From Raillietiella orientalis (taxonomy: Eukaryota), in the NCBI GenBank assembly GCA_036172245.1, contig JAYWIR010000008.1, forward strand, positions 2,480,001 to 2,544,000: DNA of 64,000 bases, in the 5' to 3' direction. Positions within the stretch are counted from its first letter, which is position 1; the number at the start of each line of letters is the position of its first letter. A model generated the notes under the pieces. It was not told the origin of the DNA. It did not search any database and was given only the letters and a program-made list of their open reading frames with translations. Below, one piece after another: positions 1-64,000 of the stretch. The position numbers and the translations under genes are program-made.

Positions 1-3000
1 TCTATCTGCTCCAAAGTTCGGGCTTCCCCAGTTGACTGCAAACCGATAACTACACATTTACCACATTTTACAGCATCTCTGAAAATTCATGCATTAAAGG
101 GCATTTACAATTCCTGGAACCATACGTGGCCAATTTTACAGCATGACGCACTTTTGCTGCAATGCAAAGATATTTGAAGAACCTTTGATGTGCTGACCAA
201 AACTGTCCCCACATTGTTTTGCGCATTTTTTGTTCAGCATCCAGAAGTTCAGCTGCTTGTTGAAAAATATCCCGCGCTTCTACCCACTGTATTCACTAAA
301 TGAATGCAATCCCAAGGGCTGCTAAACTTACCAGCTTCACTGAACGATCGTACATCTCAATGAATTGTGCTGTTAATGGCACTTCCTCAACTTTAAATGT
401 AACCCCTTGGAAACTAAGCTGGCGAGCAATATAGGAACCACGCAACTTGACATCCATTGCTAGAATCTCCATAGCACCAACTCCTCTACACCTGCTTTCC
501 ACAATTCTGCTCTTTTATAAAGTTCGCTTACCTTTTTTCCACAGCAGATATGAAATCATTAAACTCTTTGTACGGAGTTCCTGGTCCCCAAATTCCTAGT
601 CGAACCATGTATGCCATGTTACGAGGTTCTGATGCTCCTGTAGCAGATGCATACACTACCCTTGCTTTAGGTAGCTTATTTTGGAGCTCAACTACAGTCT
701 GACCAGTTTTTGTAGACTTGCCTGATCCCACAGGACATAAATTTTTTGCTCTGTGGCATTCATCAAAGATAAGCTGATTGTTAAGGATAGAATGCTATTC
801 CTATTTCTCAGTAGCAAGCAAATACGAAAAGGATACCAATCCACTATAGTCGCTACCACACCATTCCAACAACTGCTTTAAGCGAGTGTTAAATCTGCCA
901 TTACCCTGTGATTCACCTATGAGTGATGAATAAGTGGAATAGATAACTCCTTTGTGAATGTTCCCATTAGCAGGTGAATTGATTTTGGCATATTTTAGCT
1001 AAAATGCATTAAATGGCACAAGTTTCATGGTTCTTACCTTGTTTAAAGCATGAACATCAATTTTGTGTGCACCTATGTCCCGGAGATCTCTCTCAGAGTC
1101 ATATTTCAGATCATTCGATACGGAAATCCACACTGCTTTTTTCCGGTTTTGGATCCAATTTTCCAAAATAACGCCTGCTAGAGTTCTTCCTTTCCCAACT
1201 CCAGCACCATCACCTATTCAAGAAATGAACATTCACAATAATCTTGGACACAAAACAAACCTATTAAAAAACCAGCACGCATTCCATTAGGGAGCATTTG
1301 TTCATGTTGCTGACATGCGTACACAATAGCTTCTAGCTGCAAAGCAGACAATTTTCCACTCCTCATGATTTCAGACTCTAAATGCAGTTGATATGCGATA
1401 TCTGGTGATTCAACACTAGCTAAAGATGCAGTTTCAACAACAGAATCAGGATGTCTTCTGCCAATTTTCACTATTTAAAAGAAGCCGAAAGATGCATGTA
1501 GGGTACAAAATTTCAACTTACATTTACTAGGCATATAGTCGGCATATGTCTCAGCATGTCCTAATTCATCATCCTCATCATCTTCTGCAGCCATATTTTC
1601 AGCCATAGGAAGTTGTGACTAAGGTAAAATCAAATGCATATCATGATGATGATTAATTGAAACAATTGAATACGTACTTAAATCATAACGCCATTTAGAA
1701 AAGAAAAAAACAAAAACAAAAACAAAACAGCGTTATCTATCTCTATAGTAATAATAATACATACAGTCCAATTTACAGCAATAGCTAAACATGCCACAGT
1801 CAATGTTTTGATTCGATAATTTTCACATGTATACAAGCTGGAGTAATTTTACTGTGTTACAGAAGAGAAAATTCGAATATTTTTGTGAATGTAATGCGTA
1901 AAATATTATAATTATAAAAAACGTAATTGTTTCTTTTCATGGTTTGAAATTCTCCTCTCTTTTTTTTTCTCATAATTTTTCTTTCCCACTCAACATGGTT
2001 TGCTTCATTTTGAAGCAGAATTAGTGATTTATAAAATAAAACTATCCAAATGAACACCCAATCCTATTTTAAAAGATCAGAGAATTCTGAGACCTAAAAA
2101 CGGGTATTGAGTATCAGTTTTCTAATGAATAATCAAGTTTCCTGATTAGAATTCACCTATAAGAAATATAAGGTACATTCCCATTTACCTCTTGATCATT
2201 ATCAAGATTCATCCCTTTTTAAGGACAAAAATTGGTATTCACCGAATTTTCTTACAAACACTGATGGTACTATTATTCACGTTAATGAACAGATCTAATC
2301 ATACCCTCAGAAAGTAAGCTTAACTTTATGGAAACCCTGTTCAATAATCTGGTGGCATGGCCGCAGCTTTGTAACACTCAGCTGAAATGAATAATGGCTA
2401 CAAATAGTTTAGCCAAAAGGTTCCAAGAACAAAATAAAATCGAAAGATGAAAAGTCAAAAATCGACTAGTTTGCTTACACAATTAAGGTACGGATGATAC
2501 AATGACGTGAACAAATTATTAAATATAGATATTCTAAAAACAATGGTAACATGAACAACTTGAAAAAGAAATCTCAAATGACGGTTTAGGAATCTAAAGT
2601 AAATAAAATCTAAAAAACCAATCTATTTCACTCAATTCAAACTACCTTTGGATAAGTAAAATGTTCGCGAATTACATTTTTCACATTCTTGAGTACTATT
2701 GTGAGTCCCTACTGACCTCCACGAATACAATCTAAACTTTATCTCTGGGACTTGTTCTTTAAATTATCTGTTGCTTAATTAACTCTTCCAAAATTAGTTC
2801 TTAAATAAATTCTGACTGCAATTCATACTAGATAATATCTATAAGAGTTCGCACAATGGTCCTTCAATGCTCATCTTTGTTAATTACATGTCTAATAAAC
2901 AAACTTCACTGCTGATAAATCCACTTCGGTACATCTACTTGCATTTGATTCACTATTTTTTTATTACGAATACAACAATCTCAATATATATACATTTTCG

Positions 3001-6000
3001 CATTATTCAAGCATTTACTCCGATTAAACTTTTACGTCCATATATGTTCTAATCTCAAATAATTATCAATTTACAATACTGATAGCCTGTTTAAGAGCCT
3101 CCAGAGCTCCATTCTTCATTCTTTGCAATTTTCAATGAATTTTCCAATATTACACTCTCTTATTCTTATTCTTCTTTTTAGTATGCTTTAGAAATGACCT
3201 TTCATTTCAAAACGAGCACAAAAAATACTTTGCAAAGAATCACTCATTGCTAAAACAATAATTGAGCTTTGCAACTAAACTTATTTTCTTTATGTTGAGC
3301 ATATAAACATCTCCAGAACGATGTAATCTTTTCTAATGCACTTCAATTCAACTTTAATTTGTCTAAGGAATTACACATCAAGGCAACTACACAGAAACAT
3401 AAAAATGAATGCCAAAGCAATTTTATTTGAAAAATACCCAGTACAGTTGCTAAGGACAATTCTATAACAATGATCAGGCACTGAAGCACAAAAGATGACA
3501 TATAACCAAGTAGTTGGTATTCAATATGCTGTAAGACAGTAACAGCATTATTACTTATTAGTATCCTTAAAGTATTACTGTTTGAGGTATATTGGTTATA
3601 CAATGAATAACACATGCAATCATTGTTGAGTATCAGAGTTATTACATATGTAGATAAATTCAGTTGTTACATCAGAAGCACTGAACGTTTGCAGGTCTGA
3701 ATAAAAAAATTATTATTCTTTATCTACTATATATGCATATCCAGATACGAATATGTAATTGTGTGATTATAAATTGTTACTTACTAATAATTGTTCGTTC
3801 ATCCACATATTTGGCAAATTGGATGCATTTGATGCAAAACTGGAGTATGCAGGATGCACGCCTGAAAATCCCATCATATTAGACAGCATTGATTGTTGCC
3901 CCATGTGAGGATAAAAACCATTTGGGAAATTTCCCATCATAGGAAGCTGACCTATCAATACATTGACTAGATTAATATACAAGCTATTTTAAAAATCGTA
4001 CTTTGTGAAAGATGTGACATCAGTGGTGATGGATATGGAAAAGATGGCAATGTGTTTCCACTTGCAGGGAAATTGTTTGTCTGGTAGTTGTTTACATTAA
4101 TAACTTGATATCCTGGCTGAGAACTGCTCTTCATAACAAGTCCAGTAGCCAATAGTTTAGCCCCCACATTAGTTACTTTTGCTGAGCCACTTGCATTGCA
4201 TTTCTGATCTCCATTTTGTTTGATTGATACGTTATTTTCCATACTAATTTCCTTTGCATTCTCTGGAAAATTTTGAACAATTGGTACAAATATTACACAG
4301 ATGGCACAATCTGCAATTTCTTTTTTTCAATGATTCTGACAATATTTACATCTGTTTGATATAATTTCATTTTTAACAAAAGCAGATTAAAAACAGGATA
4401 TTTTCCTCAAAAATAAATAATTAAGGGAAACTTTTTCATTAGGCCATTTTAAATTTAAAAAACTTATTTGAAAACTTTTCCCATGAAAGAATTTAGTGGC
4501 TATTTTATTCAGTGAGAAACGTCTTGTTTTTTATTATTTTTTCAAGTGAGTTTTATCTGAGGTTTATTCATTCACGGTTATCTGCAATTTCGAAATATGG
4601 AATGAACATTTACTGCATAAACTTGAGTATTGATACCTTAAAATAGCTTTAACATTTGAACAGGGCAGATTAGGTATGTAAGTTATAAAATACATTTCCA
4701 TTTGAAAATATGCCAAACCCAAAAATAATAAATAAAACGATACGCAATAAACCAAAAAATTATAAATAGATGATACCACTGTCTTTATTAAATTCACATT
4801 TATTTCGTTACCTGGTTTTCATGGTGTAGTTTGGTTGCTCCATAGAATTTTCGAAACTTAAATGGCGTAATTGCTCATAAGTAACATGATTTTATCGACT
4901 GTTTATACAGAAAAAACAATACATACAATCTTTTTCGTGTTTTTTGAAATAATAACTTAATGAAAACAACTGATTTACAAGAAAAAAAATTTGAAATGGA
5001 AAATTCTAACCTTTTCAGCACATTGTAATAAGAACAGGGTTAGACAAAAGCAATGCTTTATTTTGAACTCAACTTATTAATAATGCATTTCGATTTCAAA
5101 TCATATGATTCAGAAACTATTATTCACTAACCAACATAAAATTACGGCATATCTTTGGTCTAGCTTTGTTACTCAGCTGTTAATATTGAAATGTCATTAA
5201 ATCAATATTTCAAGCTAAGACTCCCAAAGCTGTAGCTTTTAAATGAAGATAAATAAGGATATGACTAGTTGTTTTAAACTAATCCATACCAAATTTTACC
5301 CAAATAACACTGATAATCAATCATCAAAAATACAGTGCATGTACAGTCATTAGCCAAAACCAGCCATTATTGTTTAAACTGTATTAATGCAGAATGAGCA
5401 ATAGTATCAATAACTATTACTATAGTATCAATAACAACACATTACAGTGTTGATGTTGCATATGAGGATAACAGTGGAGGAACATCAGATAATTACCCTT
5501 ATTTTATAATGATTTAAGTATTACTCATTGCATCAATCATTATAACATAACAAGAGAATCATATCACTACACTGAAATTTCTTGATATATAAACATATAA
5601 AAATATTGTCAATAAACAGATATTTATTAAAGAATAATCAAAGTTCAAATTTTTTGAAGATTAAGTGCACATCTTGGAATTCTACCAATCCATCTATAAC
5701 TTACAAATGCAAGTGTAGACGGATATTTCATTATTTCATTAACATGCTATGAATCACCTTGATTGCTTCTGCAAATCGAATCACTCTTCATTCTTTGAAA
5801 TGATTATTCTCAACTTGACAATTCAACAAATCCCCATGGCCAGTTTATGCACATAAAACCATACTACATGTTTTCTTTCTCAATTGGCAGCATAAGGCAT
5901 CCCAGATCCAACATATACTTGCATTTGATACGTTTATTCCACACAATAAATTTTTTGAGACAAAGTTTAAAACTAAGTGCATCACACTAACTTGAACTTC

Positions 6001-7432
6001 GTCTTCCACCAATTACTTCCTTCCTTTGTTTGACAACAAACCCTAATTCTTTGATATGATATGGCTATCACATTTCTTTAGATATTCTGTAAACTTTAAT
6101 GAACAGACTAAAGGAAATACATAAGCCAAACCTTGACATTCATTAATTTTTATAAAAATGGAAACGGAAATTAACATGTTTATGCTCGGTTTTGTACAGA
6201 ATTTTCGAGTAACTAATATCAAACAACATATTTATTACAAAACATATATTGCTGTGTAATGAATGGTTCAATTAATTTTTGATATGATTTGATATGCAAC
6301 TATTACATACTCCAAAATATTCCTTACTAATTATTCATACGATGCACTAGTCACTTACAACTATTCTTGGCTTTTCTCCCATCATTGGAATAATTAACTA
6401 TTATTCATTGGAATAATTAATCTATTACTTCATTTAAGTTATGACCAGAGATCATGTAGCTATCTTTCATTTATGATGCAATATCATTTTTTCACACAAA
6501 TTTCTTGTTTTGTTACTTCTAATTTGCAACAGTTCCAAATCAACTGTTGATATAAGCTGAATTCATCAAACTCAAATGCCTCAAATTTGAAATTTCAAAA
6601 TTGATACAACAAAGCTGTAATGAAATTTGTGATTTGCCTTTTTTTAATACCGAAAATTTACATTTAGGGTTCATCAGAAATTGAATACTAATCTAATTTC
6701 TACATTCAAATTCATCATGTAAGCATTTTGAAGGCTTCAAAGTCAAAACCATTAGCATTAAACACCAATTTGTGATACCAAAAACCTTCTCATTTTCATT
6801 CTTTTTCTCTCTCGCCTTTAATCTTTAAACTGCATTTAGCAACATTTCTATTTAACTTAATTAACCTATTATTAATCCAAAACAAAGCAGATACTGATTT
6901 TTATCTATGACCAAAAACATTCAAGTACTCATTCTGAATTTGTTAAGTGCTTACACAATGTGAGCAGACTATTTTCCAGATGTGCAAAATCTAATTACTG
7001 CTCAAATTTTTTGGATTTCCATCACAAACATCAAGAAATGCATCTGTTTTCACTCGTTTATTTAATCTCCAGCACAATCATTTATTTTTATAGTACTCCA
7101 TGAAATTACATGCAATTGGGTAGAATTAGAACCAATAACATTTCTTTCTCAATTTCATTGTGCTATTTCATTTCTTTTACATATGGATCTTACAGGCATT
7201 TCATTAGATTCACTTGTAATATCATTGAGTGATTTATTTTCATTCATAATTCACAAGAACATTTCAAATCAAAACTGATAAACTCACTTTTTTGGGAAAC
7301 TGCAGATCTAGTTAAGGCTTGAACACTTTTCCCACCACCTGGCACCATTGTCTCATCTGGGTCATAATCACTTCCAGATGAATCAACATCAGAATCATCA
7401 GTATCAAATTTTGAAGCTTTTTTCATCGATGA
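1..7432 (-). CDS. sno: Protein strawberry notch homolog (SBNO1/sno/let-765), multi-exon, 3' part runs off the window; the first exon may lie further right
   Basis: Exons encode SBNO motifs: [17 protein letters not shown] (1618-1522), [31 protein letters not shown] (1470-1261), [67 protein letters not shown] and [18 protein letters not shown]. An N-terminal exon at 7432-7288 ([13 protein letters not shown]) resembles arthropod Sno. Introns are GT-AG, many about 40-60 nt. Confidence 0.95.
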
Positions 7433-10400
7433 CTTCAAAAACAAAAAATAACAAAATCAGTGGCAAATTTTGCATAAAGTCTTGTACAAGCAATTCTATT
7501 TCAATCCTTAAGATATCATGGATTACAATAATGAAACAAGATAAAAACAATTAACCCCACAATATGCAAATGCCAAAATACTAACAGAAAAGAGTATTTA
7601 AATTCACATTAATAAATCCATAAATAAACACCTACTTTCTGCTTCACCTTCATGATAAAATGGTGATCCTTATTACAACCTTCAACTTAGATCTTCATAA
7701 TTGACAACTCTGAAACTCTGGAAGATTTGAATTCTGTTTTTAAACTGCGTTATATTGTTAAAATCAGCCTAATTGAGAATATAATTATCACAAACTTTCA
7801 GAAACCATGTCACACTCATGAATAATCTAAATATGTATATCAATGCATTCATCTATTTTAAAATGATAAACTAAAACAATTATCAAATTACAAGCGATCA
7901 CCCCCCTCAGAAACCCCACCAACATCACGTTTCGTTAGAGCCATGTCCGAATATATCAAAATCTGTACAAGCAATGTACATCTTTGATTATCCTGAGGTT
8001 AACTTTATCATTAACTTTATTAACAAATAAATGAAAACTTGCACAACCTGATATCACTGAAGTTAAATGCATTTGAATCAGTGTTAGATGAAATAATGTT
8101 GCATCACAAACTGAATTAGTATACATTTCAAAAAACAGTGATGTTATAAAAACATTCATCTTAATTAAGCTAAGAATATGCACAATAACTGGACTTATTG
8201 CACAGTCAACGTTTGTATTTGGAATTTACATTTTAAAATAATTGAAAACGTATCTAAAATTCTCCATAATTTGAGTCAATTTCCTTTTCTTTTAAATACT
8301 GATCTCTCAAATCATAAACACATACACCAGCTTCTGATGTTTCATTTTTGCCACTGGGTACATTGTCAACACACTGCTTAAATAAAATTCACAAAGCTTT
8401 TGAAGGCAGAGGTATAAATTTTACAACAAGCGCATACACAATCATAATTATTGCAAGATGCCATGAATAAACTCGTGTTCAACAAAAAAACATTGGCTAC
8501 AATTATCCTGAAAGATGAATCAAAAACATCCATTCGCTCAACTTTCTGCATATCAGTTTTGAAAACTTATGCAAATAACGGAAACAAATTTTTCCTCCTT
8601 AATTAGCAAAACCTTAATAAGCAAACTATACTCAAAAGTCATTCCTCTCCTGTTCTGATGTTTCCACACACAAGTTTTGTTCTGTGTCTGGGCGAACTGC
8701 TATCGATCAACTTATTTACAATTGAGATCACCATTTTTTTAAAACATGCACATCAACTTTAGCTACGAAACCAAGCATTATGTCTAACGGATGCATGCTA
8801 GAATTTAAAAATGCCATTCCATTACCAGTCGGAGTACTTCAAACATGCTAATAATGTGATTGCATTAATCAGGTTGAACGGAGCAAGTGCAAGCTGCAAA
8901 CAATACATGCAACGAATTGAATTCCTTCTCAAGAGGAGCATGCATTGCATTGAACTGACTCATTTTGCAAGGAACTTGTGTCGGACCGTGAGAATCTCTA
9001 CTTTTTTCCCTTTTCTCTCTCTTTTTTTTTTTTTTTCTTTTTTTTTGTGTGCCTTTTAAGATCTGGTCCTCCCGTGGTGTTTCCCCTGTTATTTCAGTTT
9101 TTCGATTTCGGCATTTGCCGCCTGGCCATTATTATCTTTGTCGAAACATTCGTGTGCTCCTTCGCGATCGGAGTTGGAATGCAATTTCTATTGAACTGAC
9201 ATTTCTTCCTTCTACTCACAATTAATACTCGCGAAAGTTGGGGGGGGGAGGGGGGGGAACATGTTTTTGATAGGGAACATTACATCACAGGGCACACTGT
9301 TGGTAGCAGGAAGCAATCTATGAACTTTATTGGAAAACCGCCAGCAGTACTTGTTAGCTTTGGTTAGCTGGTTATTTTTTTTTTTTTCTCTTTATGGCAA
9401 CCGTTCTTATTCTCTCATATTCCACGTTCTTATGCTGACAGCTTGGATTTTTCCATTCTGATTCTTCTTTTTTTTTTCTATGAAAACCCACCCTGTGTAC
9501 CAGCAATTATGTGGCGTTTCCTTGGATTTTTTTCGTATTCACAATGTAAAGCACGATTCAAATTTAAAAATCAACATCCAATCAAACGATCACATCTCCA
9601 AAGAAATAAATAGCATCGTGTTAAGGATGCTGCGATCTCCTTTTCAAAATACGAATTCTGTTTTCAAGAAATCCATGTCAAGTCATCGCATGCTTCAGGC
9701 TCAATTAAGGTCAATCAATTCCAATTCAAATACAGGTTTATTCAAATATTCGCTTATGAGATCTCAGATGCGAGATTCATGTGCAACTGTATCAAAAAGA
9801 CATTTAAGAATATATAAATATGCGTCAAAGTACCAAAGCATATCTGTGAACTCTTAAAGGTATAGTGTGTAAAGATGCCCAGTATTGTATGTCCAGTATT
9901 GTCAATTTTCCAAGATGGAATCTCGAATTCTGATTTAATACGTGGATATGAGATTCTGATTCAATTTCCAAGTTCATGCTAACTTAATATCTAAAAACAT
10001 GTTTACAGATACCAGTAGCGATCTGGGTTATGCATTGCTTTTGAGCTGAACGGTTCAAGATTGTGGAACCAGTATTCTGAAAAGATAAATTTTGAAATCA
10101 GTGTTCACGCTACATACATTTATAGGAGACTGTAAAAAGGACACTTAGTTTGGACTAAGAAGCATTTATTACCCTGAGAGTAATTTCAGAATTTCTATGA
10201 CTGAATGTCTACACTTCCAACTACTGAGTATTCTTCTTTTTCTAGCTGCTCTATGTAATGGGTACGTGTGCTTTGGATAATTGGTGTATATGTGTTTGTC
10301 ATACACAAAAAATTATTGAGTCTGAATTTGCATTTTTTAAATGCTTATAATACAGGTCTCTTCTGAAGAGGATAGTAGCCATATGTTTAAAACAATTTTT

Positions 10401-12020
10401 TTATTTTGTGTAGTTCGTTCAATCATATGGAGACTTTATTGGTCTTTTCCCACACAAATAGTTTTGCATATCTAAATCCTCACGAGCTCTCGCAGTTGCA
10501 TTCACAACTGTGCAGATCTCGTATTCAGTTAAGCAGCAGTGAACATGTTCTTGTATAATCATGGATCAGTTATTGAGATTATTGATTAAAAGAAAGTTTT
10601 CAATCAGTTTTTATTCATCGAGTATATTTGCTTGTTATCTTTCCCAAATTAATTCTATGTTCCTTATCTTTCAAGAGAGGAGGAAGATGAAGATCCTCCT
10701 CTCTTCGCAAGCTATTCAGCTATGCATGATTAAGGTCTTTTAATCATTTAATTATCGACCACCATGTAAATAATAAACCTTATGCTGGAAGTATTAGGTT
10801 TTCGTTCATTAACAGAAGCATTCAATAGTAAATATTAAATGGAGTAATTTTTCTTAACCACATCTAATTATCATAGTACGTTTTCGAATCAAATCAAAAA
10901 TAATGATCCACTGATAACAACAAAGAATAAGCGATCTTTAAAACGTTCATAAGTTGAGTTTAGCAGGTGAAGGTTGGATTTTAGAACCCTGCAAACTGGG
11001 AGATGCACTGAATTCAATGGAGACTACTATATAGGAACCATTACAGAAAATAAGCACATTGAGAACAAAGCAATTTAACAAATGCATAGGAAAATAATCA
11101 GCGCAATTGTCATTTACGTTCAGCTTTTATTTATGAATAATGGATTTTCTAGATTGCCCTATTGTTTTTACCATCATTATCATTAGTATTTATAATGAAT
11201 GATCAAAATTGACGCGTTCAGTCGAAATCTGTAAATTTGTTCTCTATTCATTCCTTGAACTGTATTTATATACAAACTCTTCTTAAGTACTAAAACAAAC
11301 TCAACTATCCGAATAGAACTAATAACTCATTACAATGAAATGAAATCATATTTCTAAAATGCCATTTTATTGAAAGCAGTTTAATACAAGGGAGGATAAA
11401 AGTAGGAAAGCTAAGAACTTTTGCACTTTATACTTAGGTCATTTGCTTATTAAAGAGAAACAATTTTCTGTATTCTAGTCGAACGTCTGGCATCTTAAAT
11501 TTTCAATGCATTGTTTAAATTCAAATTTTTTCCAGCATATTACTGCATTTTTCAAGATATCTGATTTGTGTTATTTTTCTCATGAACAAATAATTCAATA
11601 GACTACTGAATCATTATTCCTATGATATAGTTATCGAAAATCCCTGATCCTGGAGGAATGCATTCATTAGAAAAAACTAGACCACAGTTGACCTAAAAAT
11701 ATAAACAAATCATTGGTTTAATTGGAACTTAATATTCAACAGTCTCAATAATAAGTATTAACTAATGTACCAATTTTCTTCGGAAAGCTGTAAAACATGA
11801 AACATACGGAGTTTTTACACAAAATTATTGCTCATATAAGTGAGTCTTATAAATGAGGAAAAATTATTTTTCGTAATTTTAAACCGAATATTGTGTTTTT
11901 AATATAGAAGACCTTTGATATGCTCAAGATTTTAGTGATGGAGAAACCTTACATGCCTAAGCGCTGCAGAATTTTATTTCCGTTTGGATATCGTGTGCTT
12001 GCGTAGTGTGCTGTGGTGTA

Positions 12021-13245
12021 ATGGCTCCAAGAAAGGTAATTTTAAGGTTGATTAACAAATATTAGAAAATTCATTTTTATTGTTTTGTCTGCATTTTCTC
12101 GGGATATCCGTATAATTAAGCGCTACTTTTGCAGAATTAGAAGTTGCCTTCTGTAACTGTTCATGCAAAAGTATTTCCCATGTGTTGGGGCTCCCGAGTT
12201 TTACTGTAAATACTGTAGGCATAAGTTTCTCTGTATTACCCGTAATTAATATACCAGTGATTTTTAATTGCTATATGTCTGTTGTAGTTACTAAAGAATA
12301 AGAAAGGGAAGAAAAAGATTGCCCCGGCCCCAATTGTTGCAACAAAAAAAGTTGAAAGAAAAAAAGTAGTGAATCCGTTATTTGAGAAAAGGCCTCGTAA
12401 TTTTGGCATAGGTACTTTATGGTATTTGTGTCATGTTCCAAGTCTTTATTCACATGGTTTATAGGACAATGCATTCAACCAAAAAGAGATTTGAGCAGGT
12501 TTGTGAAATGGCCCAAGTATGTGAGATTGCAAAGACAAAAGGCAGTTCTGCTTCAGCGCCTTAAAGTACCACCTCCTATCAATCAATTCAGACATACCTT
12601 GGATAGACAGACAGGTTATTCAAATTTAATTGCTTAAATTGTGGGATTTAAGTAAAATCACATATAATCAAATAATTTTTCCACACTTGATTAACAATTA
12701 ACAGATTAAATGTGTTTTCAGCGCTTCAGCTGTTCAGACTTTTGGATAAATATAGACCAGAAACAAAGCAAGCTAAACATGAACGCTTAAAAGGGATTGC
12801 TCTGGAGAAGACAGCTGGGAAAGTTAATGTTCACAAAAGACCTTTATCTGTCCGTCATGGAGTGAACATGGTTACGAAACTAGTGGAATCAAAGAAAGCA
12901 CAACTGGTTGTCATAGCGCATGATGTTGACCCTATTGAATTGGTCCTGTTTTTGCCTGCACTGTGTAAAAAAATGGGTGTAGCATATTGCATTGTGAAAA
13001 GCAAATCACGCTTAGGTCGTGTAGTACATCGTAAGACATGTACCAGTGTAGCACTTACACAAGTAAACCCTGAGGATCGATCTTCCTTTAACAAGCTGTT
13101 GGAAGCAATTCGAACAAACTTTAACAGTCGTTTTGATGAAATACGGAAACTCTGGGGAGGTGGACAACTGGGAGCCAAGTCTGCCGCTCGTATTGCAAAA
13201 TTAGAAAAAGCCAAAGCAAAAGAATTGGCACAGCGGGTTGCTTAA
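12021..13245 (+). CDS. rpl7a: 60S ribosomal protein L7a (eL8); exons 12021-12035, 12288-12411, 12465-12614, 12722-13245
   Basis: Spliced product [66 protein letters not shown]. All introns are GT-AG and phase-compatible; AATAAA at 13247. Confidence 0.98.
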
Positions 13246-16200
13246 AAATAAAACATCATGCTAAATTAAATGTGCACTTTATGTTTGTTTATTTCTAGTT
13301 TTGCTAACAATTAATGATTGTTTATTTGTTGAAAGAGTTTATTGTTTGTTGAAAGCAATAACTACCACATATTTTAATGAAATTCGTGTTCTATGAAAAA
13401 ATGAAAGCGGACTAAATTACATTTAGTTGGAAACCGTTTCCTAACGTAATGAAACTTTGTTGGAAAGTTTGTGGCTGTAGTTTTTGTGTTAGCAGATGTG
13501 TGGGTTGGGATGATCAAAAAAAAAATTAGTTTTGCATTACAAGAATCGTACTTTACGGAAGCAACAGTAGGATATGTTAACATTAATGGAAGTGGAGGAA
13601 TGTTCTCTTGTGGATTCTCTAATTTCAGCTGATGGACTTCAACCAATGTGCTTTTGATTAAGATTTTGATACAGCAAATGAATCTGATTACCACGTTGAT
13701 CTTGTTCATTGAATTGGAGAAAACATTTTCTTATGGAAACTATATGCAAGTAAATAAGTGATAATTGACTTTTGCACCCTTGCTACATTTAATCAGATTT
13801 AGATAAAATTAGTAATGTTTGCAGTACAGACCAAAAAATTTTTCAGAATTAGCATCATGAATGTGCTTTTTGTGGAAATTAAGGTGATGTCATGGCTAAA
13901 GTTCTTGATAAGAGCAAAATACTTAATAAGGGATTTGATAACTAGAATAACTTTGTGACTTGCTTCCAAGGAATGCATCTATGTACACTTGTTTCCAAAT
14001 GGTAGTTATGGATTTTTTCATGCTTGAAGTGCTCTTGGAAACTTCAGGCTTATCAAATGCATCAACAGAAGTCATGGATTCATTATTAGAAGGCATATAG
14101 TCATTAAAGCCAGCCAGTAACAGTAAAAATGAAAATTTGGTTCATTGGAAATTGGTTTGGATGAATAAAGTGCCTGTTTTTTGCTGCAATTGTGCTAGAA
14201 GCAATCAAAGTTACTCATCACATCCGAACCTGCATCTGTTTGCTTTTGTCAATAGGGATTGAGAAACGCTCTGTGGCTGGAGTGTTATCTATGGTATGAG
14301 CAGAAATTCAGCATTCAGATAAATTTCAGTGAACTCGAATGCAGCATAAGAATGGCCATGAAGTTCCATAGAATGCTTTACAGAAAGCACCACACCTATG
14401 TAATGATTACGTACTTGAGTTGCTCTTTATTTGTGGATTAATATTCGAATTTTCAGAAGTGCTTTGAAACTAGTGGTAACTAGCTGTTTTATTTTATACT
14501 GTCTTCATCCTGAAACCTAGGGGTAACCGGATTTTAACTAAGTGTAGGTAAGGTATTAGTACAAGCTCAACAGGAAGAGTTGCAACATGAGATTTTTCTT
14601 GCAACCCAAGATCTCATCATCCACAACTTTTAATAAGTCATAAGGTGTTACATACATTTTTTCCCGATTTAGGTAATTCGGTGATGGGTGCTTGGGCATG
14701 TAACTGTTGAGCCTGAGACTGACCAGTGGTTGTGTTTGCATTCACTCGAATCGTTTGCATGTGGAAGTGCGGAATAAAAACGCCTTTTTGATACAAATGC
14801 AATTTTTGAGTGTGTGTGTGTGTTTTGGTTTAGAAGATTTTTTAGCTGAAACAGGTTGTTGGAAATTGGCTCCTCGTTTTTAGTTTTTCATGAACTTCAA
14901 CACAGTCATTTCATTTTCGGCTCTTCTTACATCAACGCTGGACATATTACTCGTGTCATGAGTCTGGTCAAGGGGGCCAAACTCACAAAGGGCGCGAGTC
15001 TGCATTCCATAGCCAGACTGTTTTTATTTATTCTGACAACACTGTGAATTAACCAATTCCATTGATAAATTATCAAATTTCATTTATCGGCTGCTTGACG
15101 AGCTCTGCAAATGTGGCATTTGATTTAATGCTTCGTTGTTGATTTTTCTAAAAGTTTCCTCAAAAGTGGAGGTACATTCTCAATTTTTTTTTTCCCTTCC
15201 CCCCTTGAAAAGACATGCAACCAGCGGAATTGTAATATTAGTTGGGTAAGCCAAGTTTAAGCGCCAATTTATATCTCCGATTTATGCTCAGATGACCCGT
15301 GCTGGTACGTGGCACTCTTGCTGGGTTCTGTCTCAGCGGGCAGCAAGACTTCGCCCATCGGATGCGGCTCCCATGCACCTTCTGTTGCCTCGACCTCCAG
15401 TGACTCCAGCACTGCTGCTGCAACGTGTCACGTTTCAGTCGGGATGGACGCGCAGCCGCTGGACCCCTCTCGTGATGAAACCATCAAGATTTGATGCGGA
15501 GGCCGTCCACAGTAGCTGATCTATCGCGGCAATCCACATGTGCTATTTGCCAGCGCCATCTCAAAGTGTGGCTAGCAGAGGTTGCAAAGTGGCGCAAATA
15601 CGGGAACCCATCGTAATTACCATGACTCTCATGCGTCGGGAAATGGATGGCAAATCTGGCCACCTGAGGCCACCCGTGCGTGAGGATTTTGTGCAAGTCT
15701 CCAGTTGACCGGTGATCTCATTCATCGTTCCTTCCCCACCGTTTCCTTATGTGCACCCTTCAAAACCACCCATCTCGTTATGGGTGGCCCAGTCCAGTTC
15801 TCCATACCTATTTATTTATTTTTGCCTCCCCATCAGCCTCCTTCAACCCTTTCCTCTCTCTTGTATTGAAGACCATCGTGTAACGACTCCTCCGTTTATT
15901 CTAATTTATTTTACACGTGTATTCATATTTTTGCATGCTTGCTTTATATGTAGTAAGTAGCCCTGCGCGACCGGGATGAAAAGATTCCTTTCTTTCTTCT
16001 TATTTGGATAAGCAGGGGCACCCTCACAGCCACCAGTCTGAGGAGACCAGGATGTGGTGCCGCCGAGATGGAAAATGGCAGAACGTCCACTTTCATCGCT
16101 CGTCGTTGGCCTTGGTAGGCTACGTGAACAAGTAGATTTTTTTCTTACGTTTTACCGTCTCCAAGATTCAGTATTCGTGTGTACCTTTTGATATCTCTCA

Positions 16201-17629
16201 TCACTGGATTCTGTACATAGATATTTATATCCGTACGTGCATCTGTGAGACTGACGAAACAGTGTCATTTTTTAATTGATGTCCGTTTGGATTTCTGGTC
16301 ACTTTGATCAGCCGTTTTTTTTTTTTTTTTTTTGTGCGCCCAAGTAGCGTGTGCTCCATTTATCTGCTTCGTGGACAATGCGAAACATCTGACTGATTCG
16401 GCGAAGCCCTAGTCAGGAAGAAGAACCAGCAACCATGATGGGAGGAGAACGCTTCCGGTTTTCCGGGAGCTGCCAATCAAGGAGCTATGCGGGGGTAAAT
16501 TAAGGTTTTTCCTAATTTGTACCCCAGGACATGTCGACGCGTACGATGCTGAGCTAATCCTCTCTTACCATGACGACGACCTCTAGTGGTAAATGCCGCT
16601 ATGGCTTCCGTTTCGCCGCATTGGTGTATATTACGATGATGAGAGTCGTGCACGCGGCGAAGATCGGAAGCATTCTTACAGGACTGCCTGAGTACTTATC
16701 CAGCTCATTCATCCCAGTGGTCTCTTCCGTTGCCATAGCGTTGGACTTCTGCTGTATTTAGTCGTCTTCAACTGTCTTAGAAGCGAAATGAAGAAGCGAA
16801 TTTGTAGCGTATTGTCCTCCCTTCCGGCGTAGAGAACTGTTTTTCTAAGAATTCTTTTTCATTCATCGGGATCGTTAAGTAATCTCTTGGCTTCAGCACA
16901 GAGCTGAGCTGGCCACTAATGTCCGTCGGTTCATCATCGATCGGGAAGAAAAACTTCTCAGCTCAAGAGCTGTGGGGCTGTAGAAGTCGGGTTAAACAGA
17001 GCGATTTCGGCAAAAAAAGACATGGTAAAGGACAGAGCATCTTTTCTCTTGAACACACCCCTGGGCGTTGTAAGCACCTGAGATCCGATTCATTACGCAT
17101 CGACGGATTTCCGTGCAGCCATTTCGAACCTGATGTTCATTTCGCAACTTGTGATGCTTTTCCGAGAAGGAAACACGGTCTACCACAGTATTCGAAAATG
17201 CTGTTGTAGATTTGTCTCACAGTATTTCTTCTCCCTTGAACTGCACCATTCTCGATGGAATGCGGCAGAAGTCTAAGTTGGAATCCCAAGTTGCACACCG
17301 CAAACCGAGGTCCCAAACCATTCGAGTGACTCCGAAACCAAGGCATTCTAAGGATAGCTTTTACCGGAAGGGCTTTTTCTGTGTCGCCGGTTCCTAAAGA
17401 GGCCGTTTGTCATAGTAGCTCGAGTCTCCGTCACGAAAGTTTCTTCAGCTCGTTCACGAAAGATCATGAAATCCTGGAATTGGTTCTCCGTAGGGGTGAT
17501 ACATCGATCTCCTGGTCACATCACCCTCCAGGGAGTTTATCGAAAGAGAATAGCAAACATACCAGAGTGGTAGTACATCTAGATTGTCCCCTAACCGACA
17601 AGCGGTGGGATGAATTTATTAAACAAACA

Positions 17630-20600
17630 TTTTTTTTTTTTTTTTTACAATCAACTCTCAATCTGCTGTTCCACGACTCCGAGTGTTCCTATTATTTCAC
17701 TGTTCAGCTCCGGGGAATTCATCTTTGTGCCTGGACATATTCGTCCATCTTCAAATGGATGTAACGATATGTCCAGGCTGGGATTCTGCCACAGTTTCTA
17801 ATTTCTATTTCCTTTTGGACTAATCCTTTTAGTATATCCCATGCTGGCACTTGTATTTGTAGGGTATATATCTTGGCTCTTCTAATTGTAATAGCTGTGA
17901 TGAAAAGAGGGAGTGTGGTTATCACCATCGGGTTGTATTGGGGAACAATTCCTGTCCCCCAAAATCATCCCGATAGGATTTCCTTTGCTGTTTTTCCTTG
18001 TAAACATATCACTGCCTTTACCGCTTGCCAATCGGATTGTAATGTTTGGCAAGTGAACACGTGCTCCTGGTTTTCGTAGTTGCCACATGCTTTGCATAAA
18101 CCATCTTGTATGTCTCCGGTCCAGTGATGTATTCTGGATCCACTCAGTATGCTTCCGTTGAGGAACAACAGGAGGTCGTTCTTGGGTATCCGGGGGAAGA
18201 TCGTTCCTCATGAGAGCAGCCCCTGCGGCCAGCACATTCGCCTGCTCTGGGCCATAGCGGCTGGAGGCTTCTTCAGGGGCATCGGGATTTTGTAGTATCT
18301 TCCCTATCTCTGTCTTGATATTGGCTTTGGTCATCAGCATCCACTCCTGGTGCGGCTTTTGTTTCCAAAGCTCCCTGGTTTGGTAATCAAAGGAGTCTCT
18401 CAAGGTCATAGTCAGATTATATAATCATAACGAAATATAATCGCAGCTGATGTCTGTTCGCACTTGTGGCGAACTGCACGCAACGTCTGATGTTCAGTTG
18501 TGGCCTTTGATGTAACCAACTCACCGTCTACCTTGGGATCGCGATAAAGTGAGGTATCACCATGGCCTACTCTTCGTCCCAGATTTCACAACTTGTAGGC
18601 ACAATTTTGAATTGGTGGATTCTCACCAGTGCTCGTTTGCGACTCCATGTGGGATCGATATCTATCCAGTCTCCAGTGGCTCCTATGAGCGCAGACTATG
18701 AGGCCTTTGGAGCTGTTCAACAATCTCGAGTATGCCCGATGCGCTGCATAAGGCCAATTGCCCCAATTTTGGGTGAGGTCCAGGAGCTGCCGTGCATCCA
18801 TGGCCTCCACGGAATGTTCCAGCAGTTTCATACCAGTTCCCCAATGATCACGAGGTCGGCATAGAAGTTTCAGTCTTACTCTGGGCTTAAATTCTCTCCA
18901 TAAAATTTTCCTTTCTAAGGCTTCAATTTCCACTTTTGTCTTCTTGTCTATTCGACAGAAGGTCGCTCCATAGAGAACCTTGGGAAGCAGGACACCGTTC
19001 CACAAGGTGGCCCTCCGTTTCATATTGAAGTCGACACGGGTGTATTTTGTAGCCTCGTCTCTAACTTTACCCAAGATTTCTTTCCCCATATACTGTGATG
19101 CCGTCCTATCGCCAAGATGGATTCCCAGGTATTTAACAGATTCTGCCTCTCGGAATCCAGCTTCTTGCAAAGCAGAGAGGTGCATGATCCCGATTGGCAG
19201 CAGGTGACTCTTCTGGGCATTGATTTTTAGTCCCAATCCCCTTTCCATTTGCTTGATTACACCTAGGAATGCTTGTTGATCTCGTTCGTCCTCAAGCAAG
19301 AACAAGAGATCATCCGCATACGCCAGGTGTGTCAACTGTTGATTATCTATCCTGATTCATTGTAGACAGCTGCCGGGGTCCACGATTGCTGATACCGCTT
19401 CCATATACAACACGAACAGCATTGGACTCAGGGTATCACCTTGGCGTACACCCCTTTCCATCCGAATTGCTGTCGTTTCCAAACCATTGATACGAATCTT
19501 AACTTGTTGTTCTCTTGGTTCACTCTACATGGCGTAGGAAGGAACTTGGGAATCCTAGTTTTTTCAAGATTTTTAAGAGCATCTCGTGGTCCACCGTATC
19601 AAATGCCTTCCCCATATCCGTGAGCCCTAGTACCAGGTTTTCACCGATATACCGGCAATATCTGATGGTGGCCAGGGCACACTTCACATTTGCAAACATG
19701 TGTCGTCCTGGGACTGAGCATGTCTGTGTTGGAGACATGACTGATGGCATTGCGATGCTTAGGCGGTTGGCCCAGATCTTGGCCAGCCACTTCTCATGGT
19801 TGAGGATGGTGACCGGCCTCCATTGGGTGACTTCCAACAGGTCGCCTCCCTTTGGCAGCAGTTTCATCCGCTCTTCGTGGGATGATGGTGGGAGCCTTCC
19901 TTCTTCTTGGATTACCTGCGCAAGTTCGTGGAACAGGCGAGGGTAGGCATGCAGGTACCTCTGACAGTGTGTGATGGGTACACTATCAGGCCCTGCTGCC
20001 ACATCCTTGCGTAGTTCTTTGAACGCCTCTTTAACTTCCTCGATGGAGGTTTCTTCATTCATTTTCCCTTGGTGTTCCCTTTTTACTTGCATGTACAAAT
20101 ATCTTAAGATATTTGACTGCTCTGTCAGGCACAAATTTCTTCGTCGCAAGTGGGAGTCGTAGTGATGGAAGAAGGCCTCGGCAATTCCTTCCGATGTGTA
20201 CCTGACTTCATCCTTATGACGGATAGAGAGAATATCAGTAGCGATGTTCCTCTTTCCTAGTACTCCAACTTCTACTTTGATGTGCTTGAGGACGTACCTG
20301 TTCTCATACTGTTTCCAGTATTTTGAGATCGCGATACGCTTCCATTCTCATCTTCCTGTCGCCATATTGCATATTGCAAAACAAATGGATTGTTCGCTTT
20401 AACCTGTCCCAGTCGGCGACTCCGCGGATCATGGTATTTCTCAGAATCACTTCGATTAATTCCTGGTGACAGGGATGCGATTCAAACCAGTTGGACATCC
20501 ATTCTAGTACAGCCCTTGCGCCTGCCCTCCTTCGGGGATTCTCCGTCCGCAAAATAAATCGGAGCAAGGGGTGGTCCGAGAGTACAGATGGGATGTCCCG

Positions 20601-22150
20601 GAAACCCTGCACCCGATTTGAGATGTCTTGACTGTGCAGGACGTATCTTCTTGTTGCTGGCTGTGAGCCATTGCAGCCCAAGCTCGTCGGACAGCCGACG
20701 GTATGCCGCTCTTCAGCTGACGACTTTGGACTGGGTGTTGATGTTCGGCACGTTCAGGTCACCCACGATAACCATGATATCTTTTGCCGAGGCTCTACGG
20801 CGTAGGAGAGTTCTAATGGCTTCTGCGCAGCGATGTTTGCCTTGATGGGGTCCGTACACGTTCACCAAAAAAGCACCTGCTTTTGCCCGGTCCAGGACAT
20901 ACGGATTCCTACAATGCGTCCGGGCCATGAAGGAAAGGATTCCAGGATGATGTGCGTAGACTCGCTTTTCACGAAAACGGCCACACCTTTGGTCTTTTTC
21001 TGGCCTGCACTGATAAACATCTGTGCTCCCAATCTTCGCTCTATCTCACAGATGGTCTGTTCTAAATTGTGTGTTTCCTGGAGGCACGTGATATGGTTAT
21101 GCTCAATTGCCCTCATGATCAGGCGCCTTTGGTTCTGGTTCCATAAACCATTTACATTCTAGGAGGCTATCTTGATGCTCCTAGCTGTCGACAGGGAAGT
21201 GGCCATTAAAAGTTAATTGGCGTATCTACTTTTCTTCTTTGTTTTGCATTAATTAGGGGATGCTAATAAATGCTGTCTTTCTTTTCTCAATTCATGGATC
21301 ACTCATATCGCTTTCCGACTCGTTGTAGTCGGTACTTTCAGCGACCGGGTGTATACTATACATGGTGGCCTTTGCATTAGGCACTCCACAGGCATCATGT
21401 TGATGTATTTCTTTTTAATTTCCAACATCCTACCTTTTAATGCAAACCGTTGCTCGTCATTGGGGACGCGTTCGTTGATGGAGGTCTCCACCCTACAAAT
21501 GCGTTCCAGTGCTTCTGATAGTACTTTTGTTTTTGCTTCTTTGATTGCTTCCTCAATTTGAGTAAGTTCCGCTACCAGTTTTACAACTTCCGCCAACTCT
21601 GCATTCGTTGCGGCAACCTCCGTCGCTTCCTCGTTTGGTGCGGCAACTTCCGCCGGTTCTTCCGAGGTTGGATGCGCTCCTTGATTCGTTGATCTCTTTA
21701 CCTTCTTTTCTTTTACCTTAGTAACATCTGCCATCCTTGCAGCCGATTCCTTAGTTTCCTTTACAGCCTCTTTCTCAGGTGTCCACATGACCATCCTTTC
21801 ACTCCTCCATGGCACCCTCCTCGGAGGAGCCTGGCTCGCCCAAGTCCATGGGCCTGGGCGTAGATGGCCGTTCGTCTGGGTAGTCCTCTTTCAAGGTTGA
21901 CGTCTTCGATGACCCTGGGTGGAAAATTTTCTTCACGTAGAAGGTAGACAACGACGAATTTCAGCAAAGCACTACACGTGCTGCTTCTTAACAATACTTT
22001 CCCGCTTCGGTGACCAACATCGCCTCGAAGCCAGGTAAGTAGACCTTACAAAGTTCAAACATCCAGAAACGAGAATGCCGAAACGGCAGCCACTTGGCCC
22101 GCAAGGTTCGCATCGGGGGGAGGGGAAAAAGGGAAAAAAAGATAGATAGA
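17630..22150 (-). mobile_element. Near full-length, inactivated L1/Tx1-clade non-LTR retrotransposon (ORF1 remnant plus ORF2 with APE, RT and zinc knuckle)
   Basis: ORF2 from ATG 21206: APE motifs NVNGL, CLQETH, LVNVYGP, IVGDLN, SDH; RT motifs AGPDS, WRPVTILN, DMGKAFDTVDH, GVRQGDTLSP, LAYADDL, YLGI; C-terminal CKACGNYENQEHVFTC. Poly(A) tail seen as a T-run at ~17630-17646. Multiple stops and frameshifts. The 5' boundary is approximate. Confidence 0.92.
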
Positions 22151-22329
22151 TTTTTTGTCTGTCTCGCGTGCTTTGCATCCACTGAAGGATTTTGGGAGAT
22201 TCCTCTTTAAGAATTCCCTAGTGGGAATCATCTGATCTCAATACCCTATGAAGCAGGTCATGAATTAATTGGCATCCCTGTCGTTGCTTGCGCCCTCTCT
22301 CGAGGCATCCAGGCCTCTACTATCCTCGG

Positions 22330-23560
22330 AGGCAGTAGAGAGTTTCCATTAACATGACAGGCGGCATTGCATTCCTCACGAAGAGATCCTTCAAGCCATC
22401 TCTGGGGCTGCTCGCCGGGATTCAGGAACGTTTCCACACGGAACAGAACAACACAGTGCTCTAACAGGTGCGGGGAAGATTCAATTGAATCGCACCGGGC
22501 AAAGTTGGGGTACCGTGGTGCCTTCTCCGAGGAAAATGGAGCTGCAGCTCCGATTCAAGATGGTGACCTTGATGACCGAGGACTGCATGCGGCATTGCTT
22601 CTGCTGAGCGCAAAATCCTGAGGAGCGCGCGGTCGGTTGCGAGGGATGGGAGCCCGTTGCCACCTCACAACCGAGACCGCACGAAGGCTCTTGGGTTCCC
22701 ACTGAAGCAGATCGCTGCCCCGTGGGAAGAACACCAGTGGATCTCCTGCCTCCCCGCAAACTATAACTCTTGGCGGCAGGAGATGGCGGGCACCTGCAAC
22801 CGCACCACGCGCGCAGACGCAACGCTGATACGTCCCATCCACAACCTGGGAGCAGTCTTCCTGGAGGAAGCAAAAAGGGACCAGGAAGAAGTGGATGGTC
22901 GTCGCCAGCCCCTTAGCCGCGGTGCTGTCCTCCCTACGGGAGAGGAGCGACAGTGGCACCAACCTGGTGGATGATCTCGTGCCCTGTGGCAAGAGTGACG
23001 AAAGACGGTCTGCGAGTCAGTGGTTTTCCATTCTTTTTTTCTTTCTCCTTGGAATTTTGGAACAGTGTAGTTGATTCGATCCACGCTGCCCGTTTATTTT
23101 TCTTTCCTCTTTGAAAAAGAAACGCCCCAGCGCAACCGAATGAGAGGCGCTTTGCACGGGAGCCCCCGATGAAATGCCAGCAGTGTCGAATGTTGACACT
23201 CCAGGGGAAAGAGAGAGCTATTCACCATTACTGATAACTTCTCCAGAACGTCTCTGTTTCCTCTTCCTACGCGATGCCCTTCTGCCAGCAGCCTCGCTAA
23301 CAGTCTCTGCTGCCTACGTGGGATTGTAGTGGTCTGGAGCGAAGCAAGGAGGACGGAGCGACAGAGATGCCACATCCACTTTGCCATCCGCTTCGTGAGG
23401 ATGACAAGGAGATGGTCCCACCTGAAGAATCTGCAGCGAGAACTTACCAGCATCCTCGAAAGGATGCAGAGGACCGCTTACAGCAGAACGTGATCCCTTC
23501 CTGCACCCCCTCTCCAAGTTTATTTATGTTCATTTTTTTGTTTTTTTTTTCTTTTTGCTT
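22330..23560 (+). mobile_element. Degenerate 3' fragment of an L1/Tx1-type LINE (same family as 49760-51060)
   Basis: Shares AAGAACACC..GGATCTCCTGCCTCCCCGC with ~50086 and the terminal block AGGATGCAGAGGAC..GATCCCTTCC with 47830, 50943 and 51340 (minus). Confidence 0.65.
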
Positions 23561-23799
23561 TCCCCTTCCCCTCTGCTGCCGAGACGAACCTCAATTGTCT
23601 GCGTACCGGCAACCTGGCAGGTTCCTGTAAAAATGGACGCAGTTGGACCACCGGTCCTACCCCCAAATTTTTAAATGTTTGTTGAATAAACGCCCCGGGG
23701 GCGTCCGACCCAGACTCGGTGGCTCCGCACCGGAGTGGTGGTTCGGAGCCTCCTGACTCTGGAACGGAGAGAAACCAACAGTTTCAGTCTCGAAGGCTG

Positions 23800-24220
23800 A
23801 CGCTCTCCTTGCCGCAGTACTGATTTTCCTAAGGGAGACCGCGAAGGTGCTCCACGTGGCAACCGAAGTGCTGTCGCCTGCGGTTTCCCGCACTGGCAAA
23901 CCTGAGGACTCCGACCCTGCTCATCCCATGCCTCCCCACAAACAGTGACGTCCGGCTGCGGGAGGCAGCAGGAACGAGGGCCGAGGTGATCCAGGGCGTA
24001 GCAGGCTGCCTGCAGTTCCGCAGGAGCTCCGCGAGAAGAGCAGAGTCGTTGAGCTATGGCTGCTGGCCCTCGCCGCAGCGGCGTCCTCCGCCTTCGGGGT
24101 TCCTGGTGCCAGCCTGCCGGCATGGCGGGAGGTTTCCCTTCAAGAAGTCTCGGCTCGCGGGAAAACCCTTGGGTGGCTGGAGACGACGCGTCAGCTCGCC
24201 GGAGCAGCAGCACCAACGAG
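23800..24220 (-). mobile_element. Decayed LINE ORF1 (gag-like triple zinc-knuckle) fragment
   Basis: ORF 23671..24216 contains CYALDHLGPRSC..VTVCGEAW..QVCQCGKPQATA, the spacing of the CCHC triplet in Jockey/I/R1-type ORF1, with several ligands mutated. Confidence 0.45.
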
Positions 24221-24624
24221 CGCTCCCAACGGACTCCTTCGCGGGGGTGAGCTCTCCAGCATTCCGAGACAGATGTTCTGGATTTTCGCCCTGGTGCGCC
24301 TGTTACCTGCTTACTGTGTCCCCGGAGTCATTTTCTCAGGAGGTGCTCGGTCCTCTCTTCAACTTCTTTGGGAGCGGGCATACGAAAAGCAGAAGGCGAA
24401 GGAGGAGGAGGAAGAGCAGGAACGTGTTCCGTACCGCAGTCCGTTCCAGCAAGAGCCCCCGCGGTGTTCCGGGACACTTCTGAACTTCCCCTGAGGTGTC
24501 AGCAGTCGGCGCTGCTGATATCGCATGGGTGCTCCTGCGATATCAGCAGGTCACATAATGCGCACCATCAGCATTTTCACCCGGCCACTCCGGGGCATTT
24601 ACAAAAATAAACAGGTCATGTGGT

Positions 24625-25545
24625 AATCGTGTAACTTCTGCGAAAGTCTCTTGTGGAGAAATCTGGAGAATGGACTTTAAGTGTAGTGCAAGTTTGAGGA
24701 CCAAATGCCGTTTGGCAAGCCTGATCCATGGCTGCCGGAAGACAGACTCAGTCCATCTGTCATAGATTTGGAGAGTGATCCATGCCACAAGATATTATCC
24801 TTTTCCCACTAAGAGGGGAAAATCCGCAATAAACTTCATCACGATGACCTCCAACACCCCCTAAGATTGCTATACACTGATCTGTGGTTATGTTCCACAA
24901 ACGTAGAGTATGATCCTTTGAGTCTGATGAAAGTACATGCGGCTCCGTGGGATGAGATTTGATCTCATTGATTGCACTTCCATGACCAATGTAGTGTTTA
25001 ATGCAACTACATGTGGCTAAGCTGCAAATACGTACGATGGTTCAGCTACTTGCTGCAGCAAGAACCGGCCGACCATCAACAATCTCATATGACCATGCAC
25101 GTGTGTAGAAAGTTTCATCAGCATAGCATTGCAAGAACCGAATGCTCACATTGTCCACGCATTCATAGACATTAATTTTGTTACTCCCTATAGTGGCAAA
25201 TATCTGTGGTTGTCCAAAGTGCAGCAAATGATTGAACCGCACGCCAAAGGTGGGCTGCCCATGGTCTCCATGTAAGAAACAACCATTTTTTATATGCAAA
25301 CTTTGGCTGCTTCATCGCTTTCTTTCGGCCGCTTTTTTTCCCTTTTGAGAGTTCTTCTGTGTAGGTGTATCACTACGGAGTGTGTTTTCTGCCATAGGTT
25401 CACTTTGTACGTTTGGCAAACTATCCACGTCATCAGATGCGCCCATAAGTTCTGTTGTTCTCTTATAGCGAACAGCTCCCCTAGATGAACAGCAATTTAA
25501 ATTATTCCTCCTATTCGAGCTGGTTCTTCCATCCTCGGTTTCCAT
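24625..25545 (-). pseudogene. esc: Intronless, 3'-truncated EED/extra sex combs (PRC2 WD40 subunit) pseudogene
   Basis: One continuous frame with premature stops (25312, 25042, ~24760): [86 protein letters not shown], colinear with EED/Esc. Confidence 0.92.
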
Positions 25546-28500
25546 TCTTTCCAGAATTTTGATCAAAGTACATCAAATCGTATTTACTTCACTGTTCTTC
25601 ATGTATTTCGTCACTTTCAAATCTTGAGGAAGGCGAGCATACTGTCGCACATGTTAGTCAAATGGTCTCTTCCAGCAAAGAGCTAACATTGTGTATCACA
25701 TAATTAGGACCATAAATGACTACCAATTTAAGAATTCGAAACAGCTGTTAGAAAAAACTGAGCATCGACTGTAAATGCACAGTTTGCATCACAGAGTGTT
25801 TTTGCAGCGCTCTCCGGGACAGAAGGCGACAGCACTCCTCCATCCAAGGAAGATCCTTCGAGAATTCCGCCGTTTCTTCGCGAGGGAGAGGCTCCCGAAC
25901 GGGTTGGAGGCCCCTCTGTGTGTCTCCCACGGACTTTGCGACTTCGCTCTGCGAGTTCAGCAGCTCCTTCAGAGACGACGGAAGGTCGGCCACACCCTCG
26001 TTGCGGATTTGATGAAGAACGCGGGGGAGATGGCCCTGACTGCATGAAGAAGTCGTCGTCAGGAAGGTCTTCTGCATCTCCCCTAGGCTTTAGAAGAAGT
26101 GGAGTGGTTCAACCAAAGTCCTATCCCCTCCCGTTCCAGATCATCTTGAGCTCGTTTCCCTTCCCTGTGCGTTCGCGGCTGTGTGTACAGCAGATCTTTG
26201 AGTCGGCTTCCTTCCGAACGAACTTCCGTAACCTAGTAAGAGATCTGCTTCTTCTACCCTTGTATGGCCGTGTGCCGCTTAAGAACAAACGTCTTTGTAT
26301 GATCATCGCATTCTCGATTGCCGGGCCATTCATTTAGAAAAAATCAATAAATGAAAATCAATGCAGTTAGAGACCGACATGTGCCACTCTGGAACGAAAG
26401 AGAGCTCCTTCGGGGGAGGGGCAGAACTAGGGAGACCTAATAAATAAATGAATAGGGGATGAGATGGACTGCCTCTGACGGTGATGACCGTGATTCCTGT
26501 GGGTCTACGTAGGACGGGGGGATGCTTTCTCCCGTGTTGGGTTGCTCTGCCCACACTCGTTCGGAGGTTCCCTTGGTTCCACGTGGAGCCACCCGATTGC
26601 TCTTCTCGCGTCTCCTCCGATGGAGATTGCTCTCCGGAGTGGCAGCCGCGTTCTTCCGTTTTGGTGGTCACCGCCGCTCGCACTTGATAGAGAGGAGGCC
26701 TGGAGGGGGTCCTGTAAGGCAGCATCAGTAAAGCTGAAATGCTCCCGAGATCCCAGAGTGACGGGGTGGAAGCACTACTGCTCCTCCCCCAAGATTACTC
26801 AGATCCGGAATCCGGTGGCGTTTCATCAGCACGCCTCGATGATTTGGCTAACAGTCATGCCACAGAATCCCAGCCTGCCTCCATCCCACGCTCTCGCTCT
26901 GACAAGGAGTCTGCATCAAAGTGCCGTGAAAGATTGTTTTTTGACGGGCGCTCTTCGAAAGAGGTCAGGGAATCAACATGTGCATAAGCTTTTCCGCCAT
27001 CTTTTTTGGGGGGACTGCGGATTCATCAAATCGCTTTTCGCGATCCGTTCCGAGTCCCCATCGCCAGTGCAGCAGCGAGCGTAGCGCACATAAAAGCAGT
27101 TCTGGTTCTGAATCCCGTTCCAGGTGAAAGACTTCTACCGGAAGCAGGAAGACGTGGCGAAACTCTCTCATCTCGCCTCGAATCCTTCACGCACCTGCAA
27201 AACCGGAACAAAAAGCTCAAGAGCGTTTCAAGAGTCGTACTGATACATGTCGCATCAAGTTCATCGATGTGCACCTTTGGGGAATGTGTGCGCGCGCGCG
27301 TGTTTTTCTTCAGGTGTGATGAGAAATGCAGTGCGTAAAGTCTAATCGACCCAGCTTCAGGTCAGTCCATGGTCGAAGCCCGCTTCGGGGTGGCGAAATC
27401 CATGTTCAGGTGCGTCAGGGCAGAGGGAAGGCGACGCTCGAAATCTCGAACCCGGTTCTTCACGTCCAAGCTCGAACACCGCCGCATCCGAACTCGGCCA
27501 CGAAGAAGCACGCTGCTCGTTAATATTGAATTGCTCCTGAAGTTTTCGATCCCCAGTCTTGGGGCGTGCCTTCCGTAAGCATCCGAAGCCATCTGGAAGA
27601 ACACTGTCTCCGCACAACCTGAGTTTCTGAAACACGACATGGTAGTAGGCTGGTAGAATTCATTATTCACATCGATCCCATGTATTCCTCATGGCAATGC
27701 GGATGTCAAAGATACTCGAAGTTTGCAGGGTGCAGCGCACATCTCGAGTTCGGTCACGATAGCCATGAAAAACAGCCACCCTCGCCTTCGATCCAGCCTC
27801 AGCCATCATTAGGAAATCAGGGGTGTGCACCTCCGGGCAGTTCCTTCCTTCTCCTTGCGTAGTTTTCGCTTTTCATATGGTCTGGAGCAAGATAATCACG
27901 TAGCTGCATATCAAACTCAGGGCCTGGGAAATGGTTTTTTAATGATGCCACGATGCGAGGCGAAGTACCGTAAGCATCGTCGATGACTTGATCACGGAAA
28001 TACCCATGCTGATTCCCGCAGGGGTTTCCGTCATTTTCGTGAGGAAGACGGAAACCTGGAAGGAAAAAAAGGGGGGTGAGGGGAGGAGAGAAATCATCGC
28101 CGTCGAGGACCACACGAACCGCCGCGCGCGAAGCTGCTCGTTCAGCCACGAGAAAGAAAGCAGCCGCCACCTTCCTCGAACAGCCACGGAAGCGAATCGA
28201 TCCATTCCCTCCCGGGTTCCCGGTTCCGTCCTCGGGAACCCGCTGTCCGACAAAGGCAGCAGCACTGCCAAACTGAGGTTCGGATTTGAGGCTTGATCCT
28301 TTCTGACCAGCCGGGAACGGTGAGCAGCGCCTGCAGCAGTGCGGTGACCGTGCGAGTCAATTGGCGGTGCAAGAGAGAGTCCTGCCGTCTGCCTTTTTGC
28401 ATGCGCAACGGCTAAAAGCGTGAAGGACGGGGAGATTCCTCACCTCAAAGTGTGCCGTTGATTTTGCTCATGGATAGAAAAGGTGGTGAAAGAGTGCTCG

Positions 28501-28619
28501 CGTATTCTTTTTGAAACGTGAGAACTGTGCAGGTTTTTCATCAATTATACAAATTTGGAAGATGCAGCAGCCATTTCCAAGTAATAGCTGCTGCTTCTTT
28601 CTATGGCCTGTTAGCCTAG

Positions 28620-29400
28620 GATGCTGAAAGTCTTTTTGGGGGTTCTTCTGATTTCGCTGCTTTCCTTGCAGCTTTTTTTTTTCTTTTTCCTTTTTTTTGG
28701 CCCGCTAAGCACGGAAGAACCAAAGGAGGCTCTCACTGAAAAGCTCTTTAACACTGTCCGTGCACGCCAACTGGGCACGTGGGTTTCCAGCTAGGGAGGG
28801 AGAAACCCCGCAGGGATCACCCTATGTAATCCAGGAAGGTTCCGGGGGAAGGAGTTCGCTCCTCTTAACGCTTGGGAGGGAACCCATTCTCGACCTGGTT
28901 GTCTCCGAAGGGACCTTCCGGTTTGTGGGGACCGCACTTCGTCTTTTCTCCACAAGGGAACCCGGAAAGGATCCGCCCCTTGTTTGCTCCTCCTCTGAAG
29001 AGAGCCCCCGAAGGGGATGCTTCCAGATTTTTCCTGAACGGTCGCTTCTGGAAGGGAGCAGCGCGCTTCTGACACTGGGGAGGTACCAATCCACCAGCTC
29101 CATGGTATGCGATGGAGGGGTCCCCCCCTTGAGGAGGGAACGGCTTCATTTTCACAACCGGAGGGAAACCCGAAGGGCTCCTGGAAGGTCCTCGGAGGGT
29201 CATCTTCCAATCCCAGCCAGCCAACGGGGACATCGGGGGGTTTCCGGCTTCCACCCGAACAGGCCAACCATCGTCGGAGGGGGACTTGAAACCCACGACG
29301 CATCCCCCATTTCTCGGCGTCGATCCTTCCCTGGGTGGGATTCGAACCCGCGACGTTCGGCGCAGAGACCGCAGCCACACGTCTGCCAACGCGAGCATTT
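28620..29400 (-). mobile_element. tRNA-headed dispersed repeat (SINE-like), copy 1
   Basis: Minus-strand head has an A-box-like TGGCAGACGTGTGG and B-box GGGTTCGAATCCC (29349-29337). The body (plus-strand AATCCAGGAAGG..CTGGTTGTCTCCG..GGGAACCCGGAAAGGATCCG) is shared with the 32.0, 41.1, 49.4 and 52.8 kb copies. Confidence 0.75.
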
Positions 29401-29493
29401 TTTTTATAAAATACGAGCATGTTGAAGCTCAGAGAAGCAAAACAACATACAACTTTCACGAATGTTGCCATCGCTGACGGGCATCTTTTTTCT

Positions 29494-29540
29494 AGAAAAA
29501 AAAAAAAAAAAAAACGAGAGAGAGAGAGAGAGAGAGAGAG
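29494..29540. repeat. Poly(A) run followed by a (GA)n microsatellite
   Basis: About 19 A, then CGAGAGAG... read directly from the sequence. Confidence 0.9.
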
Positions 29541-31869
29541 AAATCTTTTACGGTACGGATCTCATAAAGTAGTCGTGACTGAATTTAAACATTTTGTCAC
29601 TCTGCTCTGCATTCACAGAGTTTCGTGGAGGCTGCTTCGATCGTGGAAGCATCGTTACGGACGCGAAGGTGAGTCGAGGATCCCATCATCTGATATCAGA
29701 ATACTAAATAGAGGGCCGTGGTAAGAACCCACGCAAATGCAGCCAGCCAGCTCTGCGGCTGTTTCCTCGCTCACCATGCACAGAACAGCAGCGGTCTCGC
29801 ACGTGCGGCGGGATGCAGGACTGTCCGCGAAACCCACGACTTACCACCGTCCTGCACAGAGAATCCTGTCTCGCGTGTCCCGTGGTGCCTTCCAGGTTTC
29901 CCTGGTGAGTTTTCCACGCAAAATCCCTGATAGACAACGGGGAGCAGCTTCACAACGCTTTCCTGCTTTCCCCGTAAGCGGACATGGGAGGCCCCCAAAG
30001 TAACAGCTGAAACCGGCATCTGCCTCCGTGTGACTGGATGCCTACTTTTTTTTCCAAATACAGAAAGAAATCTCGAAAACTCTCTATTTAAAAGTGTCTT
30101 TTCAATTAGTTACTCCGTGGTAATTACATTTTCTTTTCTTAATCCTTCTCCCCCCCCCCCTCTCTCATTCTCTTCGCCGTCAAAGTTCCTGTCGCTTCAC
30201 CTGTCTATTTGATCACTTCTCCCATTTCCCTTTACCTATTCTCCCACACTCCCTCTCTCCTCTTACAGGATTGCCCATCCTTGACTGGAAAGCATGTTCA
30301 GAGAAGCTGCTTTTCAAACGGGATTTCATTTTATGCCAATCGCTCTGCGTGAGGAGCTCATTTCGACCTGGCAGTCTCGGAGAAGATTCCAAGAGAGGTA
30401 CCCGGCAACAGCGGACGATGCTTTGTTATTTTCAGATTCTTTGCATGAAACGGCCACCACCACCGCGTTCTCTCCTTCTATTGGGAACGATCGGCCATCT
30501 TTTGCCCATCGTATATTTGTAGAGCCAACTTTTCGAGAACGCTTTTACTCATTCTTTTCCTAATTGGGCGGCCACGCCTGACTAGTCCATTCACGTGCAA
30601 ACCGTGGCCTGACTCTTCAAAAGGTCACAGGACTTCTATCCTTCCTTTTTCCTTTACGGAGTTATCAAAACCAACCAAATCGCTGCCATCCTATCTGACT
30701 GCAGAAGCTCTGGAACGATCGTTTCTTCACATACGGCAAGCCCTGGCACCTTTTAAATCCAAATGGGATTCTGAGGCAGCTTCCAGTTCCAGGTACGGAG
30801 GGGTCGGTTGCGCGAAGGGCGTAAATTCGGCTTTCCAGTCAAGGAAATCTTGCACCCCCCTGGGATAACGGACCTAACTTCCGGTCCAACCGAAAGATGC
30901 GCCGGATGTTCCGCGTTCGTCTGCAGTGACCTCTTCCGCGGTCTGGTAGCAGTAACTGTCTGCAGCGCCAGGGGACGAAAGTCTGCACGATGGATGCTTC
31001 AAACTTTTTGAACTTGTGGCGTCTCCAGGAGAAGACGGCGCAAACGAAAAAATCACTAAGGCATCACGCACTCTGCAGAGAAAACAGAAGAACCCAAAAG
31101 ACTGCCACCATCCTAGGTCAGTGGGCCAACAGAAAGATGCATCTTCCTTTGACTGATCACATGAAAGGTTGAGATTCCTTCTCCCTTCCTCGGTCCGGCC
31201 CTGCATTGCGCTTCCGTTCCATCCCATCAACGGAATGGCCGTTTCTGCGTGCCGCTTATATGGCGTTCCAGTTGGCAACTTTACCAAGTAGAAGAAGCCA
31301 GCAACACTGGCTCGAGAACCAGTCCGTTTGACATCCCGCAGTTTCCAGGTCTTCACCTCAGGTGCTAGTTGTTTTTTTTTGGCCAAATGCGTGATTTGGG
31401 AAAGTCTTGCGCATGAGAGCACAAAAGGCTTTCCGAGTACCCCCCTTTAAATTTGCTTTGTGCCGTTTCCGTGCCTCCCGCAAACCTGGGGAGACGAAGC
31501 CGGCGCCTGGAAGGGAGGGGTAGTTTCAGATCTCGACATTCCGGCTTCCTTCCATGCGTTCCAACATGGTACTCTCTTCCCACCTCCCTGGCGTGCGATT
31601 CTTAAAGGGCGAGGTCATACAAGAAATCGACAGAAAACGAAACATTCACCACGAAAGTGACAACTTTCTTTCCTCTTTTCTTTAACCACAGGAACCACGG
31701 AACGAAAGAAGAAAACTGTGCTCCTGTGCCGCGAAACCTCCTATACAAACATTCGCCCCCTCAGCTCGCAAACGCGTCCGTGGAATGGAAGAACAGAAGA
31801 AAAAGAAGGAAAAAAGGTGAATTTGATGTCCTAGGACCAACTGTAGCAAGGAATCTGCGGGAATCTACA

Positions 31870-32700
31870 GAGATCCGTGAGCTGCACCGCTTGCCCGTGC
31901 AGCGCGCTCACAAGTTTGTTTTACACCTCAAAGCTGAGCTGGGTTCTTCGACACGGTTCCATGCCACCCGAGGGTGGGTAATTCTTCAAGATAAGGGGTA
32001 CCCCGGGAGGAGTCCGCCCTACGAATCCAGGAAGGACTCGGAGTCCGTTCCTCTCATGCCTGGGGAGGGATCCCCGGAAATGGAGATCACCTCCACCCTG
32101 GTTGTCTCCGATGGGGAATCCAGAAGAGAATCCTACTTCCTTATTCTCTCCGGAGGACCCCCCGGGGGTTCTCTCCATTCTTTCTTTTCTGAAGGGAACC
32201 CGGAAAGGATCCGATCCTGGAATTTCTTCTCTGGAGGAATCTCCCGCAAGGAATCTGCTCCTGTTTACTGCTCTGAAGAGAACCCAGAAGGATGCTTCCG
32301 AAATTCAGAAGGACGCAGCTTCCCCGAAGGGATCGGCTCGCTTGTCTGTACTCTCTGGAGAGGTGGTGGAGACACACCTACTCCATCAGTACGACGCGGA
32401 GGGTCCTCCCGGAATGGGGGATCCGCTCCTTCATAACCCGAGGGGAGCTCCCACTCCGTGATTCCTGGAAGGACCCGGAGGGTCGACCCCTTTTTGTCCC
32501 GGCCCTCATCGGGGGCATCCGGTTTTAACCGCTGCCAGTGTCGCACCCGGATGAATGTAGGCCAGCCCGCGTCATCTTGTGGGGTGAACTCGGAACCCAC
32601 AACGCACTGCGTCGATTCCTTCGGAGTATTCGAACCACGGCGCATGGTGCCACGCGCGGAGACCACCATAACCACACAGCCACCGATGCGGGCAGCTGAG
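31870..32700 (-). mobile_element. tRNA-headed dispersed repeat (SINE-like), copy 2
   Basis: B-box GGTTCGAATAC (32636-32626, minus). The body aligns by eye over several hundred bp with 41040-41800. Confidence 0.75.
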
Positions 32701-33299
32701 CTAGGTTCAGGAACCAGCATCTTGATCCGGTTTAAGTGACTCCATGGATGACGGAAAATGGACGTGCAAGCCTTGCGATAGGGCCTTGCAGAGGGCATGG
32801 ACATTTTCCATGCCCTTGCCTATTGTCTGCTTACCGATGTCTTTCTAAAAGGAGCCCAGCGCGCTAAACCATTTTATGAAGCGACAATAGGGGCAGGAAA
32901 GCAATCAGTTCTCTCGAGGAAGTGGGAGCGGCAACCGGAAATGTGGGCGAGCGTTTCGTCGGAAGGGAAACCCGAGGGAGACGCTCTGCTGCTGCTGCTA
33001 GGGTGGCCTGGAGATGGAAGCAGTTACGGAACTGTTGCTGTGGTGCACAAAGAGGTGGGTTTGCCCGGTCTTCCATCCACTCTGTTTTTAAAAAGACGCA
33101 CAGTCACATCAACTCATCCCCTGCTATGATGAAGAAAAAGAAAGAAGCCGCATGCAGGAAACGGATCTTGGTTGGCCTCGCAGGCGATTCAGTAAGCAGC
33201 TACAAGCGCATGACAGAGAAATCAAGACTCATTCTGGTTACGTGGAACCAGCTACCGATCGAGAGCAAGCAGCCATTCCAGATTTTCGGATCCACTACG

Positions 33300-34200
33300 A
33301 AAGGGTTTGGGGGACGGAGATTGGAGGACTGAGGCCACCCATCAGTCCAATCTCCTAAATGTGGTCGAGTGTTGTTTCAGAAAGTCCGGCGACCAGGGAG
33401 GCTTGAAAGATTGAAAGAAGTTCGAAGATGGAGGTTTCAAGATCAGTTCCGATGTTCCTACGCTTCGAACGAACGGGGCTGTTTGTAGCCAAGGGCCTGA
33501 GTGCTTTGGAGGGTTCAGCTAGGGAAGCAAGGAGGGTAGTTCCGCGGTTGGCTCGTGAGAAAGAAACTGAAAGATCGAAATGGAGGCACACAAAATGTAA
33601 AACCATACTTTGGCAAAATCAATGTTGCGTGAGCAGGAATGAGGTAGAATCTTGGTGAGGGTCTTCAGAGGTCTGTGAGCCTCTTCGTAAACTTGGCTGG
33701 TGAAGTAGTTCACAAAGAGCAGTCTGCTAAAAAAAATTACAAACATGGCTGATGTTTTAGTAGAATCAAGCGATTGCAAAAATGTAATCATCTGCATACC
33801 TATGTAAGAGACAATTAGTTCTATAGTGAAATTCTTGGATTGTTTCAGAGCAAGGATGCAAGAAGACACGACCCCAGTGATCACGCAGGCGTAGAAGACG
33901 AAGATGATCTGAAAATAGGGTCAGAATTAGAAGGCCGCAATTAGCCAGAAATAAAAAACGGTGTGCCTTCGCTTTCATTGCAAGTGTGATCGTGGTCCAT
34001 GGTAGGGTGCGCTAAACAGTCAGTGGTGCTCCATCCGGAATTGGCTGATCCGTTTCTCTCAGAGATCATTAGGTCGAAGAGGAAAGCGTGTACTATTATA
34101 TGCACCGCCGAAGCAGGTATACGTTATGGGATGGCACACCCTTGCCCACTGTTGACCCAACGAAGAATTCCCTCTTCCGAAAATTGACCTCAAGAGCTCA
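33300..34200 (-). mobile_element. Highly decayed reverse transcriptase fragment, possibly Penelope-like
   Basis: HRYADDYIFAI (YADD at 33798-33787) is preceded at about the expected spacing by PYFQ..VITGVVSSCILA, resembling the Penelope YF..G.MGS.LS..LA and RYVDD blocks; frameshifted. Confidence 0.4.
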
Positions 34201-34219
34201 GGCCTACTCGAATTGCAAA

Positions 34220-36100
34220 AGGGAATGAGAAAACTTCTTGCGGTATGTTTAACACGTAATGAGGAAGGAGATTATCATAAGCATCTCTGTTACTGGGTCT
34301 ATACTTCTCCATCTAGCACGCGTTATTGCATCTTCTCCAGGGGAGGAGCTTTCGGCACTCCGCAGTATTGCCGCTACCTCCCCCAGCGTAAATGGAAATA
34401 GGTCTATGGGGATGTTTTCTGACCTCTTCCCAGCAGTATCTTCTTCGGAAGCTCTTCGTATGATTCGTGTTTTATTTCCAACTCCTTTTCAGAATGCTTA
34501 TCTACCGTCTCAACGACCAACTTGCAAGTTTGGTCCTGATGAACTAGAATCGTTCCAACTGCTCTTCTTCTGTTTATATTGTAGAGTTTCTGGACGGAGG
34601 ATCTGTAGTTCGGATCAATCCTCAGCTTCCTTCCGCTCTTCCTTCCTGTTTTCACTTTAAGTATTTCTTGAATCTTAGTTTTCACGAGCGTGATATGTCG
34701 TGAGAAAGTCCTCCCAGCGAATCCTTTCTTCATCCAGGATCCTCTGGAGATGGATTCTATCTTCGCTGAATTTCAGGGAATAATTCGGTTTCCACGTCCA
34801 TTTTGCTTTCCTGACTCTTGGTTTCCACACCTTTTGTATTGCTTCTGTTTTGCTCGTCTCTTCTGGTGGTCGTTCTCGATCGCTCCCCTGAGCGACGGTG
34901 GCTGGGGGATGTCGGCCCAGAAGGAAGAGGGAATCACACCACACTTTGCAGTCGATAGGAGCAGGTTGCAGTTGCTCCTTTTCCTGTCTTCCTTTAGTTG
35001 ATCTTCGATCAGTGGGCCTATAATTGCTCCCAAATTGGCAAATAAACCCTCCTTCCTCCATTCCTTCTAGTGGGGGCAACGCGGGTAATATTTCTACTGA
35101 CGTGTCTTCTTCTCTCTCAACTTCTTTCTGCTCTGCTGCTTCTCGTATATTCTCTTTTTGGCTTTCTTCTCCAAGTATATTAATGAATGGGACTTCCTCG
35201 GAAGCCATGCCTCCTCCGTTGGCAGTTTGCAGCCTCCCCGCTCGTTCATGCCTGACCCGATGGTTTAGTAGGCCTTTTCTTGTGGAAAAGGCCATGTCGC
35301 ACTCCGGTCTGGTACAGACGAGTCTCGTCGAGACTTGTACCGTAACCACGGGGGCAGGCAAGGAGGGCTCCCCGTCGCAGACGTGATGCGAAGGTCTTGC
35401 TAAATGTATATCAGCACTGCATCTTCTACATCTGTATCTTATTGATATCTCATCTTCCATTCTGCACATGCTCATCATGTGCAGCTTCATTTTCTGCAAT
35501 TGGAGTCGAACTGATGCAGCCCCACCCATATAGTCGCCACCCACGACGCCACAGGCCATTGCAGATAGCAGTGGATACAATAGAGTGACCACACGAGCCT
35601 GTGGGTCCCAGTCTACCCTCTCCACCGTTTCCATTTCTTCTTCAAGTTGTGGCGGCAACCCTGGCAGACTTCTCCAGACGGACCATGACCTTCAGTGTAG
35701 ACAAGGGGTTCCTTGTCTACTCTCAGGGCAGCGGGCATATACAGCCTTAGTAGTTTCACACAAATTCTTCTTTCCTAGTGATATAAAAGAGCCAACTCTC
35801 AGGACCGACGGCATGCACTCTCCAAGCCGCTGCCGGGAATTTTTCCTTCTGCACTGGTTCTCCATACAGACTCCATTCCTGCTTGCAGTTCAACTCCTGC
35901 TGACGTGATTTGTCCGTTTAGTGCCGAGGCATTCCGAATCCACTTTCGTGTAAGCGGGTTCAAAGTTCTCAGCAGCTGCAATGAAGAATTTTCAGATATG
36001 AGGTTCTGCAACTTTTGTCTGGGAGGGGAAGGAGGGAGAGGGGTTTGCAACTGGCAGAACCCATTGCAGAATCTGCACGTCCGTCTGTCCATTTCGTTTG
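34220..36100 (-). mobile_element. 5' portion of an RLE-clade (NeSL/Utopia/R2-like) non-LTR retrotransposon, truncated at the start of RT
   Basis: N-terminal zinc fingers (YRCRRC..HHVC; CTRPECDMAFSTRKGLLNHRVRH), then SSVQKLYNINRRRAVGTIL and RT domain 0 PFTLGEVAAILRSAESSSPGEDAITRARWRSIDP (~34400-34290). Confidence 0.7.
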
Positions 36101-39100
36101 GATGGATCGGTCTGTCGCTGTGTGTCAGATTGCTTTCATATGCTTATAGGTTATGGGAGTCTGTGCTCAATATTCCTGGAGCAATGAAACTTTTTTTTTT
36201 TTTTTTCTTCCATTGAATTTTCCCTTTTGATTGTTCCGTTATTTCCTATACCCTTATACGTCCGTTTTCATATCTAGCATTTGAAGATTGTGCTTTTTCA
36301 GAAAGCCATTTCAGCATCCATGCTGCTATGGTTGCTCTTTTTTTTCTCGCTTGCCTGACTGCTTTCGGCGCTGGAAGTTCGTGAATCAGAACATCCTAAG
36401 TATTCTGCACACGTTCTTTGCTTTCAAAGATGAGTGAAAGGCCGAAAAGACACGGAATAGCGTTTAGTGCGAATTTCGAAAAGGCAGCAGTGAGGAAAGA
36501 AACTGGAATGCTCTGCGTTTCCCATGACTCAGAATTCCTTCTCAGAATCTACCGGACACCGTTCTTCCCAGATTCATCCGCCTATGGCGTGTCCCGAAAG
36601 CAGACTTTGCCTTGAACTCTCAGTCTGCAACTTGCAGTTGCATGAAACTGCAACTTGAATAAAGGTGCTTTTTGTGTTAAATACTAACTTTGACACGAAT
36701 CCCCAGTTTGTCAATTTAAATTGCTGCCAATTTTTTCTCGCACACTTCTACGACGGATGTACTCGACAAAAAAAAAACAAAAAAAAAAAACCAGCCAGCT
36801 GCCATTCAGCACTGCAACATTCTATCAGGAGAGTATTCGACGCCTATGGATTCTTTTCCTCGTTTTTAATGACGCTTGCGAAAGGCTGCAAAAGTGCTAT
36901 TCTAATTATCCTATTAATTAAGATTACGGAACATCCGACTGAAAACGACGAAATTAGGAACGGGACAATTTTCCAAGAACCGTGCAAAGCCGGCATCTCA
37001 GCCGTCGCAGATGAAAGATCCCCACTTTTAAAACGAGTGTTCCTATGCAAAACACTTTTCATCTGTTCTTTCCTTTTACTTTCGTGTCATCCCCATTTCG
37101 TGTTCTTCTAAAGCGGCCATGGGCAACCCTACTGTGGCTGCGGGCTACACGACTGTTCCAGTGGGCCGTAGTCCGTTTAAGAAATGTATGGACGGCCTTA
37201 GAAATTCAAAATTTAAGCAGAACGAAGACCAACTTCTTAAATTCTAGATCTGTCTAATAGGCAGTCCCCACCCCACCCCACTTTGCTTCCTCTTATGTTA
37301 CGTGATTGACCTTTGATTTCCCCGGTCCAACTATGAGGTTCTCGAGGTGTGGGTGCAAGGGATGGGCTCAAAGCAAAATGAGTAAGAGAGATAGGAGAAC
37401 AAGTTCCTTTTGCCAGCAGCCGTAACTTCCACAAAACGCGAAGCAAAACAATTATAGAGAGAGAAGCGAAAAGAGCACAACTTTTTGGAAACTTTATAGG
37501 AAGAATCAGTTATTTTTCAGTATGATCAAATTTTCAGATTTTCTGAATTTTCTTATTCGCAATCTGTTTTCCTCAATCGGACAGAATATATTATTTACAG
37601 CTGGGTGTAGGAGTTCGCCTTTCAAAAAATACTTAATCAAGCAATAAAAAAAATCAATTCAGGCTGACTTTAAGTTTATGGCCGTTAATCATACTCCCCT
37701 GCGATGTGAGCACCAATGAACACTCATTAAACCAAATGATACGAAACACTAACTTTTATTTATTGATTGCTTGTCATTACGGCTGATTAGAAATGCATCT
37801 CAGTGCGACTTCTGCATTTCTGTATCCTCTGGTCAAACCTGACCCCATCTGGGCAGCATTGTGAGCCAGCAATGTGGGGAGTTGCTTGTGAAGACCTTCC
37901 TCTGTGTGCCTACTCCTATTCCTGCATTTTGCCATGGTCGCTCGTAAGCACCGATATCTGAACGCACATTTTAATGGCACAGAAAGCTGCTTTTCCACGG
38001 GAACACGGGATTGGTCCAGCAAGATGCAGTTGGCAGGCGTGAGCTGCATCGAGTCCTAAGTGGATCATGAGCTTTCAAACCAGCTGACTCAAGATGAAGA
38101 TTCGAAGGGTCTGCCTGTGCCTGTGCGGAGGATCGGGTGGAAAATAAATTGCGGCTCTATCTTGATTTCATCAAATACCTCAAACCCATTTTCAGTTTTT
38201 TTTTTTCACTTTCGTTTTTTGATCTTCCTTTTCATATTTCCCACCAGCTGCCGGATTCACCGACTGCTAGTTGTAGAAGTGTGACGATGGATTTCTCATA
38301 ATTAGAATTTATATGGAAAGCAATGGAGTTCACCCGCTGCATTGGAGTCCGATATGTAATTCTGATAAATGGACAGCCATGCCCACGAGAAATATTAGAT
38401 CACACAGCCAATGACCCTCGCCCACCTCAGGCGTTTTTCACGAGCAGCTCGATCCCCTCTTCGAGTCCCTGTACACATTTCACCCTTCGGAGAAGCCATT
38501 TTAGGTGCAGAGGATGCTCGTATTCTGCCTCTCATTTCGGACACGCATCTCGGTGATGATCCAATTTGTCATCGTGCTTCTCTATTGGCAAATTTTTATA
38601 CAATATTGTTCCTCGTCAGCGACACTTATAAATATTTTTCCGGGCGGTCGTAATTCTTTCATTACAGCGTCATACCAACCATCACCTATTAGAATGATCA
38701 TCGAAAGCAATGGCAGGAGTAAGGACTGTATCGGGGGGTATTCTGCCTCTCATTTCGGGGGAAAGCTGCTCAAGCTGACAAAGCGCGTCGATTTTAAATT
38801 TAGAGAGACCCGAATTCTAAATTTTGAATGTCACGGCTGTAGCTATGAGTGCTGCTGACCGAAGTTATTCACGATGAGTTTTCCCTGCAGACTTTTGGAG
38901 GAGTGAGGTCAAGCGTCAGAGAACCTCGCACGGAGGGAGTTGACTTCCGTCTCGGGAAAAGTCTCGGTGCTGGAGGGTTGAAAATCTGGAAGCTCTTCGT
39001 CATGGAGAAAACACATCCCACAGGATTCAATGATCAACAAGATGCACACCTACAAGCAAGGGGAAACAAAAAAAATCCCTAGCAGCAATCACCAGGAAGA

Positions 39101-39829
39101 ACAGAAAGGAAACCCTGAATAAGATATAGGGACCGTCCCCCTCGAGTGTGCAGGAACTTCTCTTTGGCTACTCTTTCCAAGACACGAGTCATTTGTCGTC
39201 ATCATTCATGTCAAAAGCACGTTACTTTGAAAACCCATTCGAACTCCAGCGCTTCTAACATAGGACTGTTCTGGATGCTTCTAAGTTTGCAAGTTTTTGC
39301 CTCTACCAATCTTTAGTGGACGTTATTTTGACGTGCCACCCATATTAGCCACGTTCCACATGAATAATATTAAAATCTGGACGTTTTGCTTGAGAAATGC
39401 CTTATCAACGACTCTCAAACGAGCATTGGCACGTAGTGATGAGCTCGCTGAAGGGAACTTGCCAAATAGAGATGATGTTTGCGGGAAGAAGGACTTTCAC
39501 AGGAAGGGTTTTACACGAAGGATGAACAGCTGACTGAAGATGCTGGTGATCTTTCGTCCAGTGGGATAACGAAAATCAAGGAAGCATTTCACGAACTGAT
39601 TTTCACGAGAGTAATGCATTAATGCGTTCCAGCCACCCGGATTCGACGTTAGTCGGCAGATTTCAGAGGGCTTTTTACCTCCTGGCTTCCTTTGGGATCG
39701 CGTGCCATGTTCCCCTTTTCTATGGATGACGATTTTCCTGATGCGAGCAGGGAGAGCTTTTCAACGAAATGACCGGGTGGGATTTCCGAACTGCTTGGGA
39801 CTCTATAACGGTATGAGCATTCCATTCCT

Positions 39830-42800
39830 GCAACGGATCTACGTAGGTAGGTGATGACAAGCTCATAGAACTGCAGCACCGTTGCGATGCGTTACCAACT
39901 ATTTATCCAGGCACTGTGAAAAACACAAAACACACTACAAGAGCGGGCTGGGAAGACGACCGTGTTCTCTTGGGATTCAACGCTTTCCTTAGATCATTAA
40001 AAGCATTTCCTTGATACGGGACTTTTGCAGAGGGGACTTTTCAAACAAGGATCTTCATAAACAAAGATTTGTATCTCCAGGCTCTGGAATCTTCTCGAAG
40101 AGGAAGCTTCCCATTGGAGGAAGCCATCCGCATCCTTACTGTATATCTCTGAAGCAAATTTTTGATCTAGGGGCATGACCTTGTGCTCTTGGAATACCAT
40201 GTTTGCCTGGTGTGTGACGAGCTCGGTGTTCCAAAGCACTGCTCAAGGAATTCATCTCAAGGCAACGCAGTACCTGCCTGGAGACGGCAGTGTTTAAAGG
40301 CAACACGATAGTGTTGTGAGGACAGAATGGTTTTCGTTGTAACTTGTCCTGCACAAGACTTCTTGGTTTACCTGTTTTTTTGCTCATCGTCGTTTATCGC
40401 TTAATTAAAAAAGATTTGGTCCATAAAAGGCCCGGATGGAATAAAACGCTCGTGATGCAACAACGGCGTTAAGAAAAACGTATAATCTCCCCTATTTTTC
40501 CCACCTGTGCATTCGAAGATGTCTTTTGCACGAACGCATTCTTTAGGAAAAAAAGAACAAAGGTCATCCGAGTGCAAACATTCAGCTTGCTTATTTTAGC
40601 TTCTTCGTTTTTTTTTTTTACCAATTCTTCCACCCATTACCACTGCAACACTCGGAAAGAAGCCTAAAGCCGGAAACCTACCCTCTGGCAATTCAGTCAG
40701 TTGGTCCATGGAAGTGAAAGCGTGCGGTCTCGTCGATCAGAATGTTCCAAGACTGTTCCTCAGTGTCATTATGACATAAGACAATCTTTATGCAAAATGA
40801 TTGAAATGGTTGCTTTGCTCTGGTGTTTGTAAGTAAATACTGCCGTCCTTGCTGTTTACCGCCTATATATTCTACTCCTACGCACCCTAATGCACTCTGA
40901 TGATGGATGTCCTTTGGGTTCTTCTTTTTCTGTCTTCGCTGTTTTCCTTCCAGCTTTTCTTCGGGTTTTCTTTTTTTTTTTTTTTGGTTCGCTCAAGAGC
41001 CATCGAGCGCCTGGCAGCTCATGCAGCTCTTTCATGCTGTTCGACGCCAGCCGAGGGTGCGTGTCATTCTTCAAGATAGATGGCACCCCGGGAGGGGGTT
41101 CACCCTATGAATCCAGGAAGGGCTCGGAGTCTGTTCCTCTGATGCCTGGGGAGAGATCCTCGGAACGGAAATCACCTCCACCCTGGCTGTCTCCGGAGGG
41201 GAACCCTGAAGGGTTGTTCTCTCCGGAAGACTCCCAGGGGTCCGCTCCATTTTTTCTTCTCCGAAGGGAACCCGAAAGGATCCACTATCAGGAATTTTTT
41301 CTCCGGAGGGATCCCCACAAGGGATCCGCTCCTGTTCACTCCTTTGAAGAGAATCCCAAAGGGATGCTTCCGAAATTCAGAAGGGGAGCTGCATCACCAA
41401 AAAGATCGCTCTCGCTTCTTTGCACTCTCTGGAGAGGTGACGACACACCTGCTTCATCAATACGAATTGGAAGGGTGTTCCCCGGAATGGGGGGGTCCGC
41501 TCCTTCAACATCTGGAGAAGTGGCTACGCACGTGCTCCATCTGAACAAACCGGAGGGTTTTCCACAATGGGGGGTCCCCGCTCTCTTTTGCACAACCGGA
41601 GGGGGAGAAGTCCCCACTCCTTGATTCCTGGAAGGACCCGGAGAGTCGACTCCCGATCCCGGTCACTCGTCGGGGCATCCGGTTTGAACCGCTACCGGTG
41701 CCGCACCCGAATGAATGTCGGCCAACCAGCGTCATCTTGCAGGAGGAACTCGAACCCACGACGCACGGTACCACGCGCGGAGACCGTAACCACAGAGGGC
41801 AGTATTGCCGTCCTTACTATTTACTGCCTTTATATTCTACCCCTAATGCACCAAAATCGCACCATGTCCGGAATTCTGTCAGTATTGGTCAAACTTCACG
41901 TTTGAAGTCCGGCCAAGAGTTCCACGTGGCAATGTGAAATTTTCAATGGAAACGGTCTTTCATGACAGGGAGCTTGGAGGTTGGAGGAGTCTCCCCCCCC
42001 GGAACGGGAGGGTTCGCTCCTTCAACATCTGGAGAGGTGATGACGCACCTACTCCATCTGAACGAACCGGAAGGGTCCTCCACAATGGGAGGTTTTCCCG
42101 CTCTCTTTTTGCATAAAATAAATCACCTCGATATGAGGAAACGTGCATTTCTTACCTTTCCAAAAATCTCGTTAAACTCATCCAGCGTAGTGGCAAGCAT
42201 TTCGTACTTGTAAGTAAATTCCTTGAAATCCGCCTGCAGCTGGGCGTCTTCATCCTTGTTCAGCCTGCAGGGACATTGGGTCCCCAAGTATTCACTTTCC
42301 ATGTTTTTGCACAACGCGTACTTGAGTTTTTCGTGTATATTTCTAAAGTGCGTGGTTAGGTGGTAAGAAATCACTGTAACAAAGCTCATGAACATCGTAA
42401 ATCCGATGCCCCCATGAATCAGACTTACGAACTGGATGCAAGACAGGATTTTGGATTGCACAAGGGAATCGTCCAAACTGAGCGCCCGACTCACAAAGAA
42501 AATGTCTGTCCCGTCGGCAAACATATATTTCAAGAATGTCAAAACGAGGATGGAAATCTCATGGATGATGGACAATCCATAAGCGACGACAGCAAATTTT
42601 ATTCCAAAATTCTGTTCTTTCATTGCTTTGCTAAGTTCACTTTCCCGCAGTTTCCAGTTTTCGAAAAACTTCTCCAGTTTTTTCGCATTCCACAGTATTG
42701 TAGTACACATGGAAAAGCTTATGATGTACAACATTTCGTATTCCATGTTGCTCATTAAGTGTAAGATGGGCATGGTCATTAGGTCTCTGAAAGCTACGAG

Positions 42801-43133
42801 GGCAATTGCGACAGGTACACTGCCATTTAATGCCAACGTGAATATGCATACTGCGGTAAGGAATGATGATTTCTTAAATGTACAAGTTGTTTTGGTAATT
42901 CTTATGGCACTGCATCCTGTGCACATTGCGAAAGTCATCACTGGTCTCAAAGATGCATACAGACGTGACGAAACGTCTTGCTTTGGTATGCTTATGGTAT
43001 GGGTGGGGTCAGGGGGCAAGTCTTTCTCAATCTGAATATTTAACTTGACATCATCCGGGAATAACCACTTAGTTTTTCTTGCTGGCTTCTGTGATAAATT
43101 ACCGTTAGAAGAATGGATTTTATTGCCAGGCAT
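39830..43133 (-). pseudogene. Gustatory-receptor-like (7tm_7) gene: long intact exon 1 (43133-42156) with apparently decayed downstream exons
   Basis: Exon 1 has several hydrophobic helices and ends YEMLATTLDEFNEIFGK|GTAAG, typical of GRs before TM5. Remnants SLEIQIFV (~40080-40060) and ATVLQFYELVITY..LQ (~39885-39828, frameshifted) resemble the GR C-terminal TYxxxxxQ motif. Exon 1 is confident; the downstream assignment is tentative. Confidence 0.6.
40838..41851 (-). mobile_element. tRNA-headed dispersed repeat (SINE-like), copy 3, with ~50-bp terminal direct repeats; further partial copy at ~41960-42110
   Basis: B-box GGGTTCGAGTT (41757-41747). Body homologous to copies 1 and 2; 40838-40895 resembles 41803-41851. 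Confidence 0.75.
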
Positions 43134-43394
43134 TGTTCCCAATTAAAGGAAATATAAACTCTGAATTGCTACCATACCATAATATAATATAACAGTACCA
43201 CTTGGAAAGACTGTATCACTTGGCAGATGAATACAAGGCAAACTGAAAAACAGGCAAGCAAAGCTGTAGAACTCAACATCAGAGCATCAAAGTTTAATGA
43301 GCTTATTGATTGGCATCAACTCAGTTGTGATGCTGGGAAAGCAAGCAATCAGGCACTTAAAAACTGTCATTCTCCTTCATTTCTCTAGAGTAAA

Positions 43395-44570
43395 ATGAAA
43401 CTTATCATTGATGTGGATGCTGGAGTAGATGATGCAGCAGCTATGTTCATTGCCCTATCAGCTGTGCAAAAAAATCTTGCAGAAATAAAGGCTATCACAA
43501 CAGTATGTGGAAATACTACTGTTGAAAATGTGTGTATCAATGTGATGAGAACTCTGAGAGCCTTCTCCATGCAGGATGAAGTCAGAAAAATCAGTTTGGA
43601 AGTTTTGAAGACTCCTGTTCATTTCAGATATCTGTATATAAAGGCTGTGGTCTGCCATTACTAGAGCCCCAGATCAAGTCTGATTATTACTTTGGAATTG
43701 ATGGATTTGGTGACATGCCTCCTGAACCATCCCTACTTGCTAAAATCCAAGACAAGCATGCAGTGTTTGCAATGATGGAGTTTGTGAATGCCCATCCTGG
43801 TTGGTGAAAAAATACCCTAAATTAGTATCTATTAAAATGCATTACTTTAAGGGGAAATTACACTTATTGCACTTGGACCACTTACTAACTTGGCTGTAGC
43901 AATAACATTAGACCATCAATTCACCAAAAAACTGAAAGCACTTTACATGATGGCTGGAAAGTCAGAAGGTGATTTACATTTAAATTCTAACTCCCAAGTT
44001 TGAGGACTTCCAGTTTAAAAGCTTGGAATTTTACAGCAGTAAGGAGTTACTGTAGTGATGCCTTGCATTTTCAGTTACGGACAATAAAATACCGGTTGGT
44101 GAATTCAACATCAGCTGTGACCCAGAGGCAGCACACATTGTGTTTCGAAGTTTGCAATGCCCTGCGTATCTTGTACCTTTTGAAGTGACCTTGCAACATG
44201 GCATACCAATGGTAATATTCCGGAAATAATTCCTTGATCACATGGCTGAAAGGTTTGGCGAACATCCGTTCTGGGTGCCATCGCCAGTCCTCAGGCACAA
44301 CTGATAAATGCGGCTGAGAAACTCACTCTGTCTGACGAGATGTGGTTCCTATGTGACCCCCTTGTGGTCGCAGCTTCGCTGTTCCCAAACATAGTCAAAA
44401 AATCACAATCCTGCCATGTCGTTGTGGAACTTCATGGAACTCACACGAGAGGACAGATGCTCCTGGACCATGACTCAGTTTTGGGCAAAGAGCCTCAAGT
44501 CCATCTGATAACCGAACTGGATCTTGAGCTACTGAAAAAGATCTATCTAGATAGTTTTGGTCATGAATAG
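43395..44570 (+). CDS. Inosine-uridine preferring nucleoside hydrolase family protein; exons 43395-43580, 43628-43799, 43852-43968, 44075-44211, 44253-44570
   Basis: Motifs [11 protein letters not shown] (DxDxxxDD), [48 protein letters not shown] and [12 protein letters not shown]. All introns are GT-AG and in frame; AATAAA at ~44595. Confidence 0.93.
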
Positions 44571-45233
44571 AATCATGGTCAGCGGTCCTAGTTCAATAAA
44601 TGTAATTTCCACTGAGAGAAATCAACAGAAATAAATTTTGTATGCGATTGATTCGTGTTTTTGTACGAGTATTCACAAACTCCAGCATTGCAGGCACTGC
44701 ATGCTTTCCAAATCCGTCACATCCGAAGGAACTCACTTTTGTATGAGTACAGACTAGCAATGTGGCAGAATCGCAAGCACGAAGAGGGGAAAGCTGACGA
44801 TGGCGGAAGGGATCACAAAAAAAAAGGAACATCAAGGGGATGCCTTCAGGCGGCCTCTTTGAGCCAGCGTCCTTCCTCGGGAAGGCTCCGAGCAGCGGCC
44901 GCAACGGCTTCGCGACTCAATCCTTTCAGACGCATAATAAATACACTCCAAAGTATCCATTCTCTCGACAGCACGGAGCAAATAACTCATTTTCCATTTC
45001 AACGGACGAGACACTCTCTTTGCTCTCCGACGTCTCTTCCTAAAAAACTTTTCCCTAATGAACCTTCGTCGAAAACCTACTTTCGCTTTTTTGCGCTACC
45101 GGCATTCACACGCCATTTATGCTTACGGGAGACGGTGGCCATAAGTCTCCCCTTCGGCAGAGTTGACTACCTACTGACTCGTTCTCAACAATCCCTCATT
45201 CTTAAACTCCTGTCCGTACCAGCTACAGCCCTT

Positions 45234-45385
45234 CACGTATACATTCGAGCCGGCCAGTCCTCTACGTACAGGTTTGAGCCGGCCAGTTCTCCACGCGCAG
45301 GTTTGAGCCGGCCAGTGCTCCACGTGCAGGTTTGAGCCGGCCAGTTCTCCACGTACAGGTTTGAGCCGGCCAGTTCTCCATGCGT
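45234..45385. repeat. Tandem array of a 29-bp unit (GAGCCGGCCAGTTCTCCACGTACAGGTTT), about 5 copies
   Basis: Units start at 45247, 45276, 45305, 45334 and 45363, with few substitutions. Confidence 0.95.
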
Positions 45386-45500
45386 ACTGTTTTTACGGCA
45401 TATTCCTTCACGCGCAGACAAGCCCACCAGTACACAAAAAATTCCCAGACACTTTACTGTTACCCTTTCAGCATCCCCACGAAACTCAGATAACACGTAG

Positions 45501-45529
45501 TTAGGTGGGTAATACTACACACCACCTGA
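45501..45529 (-). promoter_or_regulatory. Rolling-circle replication origin: stem-loop with nonanucleotide TAGTATTAC
   Basis: Plus strand AGGTGG GTAATACTA CACA CCACCT. GTAATACTA (45509-45517) is the reverse complement of TAGTATTAC; AGGTGG (45503-45508) pairs with CCACCT (45522-45527). The nonamer lies about 75 bp upstream of the Rep ATG. Confidence 0.85.
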
Positions 45530-45592
45530 ATGTGCATCTCCTCAGTATATATACCACTTTCTTCACTCAGTCGTTTCGCAGTCTTACCAAAC

Positions 45593-46802
45593 ATGTCTTA
45601 CGCTGCTTGCACTCACTGGTGCCTAACTTGGAACAATTACAGCGATGAAGACCTCGACAACATCAAGAAATGGTGCCGTCTCAACTGCTCCCTCGAAAAC
45701 ATCAAGAAATGCTGCGATGATAGCATCGCAAGAGAGGAAGGAGAACGAGGTACTCCACATTTCCAAGGATACATCCAGCTACACGAGTCAAGAACACTTC
45801 CACGAGTTAGACGACCACCTTTCTCCAAACGCCACCTGGAAAACGTCAAGGGATCTGCTAGTCTACCGTACTTCAGCAAACAAGATAGCCAACCATGGAT
45901 GCCTCGACGATAACCCAGGAGAAGAGCACTATGAGGAAAAGGTAATGAAAACCAATTTAATCTTCATATCTTTTGATTGATTCTTTCCAGATCCTTCAAC
46001 TTACCAAGTCCGGTTACAACGAGAAATATATACTGGAACACCACACACGCTTCTATAGCAAAAACATCAACTTTATCAAGGAGTGCTTCAGAGTGTACAG
46101 CAACGAGTCAGCATTAAATCCAATGGCATCACTTCGTTTACGCCAATGGCAGCTTGACGTCCTTGCCATCCTACGAAGACCTCCGTATCAACGAAACATC
46201 TACTGGATCAAGGACGCCAAAGGCAATACAGGAAAAACAACTTTTGCCAAATTCCTATTCCTGCGAAGACATGCAATTTACATGCAAAGTTGCAAGAAAG
46301 CCGACGCTGCCCTTCTATACAACGGCGGCCAGTCATCGTGGTCGACTTCACCAGAGACGCCAAAGACCCGGTACAATACGGCTTCATAGAATCTTTAAAA
46401 AATGGAATCCTCTTCGACCCGAAATACCAAGGGTCAATAAAGTATTACGAAACCCTTCACGTCATCGTACTGGCAAACTGGGAACCCGACTTCAGTAAGC
46501 TCAGCTACGATCGTTGGACAATCATCGACAATAATCATTCCGTCAGGAAGAAAACAGCGTGGACAATGGACGACAACGGCTCAACAAATCAAGCCTCCCA
46601 GGGAGAAAAGAAGCACAAGAAGCTAGTCGACCGACGGACGAAGTTGAGGTCCACTAGACGGTCACGGCAACGAGCCACGACGGTCGCCGTGGACTCGCGG
46701 AGATGCGATGCTTCCAAGTGGAAGTGTTCTCAAGAGGGGCGCCGACCAGCACCCGAAGTGGACTTGACGTGGAACGTGCTGCTCGAGAGGGCATTAATTT
46801 GA
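45593..46802 (+). pseudogene. rep: Endogenous CRESS-DNA virus-like replication protein (HUH endonuclease + SF3 helicase) with a 49-nt intron and two frameshifts
   Basis: RCR motif I WCLTWNN, motif II TPHFQGY, motif III YFSK; LRQWQ; Walker A GNTGKT (46222-46239), Walker B IVVDF, YGFIESLKNG, motif C VIVLAN, Arg finger SYDRW. Frameshifts near 45900 and 46330; intron 45942-45990. TATATA at ~45546. Confidence 0.93.
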
Positions 46803-47799
46803 TCTCCCTCCCTCCACCGTCGAAGTAGCGGTGATGAGGGACAGGGTCGAAAAGACATCACCCTGCATTGACCAATCAAGTAGTTAATCACTATGACCAA
46901 CCAAATGGCTAATGAAGAGTAGGAGGGTAAGGAAGGAAAGCCAAAATACCAACACACCGAGCATTCGTACCACTCGTGAGGAAAAGTCTTTACGAAACGT
47001 TTCAAGCAAATTTTTGCCAAAGTCCTCATATTCTCACTTCCTCACTTTCCTGGCTCGCGGCTTCTCATCATTCCACAGCTATGAGAAGAAAAAAAAAAAA
47101 AAAGAAGCTTCTCCTCGTTTCCTCAACATTTACTAACTACACGCATTAATTTTTCAGCATGTCGCGATTAAATAAAACTTGACTCTAATTTGCTGCATGT
47201 AGCACCAATTCTATTTAACTCAAAATCTGAGCAATGATCATCAACTTTCAATTAATCCTGTTCTGATACAAAAGATAATTACACTTGCTGCTTGCATCTT
47301 TTTTACCCCCTTCTTCGATAGCATAGTCCTTCACTATTCAATACTGATGACTGCACAGCACGACACAATACAACAACCCATAACATGGAAACAGTCATCT
47401 GCTTCCATAAGCTGCACCCCTTTGTCTAGATACACGGGAAGGTTTATCTAGGCAAGGGTATGGGGGTAGCGGCCACGACTTGACCAATCTTACAAACAGA
47501 GCGACTTCCACACAATGACCTCATTATTCAATTTACCATCGCCAAACAAATTTGCAGCCCCATTCTACTTCAGTATGAAATGGTATCCACGTATCCAAAT
47601 CTTAACACATACACGTAGTTTTTCACTTTTATCCATTTCCCATGCTGTAACTTGATTTGAACTCTTAATCACTCTTTATTAAGAAAATCAATCGCCTCCG
47701 AATAATCAAAATAGCGATATGCAAACACCAAAATGGCTTTTGTAGGGAAGGCTAAAATGTGAGGTCACTAATGACACGAAACACCCAAAGGGAAAGCGG

Positions 47800-47950
47800 T
47801 AACATCGAGAGCACTTGTCAGCATCCGTGAAAGGATGCAGAGGACCACTCCAGGCGACCGGTGATCCCATTCCTGCCCTTCCCTCCCCGAGAAACATTTC
47901 CCTCCCTTTTTGCGGATTTTTTTTTCCTGTTTATCTTTTTTTTCTCCTGG
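47800..47950 (+). mobile_element. Short 3'-end fragment of the L1/Tx1 family
   Basis: AGCATCC..AAAGGATGCAGAGGACC..GTGATCCC followed by a pyrimidine-rich tail, as at 23450-23570 and 50930-51070. Confidence 0.6.
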
Positions 47951-49229
47951 TCCCCCACCGCCAACGGAGAGGACCCCACCGTGCCGGCTCATGGCAAGTC
48001 CTCCGCGCGTGGTAGAACCAAGTGTTCTACCACGAAGATCAATTAATGACGATTTTATCATAAAATTTTTATAAAAAATTTCAATAATAAATGCCCCAGC
48101 AAATCCTGGTGAAAAACAACGAGTTTAGATTTAACGTTACCGCTTTTATTTTGCATTTATTTGATATGCATATTATTAATAGCAAGATTATTTCAACACG
48201 CAGATTTATGAATGTATTTTAACATAATATTATAAATATCTTTATTGTGTATATTAATATACGTTTTTATATATAGATCAATATATATTTATACATAGAT
48301 TAACATGCAAATTTATTTTAGCAAACATATTTATTAATATAATTCACAATATGCATTAATATATAGTATGAAGATTAAAAAGATATGTTTATTATATATA
48401 TTCATATATACGAATTTATATGTAAATATGTGTGATAAAGATATGCTTTTACTTTTTATGATCTTTCGGACTTTTCGGGATTTTGAACCAACCCGAAGCA
48501 ATGGTGATCCATGAGCTCCTCATTGCTTAACATGTCAACTGAGCGAAGACTTCGCAGGTTCCAAGTCCAGATTCCAGCAAGGGTCGTTTTCGGGGCATGC
48601 AGACGATCTGACCCTCATTTCCGGCTCTTCAACCGACTGGCAAGCACCAAATGTTGTCGTTGGGTTGTTTCCTAGAAGGGGGAACTCTAAGAAGACCCAA
48701 ACGGCATGTAATTCCGAGCCAAGTATGACCCTGCTCGTGGCAGGGAGGATGACGGGAACAGAGAACACCTCCATCTCCCGGCCTCGCACTCGCCACTTCT
48801 TTTTTACCTGGTCATGCCAAGTCGTTTGTTTTTTCAAAAAATGAGCGTCTCAAAATTCGGGAGGGAGGTTGCCAAGGGAAACAGGCGAAGGTCCGCAAGG
48901 AGTGGTCACCCACACTCAGGTCGGTTGCTGATGGAGTCTGGAACGAAAGGACGGGGGGGAGCAATAAATAAAAAAAGGGTAGGGAAGGAGGGGATCGAGT
49001 ATATTTGGTAGAGGCCATTCTTTCTCTACAGCCTTCTCGAGGTATGGGCGAGATCTCTTGGGGCAGGTGCATCCACTCGACGCAGTCCTCTCCAAGGCTG
49101 CTGCCAGGCGGACTACTTCCCGTTGCTGCGAGCCCATGGCTCCGGGACAACACGAGACGCCAAGATGGCGCGCGCATGCACCATCCGAACGTTGCGACGG
49201 CCTTAGCTCCGTTCGCAAAAAGGGAGCCT

Positions 49230-49745
49230 CACCATGGAGCTGATTGAAACCTCCCTCGGAGAATTGAGTCTCCAGAGCGTCAGAAGCGCGCTGCTCACGT
49301 CGGGAGCACCCTCCGTAGAATTTGGGAAGCGTACCTCCGAGATTTCTCTTCAGGGAAGTAAGGAAGGAGCGGATCCTTTCCGGGTTCCCTCCAGAGAAGA
49401 AATGAAGAGAGGGCCCCACAAACCGGGGAGTCCTTCCGGAGAGAACAAGGAAGAGGTGGTTCCCTTCAGAGATCCCCCCCAAACGAAAGAGGAATGAACT
49501 TTTTCCTTTGCAGTCCTTCCTAGATTCATATAGTGGTTGTCCCCCTGGAGTTACCCCTGTAACTTGGAGAGTCACATGCTCCCTCGGGTGGCGTGGGCAG
49601 AGTCAAAGATCTTCGTGAGCCACCCCTGAAGAGGCGGACGGTTCTCCAGCACCTGGAGAACCAAAAAGAAGAAAACCCGAAATAGAAAACGTCGGAAGGA
49701 AAGCAACGAGAGCAGAAGAATCCCAAAGGACTTCCACCATTCACA
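49230..49745 (+). mobile_element. tRNA-headed repeat family, headless copy 4 in the opposite orientation
   Basis: GGATCCTTTCCGGGTTCCCT..TCCTTCCTAGATTCATA..CCCTCGGGTGGC..AGAAGAATCCCAAAGGAC is the reverse complement of blocks in copies 1-3. Confidence 0.7.
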
Positions 49746-49759
49746 TCGTTTACGGTTCC

Positions 49760-51070
49760 CCTCCTCCACCCCAGCTGACATCAATGGAAGGACCGAGGAT
49801 CTCCTGAGAAAAGCCCTGCGGAGCATAGGGAGGTCCAGAGTCCGACTCAAAGACTTGCGTGCTCCACGTAAGGACGGCGGACTGGGCTTCCCTAGCTGGA
49901 GAGGATGCAGCGTCAGCTCCAACTGAGAAGGCTCGCCCTCGCGGCGAGATTATGGATCACGCCCTGGTGCGCACCAGCACGGCTCCTCACGAAGAGCGCA
50001 ACCGGATGCGAGGGACTCGCATCCCTCCTCGTTGCTCGAGAGAGGTGGCTGAGGCGTTGCGGGCACCAACTCCGCCGGATGGAAAAGAACACCTGGATCT
50101 CCTGCCTCCCCGCGAACTGCTCTGCCTGTCTCCAGGAGTCCCATCTTTGCCTGGGGGAAGATCCACGGCGCGAGCGAGGCGGCGCATGCCTGCCTGCAGT
50201 GAAGCATCAAAACTCGCAAGTCGTGGGAGGAGATCGTCCGCAGCCTGCAGAAGATGTGGTGGACCACGTCTACTCCTTTTGTCCCAGTGCTGCCCCACCT
50301 AAGGGACGCAAGGGACAGCGTAATCCCGGCAAGATGGGAAGTAAGGTGTTGCATAGCAGCAAAAACAAAAATTCTGGGGACGTGGACAACTCGGGGAGTA
50401 AGGGAGGCTGCGACCCCAGTGTCCCACTCCACGGACTTTTACGCTGGGGAGAGCTTCTCAGCATCCCTCCAGAGGAGGTAAAGCTGTCCCCAGCGTGCCG
50501 AAATACAGTGCAACTCTCCCTATTGAGCGGCAGGAATCGGCGCAGCTGGTGTTGCATTGAGGAATTCCATGCAAAGCGCGCCTTCACCACTGGACACGAG
50601 GGGGGAGGGCGTAGACGCTGAGCGAGAAAAGTGCAGGAAGAATAAGACCCTCCTGCACCTTCTGCTATCCTCCGACACATTTGGGATCTCCTTGAGATCC
50701 CAGGATCCCCGGTATGCGCCCCCAGGGACATCTTCAAGGGCCTCTTCGCGCATGCCACACTGCCGTCACCAGCTGCCTCCCTCTCAGTCCTCTGCTCCCT
50801 CCTCGGAATCATGGCAGTCTGGAACGCCAGAAGAGTTCGAAATGGCAGGGGCGCCATCCACTGGTCGCGGATCTTCGTGAAGACTGCTTCGGGATGGCCC
50901 CATCTGGGCAAGACACGGGCAGAACTTGCCAGCATCCTAGACAGGATGCAGAGGACACCTGGAAGCGTACCACGATCCCTTCCTCTCCCCTGATTACCTC
51001 CTCCCTTTGTAAAATTTCCCCTCCCCTATTTTGTTTGTCTATTTTTTGCTTTTTCTTTCCCCTCCCTCAC
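49760..51070 (+). mobile_element. L1/Tx1-type LINE ORF2 C-terminal fragment and 3' end
   Basis: EDLLRKALRSIGRSRVRLKDLRAPRKDGGLGFP (post-RT thumb, homologous to RVRLKLLCRPRDHWGTG in the 18 kb element) and AVWNARR near the end. Confidence 0.7.
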
Positions 51071-51284
51071 GCTGCCGAAGCGGACCTCGCCGGTGTGCTC
51101 ATTGCTCTTCGGCAGGTTCATCGCAAGTGGTTTTCCACCCGGGTTTCATTTACAATTTTTTGTAGTTGGACCGTTGGTCCAACCATGTCCTATCTGTAGA
51201 TACCCTGCTCTGTTACCGGTTCGCAGACCGGTGAGGACCACCACCACAGCAGAAGGGAGAACCAAACAAAAAGAAAAATACATA

Positions 51285-52600
51285 AAACAAAAATAAAGTA
51301 ATTTAGGGGTTACGGGAAGGGATCATTGCCTGCTGGAGGCGGTCCTCTGCATCCTTTGAAGGATCTCGGCAAGGTCTTGCTTAGTGGCGTTGTGCAGTTG
51401 GAGCCATCTGATTGTTATCCGTAAAAAGCGAAGTAGATGGCGTCTCTGTCGTTGACTTCTCTCCATGCCGCTACACAAAGGCAGCAAGGTGTTTCAAGGG
51501 CTGCGGCTGGCTGCAGGGCGTCTCGCACAAAGAGGAGTCTTACAACGTCTCTGGCGTTGCTGCCGGGAGTTCCAAGGGTCGCGGCAAAACGTCCCCAAAG
51601 GGACCGGAGGGCAACACAGTCTACTAGGAGGTGCGGTAGGAATTCCCGCTCCCCGCACCTAGGTCAACAGTTTGAGTCCACGCACACCCGTGTCCACAGA
51701 TGCCGGCGGGCGTTGCACGGGAGGCCCTAGTGCAGCAGCATCAACGCCGACTCCTGCGACTTCAAGGGGAGGGGGCGGGTGTTCATGAGCATCGGGGGTC
51801 ACTCCAGGTCTTCTTCCGGAATACCCAATAGCATGCCACAGCTCAAAAGTCCACGAGGTCGAGCACTCGGGTAGCAACGTCAGCGAGCTGGCCCGTAGTC
51901 TACTCACTCAGTCCTTTCCTCCTTCCGGAGATTTCCACAGTAACCTCCGATCTAGCCTCAATGCTGCTGCCCATATATTCCCTAAAGGAGGGCAGGGCAG
52001 AGGTGAGAGAGGTTCTGTTTGCCCACGCACTCTCCACGGGATCATCCAGGATCTCCCGGAGCGTGCAGTTGTTGTTGCGCGTACAGGAAACGTCGCACCT
52101 GTTCCGCGCTTGGTTACGGGATCCTCTTTAAAGGACAGCTCGGTGTTAACATACGATTTAAAGGCCGTTTATCCGATGCCGTGCGATGCCGCATGCAGCG
52201 AGCTGCGTAGCGGATGGCCCAGCGTAACGCTAGTCCGTCGGTGTTTGCTCCTTGTGCAGCACGCCACTTATAAGCCAAGACTCGCTGTATTACGAAAATG
52301 CAGGAAGCCAGATATCTGGACCAGAAAAACGCCTCGGAGAAAATTCTCCGTCGGACTGTCCGCTTCCCGGGTCAGCCGGAAATCCATCGGGGAAGCAAGT
52401 GCACTCTGAGAGGCCAAGCACTCCCAGCTGGCGATCGTCGTGGCGGTTGGCTGGCTGCTTCGGTCCAGCCGACGGAGACACCTCCGAAGCGGTTCCGTCG
52501 CTAGGAGTCCCTGTGTATCGCCATCACGAAAGAGCTGGAATTGAAGACAGCAACAGAGCGCCTGGCATTGAACAGAAACGCTAAGACCAGCATCCCAAGG
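51285..52600 (-). mobile_element. L1/Tx1-type LINE ORF2 C-terminal fragment, tail-to-tail with the previous one
   Basis: RCGEREFLPHLLVDCVALRSLW (zinc-knuckle, ~51660-51595) and the reverse-complement terminal block GGATGCAGAGGACC..GATCCCTTCCC at 51355-51314. Confidence 0.65.
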
Positions 52601-52774
52601 GTCATCAAGCACTCAAGAATCGTTCGCCTAAAGGCTCACAAAGCTCTTTGGAACTGTCCACGCCACCTGAGGGTACGTGTCAACTCCTCAAAGACAGTAC
52701 AGTTCTAGGAGACAGTACGAGGGTACTTGTCAACTCTTTAAGTTACGGAATACCCAGTAAGTGGACGACCTCAT

Positions 52775-52890
52775 GAATCCAGGAAGGGCTCCGGAGGAAG
52801 GAGAGTCCGTTCCTCTTACTCTTGGGAATTCCAGCCCTGGTTGTCTCCGGAGGAACCCTAAAGGGATCCGCTCCTCTTTTCTCCTCCGAT
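52775..52890 (-). repeat. Partial copy 5 of the tRNA-headed repeat family
   Basis: GAATCCAGGAAGGGCTCCGGAG..GTCCGTTCCTCT..CCCTGGTTGTCTCCGGAGGAACCC matches 32024-32110 and 41110-41205. Confidence 0.7.
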
Positions 52891-55655
52891 TTCCACCCGC
52901 GCACGCCAGAGTGTTTATTAGAATTTAAAATGAACTTTCAAACCGTGGTAGGAGACGTGGTCCTACCACACCCCATTGTGGTCCATTGGTCCATGGACCT
53001 TCCGGGTCGCCAATGCGCAGACCAGTTGGGCTCCCCTCGGCAGCGAAAGGGGATGGAAGAAAAGAGTAAATAAAAATAAATAAGAATCTTTAGGAGGGTC
53101 GGGAAGGGACCACTGTCCACTGGGAGGGAGTCTACATCCGATACGCCGGGTCCGCGGATTCAGTTTCCGACCCGCGACAGGCACCAGATGAGTCAGGTCG
53201 CACCATCCAGGAAAAGAAAAAAAAAAGAACACGCAACCAAAGGATGAGTCTCCCTATCGGCCGAACAGCATCCTTCACGGAAGTGGCTCGCGCGTCACGG
53301 ACGCAGGGTGAGCATCGCGTTCCCGGAGAAGCGAACACGAAACACCTGGGAGGAAAGCGACGAAAAATCCGGTCGCAGCTGCATCCCGTGTCAAGAAGAG
53401 CAAGGTCTTCCGGGCAGGAAGGGAAGTGTCGGAAGAGGCGATCTCTTGGAAATGTTTGCGAATGATAAAAACGTCACGGGAAACGTGCAGCCCGTTTGGA
53501 AATGAAGTCGTGTCAACAGCTGGAAAGAGCCGGTGAGTTTCGTGGGGTGATACCTCCCAGGATTAGTGCGCACCAAGATGTGCTCACACCGCTTTCAGAG
53601 GTACTGATGATGGGCTCCTCATTCAATTTTGCTGCTTTCCGCGTTCTTCCAGTTCTTCCTTTTTTTTTTCTTTTTCTTCCTTCGATTGTTTTGTTCGCTC
53701 AGTGACTCATCGACCGTTGCTTCACCCCACGGAGACATCGGAGAGGCTCGAAGACGCCTCCCTCCTCCCCTTCTCCCTTGCAGCTGGGTTGAGCGTAAGA
53801 CAAATAGTGGGGCTTCCCGAAGGGTCCACTTTCAAATCCCCCCGCTACTAGCCAACGGGGCAGCCGACCGCTTTCCCGGATGCACTCCCGAAGCCCGAGC
53901 CATCCCAGCGTCATCTTTCGGGAGGACTCAGAACCCGCAACGCATGCAGCTCAACGTCGATCTTTATGGAGCTGATTCTGAACAGCCCCGCTAGGCGTCG
54001 CGCACGGATGCCGTGGCTACACGGTCTCCTATGCGATATTAGCGCTCGCAATGCAAGGAGCTCTATCCCGGCTCATTCTAGGGACGTCCCCACAAACACT
54101 GAAAGCCAAACTCGCTTGCCAGGAGATTGCATCTCAGTCAAGCGAGCCCTGTTGCTATCGGATCTGAATTCTTCCTCGGTCCACCTTTGCGCAAGCAGAC
54201 CTCTTCCAGTGCGTCATGATGCACCATGTTCCAGGCTTGGGGGATCAGGAATCGCTCCACGGAACGCGAAGGGTAACTCAGTCGCGTAAGGGGACGGCCG
54301 GGAAGAGAATTCTTGGGCGAAGCCTGCGCCGATGTCGCAGCGGACCGGCACGCGGAGGGTCCCGGAAAGCTCCCTGCAGGCTTCATTGCGGGCGACGGGG
54401 ACTCGTCGAGGAATGGGGCATCTCTCCCGGCTTCTCCCCTCCCTTCCCTGCTTGTGGGCAGCGGACCCGTTCCACGGAACGCAGGGTGGTTTGAAGGATG
54501 GCCTGCGGCGCATGTGTACGACCCACGCCGCCGGTAGAGGCAGAGGGGCAGACTGAGCGAGCGTTCTCCGATGCCCAGGAGCCGGGCCGCCGAGGAGTCC
54601 CGGCGAACGCAACGCTGCCACATCTGGTGGAGGGAAGGACCACTGCCGAAGACGGGGCGCGTCCGCCTTCGTCAGGGTCGATCCTTCCCACTTTCCGAGC
54701 CCAGTCGCGGGTCTCTCGTGTTGGACGCGACCACCCTTCTCCCCGTCGGACGAGCCAAAGGGTGGCCAACAACTGGAGGGATGATCGAGTGAGTGTACGT
54801 CCGCCTTACCGACTCCCTTTTTTTCCCTCTCTCTCCGGCACGCCTTTCTTGCGGAGCCCAGCGCGCGGGTCTCACTCGTGTTGACATCCCGGCAGGGAGT
54901 TCGTCGATTCTCCCTGCGATTCGGGTCACCTCCGGGCAGAGCAGGCTCGAAAACCTCTTTGGAGCCGAGTGGACAGGGAAATGGTACGAAGACGACGAGA
55001 GGATGAGTACGTCTGCCGGAAGTGTCCACCTGCAGAGGGATTGGAGAAAAGTCCTTGGCGGAGTTCGTCGCCCGCTGGCGCAGACTCCTCTGGGTTGAGC
55101 TACCGGCTGCGGGATCGGGGTCTCCCCTAGCTCATCTGCCCGCTGGCTACCCCTGCCCGTGGGCGCACCTGTGGGTCCACCCTGATGCGTGTGGCCTCGC
55201 CGGAGGGGTTGGTCGGTACTTCGCGATCTCCTGTCGGCCGCACCTCGCATCAGGAAGCGACGACCGGTCCCTGAAGCCGGGACCGATCCGTCCCGGCGCA
55301 TACCCCCAAGGATTGTGTGGCCGCGCTATCTGCCCGCGGCGGATCGCAGGAACAGAGCGCCTCGGTTGCTGCCGACACTTCTATCCCCCAGGAGTTGAGT
55401 GGGGCGTCCCGGCCCCACCGGGACGGGGAGGAGGGGAGCGAGGACCGCTTAGTCGATAGTCCCGAGGTTGCCGCTGTAGCTGCGAGCGGGTGCGCTCGAG
55501 AGGTTCCGTACCTGAAGGAGCTCCCTCAGGGAGCGGGAGTAAAGGGCAGATGAGAGGAGGGAAAGGGAGAGAAACATCTTCCGGGAAGCTTGTTATTCAC
55601 AAGGATTTTATTTCCGGTGCCCCAGGACAGACGGGTAGCGGACCCGCAGCGCCGA

Positions 55656-56504
55656 CTACGTCTTCTTCACGACGGGCCTGGCCTTTCCGTAGGAGGGCTT
55701 TGACTTGCGCACCTTCTTGGGTCTTCCGGGCTTCCGGGGTGTCGAAGGCGGCTTGGCCCGGCCCTTGGGCGCCTTCGGCTTGGCAGCCTTTCTCGCCGGC
55801 TTCCTCCTCCTGCTCTCCACGCCGTCTTCCTCGTCGCCAGCTTCTGAGGACTTGGCCGCCGCCGCTGCGGGCTTGGGCTTCCTCTCTTCCACCTTCTTGT
55901 CAGCGGCAGCCTGCTTGGGCGACTCTGCGCGCTTCTCAGAGGGGGAGGCCTGCTTGGGCGACTCTGCGCGCTTCTCAGAGGGGGAGGCCTGCTTGGGCGA
56001 CTCTGCGCGCTTCTCAGAGGGGGAGGCCTGCTTGGGCGACTCTGCGTGCTTCTCAGAGGGGGAGGCCTGCTTGGGCGACTCTGCGCGCTTCGCAGCGTCG
56101 TCCTTCTCCGCTTTCTTGAGCGCCTCAGCATCGCTGCCCTTCTTGGCGGCGGCGGCGGGCGCCGCAGGTGCGTCCTTGGAGGGTTTATCCCTCTTCCTGC
56201 GCTCGAGAGGATGGATTGCGGCCCGCGCCTCCACGGTTTCGTTCAGGACCTGCGGCGGAAGCGCCCTTCACGTTCGGACCGGGGCGCGCAGGGGTGGCCG
56301 GGACTTACCTCCACTCCGGAGATGGCGACGGGGTTCGCGACGGCGGCGGCGACGCAGCAAAGGGCTGGAAGGAGAGGAGAGCCGCTCGGTCCGTGGTCCG
56401 CCCTCACTCCTTCCCCTCCCCCCCTCCTCCCCCATCCCGCCGGCCCACTCACCGATGGCGAGCACGGCCAGCATGGCCGCCACGGGCAGGGGACAACGGC
56501 ACAT
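55656..56504 (-). CDS. Secreted, Lys/Ala/Pro/Ser-rich basic repeat protein (~233 aa); exons 56504-56453, 56364-56309, 56249-55656
   Basis: Spliced N-terminus MCRCPLPVAAMLAVLAIALCCVAAAVA (signal peptide), then NPVAISGVEVLNETVEARAAIHPLERRKR. Strong donors GTGAGT and GTAAGT with compatible phases; upstream TATATAA; AATAAA at 55612-55607. Confidence 0.8.
55909..56091. repeat. Coding minisatellite, 39-bp unit x about 4.7 (AESPKQASPSEKR)
   Basis: Units start at 55909, 55948, 55987, 56026 and 56065; nearly identical. Confidence 0.95.
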
Positions 56505-56594
56505 CTCTGGCGACGACACTCTAGGGTGCGGGGGGCTTCGGCTGGACACTGGAGTGGCGACTCCTTTGCTCCGGGGACCTGCAGGGGAAGGTCT

Positions 56595-56628
56595 CGACTG
56601 CTCCGCGTGGGCCGCGGAGGGTTATATA
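56595..56628 (-). promoter_or_regulatory. TATA box plus Inr-like core promoter of the secreted basic protein gene
   Basis: Minus-strand TATATAA at 56628-56622 stands out in GC-rich context; an Inr-like GCAGTC has its A at 56599, 29 nt downstream. Confidence 0.65.
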
Positions 56629-57439
56629 CCGCACGACGTCGCCAGGTCACTGACCTGCCTCGACTCGCGCTTGAGGCTGCGCCTCCCGCGCGTGACCTCG
56701 AGCGTCGTTGTGCCCACCCGCTGCAGTCCGACAGCCCAGCTGCCCCTTCCCCTGAGCCCCAGGGACGCCGTCGACCGGCCGCCGAGCCCAGACACCCCCT
56801 ACCCAAATAACCCCCGGGGATGAGGAAGGGAACATCCTCCAGGTCCCCGACGGAACCCCCCGGTGAAACAGCTCGAATCGACCACTCCCCTCCCTCTCTA
56901 CTTCCGATCCTTTGCCAGTCTCGTTCGGCGCACGCGAGAGAGCGCCGGTCTCTCTGGTCCAGCGTCGGGAGGCTACCCGGCTGCCGCCGCCGCTGCTGTT
57001 GTTCCTCCCCCTCCGCCTCGGGGTGCGCTCGTGCCGGCGTCGCCGCCGCGACGGCAGAGGTCGCAACCTCCGCGCGAGCTACAGGGTTGCCGACCCCGAG
57101 GAGACCCTCCCTTTGTTTGCGCACGCACGCCCCCTGCTGTTCCCCATCTCTCCCGCCTCTGGCAGTCGCGAGAGCGAGGAAGAAGCTACGGTCGGCAACG
57201 GGGAGGAGCCCCTCGTCCCCTACCCTTCGGGCGCGGTGGCGCCGGAGTGGAGAAAGATCCATGCCACCCTCCCTCCCTTCCTGCCCTGCAAGGAACTCTT
57301 CCGCCCTTCCCCCCTCCCCCTTGGAGCGGGCCTGCTCTGGAAAGGAACGAAAACGAGGTGGGATGAAGGGTGGGGACTGCGCGTGCGCGCACTCCTTCTT
57401 TATGAGGGTTTCCTATCACCGCCGTCGGCGGCGCTCGCG

Positions 57440-60080
57440 TCAGCAGCAGTTGCGGATCCTGGTCGAGGAATCGCTGGACTCCCTGCTAGCAATCTGGAAA
57501 GGAAAAAGAGGAGGCGCGTAGGGAAAGAGGGGGAGGAAGGAGAGTGAAAGGGGCTACTCACCCTCGACTGCAGCGACCGGACCTTGTCGTGCTCCTTGCC
57601 CAGGGCCGAGCGGTACTCACACTCCACCTGTCGGAAGGAAGGGGGGAAGAGGGGGCTGGTCAGGAAGCAGGAGGAGGGGGGAGTAGCGCCCTCACCTTTG
57701 TCTTCAGCGTATGGTAGTGCCTCTCCGCCGTGCGGCGGCGCTCGCGCTCTGCCTCCAGCTCCTCCGCCTGCTGTATGCGGACTTGATCCAGCTGCTTCCG
57801 GAGGAAGGAGGCCTCCTCGGGCCCCAGGGCGGTCTCCTTGTAGGCGGCGAACTCTCCACGAATGTGGTCCACCTCGGCGCGCAGGCGCTCGGTCCGATCG
57901 CCCGCCATGTCCCGCTCTGCACGGCAGCGTTCCGCGCAGGCACGGACATTCCGTAGCTCGCAGGCCGTCGCCTCCGTCTCCGCCAGCAGGCGGCAGCACG
58001 TGTCCTTCTCGCGCTTCAGGGCAGCCTCCCTACTGGCCAGGTCGTACTGCAGGCTGGTCAGGTTGGCCTCCACTCGCGTGACCTGGGGGTGATGAGTGGT
58101 AGTGGTGGTGGTAGCGGTGGAAGGTCCGCACCATGGGAGACGCTTGCTCAGTGTCCCTCCCCTCCTCGACTCCCCTCCTTTCTTCCTTTCCCCCCCTCCT
58201 TTCTTCTTCTCATTCCTCACCTGGGACTTCAGGCTGTTGAACTGAGCCATTGCCTGCTGCCGGTCCTCGTCGCAGAAGTCGAGCAGCCTGCGCTGCTCCT
58301 CCAGGCCGCGCTGAGCCCGCGCTGGGAGATCGCGTAGGTCGGTGCGGGCTCTCTCCACCTCGTGGCGCAGCGCCTCGCCATGCCTGGCCGCCCGGTCGAC
58401 CTCCGTCTGCAGCTTGCAGCACTCCACCTGGTGCAGAGCAGCCTCCGCGCGCAGGGATTCGATCTCCTCCACGTGCAGCAGAGGATCCTCTCTGCCGCCT
58501 CGCGCCGCTTCCTTTTCCAACGCCTTTCCCTTCTCGACCACCACCACCGCGTCGGCCTTCTCGGCCGGGAGACGGCGGGACGTCGCCTCCCTCGGGTGTG
58601 CCCCTGCGGCGCGCTCCTCCTCGTCCGTCGTCTGGGGGCAGGCGGGATGGCCGCGCGTGGATGAGGTGCGAGCACGCGCGCCGAGACCTACCGGCTGCTG
58701 CTGCAGAGACTGCAGCTCCGCCTCCAGAGCGTCTGCGCGCGCCCTTTCCCGGCCGACCTCCTCGTCGGCGCTCCGCCTCAGGCGCTCCATTTCCTCCCGC
58801 GAGGCGGTCTCAGCCTGCTCCCGCGCTCGGGAGGCATCCCGCTTCACCTGCTCGCACTCCCGACGCAGCTCCTCCAACTTCTTCGCGTTCCTCTCCTTGT
58901 CCTGCTCCTGCTGTTTGATGCTCCAGAGCAGCCGCTCCAGGCTGGCGTGCAGGTTCTCCGCCTCCAGCTGCCGTTCCTCCAGCTGCTCCCTCCTCCTGCG
59001 CAGCTGCTTCTCTGCCTCCCGATGCAGCTCTTCCGAGCTTTGCAGCTTGCTCTCCTGCTTGGCGAGCTACGGGAAGCGCCTGGCAGGTGGGAGGGAAAGG
59101 AAGCGCGCCCATCGCCCGCGAGGAGCATTTCAAGCACTCCGAAGCCCCTGGCAACGCTGGATGCACTCTTTCGTCATTCTCCCGGTCCCATTCCCCTCCT
59201 CTCCCCTCCCAAAGGCGAAGACGGCAAGCAGTAGCACTCCTGAAGTCACTATCCCCCCCGGGGCAGCCTGGAGAAACGGAGGCGGGAGGACGCCGAGCTC
59301 CCCCGGCTCGCAAGGCCGACCTCCTCGTCGGCCTCCGCCTCAGGCGCTCCACTTCCTCCCGCGAGGCGGTCCTGGAACCCCCCTCTTTCCTCCTCCGCGG
59401 TTCCCAGGTCCACCGCCACCCCTTTCGCTCCTCTTCTCGCGGGAGCGCTCCTTTAGGCGCCGGGCTCTCCTCACGAGGTCTTCAGATGAGGAGGGAGAGG
59501 GGCGGAAGGGAGAAGAGCGACATCAAGAGGGGGGGAGGAGCTGCAGACCTTCGCTGTCGCCAGGGGACCACAGGCCTACCTTCTTCTTGAGCGTTTCCAG
59601 CTGCTTGTCATAGACGGATCCCTTCGTGGCGGTCGTCTGCCTCACGCTCTGCAGCAGGGAGCGCAGCTTCTCCACTTCCTTCCTCCTCCGGTCCAGGTCG
59701 TTCGTGATGCGGTCGAACTCCCCTTTCTGCCTCTCCATCATCCGGCTGAGCTCGGCTGTCTCCCGGCTGTAGCTCTCCGACACCCCTTTGAACTTCTCCA
59801 GGTCTCCTCTCAGCGCTTCCAGCTGCTCCCCGGAGAGATCCAGCTGGCTCTCAATGTCCTCGATGGGGTCCTTCGAGATGAACTTTCCCGGGGGGAAGGG
59901 GGGCGCCTCGCTTTCGGGCGGTCCCCTCGCTCGGGGGTACTGGTCCTCTGCCTTGGGGGTCAGTGTACCTTCGACCTCGTTCGGGACGGAGCTGTGAGTC
60001 GGGGTGGAGCTCCCCGAGGGCATCGCGTCGTAGTCGGCTGGGGTGGGGTTGGAGGATCGTCGGTCTTGCTTCGGCGGCAT
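57440..60080 (-). CDS. Orphan long coiled-coil protein (~597 aa); exons 60080-59580, 59066-58692, 58631-58221, 58082-57696, 57627-57562, 57493-57440
   Basis: All five introns are phase 0 GT-AG, most with clear polypyrimidine tracts. The joined frame is open and E/R/K/L heptad-rich (DIESQLDLSGEQLEALRGDLEKFK; LEELRRECEQVKRDA; VTRVEANLTSLQYDL). No family recognised; the terminal exon is less certain. Confidence 0.75.
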
Positions 60081-63000
60081 GGCTTCACTGAAACACGGTT
60101 GTTATCTTGGAGGGTGGGTGAGGGGGTGGGCAGTGTGATCCCCTTCGTACGTCTCGGGGGGGAGGGCAAGGAGAAGCCGGGCGCAGCACCTCGCTCTGTC
60201 TGGTCGCCCGACCCACCTCCTCCGTCTGCAACTCGCAGAGCCCTAGCCTGGATCCCTGCCCGAGGGTGGCCCCTCGGGTAGGAAACACGACGGCGAGGGC
60301 AGGCAGCGCTCCGGCTAGCTCGTTCGGATCGCCACAGCTTCCGCAACAGCCACAAGCAGAAGGTCCTGAGACGCATGAGTCGCCCTCCGCTGTAATTAGC
60401 TTTGCCCTGACACCGGTGGCTTCTCTGGCAGCCCCGAGGCCACGGCCAAGCCACTCGCAGCAAAGAAGAGGGTGGGACTCGAGTCACGTTCCACACCTTC
60501 GAACGACCCGTGACCGCTGTCCTTCTCCCGATCAGTCTTCCCGTTGCCGGAGATCCCTAGACTCCCAGTTTTACAACGCTCCGGTCGGGGTCCCGGCCAA
60601 GAGCCGAGACCGCTGACACCAAAGGCTGAATCTGATCTCCGGACAAGCCAGCAGACTCCTCCGGCGGTGGCGTCCTCACCCCGCGCCCAGTCCCGTGAGC
60701 GCCCACCAGCACGCACGCACAGAAGCTGGCGGTTCCCGCAGACGGGAATCGTGTCAGCGACACGCTCCAAGGCCATGCGAATCGCCGGGAGCGTCCGACG
60801 ACAGGCGTTCGGTCCAGCTCCTGAGCTCCACGCGACAGACGAAGCAGCTTCCGTCTCCTCCAAGGGAAACTACCGGAAGCAAAAGGCTCTCCCCGTTTAG
60901 CCCCGAGGCGAGCGCTTCGCTCGCCCATCACCGAGGAACACACGAGGCAGAGCTGTGAGGAACTTGCTCCAGAAGGACCTCTCACAGAAGGACTGGCATT
61001 TTCCTCGTCTTAACCTGAGTTCAGATGAGTCGTAGAAACGAATGTGTGAGGTCTAGTCAAACTCATTTTCGCAGGCATACCCAATCATTGTTTGGTTCGC
61101 AGGCACCTCGAAATGGACCATCTGAACGATGATCGTTAGCGCGGCTTCCCCATAAGACGTGCTTTCATTGTGTTGGATTGGCATCGTTCGTTGGGGTTTT
61201 GCCATTCTCTCCGATCACTTGCAGTTGTAAACCAAGCGGAGACGGTTTCCTGGTAGTTGAGCACGTGCGCATCCACACCCTACTGGTTTCCTTCCCAATG
61301 ACCTTGGCCTTTTAGCACTTGCGACCTCTGTTGCCAAAACATGGCTCTGCGATGAAGCTTACTGTGGCATCCACTTAGCACTTCGTATCGCTTCCGTACC
61401 GAAATTGATTATCGGAGAAACGGAAAGCCTTTTGTGCGATGAACAATACGCCGTGCTGCAGGCAGTTTGAGGCCATTTGACTGAAGCAACGAAACTCAAA
61501 CTTGAAATAAGAAATTCCACGGAAGGAAATCAGTAGCAATCAAAGTGTAGGGAACACGAAATGCATGCTTGAAGTATGAAACGTTTTCAGCACAGTTCAC
61601 GGTGCATTTCATCTTCATGTGCTCGAAGAAACTGTTTCAAACCGAAACACTTCAACTACAGTTTCTTTACGTATGCATCGGAACCGGCTTATGTTTCGCG
61701 TCTTTTATCAAAATTCAATTTCCTGTCAACTAACGCAAGATCATATCCAAGCCTCAGAGTGATTGATTTTCAAACAGATTCCGTGTTTATGTACCTTCAT
61801 TCCGCATTTGCGCCAAGAAAGGAGAATGGTGCATGACTTGGACCGAGACGTTGTTTTTCACTTCGGAAGATAGAGAGAGGTTTCCCTGGATTGAATCCTG
61901 CATCAAGCCGACGAGGCACATTGCTTCCTTCTTGAAATGATCTTTCCAAGAGTCATGTCCATTGAGCAGGGATAGAGTGAGCTGTTTTAGGCCTCCTGCC
62001 ACGAAGAAGGGAGTCCACTTCTTGTGACTCCTCATGCAAGAAGTGTTAACAAGCCCAGTAAGCCCAGTTTCATTCAGCAGTCCCATTTTGAACATTTTGA
62101 AGCGCTCTTAGAGCCACAGGGCATTTTAGCTACGAAAATCATGCGCTGACGAGATAGCTTTACGACAACCCCGAGAACTTGAAGCGACCGCGAACGATGG
62201 GCAAAGTCCCCACTGAGGATCTGCATTTGCTGATGAAGCAGGGCGTAGGTTCTGTCAGGTTTGCAGCGTTTCGTTCGCCTCTTTTTGCAGTTCCCACATA
62301 GCGGACTAACATTTCACATTCTCGCTACCACCTTCCCGAAGGAATGGTTTCCGTCACCATAACAAACTCGGCATTAAGGTATGGCAACTTTCTTTGAAAG
62401 GAAAACGCATACCCGCGCATTACAATGTGGCAGTTATCTTGGAACGTTCCTTACCTTTCAATTTAAGTTCAGGTTTGCTAAATTAAGAAGAAAATCAGAG
62501 AAGGGGGAGAAGAGTAGTGCTGCTGCAAAATAAAAGGATGAACAATAGCATTGCCATGGCTTCCATTTGATGTGCGGGGAAGGAAGAAAGAAAGAAAGAA
62601 AGAAAGAAAAGAAGAAAAAAAACACACACACAGACATAGGAAACAGAATTATGAATACCGTTGCTGTGCACTGTATACGAATACAAGAATGAAGATGGCA
62701 CTAGCCTCAACCACTCAGTGGCTTTAAGCCAGCCACTGTGCTCAGTATACCAAGCACATGAGCTGACTGGCTTGTAAGAGTCGTGGAATCGGTCAGTCAA
62801 AAGACGCATCGAGACGAAGAGTATCCCACAAAATCTCTGACAGTGAATTTGATGGAATATTTTTTTCATTTCGATTTTTTCATCAACAGCAGCAACGAGG
62901 AATGTTTTTATCTCGTGAACCAGTAATTTTCATAGTATCCTTGTTTGGTGCTTGTTACATGGTACTTCTCGCTTCCTTGAAGCTGATGGATCCTTCCCTA

Positions 63001-64000
63001 ATCTGGACTTTCTGTCTGATATTTTTCCTAATGCTGCGCCGGTTGAAGGGGAACAAGAAGAGCTAGGAAAATTGGACGAATTTCATGGTGAAAGTTCAAA
63101 TGAAAGTTTTCGATGTTCTAGAGTTTTACGATTACAAGGGAGCTACATACATTCCATTAATTAAAGCGCTAAATCCACATCCGACACGCATTCACAGGGA
63201 GCAATGAACTTTTTCATGATGAAGCATCATGAACAGTTCACCGAAATTCCCTCCAAATCTGTATACTGTCCACGGGGAGTTTTAAAGAGAAAGATCGGCG
63301 TGTGGCCGTTTGGAGAAACCACAGATGCCATTGCAAGAAAGCTCCTCCGAGCCGTAAGTTTTCCTTCCGACATCACCGAGTGCTTCGTATTCAGATTTTG
63401 CGCCGATCGCATTGCCGCTCTGTAACATTGGAGTACAGTATTCCAAAATGAGTGGACCACATCATCCTCTCTTCACAATTTTACAATCTCACCGCGAAAC
63501 AAATTGCCCTCAGCGTCGCTAGGAAGTCAGGTGAAGAAACGAATGAAATCCTAATCAGTTCGATCCGAATAAAGAGCCTCTCCACGTCTTCTCCATCATC
63601 ATCTTCGATTGTTAATCAAGCAGGTAATTATCTTCCTCTAAGTTGACAGCACGAATTCATTTCGCAGAGAACTGCCGTCTGAGAAGCTGAATCGGACTTA
63701 TCTGTTACCTGCTTGAAATTAGTCCTCGGGCGTGCGTTGAATTTTCCGATAATTGGAGCCATTTAATACCTCTTTCCCTTGGGTATCTGCTACCAGCAAT
63801 TCTCCTGGATTCTCCAGGCGTTTCCGTCTTCCGCAAAATGTCACCCCTGCACTCCATCAGAGGCTTTTTTAGCATTCCGTCCGTCCTTCGAACAGCACTG
63901 GACAGCTGAGAGGTTCGGTTCGTGCCTATAAAGGTGTGTTCTGGTGTTCATATACTTTACCATGTCCTCAGAATTCTCGGGAGCCTTTTTCTCGTTCCCA

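Follow-up and report, generated by a model that had tools for sequence, protein, structure and literature searches.

The window, by which we mean the whole 64-kb stretch of DNA that was analysed, carries a single copy of an element that joins a gene for a CRESS-DNA virus Rep on the plus strand to an origin-like hairpin just upstream of it. The Rep begins with an ATG at 45593 and is found in four homologous pieces, which are separated by two frame changes and one short GT..AG interval. The features of the locus are as follows.

43396-44570, plus strand: gene for an inosine-uridine nucleoside hydrolase, interrupted by short introns (PF01156 on two exon pieces)
45247-45380, no strand: 29-bp tandem array, 4.6 copies, consensus GAGCCGGCCAGTTCTCCACGTACAGGTTT, 92% matches
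45503-45527, minus strand: origin-like hairpin, loop TGTGTAGTATTAC with the nonamer TAGTATTAC; the stem core recurs in some related origins
45546-45553, plus strand: TATATATA, candidate TATA box, 40 nt before the Rep ATG
45593-45913, plus strand: first Rep reading frame, HUH endonuclease domain with motifs I-III (PF02407, PDB, AlphaFold)
45652-45715, plus strand: 39-bp tandem duplication that keeps the frame (LDNIKKWC / LENIKKCC), an insertion when compared with homologues
45885-45905, plus strand: first frame change, where homology leaves the 45593 frame and continues in that of 45897-45941
45942-45990, plus strand: 49-nt GT..AG interval, read as a spliceosomal intron (frame and colinearity restored on removal)
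45991-46328, plus strand: linker followed by the first SF3 helicase half, with RQWQ at 46141-46152 (sequence matches to Reps)
46325-46335, plus strand: second frame change, after Walker A and before Walker B (alignment with homologues)
46332-46556, plus strand: second half of the helicase, with LKNG at 46395-46406 and SYDRW at 46503-46517 (aligned with Reps)
46557-46802, plus strand: stretch over which the last Rep frame stays open; basic, rich in arginine, without a homologue
47171-47176, plus strand: AATAAA, indistinguishable from chance

The Rep and its hairpin have host genes and repeats to either side, as expected from the claim that the element is embedded in a chromosome. The nucleoside hydrolase gene on the left has introns of roughly 42-105 nt (measured by eye) and is followed by AATAAA at 44595 and 44630, and a host repeat begins on the right at about 47768. 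The left border of the viral DNA falls between about 44650 and 45247 and the right border between 46556 and about 47770. Elsewhere in the window, Pfam identifies a Ribosomal_L7Ae exon and reverse-transcriptase pieces. There is also a chemoreceptor-like ORF on which Pfam matches no chemoreceptor family; its nearest Atlas clusters are the arthropod families 7tm_6/7tm_7 (score 0.94), a lead only. On the basis of this one language-model look-up, the host chromosome is probably that of an arthropod.

The Rep gene and its interruptions

The first reading frame carries the nuclease motifs CLTWNNY (motif I, 45620-45640), HFQGYIQL (motif II, 45758-45781) and YFSK (motif III, 45869-45880), all on the plus strand, and their H, Q, Y and K residues are invariant in the Rep alignment (A3). 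This endonuclease piece matches the Pfam family PF02407 (Viral_Rep) with 29.8 bits, the curated cut-off being 26, and its matches in the PDB are the nuclease domains of circovirus and nanovirus-type Reps. An AlphaFold model of the first frame has a pLDDT of 75.9, and 114 BFVD entries match it at E<=1e-3; those that carry a name are CRESS Reps. The helicase motifs follow on the same strand as GNTGKT (Walker A, 46222-46239), VIVVDFTR (Walker B, 46332-46355) and HVIVLAN (motif C, 46458-46478). There are 601 HMMER matches at E<=1e-3 to the helicase piece, and Pfam assigns neither of the two broken helicase pieces to a helicase family. Aligned with 20 full-length Reps, all four Rep pieces are colinear and none of the motifs is out of place, the three helicase motifs falling on matching helicase columns. 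Judged by its sequence, the gene is a Rep of the Cressdnaviricota type, with a predicted HUH endonuclease and SF3 helicase, and the original prediction of a Rep with three RCR motifs plus the SF3 motifs is borne out. Its homologues stop 4-30 residues past DRW, and the frame in the window runs on to 46802.

Alignment with homologues also supports the two predicted frameshifts, in that the reading frame of the Rep is broken twice as assembled. The first frame change accounts for the stop at 45911-45913 in the first Rep frame. Neither change falls in a homopolymer run, which makes a typical long-read indel error less likely as their cause. None of the four homologous pieces contains a stop codon, which suggests that the inactivation of the Rep is fairly recent.

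The GT..AG interval at 45942-45990 has a GC content of 26.5% and a pyrimidine tract. When it is excised, as was originally proposed, the frame is restored together with a gap-free match to the homologues, and the interval is read as a predicted spliceosomal intron. Three related loci (L019, L022 and L024) have a GT..AG interruption approximately eight codons upstream of this position, and this offset leaves a viral origin of the Rep intron short of proof.

The nuclease domain also contains a 39-bp duplication that was absent from the original prediction. Its two copies (45652-45676 and 45691-45715) are 92% alike and are located between motifs I and II. The AlphaFold model has its lowest confidence across this stretch. 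We count the duplication, along with the two frame changes, as a mark of decay.

The upstream region and the completeness of the module

The nonamer TAGTATTAC is located at 45509-45517, 76 nucleotides upstream of the Rep, within a 13-nucleotide loop that is closed by a perfect 6-bp stem (AGGTGG at 45503-45508 and CCACCT at 45522-45527). The stem-loop that had been predicted is therefore present, with the correction that its nonamer is on the minus strand, opposite the Rep. The hairpin pattern, with up to two mismatches allowed, occurs once in the 64-kb window and in none of 100 shuffles, whereas the bare 9-mer turns up in 17 of 100 shuffles. The evidential weight of the nonamer comes from its position and its stem. 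The centroid structure of a 66-nt fold shows the same stem, with a stability no higher than that of shuffles (z = -0.05). At 6 bp the stem is short, the stems scored in the relatives spanning 5-16 bp. Its AGGTGG...CCACCT core recurs in related origins: of the 33 relatives in which a hairpin was detected, 13 have it. We read these features as a CRESS origin that the element keeps, with the conserved nonanucleotide in a hairpin loop next to rep. A nonamer search found this one origin only in the window, and there are no Rfam matches in the window as a whole.

The predicted 29-bp tandem array is present and is located upstream of the hairpin, with 123 nucleotides between the two. At least two relatives (L015 and L024) have intergenic arrays of 22-23 bp x 2.6 copies near their origins, and the array in the window may belong to the intergenic region of the virus. 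A TATATA had been placed near 45546, where it is found as TATATATA. There are four such motifs in the 64-kb window, and a promoter role for this one can only be inferred. The predicted AATAAA is likewise in place at 47171, 369 nucleotides beyond the stop of the Rep frame. However, there are 52 copies of AATAAA on the plus strand of the window, or about one per 1.2 kb, so this copy matches chance expectation and the claim that it is a poly(A) signal is not supported.

There is no capsid-like ORF in the frames of the flanks on either side of the Rep. A tblastx comparison of 44001-48500 with 36 related genomes yielded no match outside the Rep at E<=0.1 that would indicate capsid homology. Four flanking ORFs, including an arginine/lysine-rich one on the minus strand (44832-45095), match no Pfam family at E<=10. 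The arginine/lysine richness of the latter may simply mirror purine-rich sequence. Capsid proteins diverge fast, and for this reason the element could still contain a short capsid remnant. A Cressdnaviricota genome is a small circle with a capsid gene, and the element is linear within a chromosome and has no capsid gene that these searches could find. No flanking repeats of the transposon or multi-unit genome type surround it. The module was originally described as complete; with no capsid gene found, a single origin and a poly(A) signal at chance level, it is instead incomplete, and the lack of a recognisable capsid gene and of a second origin means that it cannot replicate.

Relatives of the Rep and of its genome layout

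The Rep is, by the searches made here, without a close relative in any collection, which agrees with the suggestion of an unclassified lineage. The best match among 1.84 billion representative proteins has 49% identity over 68 residues, and none of the 10 best protein matches is a named cluster. Word-indexed protein searches returned 25 and 23 candidates, none of them significant. There are no close relatives of the second helicase piece in IMG/VR, and only three of its 103 pattern matches in JGI metagenomes are relatives (37-38% identity over 49 residues). An Atlas look-up with the first helicase piece reached a best score of 0.87, mostly to Cressdnaviricota helicase/Rep clusters and to some parvovirus NS1, which is again a lead only.

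The helicase had been thought to resemble nanovirus or alphasatellite Reps more than circovirus Reps, and this stands for the type of helicase only. The nuclease piece matches circovirus Reps in the PDB (7kii, E = 1.4e-4; 2hw0, 0.0096; 7lar, 0.062), whereas both helicase pieces lack a PDB match at E<=1 even though the library searched includes 7lar, a circovirus Rep of full length. Thus, the circovirus-type Rep helicase that would place the element in the Circoviridae was not found. The helicase signature of the nanovirus-type replicons of about 1 kb (L008-L016) is similar to that of the element (G..GKT,.D..R, KNG...KY, ..V.AN, S.DR). Identity to these replicons is 26-46% for the helicase pieces and 40-46% for the second helicase half, and they share the nonamer TAGTATTAC. 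However, their nonamer is always on the Rep strand and their stems are of the GGGGC/GCCCC type, while the element has its nonamer on the opposite strand and an intron in its Rep.

The proposed phylogenetic check was run with the Rep pieces kept separate, in a tree of 89 rows. HMMER matches were drawn from the first 80 and only those of 250-420 aa were used; ORFs of at least 150 aa came from 27 of the 36 related loci, with L015 and L032 dropped for length and L025, L027, L029-L031 and L033-L036 outside the tree. Eight nanovirus-like loci of about 1 kb form an exclusive clade (SH-aLRT 100), and the three pieces from the window fall outside it, with path lengths of 1.8-2.7. No well-supported set contains either helicase piece. 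The nanovirus-like label of this clade, which holds no identified alphasatellite reference, comes through L013, whose match to PDB 2hwt/6h8o (1e-37) is to what we take to be the Rep nuclease domain of faba bean necrotic yellows virus. The marks of Nanoviridae and Alphasatellitidae, namely membership of the clade and a Rep-strand nonamer on a single-gene circle of about 1-1.4 kb, are both absent from the element.

The best summed scores belong to four CRESS genomes from IMG/VR (L005, L003, L004 and L018), which have the same Rep architecture and motifs. Uncultivated CRESS genomes of this collection have the nonamer NAGTATTAC, a stem of the form (A)AG(G/T)TGG..., introns in the Rep linker, and short iterons or 22-23-bp arrays near the origin. 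They differ from the element in being free genomes of 2-3.4 kb with a capsid ORF, and identity to them is 26-47% per piece. Of the 33 relatives in which an origin could be detected, 28 carry the nonamer on the same strand as the Rep, in contrast to the element. Three loci (L030-L032) share the layout of the element, with the nonamer upstream of the Rep and on the opposite strand, and one of them (L032) has a split Rep together with a 416-aa ORF on the opposite strand. This layout and the rep intron also resemble Cyclovirus, in which the gene starts flank an origin that is carried on the non-Rep strand, and rep contains an intron. The nonamer of the element, however, is of the circovirus/nanovirus type and is not the cyclovirus nonamer, TAATACTAT.

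Origin of the element and competing explanations

Very probably, the element is an endogenous viral element, in which a genome fragment from an unclassified CRESS-DNA virus (Cressdnaviricota) resides in the host chromosome. Within the window, it is contiguous with host genes and carries disabling lesions. The fragment would have been inserted as DNA between the nucleoside hydrolase gene and the host repeat. What it retained would comprise the Rep gene, an intron belonging to that gene, the intergenic sequence upstream that includes the origin hairpin, and perhaps the 29-bp array. In the parent virus, the Rep would bind close to the hairpin, nick its loop at TAGTATT/AC via the motif III tyrosine, and then unwind the DNA as an SF3 helicase hexamer; such binding, nicking and unwinding by hexamers are established behaviour of CRESS Reps. 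An origin opposite the Rep and just upstream of it implies a cyclovirus-like layout of the parent genome, in which the two genes would start on either side of the origin and the origin would belong to the strand that encodes the capsid. Because the Rep is broken twice and there is a single origin, no circle would be released and the chromosomal copy would be inert.

A still-used host gene is an unlikely alternative, either because the frame changes are assembly errors or because the 106-codon nuclease frame (45593-45910) has been co-opted. The absence of stops in the four homologous pieces, the retained catalytic H, Q, Y and K, the TATA-like box and the well-formed short intron would all be in keeping with continued use, and certain transferred Rep genes are described as conserved and expressed by Liu et al. 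2011 (PMC3198968). However, the position of the frame changes outside homopolymers speaks against errors of the typical long-read kind, and any product of the sequence as assembled would lose the helicase. It is somewhat less likely still that the element has been kept because it is useful. An arthropod EVE among transposon remnants might supply small RNAs that target a circulating relative of the parent virus, or the hairpin might serve as a decoy or fragile site if it were recognised and nicked by the Rep of a superinfecting relative.

Contamination of invertebrate samples with CRESS genomes is common (Dennis et al. 2018, PMC6069186), and exogenous virus DNA could have been misjoined into a host contig as an assembly chimera or contamination. 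We consider this highly improbable, because two breaks in the Rep and a missing capsid gene are unlike a replicating virus, and because a single element is found deep in 64 kb of sequence, flanked left and right by host genes, with no terminal redundancy and with a GC and CpG content similar to that of its flanks. Slightly more improbable again is that the Rep and origin were captured by a transposon and are cargo within a larger mobile element of the host. The window is densely populated with retroelement and repeat copies, and the host repeat begins close by. Against this, there are no terminal inverted or direct repeats around the region, weak inverted matches between the flanks are in the wrong order for a terminal inverted repeat, and the window holds neither a second copy nor an adjacent transposase.

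An endogenous viral element would be in keeping with earlier reports of CRESS-DNA-like elements in invertebrate chromosomes, including those of many arthropods, which are mostly Reps without a capsid and often derive from lineages outside the established families (PMC3198968; PMC6069186; PMC6186406). The element is likewise a Rep-derived sequence in an animal chromosome with no capsid found. However, the words 'stem-loop', 'nonanucleotide', 'origin of replication' and 'intron' are absent from the main texts of two of these reports (PMC3198968 and PMC6069186), whose supplements may list such features, and unlike the elements as described there, this one keeps an origin hairpin and an intron. 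Viral fossils of the CRESS kind are already known, and the element does not change how such viruses or their fossils are understood to work.

Most CRESS-DNA viruses are known from metagenomes only and lack a known host. An integrated copy links an unclassified CRESS lineage to a host group, and if the element were indeed kept as useful, it would offer the first firm host assignment for this lineage. A comparable argument was made by Dennis et al. 2018 (PMC6069186), where integrated copies tie cycloviruses to arthropods. The element is little decayed, and it represents a lineage for which very large collections of proteins and contigs offer no close relative. Its preserved non-coding parts (the hairpin, the promoter region, the intron and perhaps the array) are of a kind rarely discussed for CRESS fossils in animals, and they reveal the layout of the parent genome in addition to its Rep.

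The Rep gene and its relatives

This locus is very likely an endogenous CRESS-DNA element of a kind already known, and it is well preserved. The original prediction placed a tandem array, a stem-loop, a Rep gene and an AATAAA in this order, which is borne out by reading nucleotides 44700-47700 and listing the reading frames under the standard code.

Features of the Rep element and the adjoining host gene
43396 (start) to 44570 (stop): nucleoside hydrolase gene, with PF01156 on two exon pieces, ending 1 kb upstream
45247-45380: tandem array, 4.6 copies of a 29-bp unit with 92% matches (Tandem Repeats Finder)
45503-45508 / 45522-45527: hairpin with a perfect 6-bp stem (AGGTGG/CCACCT) and a 13-nt loop, TGTGTAGTATTAC, whose 3' end is the nonamer
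45546-45553: TATATATA, upstream of the Rep ATG at 45593
45620-45640, plus: motif I, CLTWNNY, frame from 45593
45758-45781, plus: motif II, HFQGYIQL, frame from 45593
45869-45880, plus: motif III, YFSK, frame from 45593
46222-46239, plus: Walker A, GNTGKT, in the first helicase piece, which also carries RQWQ
Second helicase piece, plus: Walker B VIVVDFTR, LKNG, PKY, HVIVLAN and SYDRW

The frame from 45593 matches Pfam PF02407 (Viral_Rep) at 29.8 bits, where the curated cut-off is 26, and its PDB matches are Rep nuclease domains (7kii, E 1.4e-4; 2hwt, 0.003; 2hw0, 0.0096; 7lar, 0.062). When 23 full-length homologues are aligned with it, the H and Q of motif II and the Y and K of motif III are invariant. 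When this nuclease piece is modelled with AlphaFold (mean pLDDT 75.9), the structure finds 114 matches in BFVD at E≤1e-3, and those that are named are Reps of uncultivated CRESS-DNA viruses, with query-normalised TM values of 0.57-0.70. Between motifs I and II there is a 39-bp in-frame tandem duplication (45652-45676 / 45691-45715, 92% identical), which is an insertion relative to the homologues and forms the lowest-confidence part of the model. The last Rep frame remains open for ~80 codons of basic sequence past the end of the homologues, with its stop at 46800-46802. Neither the duplication nor this tail was part of the original prediction.

The two frame changes predicted earlier are present in the assembled sequence. 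Homology switches frame near 45885-45905 and then runs to 45941, and the second change is found near 46325-46335, after the Walker A piece. Between them is a candidate intron at 45942-45990, a 49-nt GT..AG interval with 26.5% GC and a pyrimidine tract preceding the AG. Homology restarts at 45991 in the frame predicted by taking out these 49 nucleotides, and the alignment with homologues is colinear once the interval is removed. The GT..AG gaps of the adjoining host gene, judged by eye, are roughly 42, 50, 52 and 105 nucleotides, and thus the candidate intron fits the host style. Putative linker introns are also common in the related group. The helicase ORF is only 64-165 amino acids long in 10 of the 27 related loci extracted, where Rep is split, and in the three that were read (L019, L022 and L024) a GT..AG stretch of ~100 nucleotides interrupts the frame after motif III. 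The position is not identical, as the frame in these three restarts ~8 codons upstream of the equivalent of the window intron.

No stop codon is present within the homologous part of any of the four Rep pieces. These ~960 stop-free coding bases suggest that, once constraint was lifted, neutral divergence amounted to no more than a few per cent.

An exhaustive HMMER search with the first helicase piece as query, covering 1.84 billion representative proteins, yields 601 matches at E≤1e-3 but only one at E≤1e-10. The best match is 49% identical over 68 residues, the 10 best are located on contigs of 1.6-3.1 kb, and the sequences of the 12 best read as typical CRESS Reps. There are no close relatives in the IMG/VR scan or in the scan of JGI metagenome contigs. 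A profile built from seven hits retrieved 36 IMG/VR loci, to which the four window pieces are 26-47% identical. The top summed scores belong to genomes of 2.1-2.5 kb (L005, L003, L004 and L018), and replicons of ~1.0 kb (L008-L016) score only slightly below. We call the latter nanovirus-like because one of them, L013, matches PDB 2hwt/6h8o at 1e-37, which we take to be the Rep nuclease domain of faba bean necrotic yellows virus.

The helicase was predicted to be nanovirus-like rather than circovirus-like. Its motif signature agrees with this prediction, but the Rep does not belong to the nanovirus-like clade in the present sampling. A maximum-likelihood tree with 89 rows, three of them unaltered window pieces placed separately, groups the eight nanovirus-like rows in an exclusive clade (SH-aLRT 100), and all three window pieces fall outside it. 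No well-supported set in this tree contains either helicase piece, and neither piece has a PDB match at E≤1, even though the full-length circovirus Rep 7lar is present there. The Rep is best called a member of an unclassified Cressdnaviricota lineage.

The origin-like hairpin and neighbouring signals

There is a single copy of the nonamer TAGTATTAC in the 64-kb window, at 45509-45517 on the minus strand, and the hairpin that contains it lies 76 nucleotides upstream of the Rep start codon. Of 100 dinucleotide-preserving shuffles of the window, 17 contain the bare 9-mer at some position, and thus the nonamer says little by itself. The complete hairpin pattern, with up to two mismatches allowed, is absent from all 100 shuffles. 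The stability of the 66-nt single-stranded DNA fold is at shuffle level (z = -0.05), and its centroid structure is exactly the AGGTGG/CCACCT stem. A script search of the 36 related loci finds a NANTATTAC nonamer between the arms of an inverted repeat in 33, and 13 of these 33 have the stem core AGGTGG ... CCACCT in common with the window, as in CCAAGGTGGTGGTTTAGTATTACCCACCACCTTGG of L018. The best indication that the hairpin is inherited viral DNA, and not a chance match, is this common stem sequence.

The nonamer is located on the Rep strand in 28 of the 33 relatives and on the opposite strand in the other five (L006 and L029-L032). Among the latter, L030-L032 carry it upstream of Rep, which is the arrangement seen in the window, and in L032 Rep is split and a 416-amino-acid ORF of the other strand runs towards the Rep 3' end. 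This placement points to a parent genome in which the capsid-coding strand would carry the origin, between the 5' ends of the two genes. Cycloviruses have such an arrangement. In L030 (8307 nucleotides, IMG/VR), the hairpin and Rep repeat every 3357 nucleotides, which suggests a concatemer of head-to-tail copies of a ~3.36-kb circular genome.

Short direct repeats touch the hairpins of relatives such as L018, L023 and L024, and at least two relatives (L015 and L024) have intergenic arrays of 22-23 bp × 2.6, which makes a viral origin plausible for the 29-bp array. The array unit and the sequence adjoining the stem have only the hexamer CACGTA in common. The AATAAA at 47171 was proposed as a poly(A) signal, but it is one of 52 copies on the plus strand of the window and does not point to a transcription unit.

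Missing parts and host setting

The description of this locus as a complete replication module was overstated, since no capsid gene was found, there is one origin and Rep is broken. When 44001-48500 was compared by tblastx with the 36 related genomes, there was no match outside Rep at E≤0.1. Every frame is full of stops in both flanks, and four flank ORFs have no Pfam match at E≤10. Since Rep is free of stops, an equally old capsid gene should remain readable, and we conclude that only part of the viral genome was inserted or kept. Neither terminal redundancy nor a second nonamer was found in the window. To release a circle, such replicons require either a circular template or nicks at two origins. 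Thus, with a single origin and a broken Rep, the locus as assembled is inert.

An Arg/Lys-rich open frame of 87 codons is located at 44832-45095 (minus), ~410 nucleotides from the hairpin and on the strand where the proposed layout would start a capsid gene. It lacks a start codon and is supported by neither Pfam nor tblastx. It may be a composition effect, as the strand is purine-rich there.

There is ample documentation of endogenous elements derived from Reps of circular ssDNA viruses in animals, many arthropods among them, and these elements often come from lineages outside the named families (PMC3198968, PMC6069186 and PMC6186406). The terms 'stem-loop', 'nonanucleotide', 'origin of replication' and 'intron' do not occur in the main texts of PMC3198968 and PMC6069186. 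Judged by title or abstract, the literature searched describes no animal CRESS fossil that retains its origin. Integrated geminivirus-related DNA in Nicotiana does retain an origin beside Rep, and therefore this arrangement has a plant precedent. The value of the present locus is that it provides a host link and a record of layout for an otherwise unsampled Rep lineage.

The likely poly(A) signals of the hydrolase gene are at 44595 and 44630, and a repeat that recurs within the window begins near 47768. The viral DNA therefore lies in an intergenic gap of ~3.1 kb, with its borders somewhere in 44650-45247 (left) and 46556-47770 (right). The GC content of Rep (0.45) and its CpG observed/expected ratio (0.99) are close to those of the flanks. 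About 100 nucleotides past the hydrolase stop, at 44671-44706, there is a 36-nt inverted copy (33/36 identical) of a piece of that gene's own exon (43754-43789). This copy may be filler DNA left when an old break was repaired close to the left edge of the insertion, or the partner of a 3'-UTR hairpin.

Farther out are a Ribosomal_L7Ae exon and reverse-transcriptase pieces. Two adjoining open frames at 18586-20347 (minus) have reverse-transcriptase (PF00078) matches and represent a non-LTR-type retroelement copy whose frame is broken at least once. A single-exon ORF of 339 amino acids (42123-43142, minus) has arthropod 7tm_6/7tm_7 chemoreceptors (gustatory/odorant) as its nearest Atlas clusters (score 0.94), which is a lead only, and it has no Pfam chemoreceptor match. 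Open frames at 23094-23477, 47768-48124 and 50270-51025 (all minus) have the peptide ...VLCILSRML... in common and constitute a dispersed host repeat family, one copy of which closes off the region on the right-hand side of the Rep element. A second dispersed family, GC-rich and marked by ...PYESRK.SESVPLMPGE..., is found at 31606-32436 and 40833-41624 (plus) and at 48916-49602 and ~28791-29561 (minus). The window falls to 29% GC elsewhere, and nucleotides 54000-60000 form a block of 64-68% GC in which both strands have very long open frames that overlap, and a coding tandem repeat of 13 residues is located near 55.9-56.0 kb.

Follow-up and report, generated by a model that had tools for sequence, protein, structure and literature searches.

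The window analyzed in this study, a 64-kb stretch of DNA, contains a gene that, judged by its motifs and homologs, is a Rep gene of a CRESS-DNA virus, with an HUH endonuclease domain and an SF3 helicase domain (Table 1; reading frames are numbered by position modulo 3). Translation of frame 2 from the ATG at 45593 gave a 106-residue product that ends at a stop codon at 45911–45913, and it is this frame that encodes the HUH domain, not the frame of ORF 45645 to which the first-pass annotation had assigned it. The HUH piece matched PF02407 (Viral_Rep) in Pfam with an E-value of 6.9e-7 and solved Rep nuclease domains in the PDB with a best E-value of 1.4e-4. It covered columns 2–97 of a profile built from 28 homologs (88.5 bits), the last aligned residue being the W encoded at 45896–45898. 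An exhaustive HMMER search with the same piece returned 439 library proteins at E ≤ 0.001 (best E-value 7e-10, 41–45% identity), and the 10 matches that were checked came from contigs of 1.1–3.4 kb, in keeping with CRESS-DNA virus genomes.

Downstream of the HUH piece, the first part of exon 2 and the C-terminal part of the helicase covered columns 116–229 (76.0 bits) and 227–300 (85.1 bits) of the same profile, respectively, and tblastn alignments of homologs gave further support to the helicase assignment. Their conserved motifs, which we take to be Walker A, Walker B, and motif C, are given in Table 1; no Pfam helicase family was matched by the separate helicase pieces at E ≤ 0.1. No in-frame stop codon was present inside any of the four coding pieces, and self-BLAST detected no second copy of Rep in the 64-kb window. 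The gene ends in a basic, K/R-rich tail (KKHKKLVDRRTKLRSTRRSRQR..., 46560–46802, plus strand) that extends about 80 codons beyond ...DRWTIIDNN and is reminiscent of the basic N-terminal regions found in CRESS capsid proteins.

Table 1. Positions of the Rep gene pieces, the neighboring viral features, and the host genes used for comparison.
Feature	Position	Strand	Description
SBNO-like gene (P-loop NTPase AAA_34, PF13872)	79–1521	-	introns of 51, 47, 39, 40, 45, and 47 nt
Nucleoside hydrolase gene (inosine-uridine, PF01156)	43396–44570	+	at least 5 exons; introns of 47, 52, and 41 nt and one longer gap
Tandem repeat	45247–45380	.	29 nt, 4.6 copies, 92% matches, score 226; upstream of hairpin
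Origin-like hairpin	45503–45527	-	6-bp stem AGGTGG/CCACCT, 13-nt loop; 76 nt upstream of Rep ATG
Rep HUH endonuclease domain	45593–45898	+	frame 2; motif I CLTWNNY, motif II PHFQGY, motif III YFSK
Frame break 1	45899	+	frame 2 to 0, between W (45896–45898) and C (45900–45902); homology to ...QDSQPW
Last part of exon 1	45900–45941	+	14 codons, frame 0, CLDDNPGEEHYEEK; fills profile columns 98–115
Candidate intron	45942–45990	+	49 nt, GTAATG...TTGATTGATTCTTTCCAG, GC 0.265, phase 0
Exon 2, first part	45991–46325	+	frame 1; linker/oligomerization region and presumed Walker A GNTGKT from 46222
Frame break 2	46326–46331 (approx.)	+	frame 1 to 0, between presumed Walker A and Walker B
Helicase C-terminal part	46329–46802	+	frame 0; presumed Walker B VIVVDF, presumed motif C VLAN, ...DRWTI; stop 46800–46802

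Viral Origin Features and Genomic Setting

The loop of the origin-like hairpin contains the nonanucleotide TAGTATTAC at 45509–45517 on the minus strand, opposite to Rep. This nonanucleotide occurs once in 64 kb, against an expectation of 0.18. Both the minimum-free-energy and the centroid structure contain the stem of the hairpin; the fold z-score is only -0.5, and the energy alone is not significant. Nanoviruses carry the nonanucleotide on the rep strand, and the location of the sole TAGTATTAC of the window on the strand opposite to Rep makes the earlier framing of the element by comparison with nanoviruses and alphasatellites doubtful. The 29-nt repeat upstream of the hairpin, also picked up by self-BLAST, may be an iteron-like part of the viral intergenic region. 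No Pfam capsid family was found in the open reading frames of 42.5–50 kb, and a tblastn search with 555 open reading frames from 78 related contigs gave no capsid-like match outside Rep in 38–54 kb. Rfam gave no match in the window.

About 1 kb separates the end of the nucleoside hydrolase gene from the Rep ATG, and the window also contains the SBNO-like gene, rpl7a, an exon for a CaMKII association domain (15980–16132), and reverse-transcriptase fragments. The latter comprise two RVT_1 fragments in separate frames at 18589–20347 on the minus strand, indicative of a decayed retroelement. In this setting, the locus at about 45500–46800 is, as read from the sequence, an endogenous viral element lodged in the chromosome of a eukaryote, probably an animal to judge by the gene set. 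The composition of the window is uneven: a block of 64–68% GC at 54001–61000, with long open frames in all six frames and no Pfam match, contrasts sharply with the 29–35% GC of 1–14000. Inside this block, at 55909–56095, a 39-nt unit is repeated in tandem (4.8 copies).

Frame Breaks in the Rep Gene

The reading frame of the Rep gene is interrupted at two sites in addition to the candidate intron. At the first break, frame 2 meets a stop codon 4 codons past the W that closes the HUH domain, and the reading passes to frame 0; the 14 codons that follow showed a weak match to the library protein P0153 (CLDDNPGEE/CTDDNPFEE, 7 of 9 residues, tblastn E-value 0.11). The second break was found in all nine printed tblastn alignments, in which the query residues on its two sides are contiguous (for example, residues 160–223 and then 225–291 of P0124), and the profile agreed with its placement. 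An intron was considered at each break and rejected, at the first for want of a GT nearby and at the second because homolog residues run on contiguously, leaving no spare residues and no room.

Both breaks remain after removal of the 49-nt segment and cut the reading frame, and therefore the present copy can yield no full Rep, whether spliced or not, although the first-pass annotation had named splicing as the requirement for one. The present copy is a pseudogene, a point overlooked in that annotation, unless the assembly is wrong at the breaks.

A Candidate Intron between the HUH and Helicase Domains

The first-pass annotation had described a 49-nt intron in the Rep gene, and we found its position, its ends, and both flanking peptides as claimed. 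The segment begins with GT at 45942–45943 (GTAATG) and ends with AG at 45989–45990 (TTCTTTCCAG), with no second AG within it. With its flanks it reads AAG/GTAATG...TTGATTGATTCTTTCCAG/ATC, where the codon before the donor (AAG, K, 45939–45941) is in frame 0 and the codon after the acceptor (ATC, I, 45991–45993) is in frame 1, so that without the 49 nt ...EEHYEEK is fused to ILQLTKSGY... in phase 0, at a K/I junction. The homology profile places the nuclease and the helicase on either side of the segment, in support of the proposed location between the two domains.

All three frames are closed in this region, frame 2 at 45911–45913, frame 1 at 45958–45960, and frame 0 by a TGA at 45978–45980, inside the candidate intron. 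The GT at 45942 is the sole GT in the frame-0-open stretch of 45900–45977, with none in 45870–45941, and the AG at 45989–45990 is the sole AG in the frame-1-open stretch from 45961. As possible signs of a branch point and a pyrimidine tract, TTGAT occurs twice, 10–14 nt ahead of the AG, and pyrimidines make up 8 of the final 10 nucleotides. A single larger intron bridging the HUH and helicase frames directly was also considered and rejected, as the GTs available upstream (45861 and 45868) would delete the catalytic Tyr or give the wrong frame.

Splice Sites, Composition, and Length

To score the splice sites, a donor-plus-acceptor matrix was built from 12 host introns within the window. The candidate scored 13.5 bits, a value reached by 5 of the 12 host introns in a leave-one-out comparison. 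Among 8390 background GT..AG pairs of 35–60 nt, drawn from both strands of 14001–64000, 21 scored as high as the candidate or higher, including three of the training introns and the candidate itself (top 0.25%). When simpler criteria were applied (at least 4 of 6 donor matches to GTAAGT, a YAG acceptor, at least 7 of 10 pyrimidines, GC ≤ 0.30, and 35–60 nt), only seven segments were retained in 2 × 50 kb, again including the candidate. By our own arithmetic from the background counts, the chance of such a pair in the right phase within the permitted zone of about 78 nt is approximately 0.001–0.005.

No other 49 nt of the gene are as rich in AT as the candidate, which has a GC fraction of 0.265; windows of this length across Rep average 0.45 (sd 0.07). 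No Rep window clear of the candidate fell below 0.347, and the AT trough and the segment occupy exactly the same position. The GC fractions of the host introns ranged from 0.22 to 0.40. Ten of the 12 are 39–53 nt in length, a range into which the candidate falls. The proposed match in size to host introns was borne out by the nucleoside hydrolase gene (Table 1) and by the 53-nt intron of rpl7a, which also has introns of 107 and 252 nt, and similar sizes were found in the SBNO-like gene, where one further intron has an ambiguous acceptor (36, 42, or 63 nt).

Collinearity with Homologous Reps

The homologs were placed on the window by tblastn, and 28 of them were used for the profile. The profile alignment of the frame-1 piece begins exactly at the residue encoded by 45991–45993, and no translation of the intron aligned to the profile; relative to homologous Reps the 49 nt constitute an insertion rather than coding sequence, in agreement with the original proposal. 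With X placed at the frame breaks, the intron-less reading scored 267.2 bits, compared with 258.2–258.8 bits for six read-through variants. The spliced junction GEEHYEEK/ILQLTKSG reproduces the 16-residue G-to-G spacing of the linker GKRxDL......IxxG, as counted by hand in P0153, P0128, P0064, P0029, P0056, P0046, and the viral contig L064. The distance from the W to the second G of the linker is 23 residues when spliced and 39 when unspliced, against 24–32 in six homologs counted by hand. The two readings are not told apart by the spacing between motif III and Walker A (101–102 codons spliced, 117–118 unspliced): of 34 homolog rows, 23, including two with a doubtful motif match, have 97–119, a range that takes in both values, and the remaining 11 are at 60–86 or 124–147.

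We considered whether the 49 nt were never an intron, being instead decayed coding sequence or a small AT-rich insert in which GT and AG stand at the ends by coincidence, so that the gene would have suffered three frame disruptions. Two other breaks occur within about 960 nt, and a third would be unsurprising. In addition, the unspliced spacing from motif III to Walker A stays within the homolog range, the tblastn alignment of P0137 extends four residues (DSFQ) into the segment, and the 14 codons before the donor are only weakly homologous. Against this explanation stand the rank of the splice-site score among the background pairs, the exact coincidence of the AT trough with the segment, and the restart of homology right after the AG, together with the gain of 8.4–9.0 bits for the intron-less reading and an unspliced distance from the W to the linker G that exceeds those of all six homologs counted. 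Simple arithmetic, before context is taken into account, also puts the odds that an arbitrary 49-nt insert has GT at its start and AG at its end at only about 1 in 256. On balance, we hold it to be improbable that the segment was never an intron.

The searches of the protein library, viral contigs, and metagenomes brought up no relative with more than about 45% identity. Exon 2, the HUH piece, and the C-terminal helicase piece were each used in word-indexed protein searches, all without a match, and when viral contigs were scanned with the first and the last of these, no close relative emerged; the scans with the HUH piece yielded only loci of 33–43% identity. One metagenome scan returned two loci, one of which is apparently the same contig as the related locus L082. 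A PDB search with exon 2 gave nothing meaningful.

Linker Introns in Related Viral Contigs

We scanned 85 fetched loci in frames, one of which (L085) had no profile match, and found short GT-AG interruptions in the same HUH-helicase linker, between profile columns of about 101 and 109, in 5 of the 85. These five are unclassified CRESS viruses of the same Rep group, with a WxxDxxGNxGK Walker A and a long linker. The interruption is 32 nt in L064 (IMG/VR; GTATGT...TTTTTTTTAG), 59 nt in L079 (IMG/VR) and likewise in L080, with that of L081 inferred from identical profile coordinates, and 72 nt in L035 (IMG/VR). In each of the contigs with a linker intron, removal of the interruption restored .../GKRNDL.... 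As in the present copy, the interruptions in L064, L079, and L035 are AT-rich and lie in the HUH-helicase linker. The intron of the related contigs is, however, located 8 codons upstream of the present one relative to the IKSG motif and is in phase 1 in L079 and L035, and exon 2 of the present copy is only about 30% identical to theirs. As to whether the intron position is conserved among relatives, the linker is shared, and the site within it is analogous rather than identical.

This difference in site, together with the host-like splice signals and size, would fit a gain of the intron after integration, made by the host in a co-opted and once expressed Rep gene that later decayed. Several points nevertheless make a post-integration origin very improbable: the origin hairpin and the upstream repeats are still attached, as expected if viral DNA was inserted as such; the gene has been disrupted; introns are seldom gained; and free viral contigs of the same Rep clade bear linker introns anyway. 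Equally hard to credit is an explanation by assembly or sequencing errors, under which the breaks and possibly the segment itself would be artefacts in an intact, perhaps active, spliced Rep, since the hydrolase, SBNO-like, and rpl7a genes read cleanly exon by exon against Pfam profiles and neither break lies at a long homopolymer, even though none of the four coding pieces holds an in-frame stop.

Other features were noted among the related sequences. In L008, an interruption of about 67 nt (GTAAGC...CTTTAG, about 503–569) lies inside the HUH domain, between Rep motifs I and II. Four contigs (L009, L048, L053, and L077) hold two Rep copies each, which suggests multimers or assembly concatemers.

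Discussion

The 49-nt segment is very probably a spliceosomal-type intron in the HUH-SF3 linker of an endogenized CRESS-DNA virus Rep gene, to judge from its ends, its composition, and the alignment of homologs around it. That it is a true, ancestral intron of this gene we consider likely. According to the history that we propose, the locus at about 45500–46800 would be an endogenous copy of a CRESS-DNA replicon, comprising the origin hairpin and the Rep gene, and the segment would be a U2-type (GT-AG) intron that was already in the gene when the viral DNA integrated. Because the intron is retained in the insert, viral DNA rather than a spliced mRNA would have been the integrated source. While the ancestral gene was intact, the host spliceosome would have fused its nuclease and helicase exons in phase 0, and retention of the intron would have led to a stop at the TGA within it, giving a nuclease-only product comparable with RepA beside Rep in mastreviruses. 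The present copy is dead, its frame broken near 45899 and at 46326–46331.

Mastreviruses (Geminiviridae) have a short GT-AG intron, with a length not a multiple of 3, between the nuclease and helicase parts of Rep/RepA; their unspliced frame ends early and gives a nuclease-only protein, and Rep and the nonanucleotide are on opposite strands. The present locus resembles them in having a candidate GT-AG intron in the linker with a length not a multiple of 3, a frame-0 stop codon inside that segment, and a nonanucleotide opposite to Rep. It differs in its Pfam match, PF02407 being of the circovirus/nanovirus type, in its nonanucleotide TAGTATTAC, in its shorter intron, and in its host, which appears to be an animal-like genome and not a plant. 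The RepA-like product had been proposed as the outcome of unspliced RNA, ending at 45980. A frame-0 TGA is indeed present in the intron, but the HUH frame has already stopped by then, at 45911–45913, where translation from the Rep ATG ends; a RepA-like isoform would therefore apply only to an intact ancestor.

Intron-split Reps have been described in other CRESS-DNA viruses. They are reported for cycloviruses, with introns of about 170 nt (PMC9241739), for arthropod CRESS viruses with predicted introns in Rep (PMC6186406), and for 36 cruciviruses in which the HUH and helicase parts of Rep are in different frames and split by an intron (PMC7468197), the last account also referring to the splice sites of maize streak virus. 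The three groups share with the present locus a predicted GT-AG intron between the HUH and SF3 helicase regions of Rep. They are free genomes with intact exons, in contrast to the present copy, which is integrated and frame-broken and has an intron of 49 nt, about a third of the length given for cycloviruses. Spliced Reps are thus already known from mastreviruses, cycloviruses, and cruciviruses, and the present locus adds another case.

The locus also resembles endogenous CRESS- or circovirus-like Rep elements in being a Rep-only fossil with frame breaks, situated among host genes and retroelements. Such Rep fossils are common. The present copy differs from them in retaining the origin hairpin and the intron. 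A limited literature search returned no published account of an intron retained in an endogenous CRESS Rep element, from which we do not claim that there is none.

Most CRESS viruses have no known host, and Rep introns are among the few sequence clues that they use a eukaryotic nucleus. A viral gene that lies inside a host genome and has an intron of the size and composition of host introns would link a virus lineage to a type of host without culture. An adaptation of the element to the spliceosome of this host, as proposed from the outset, may reasonably be inferred from these features. More tentatively, and in our view rather less likely than not to hold in full, the 49-nt host-style intron may be the signature of an unclassified CRESS lineage that replicated in this short-intron animal lineage, with a Rep/RepA switch tuned to a minimal-intron spliceosome, in which case intact, spliced, and perhaps active copies or an exogenous virus would exist in the same genome or host. 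If this were true, intron length could be used as a marker by which orphan metagenomic CRESS viruses are assigned to hosts, and the 32-, 59-, and 72-nt introns of L064, L079, and L035 would indicate further hosts with short introns. In practice the gain is a modest one, as the copy is dead, the principle of a spliced Rep was already known, and splicing at this locus is deduced from sequence.

Many of the top library matches of 80–200 residues (P0007, P0008, P0054, P0154, and others) are HUH-only and end shortly past motif III. Intron-split Reps may be under-called in metagenome protein sets, and P0054 resembles the exon-1 read-through of a gene of the L035 type.
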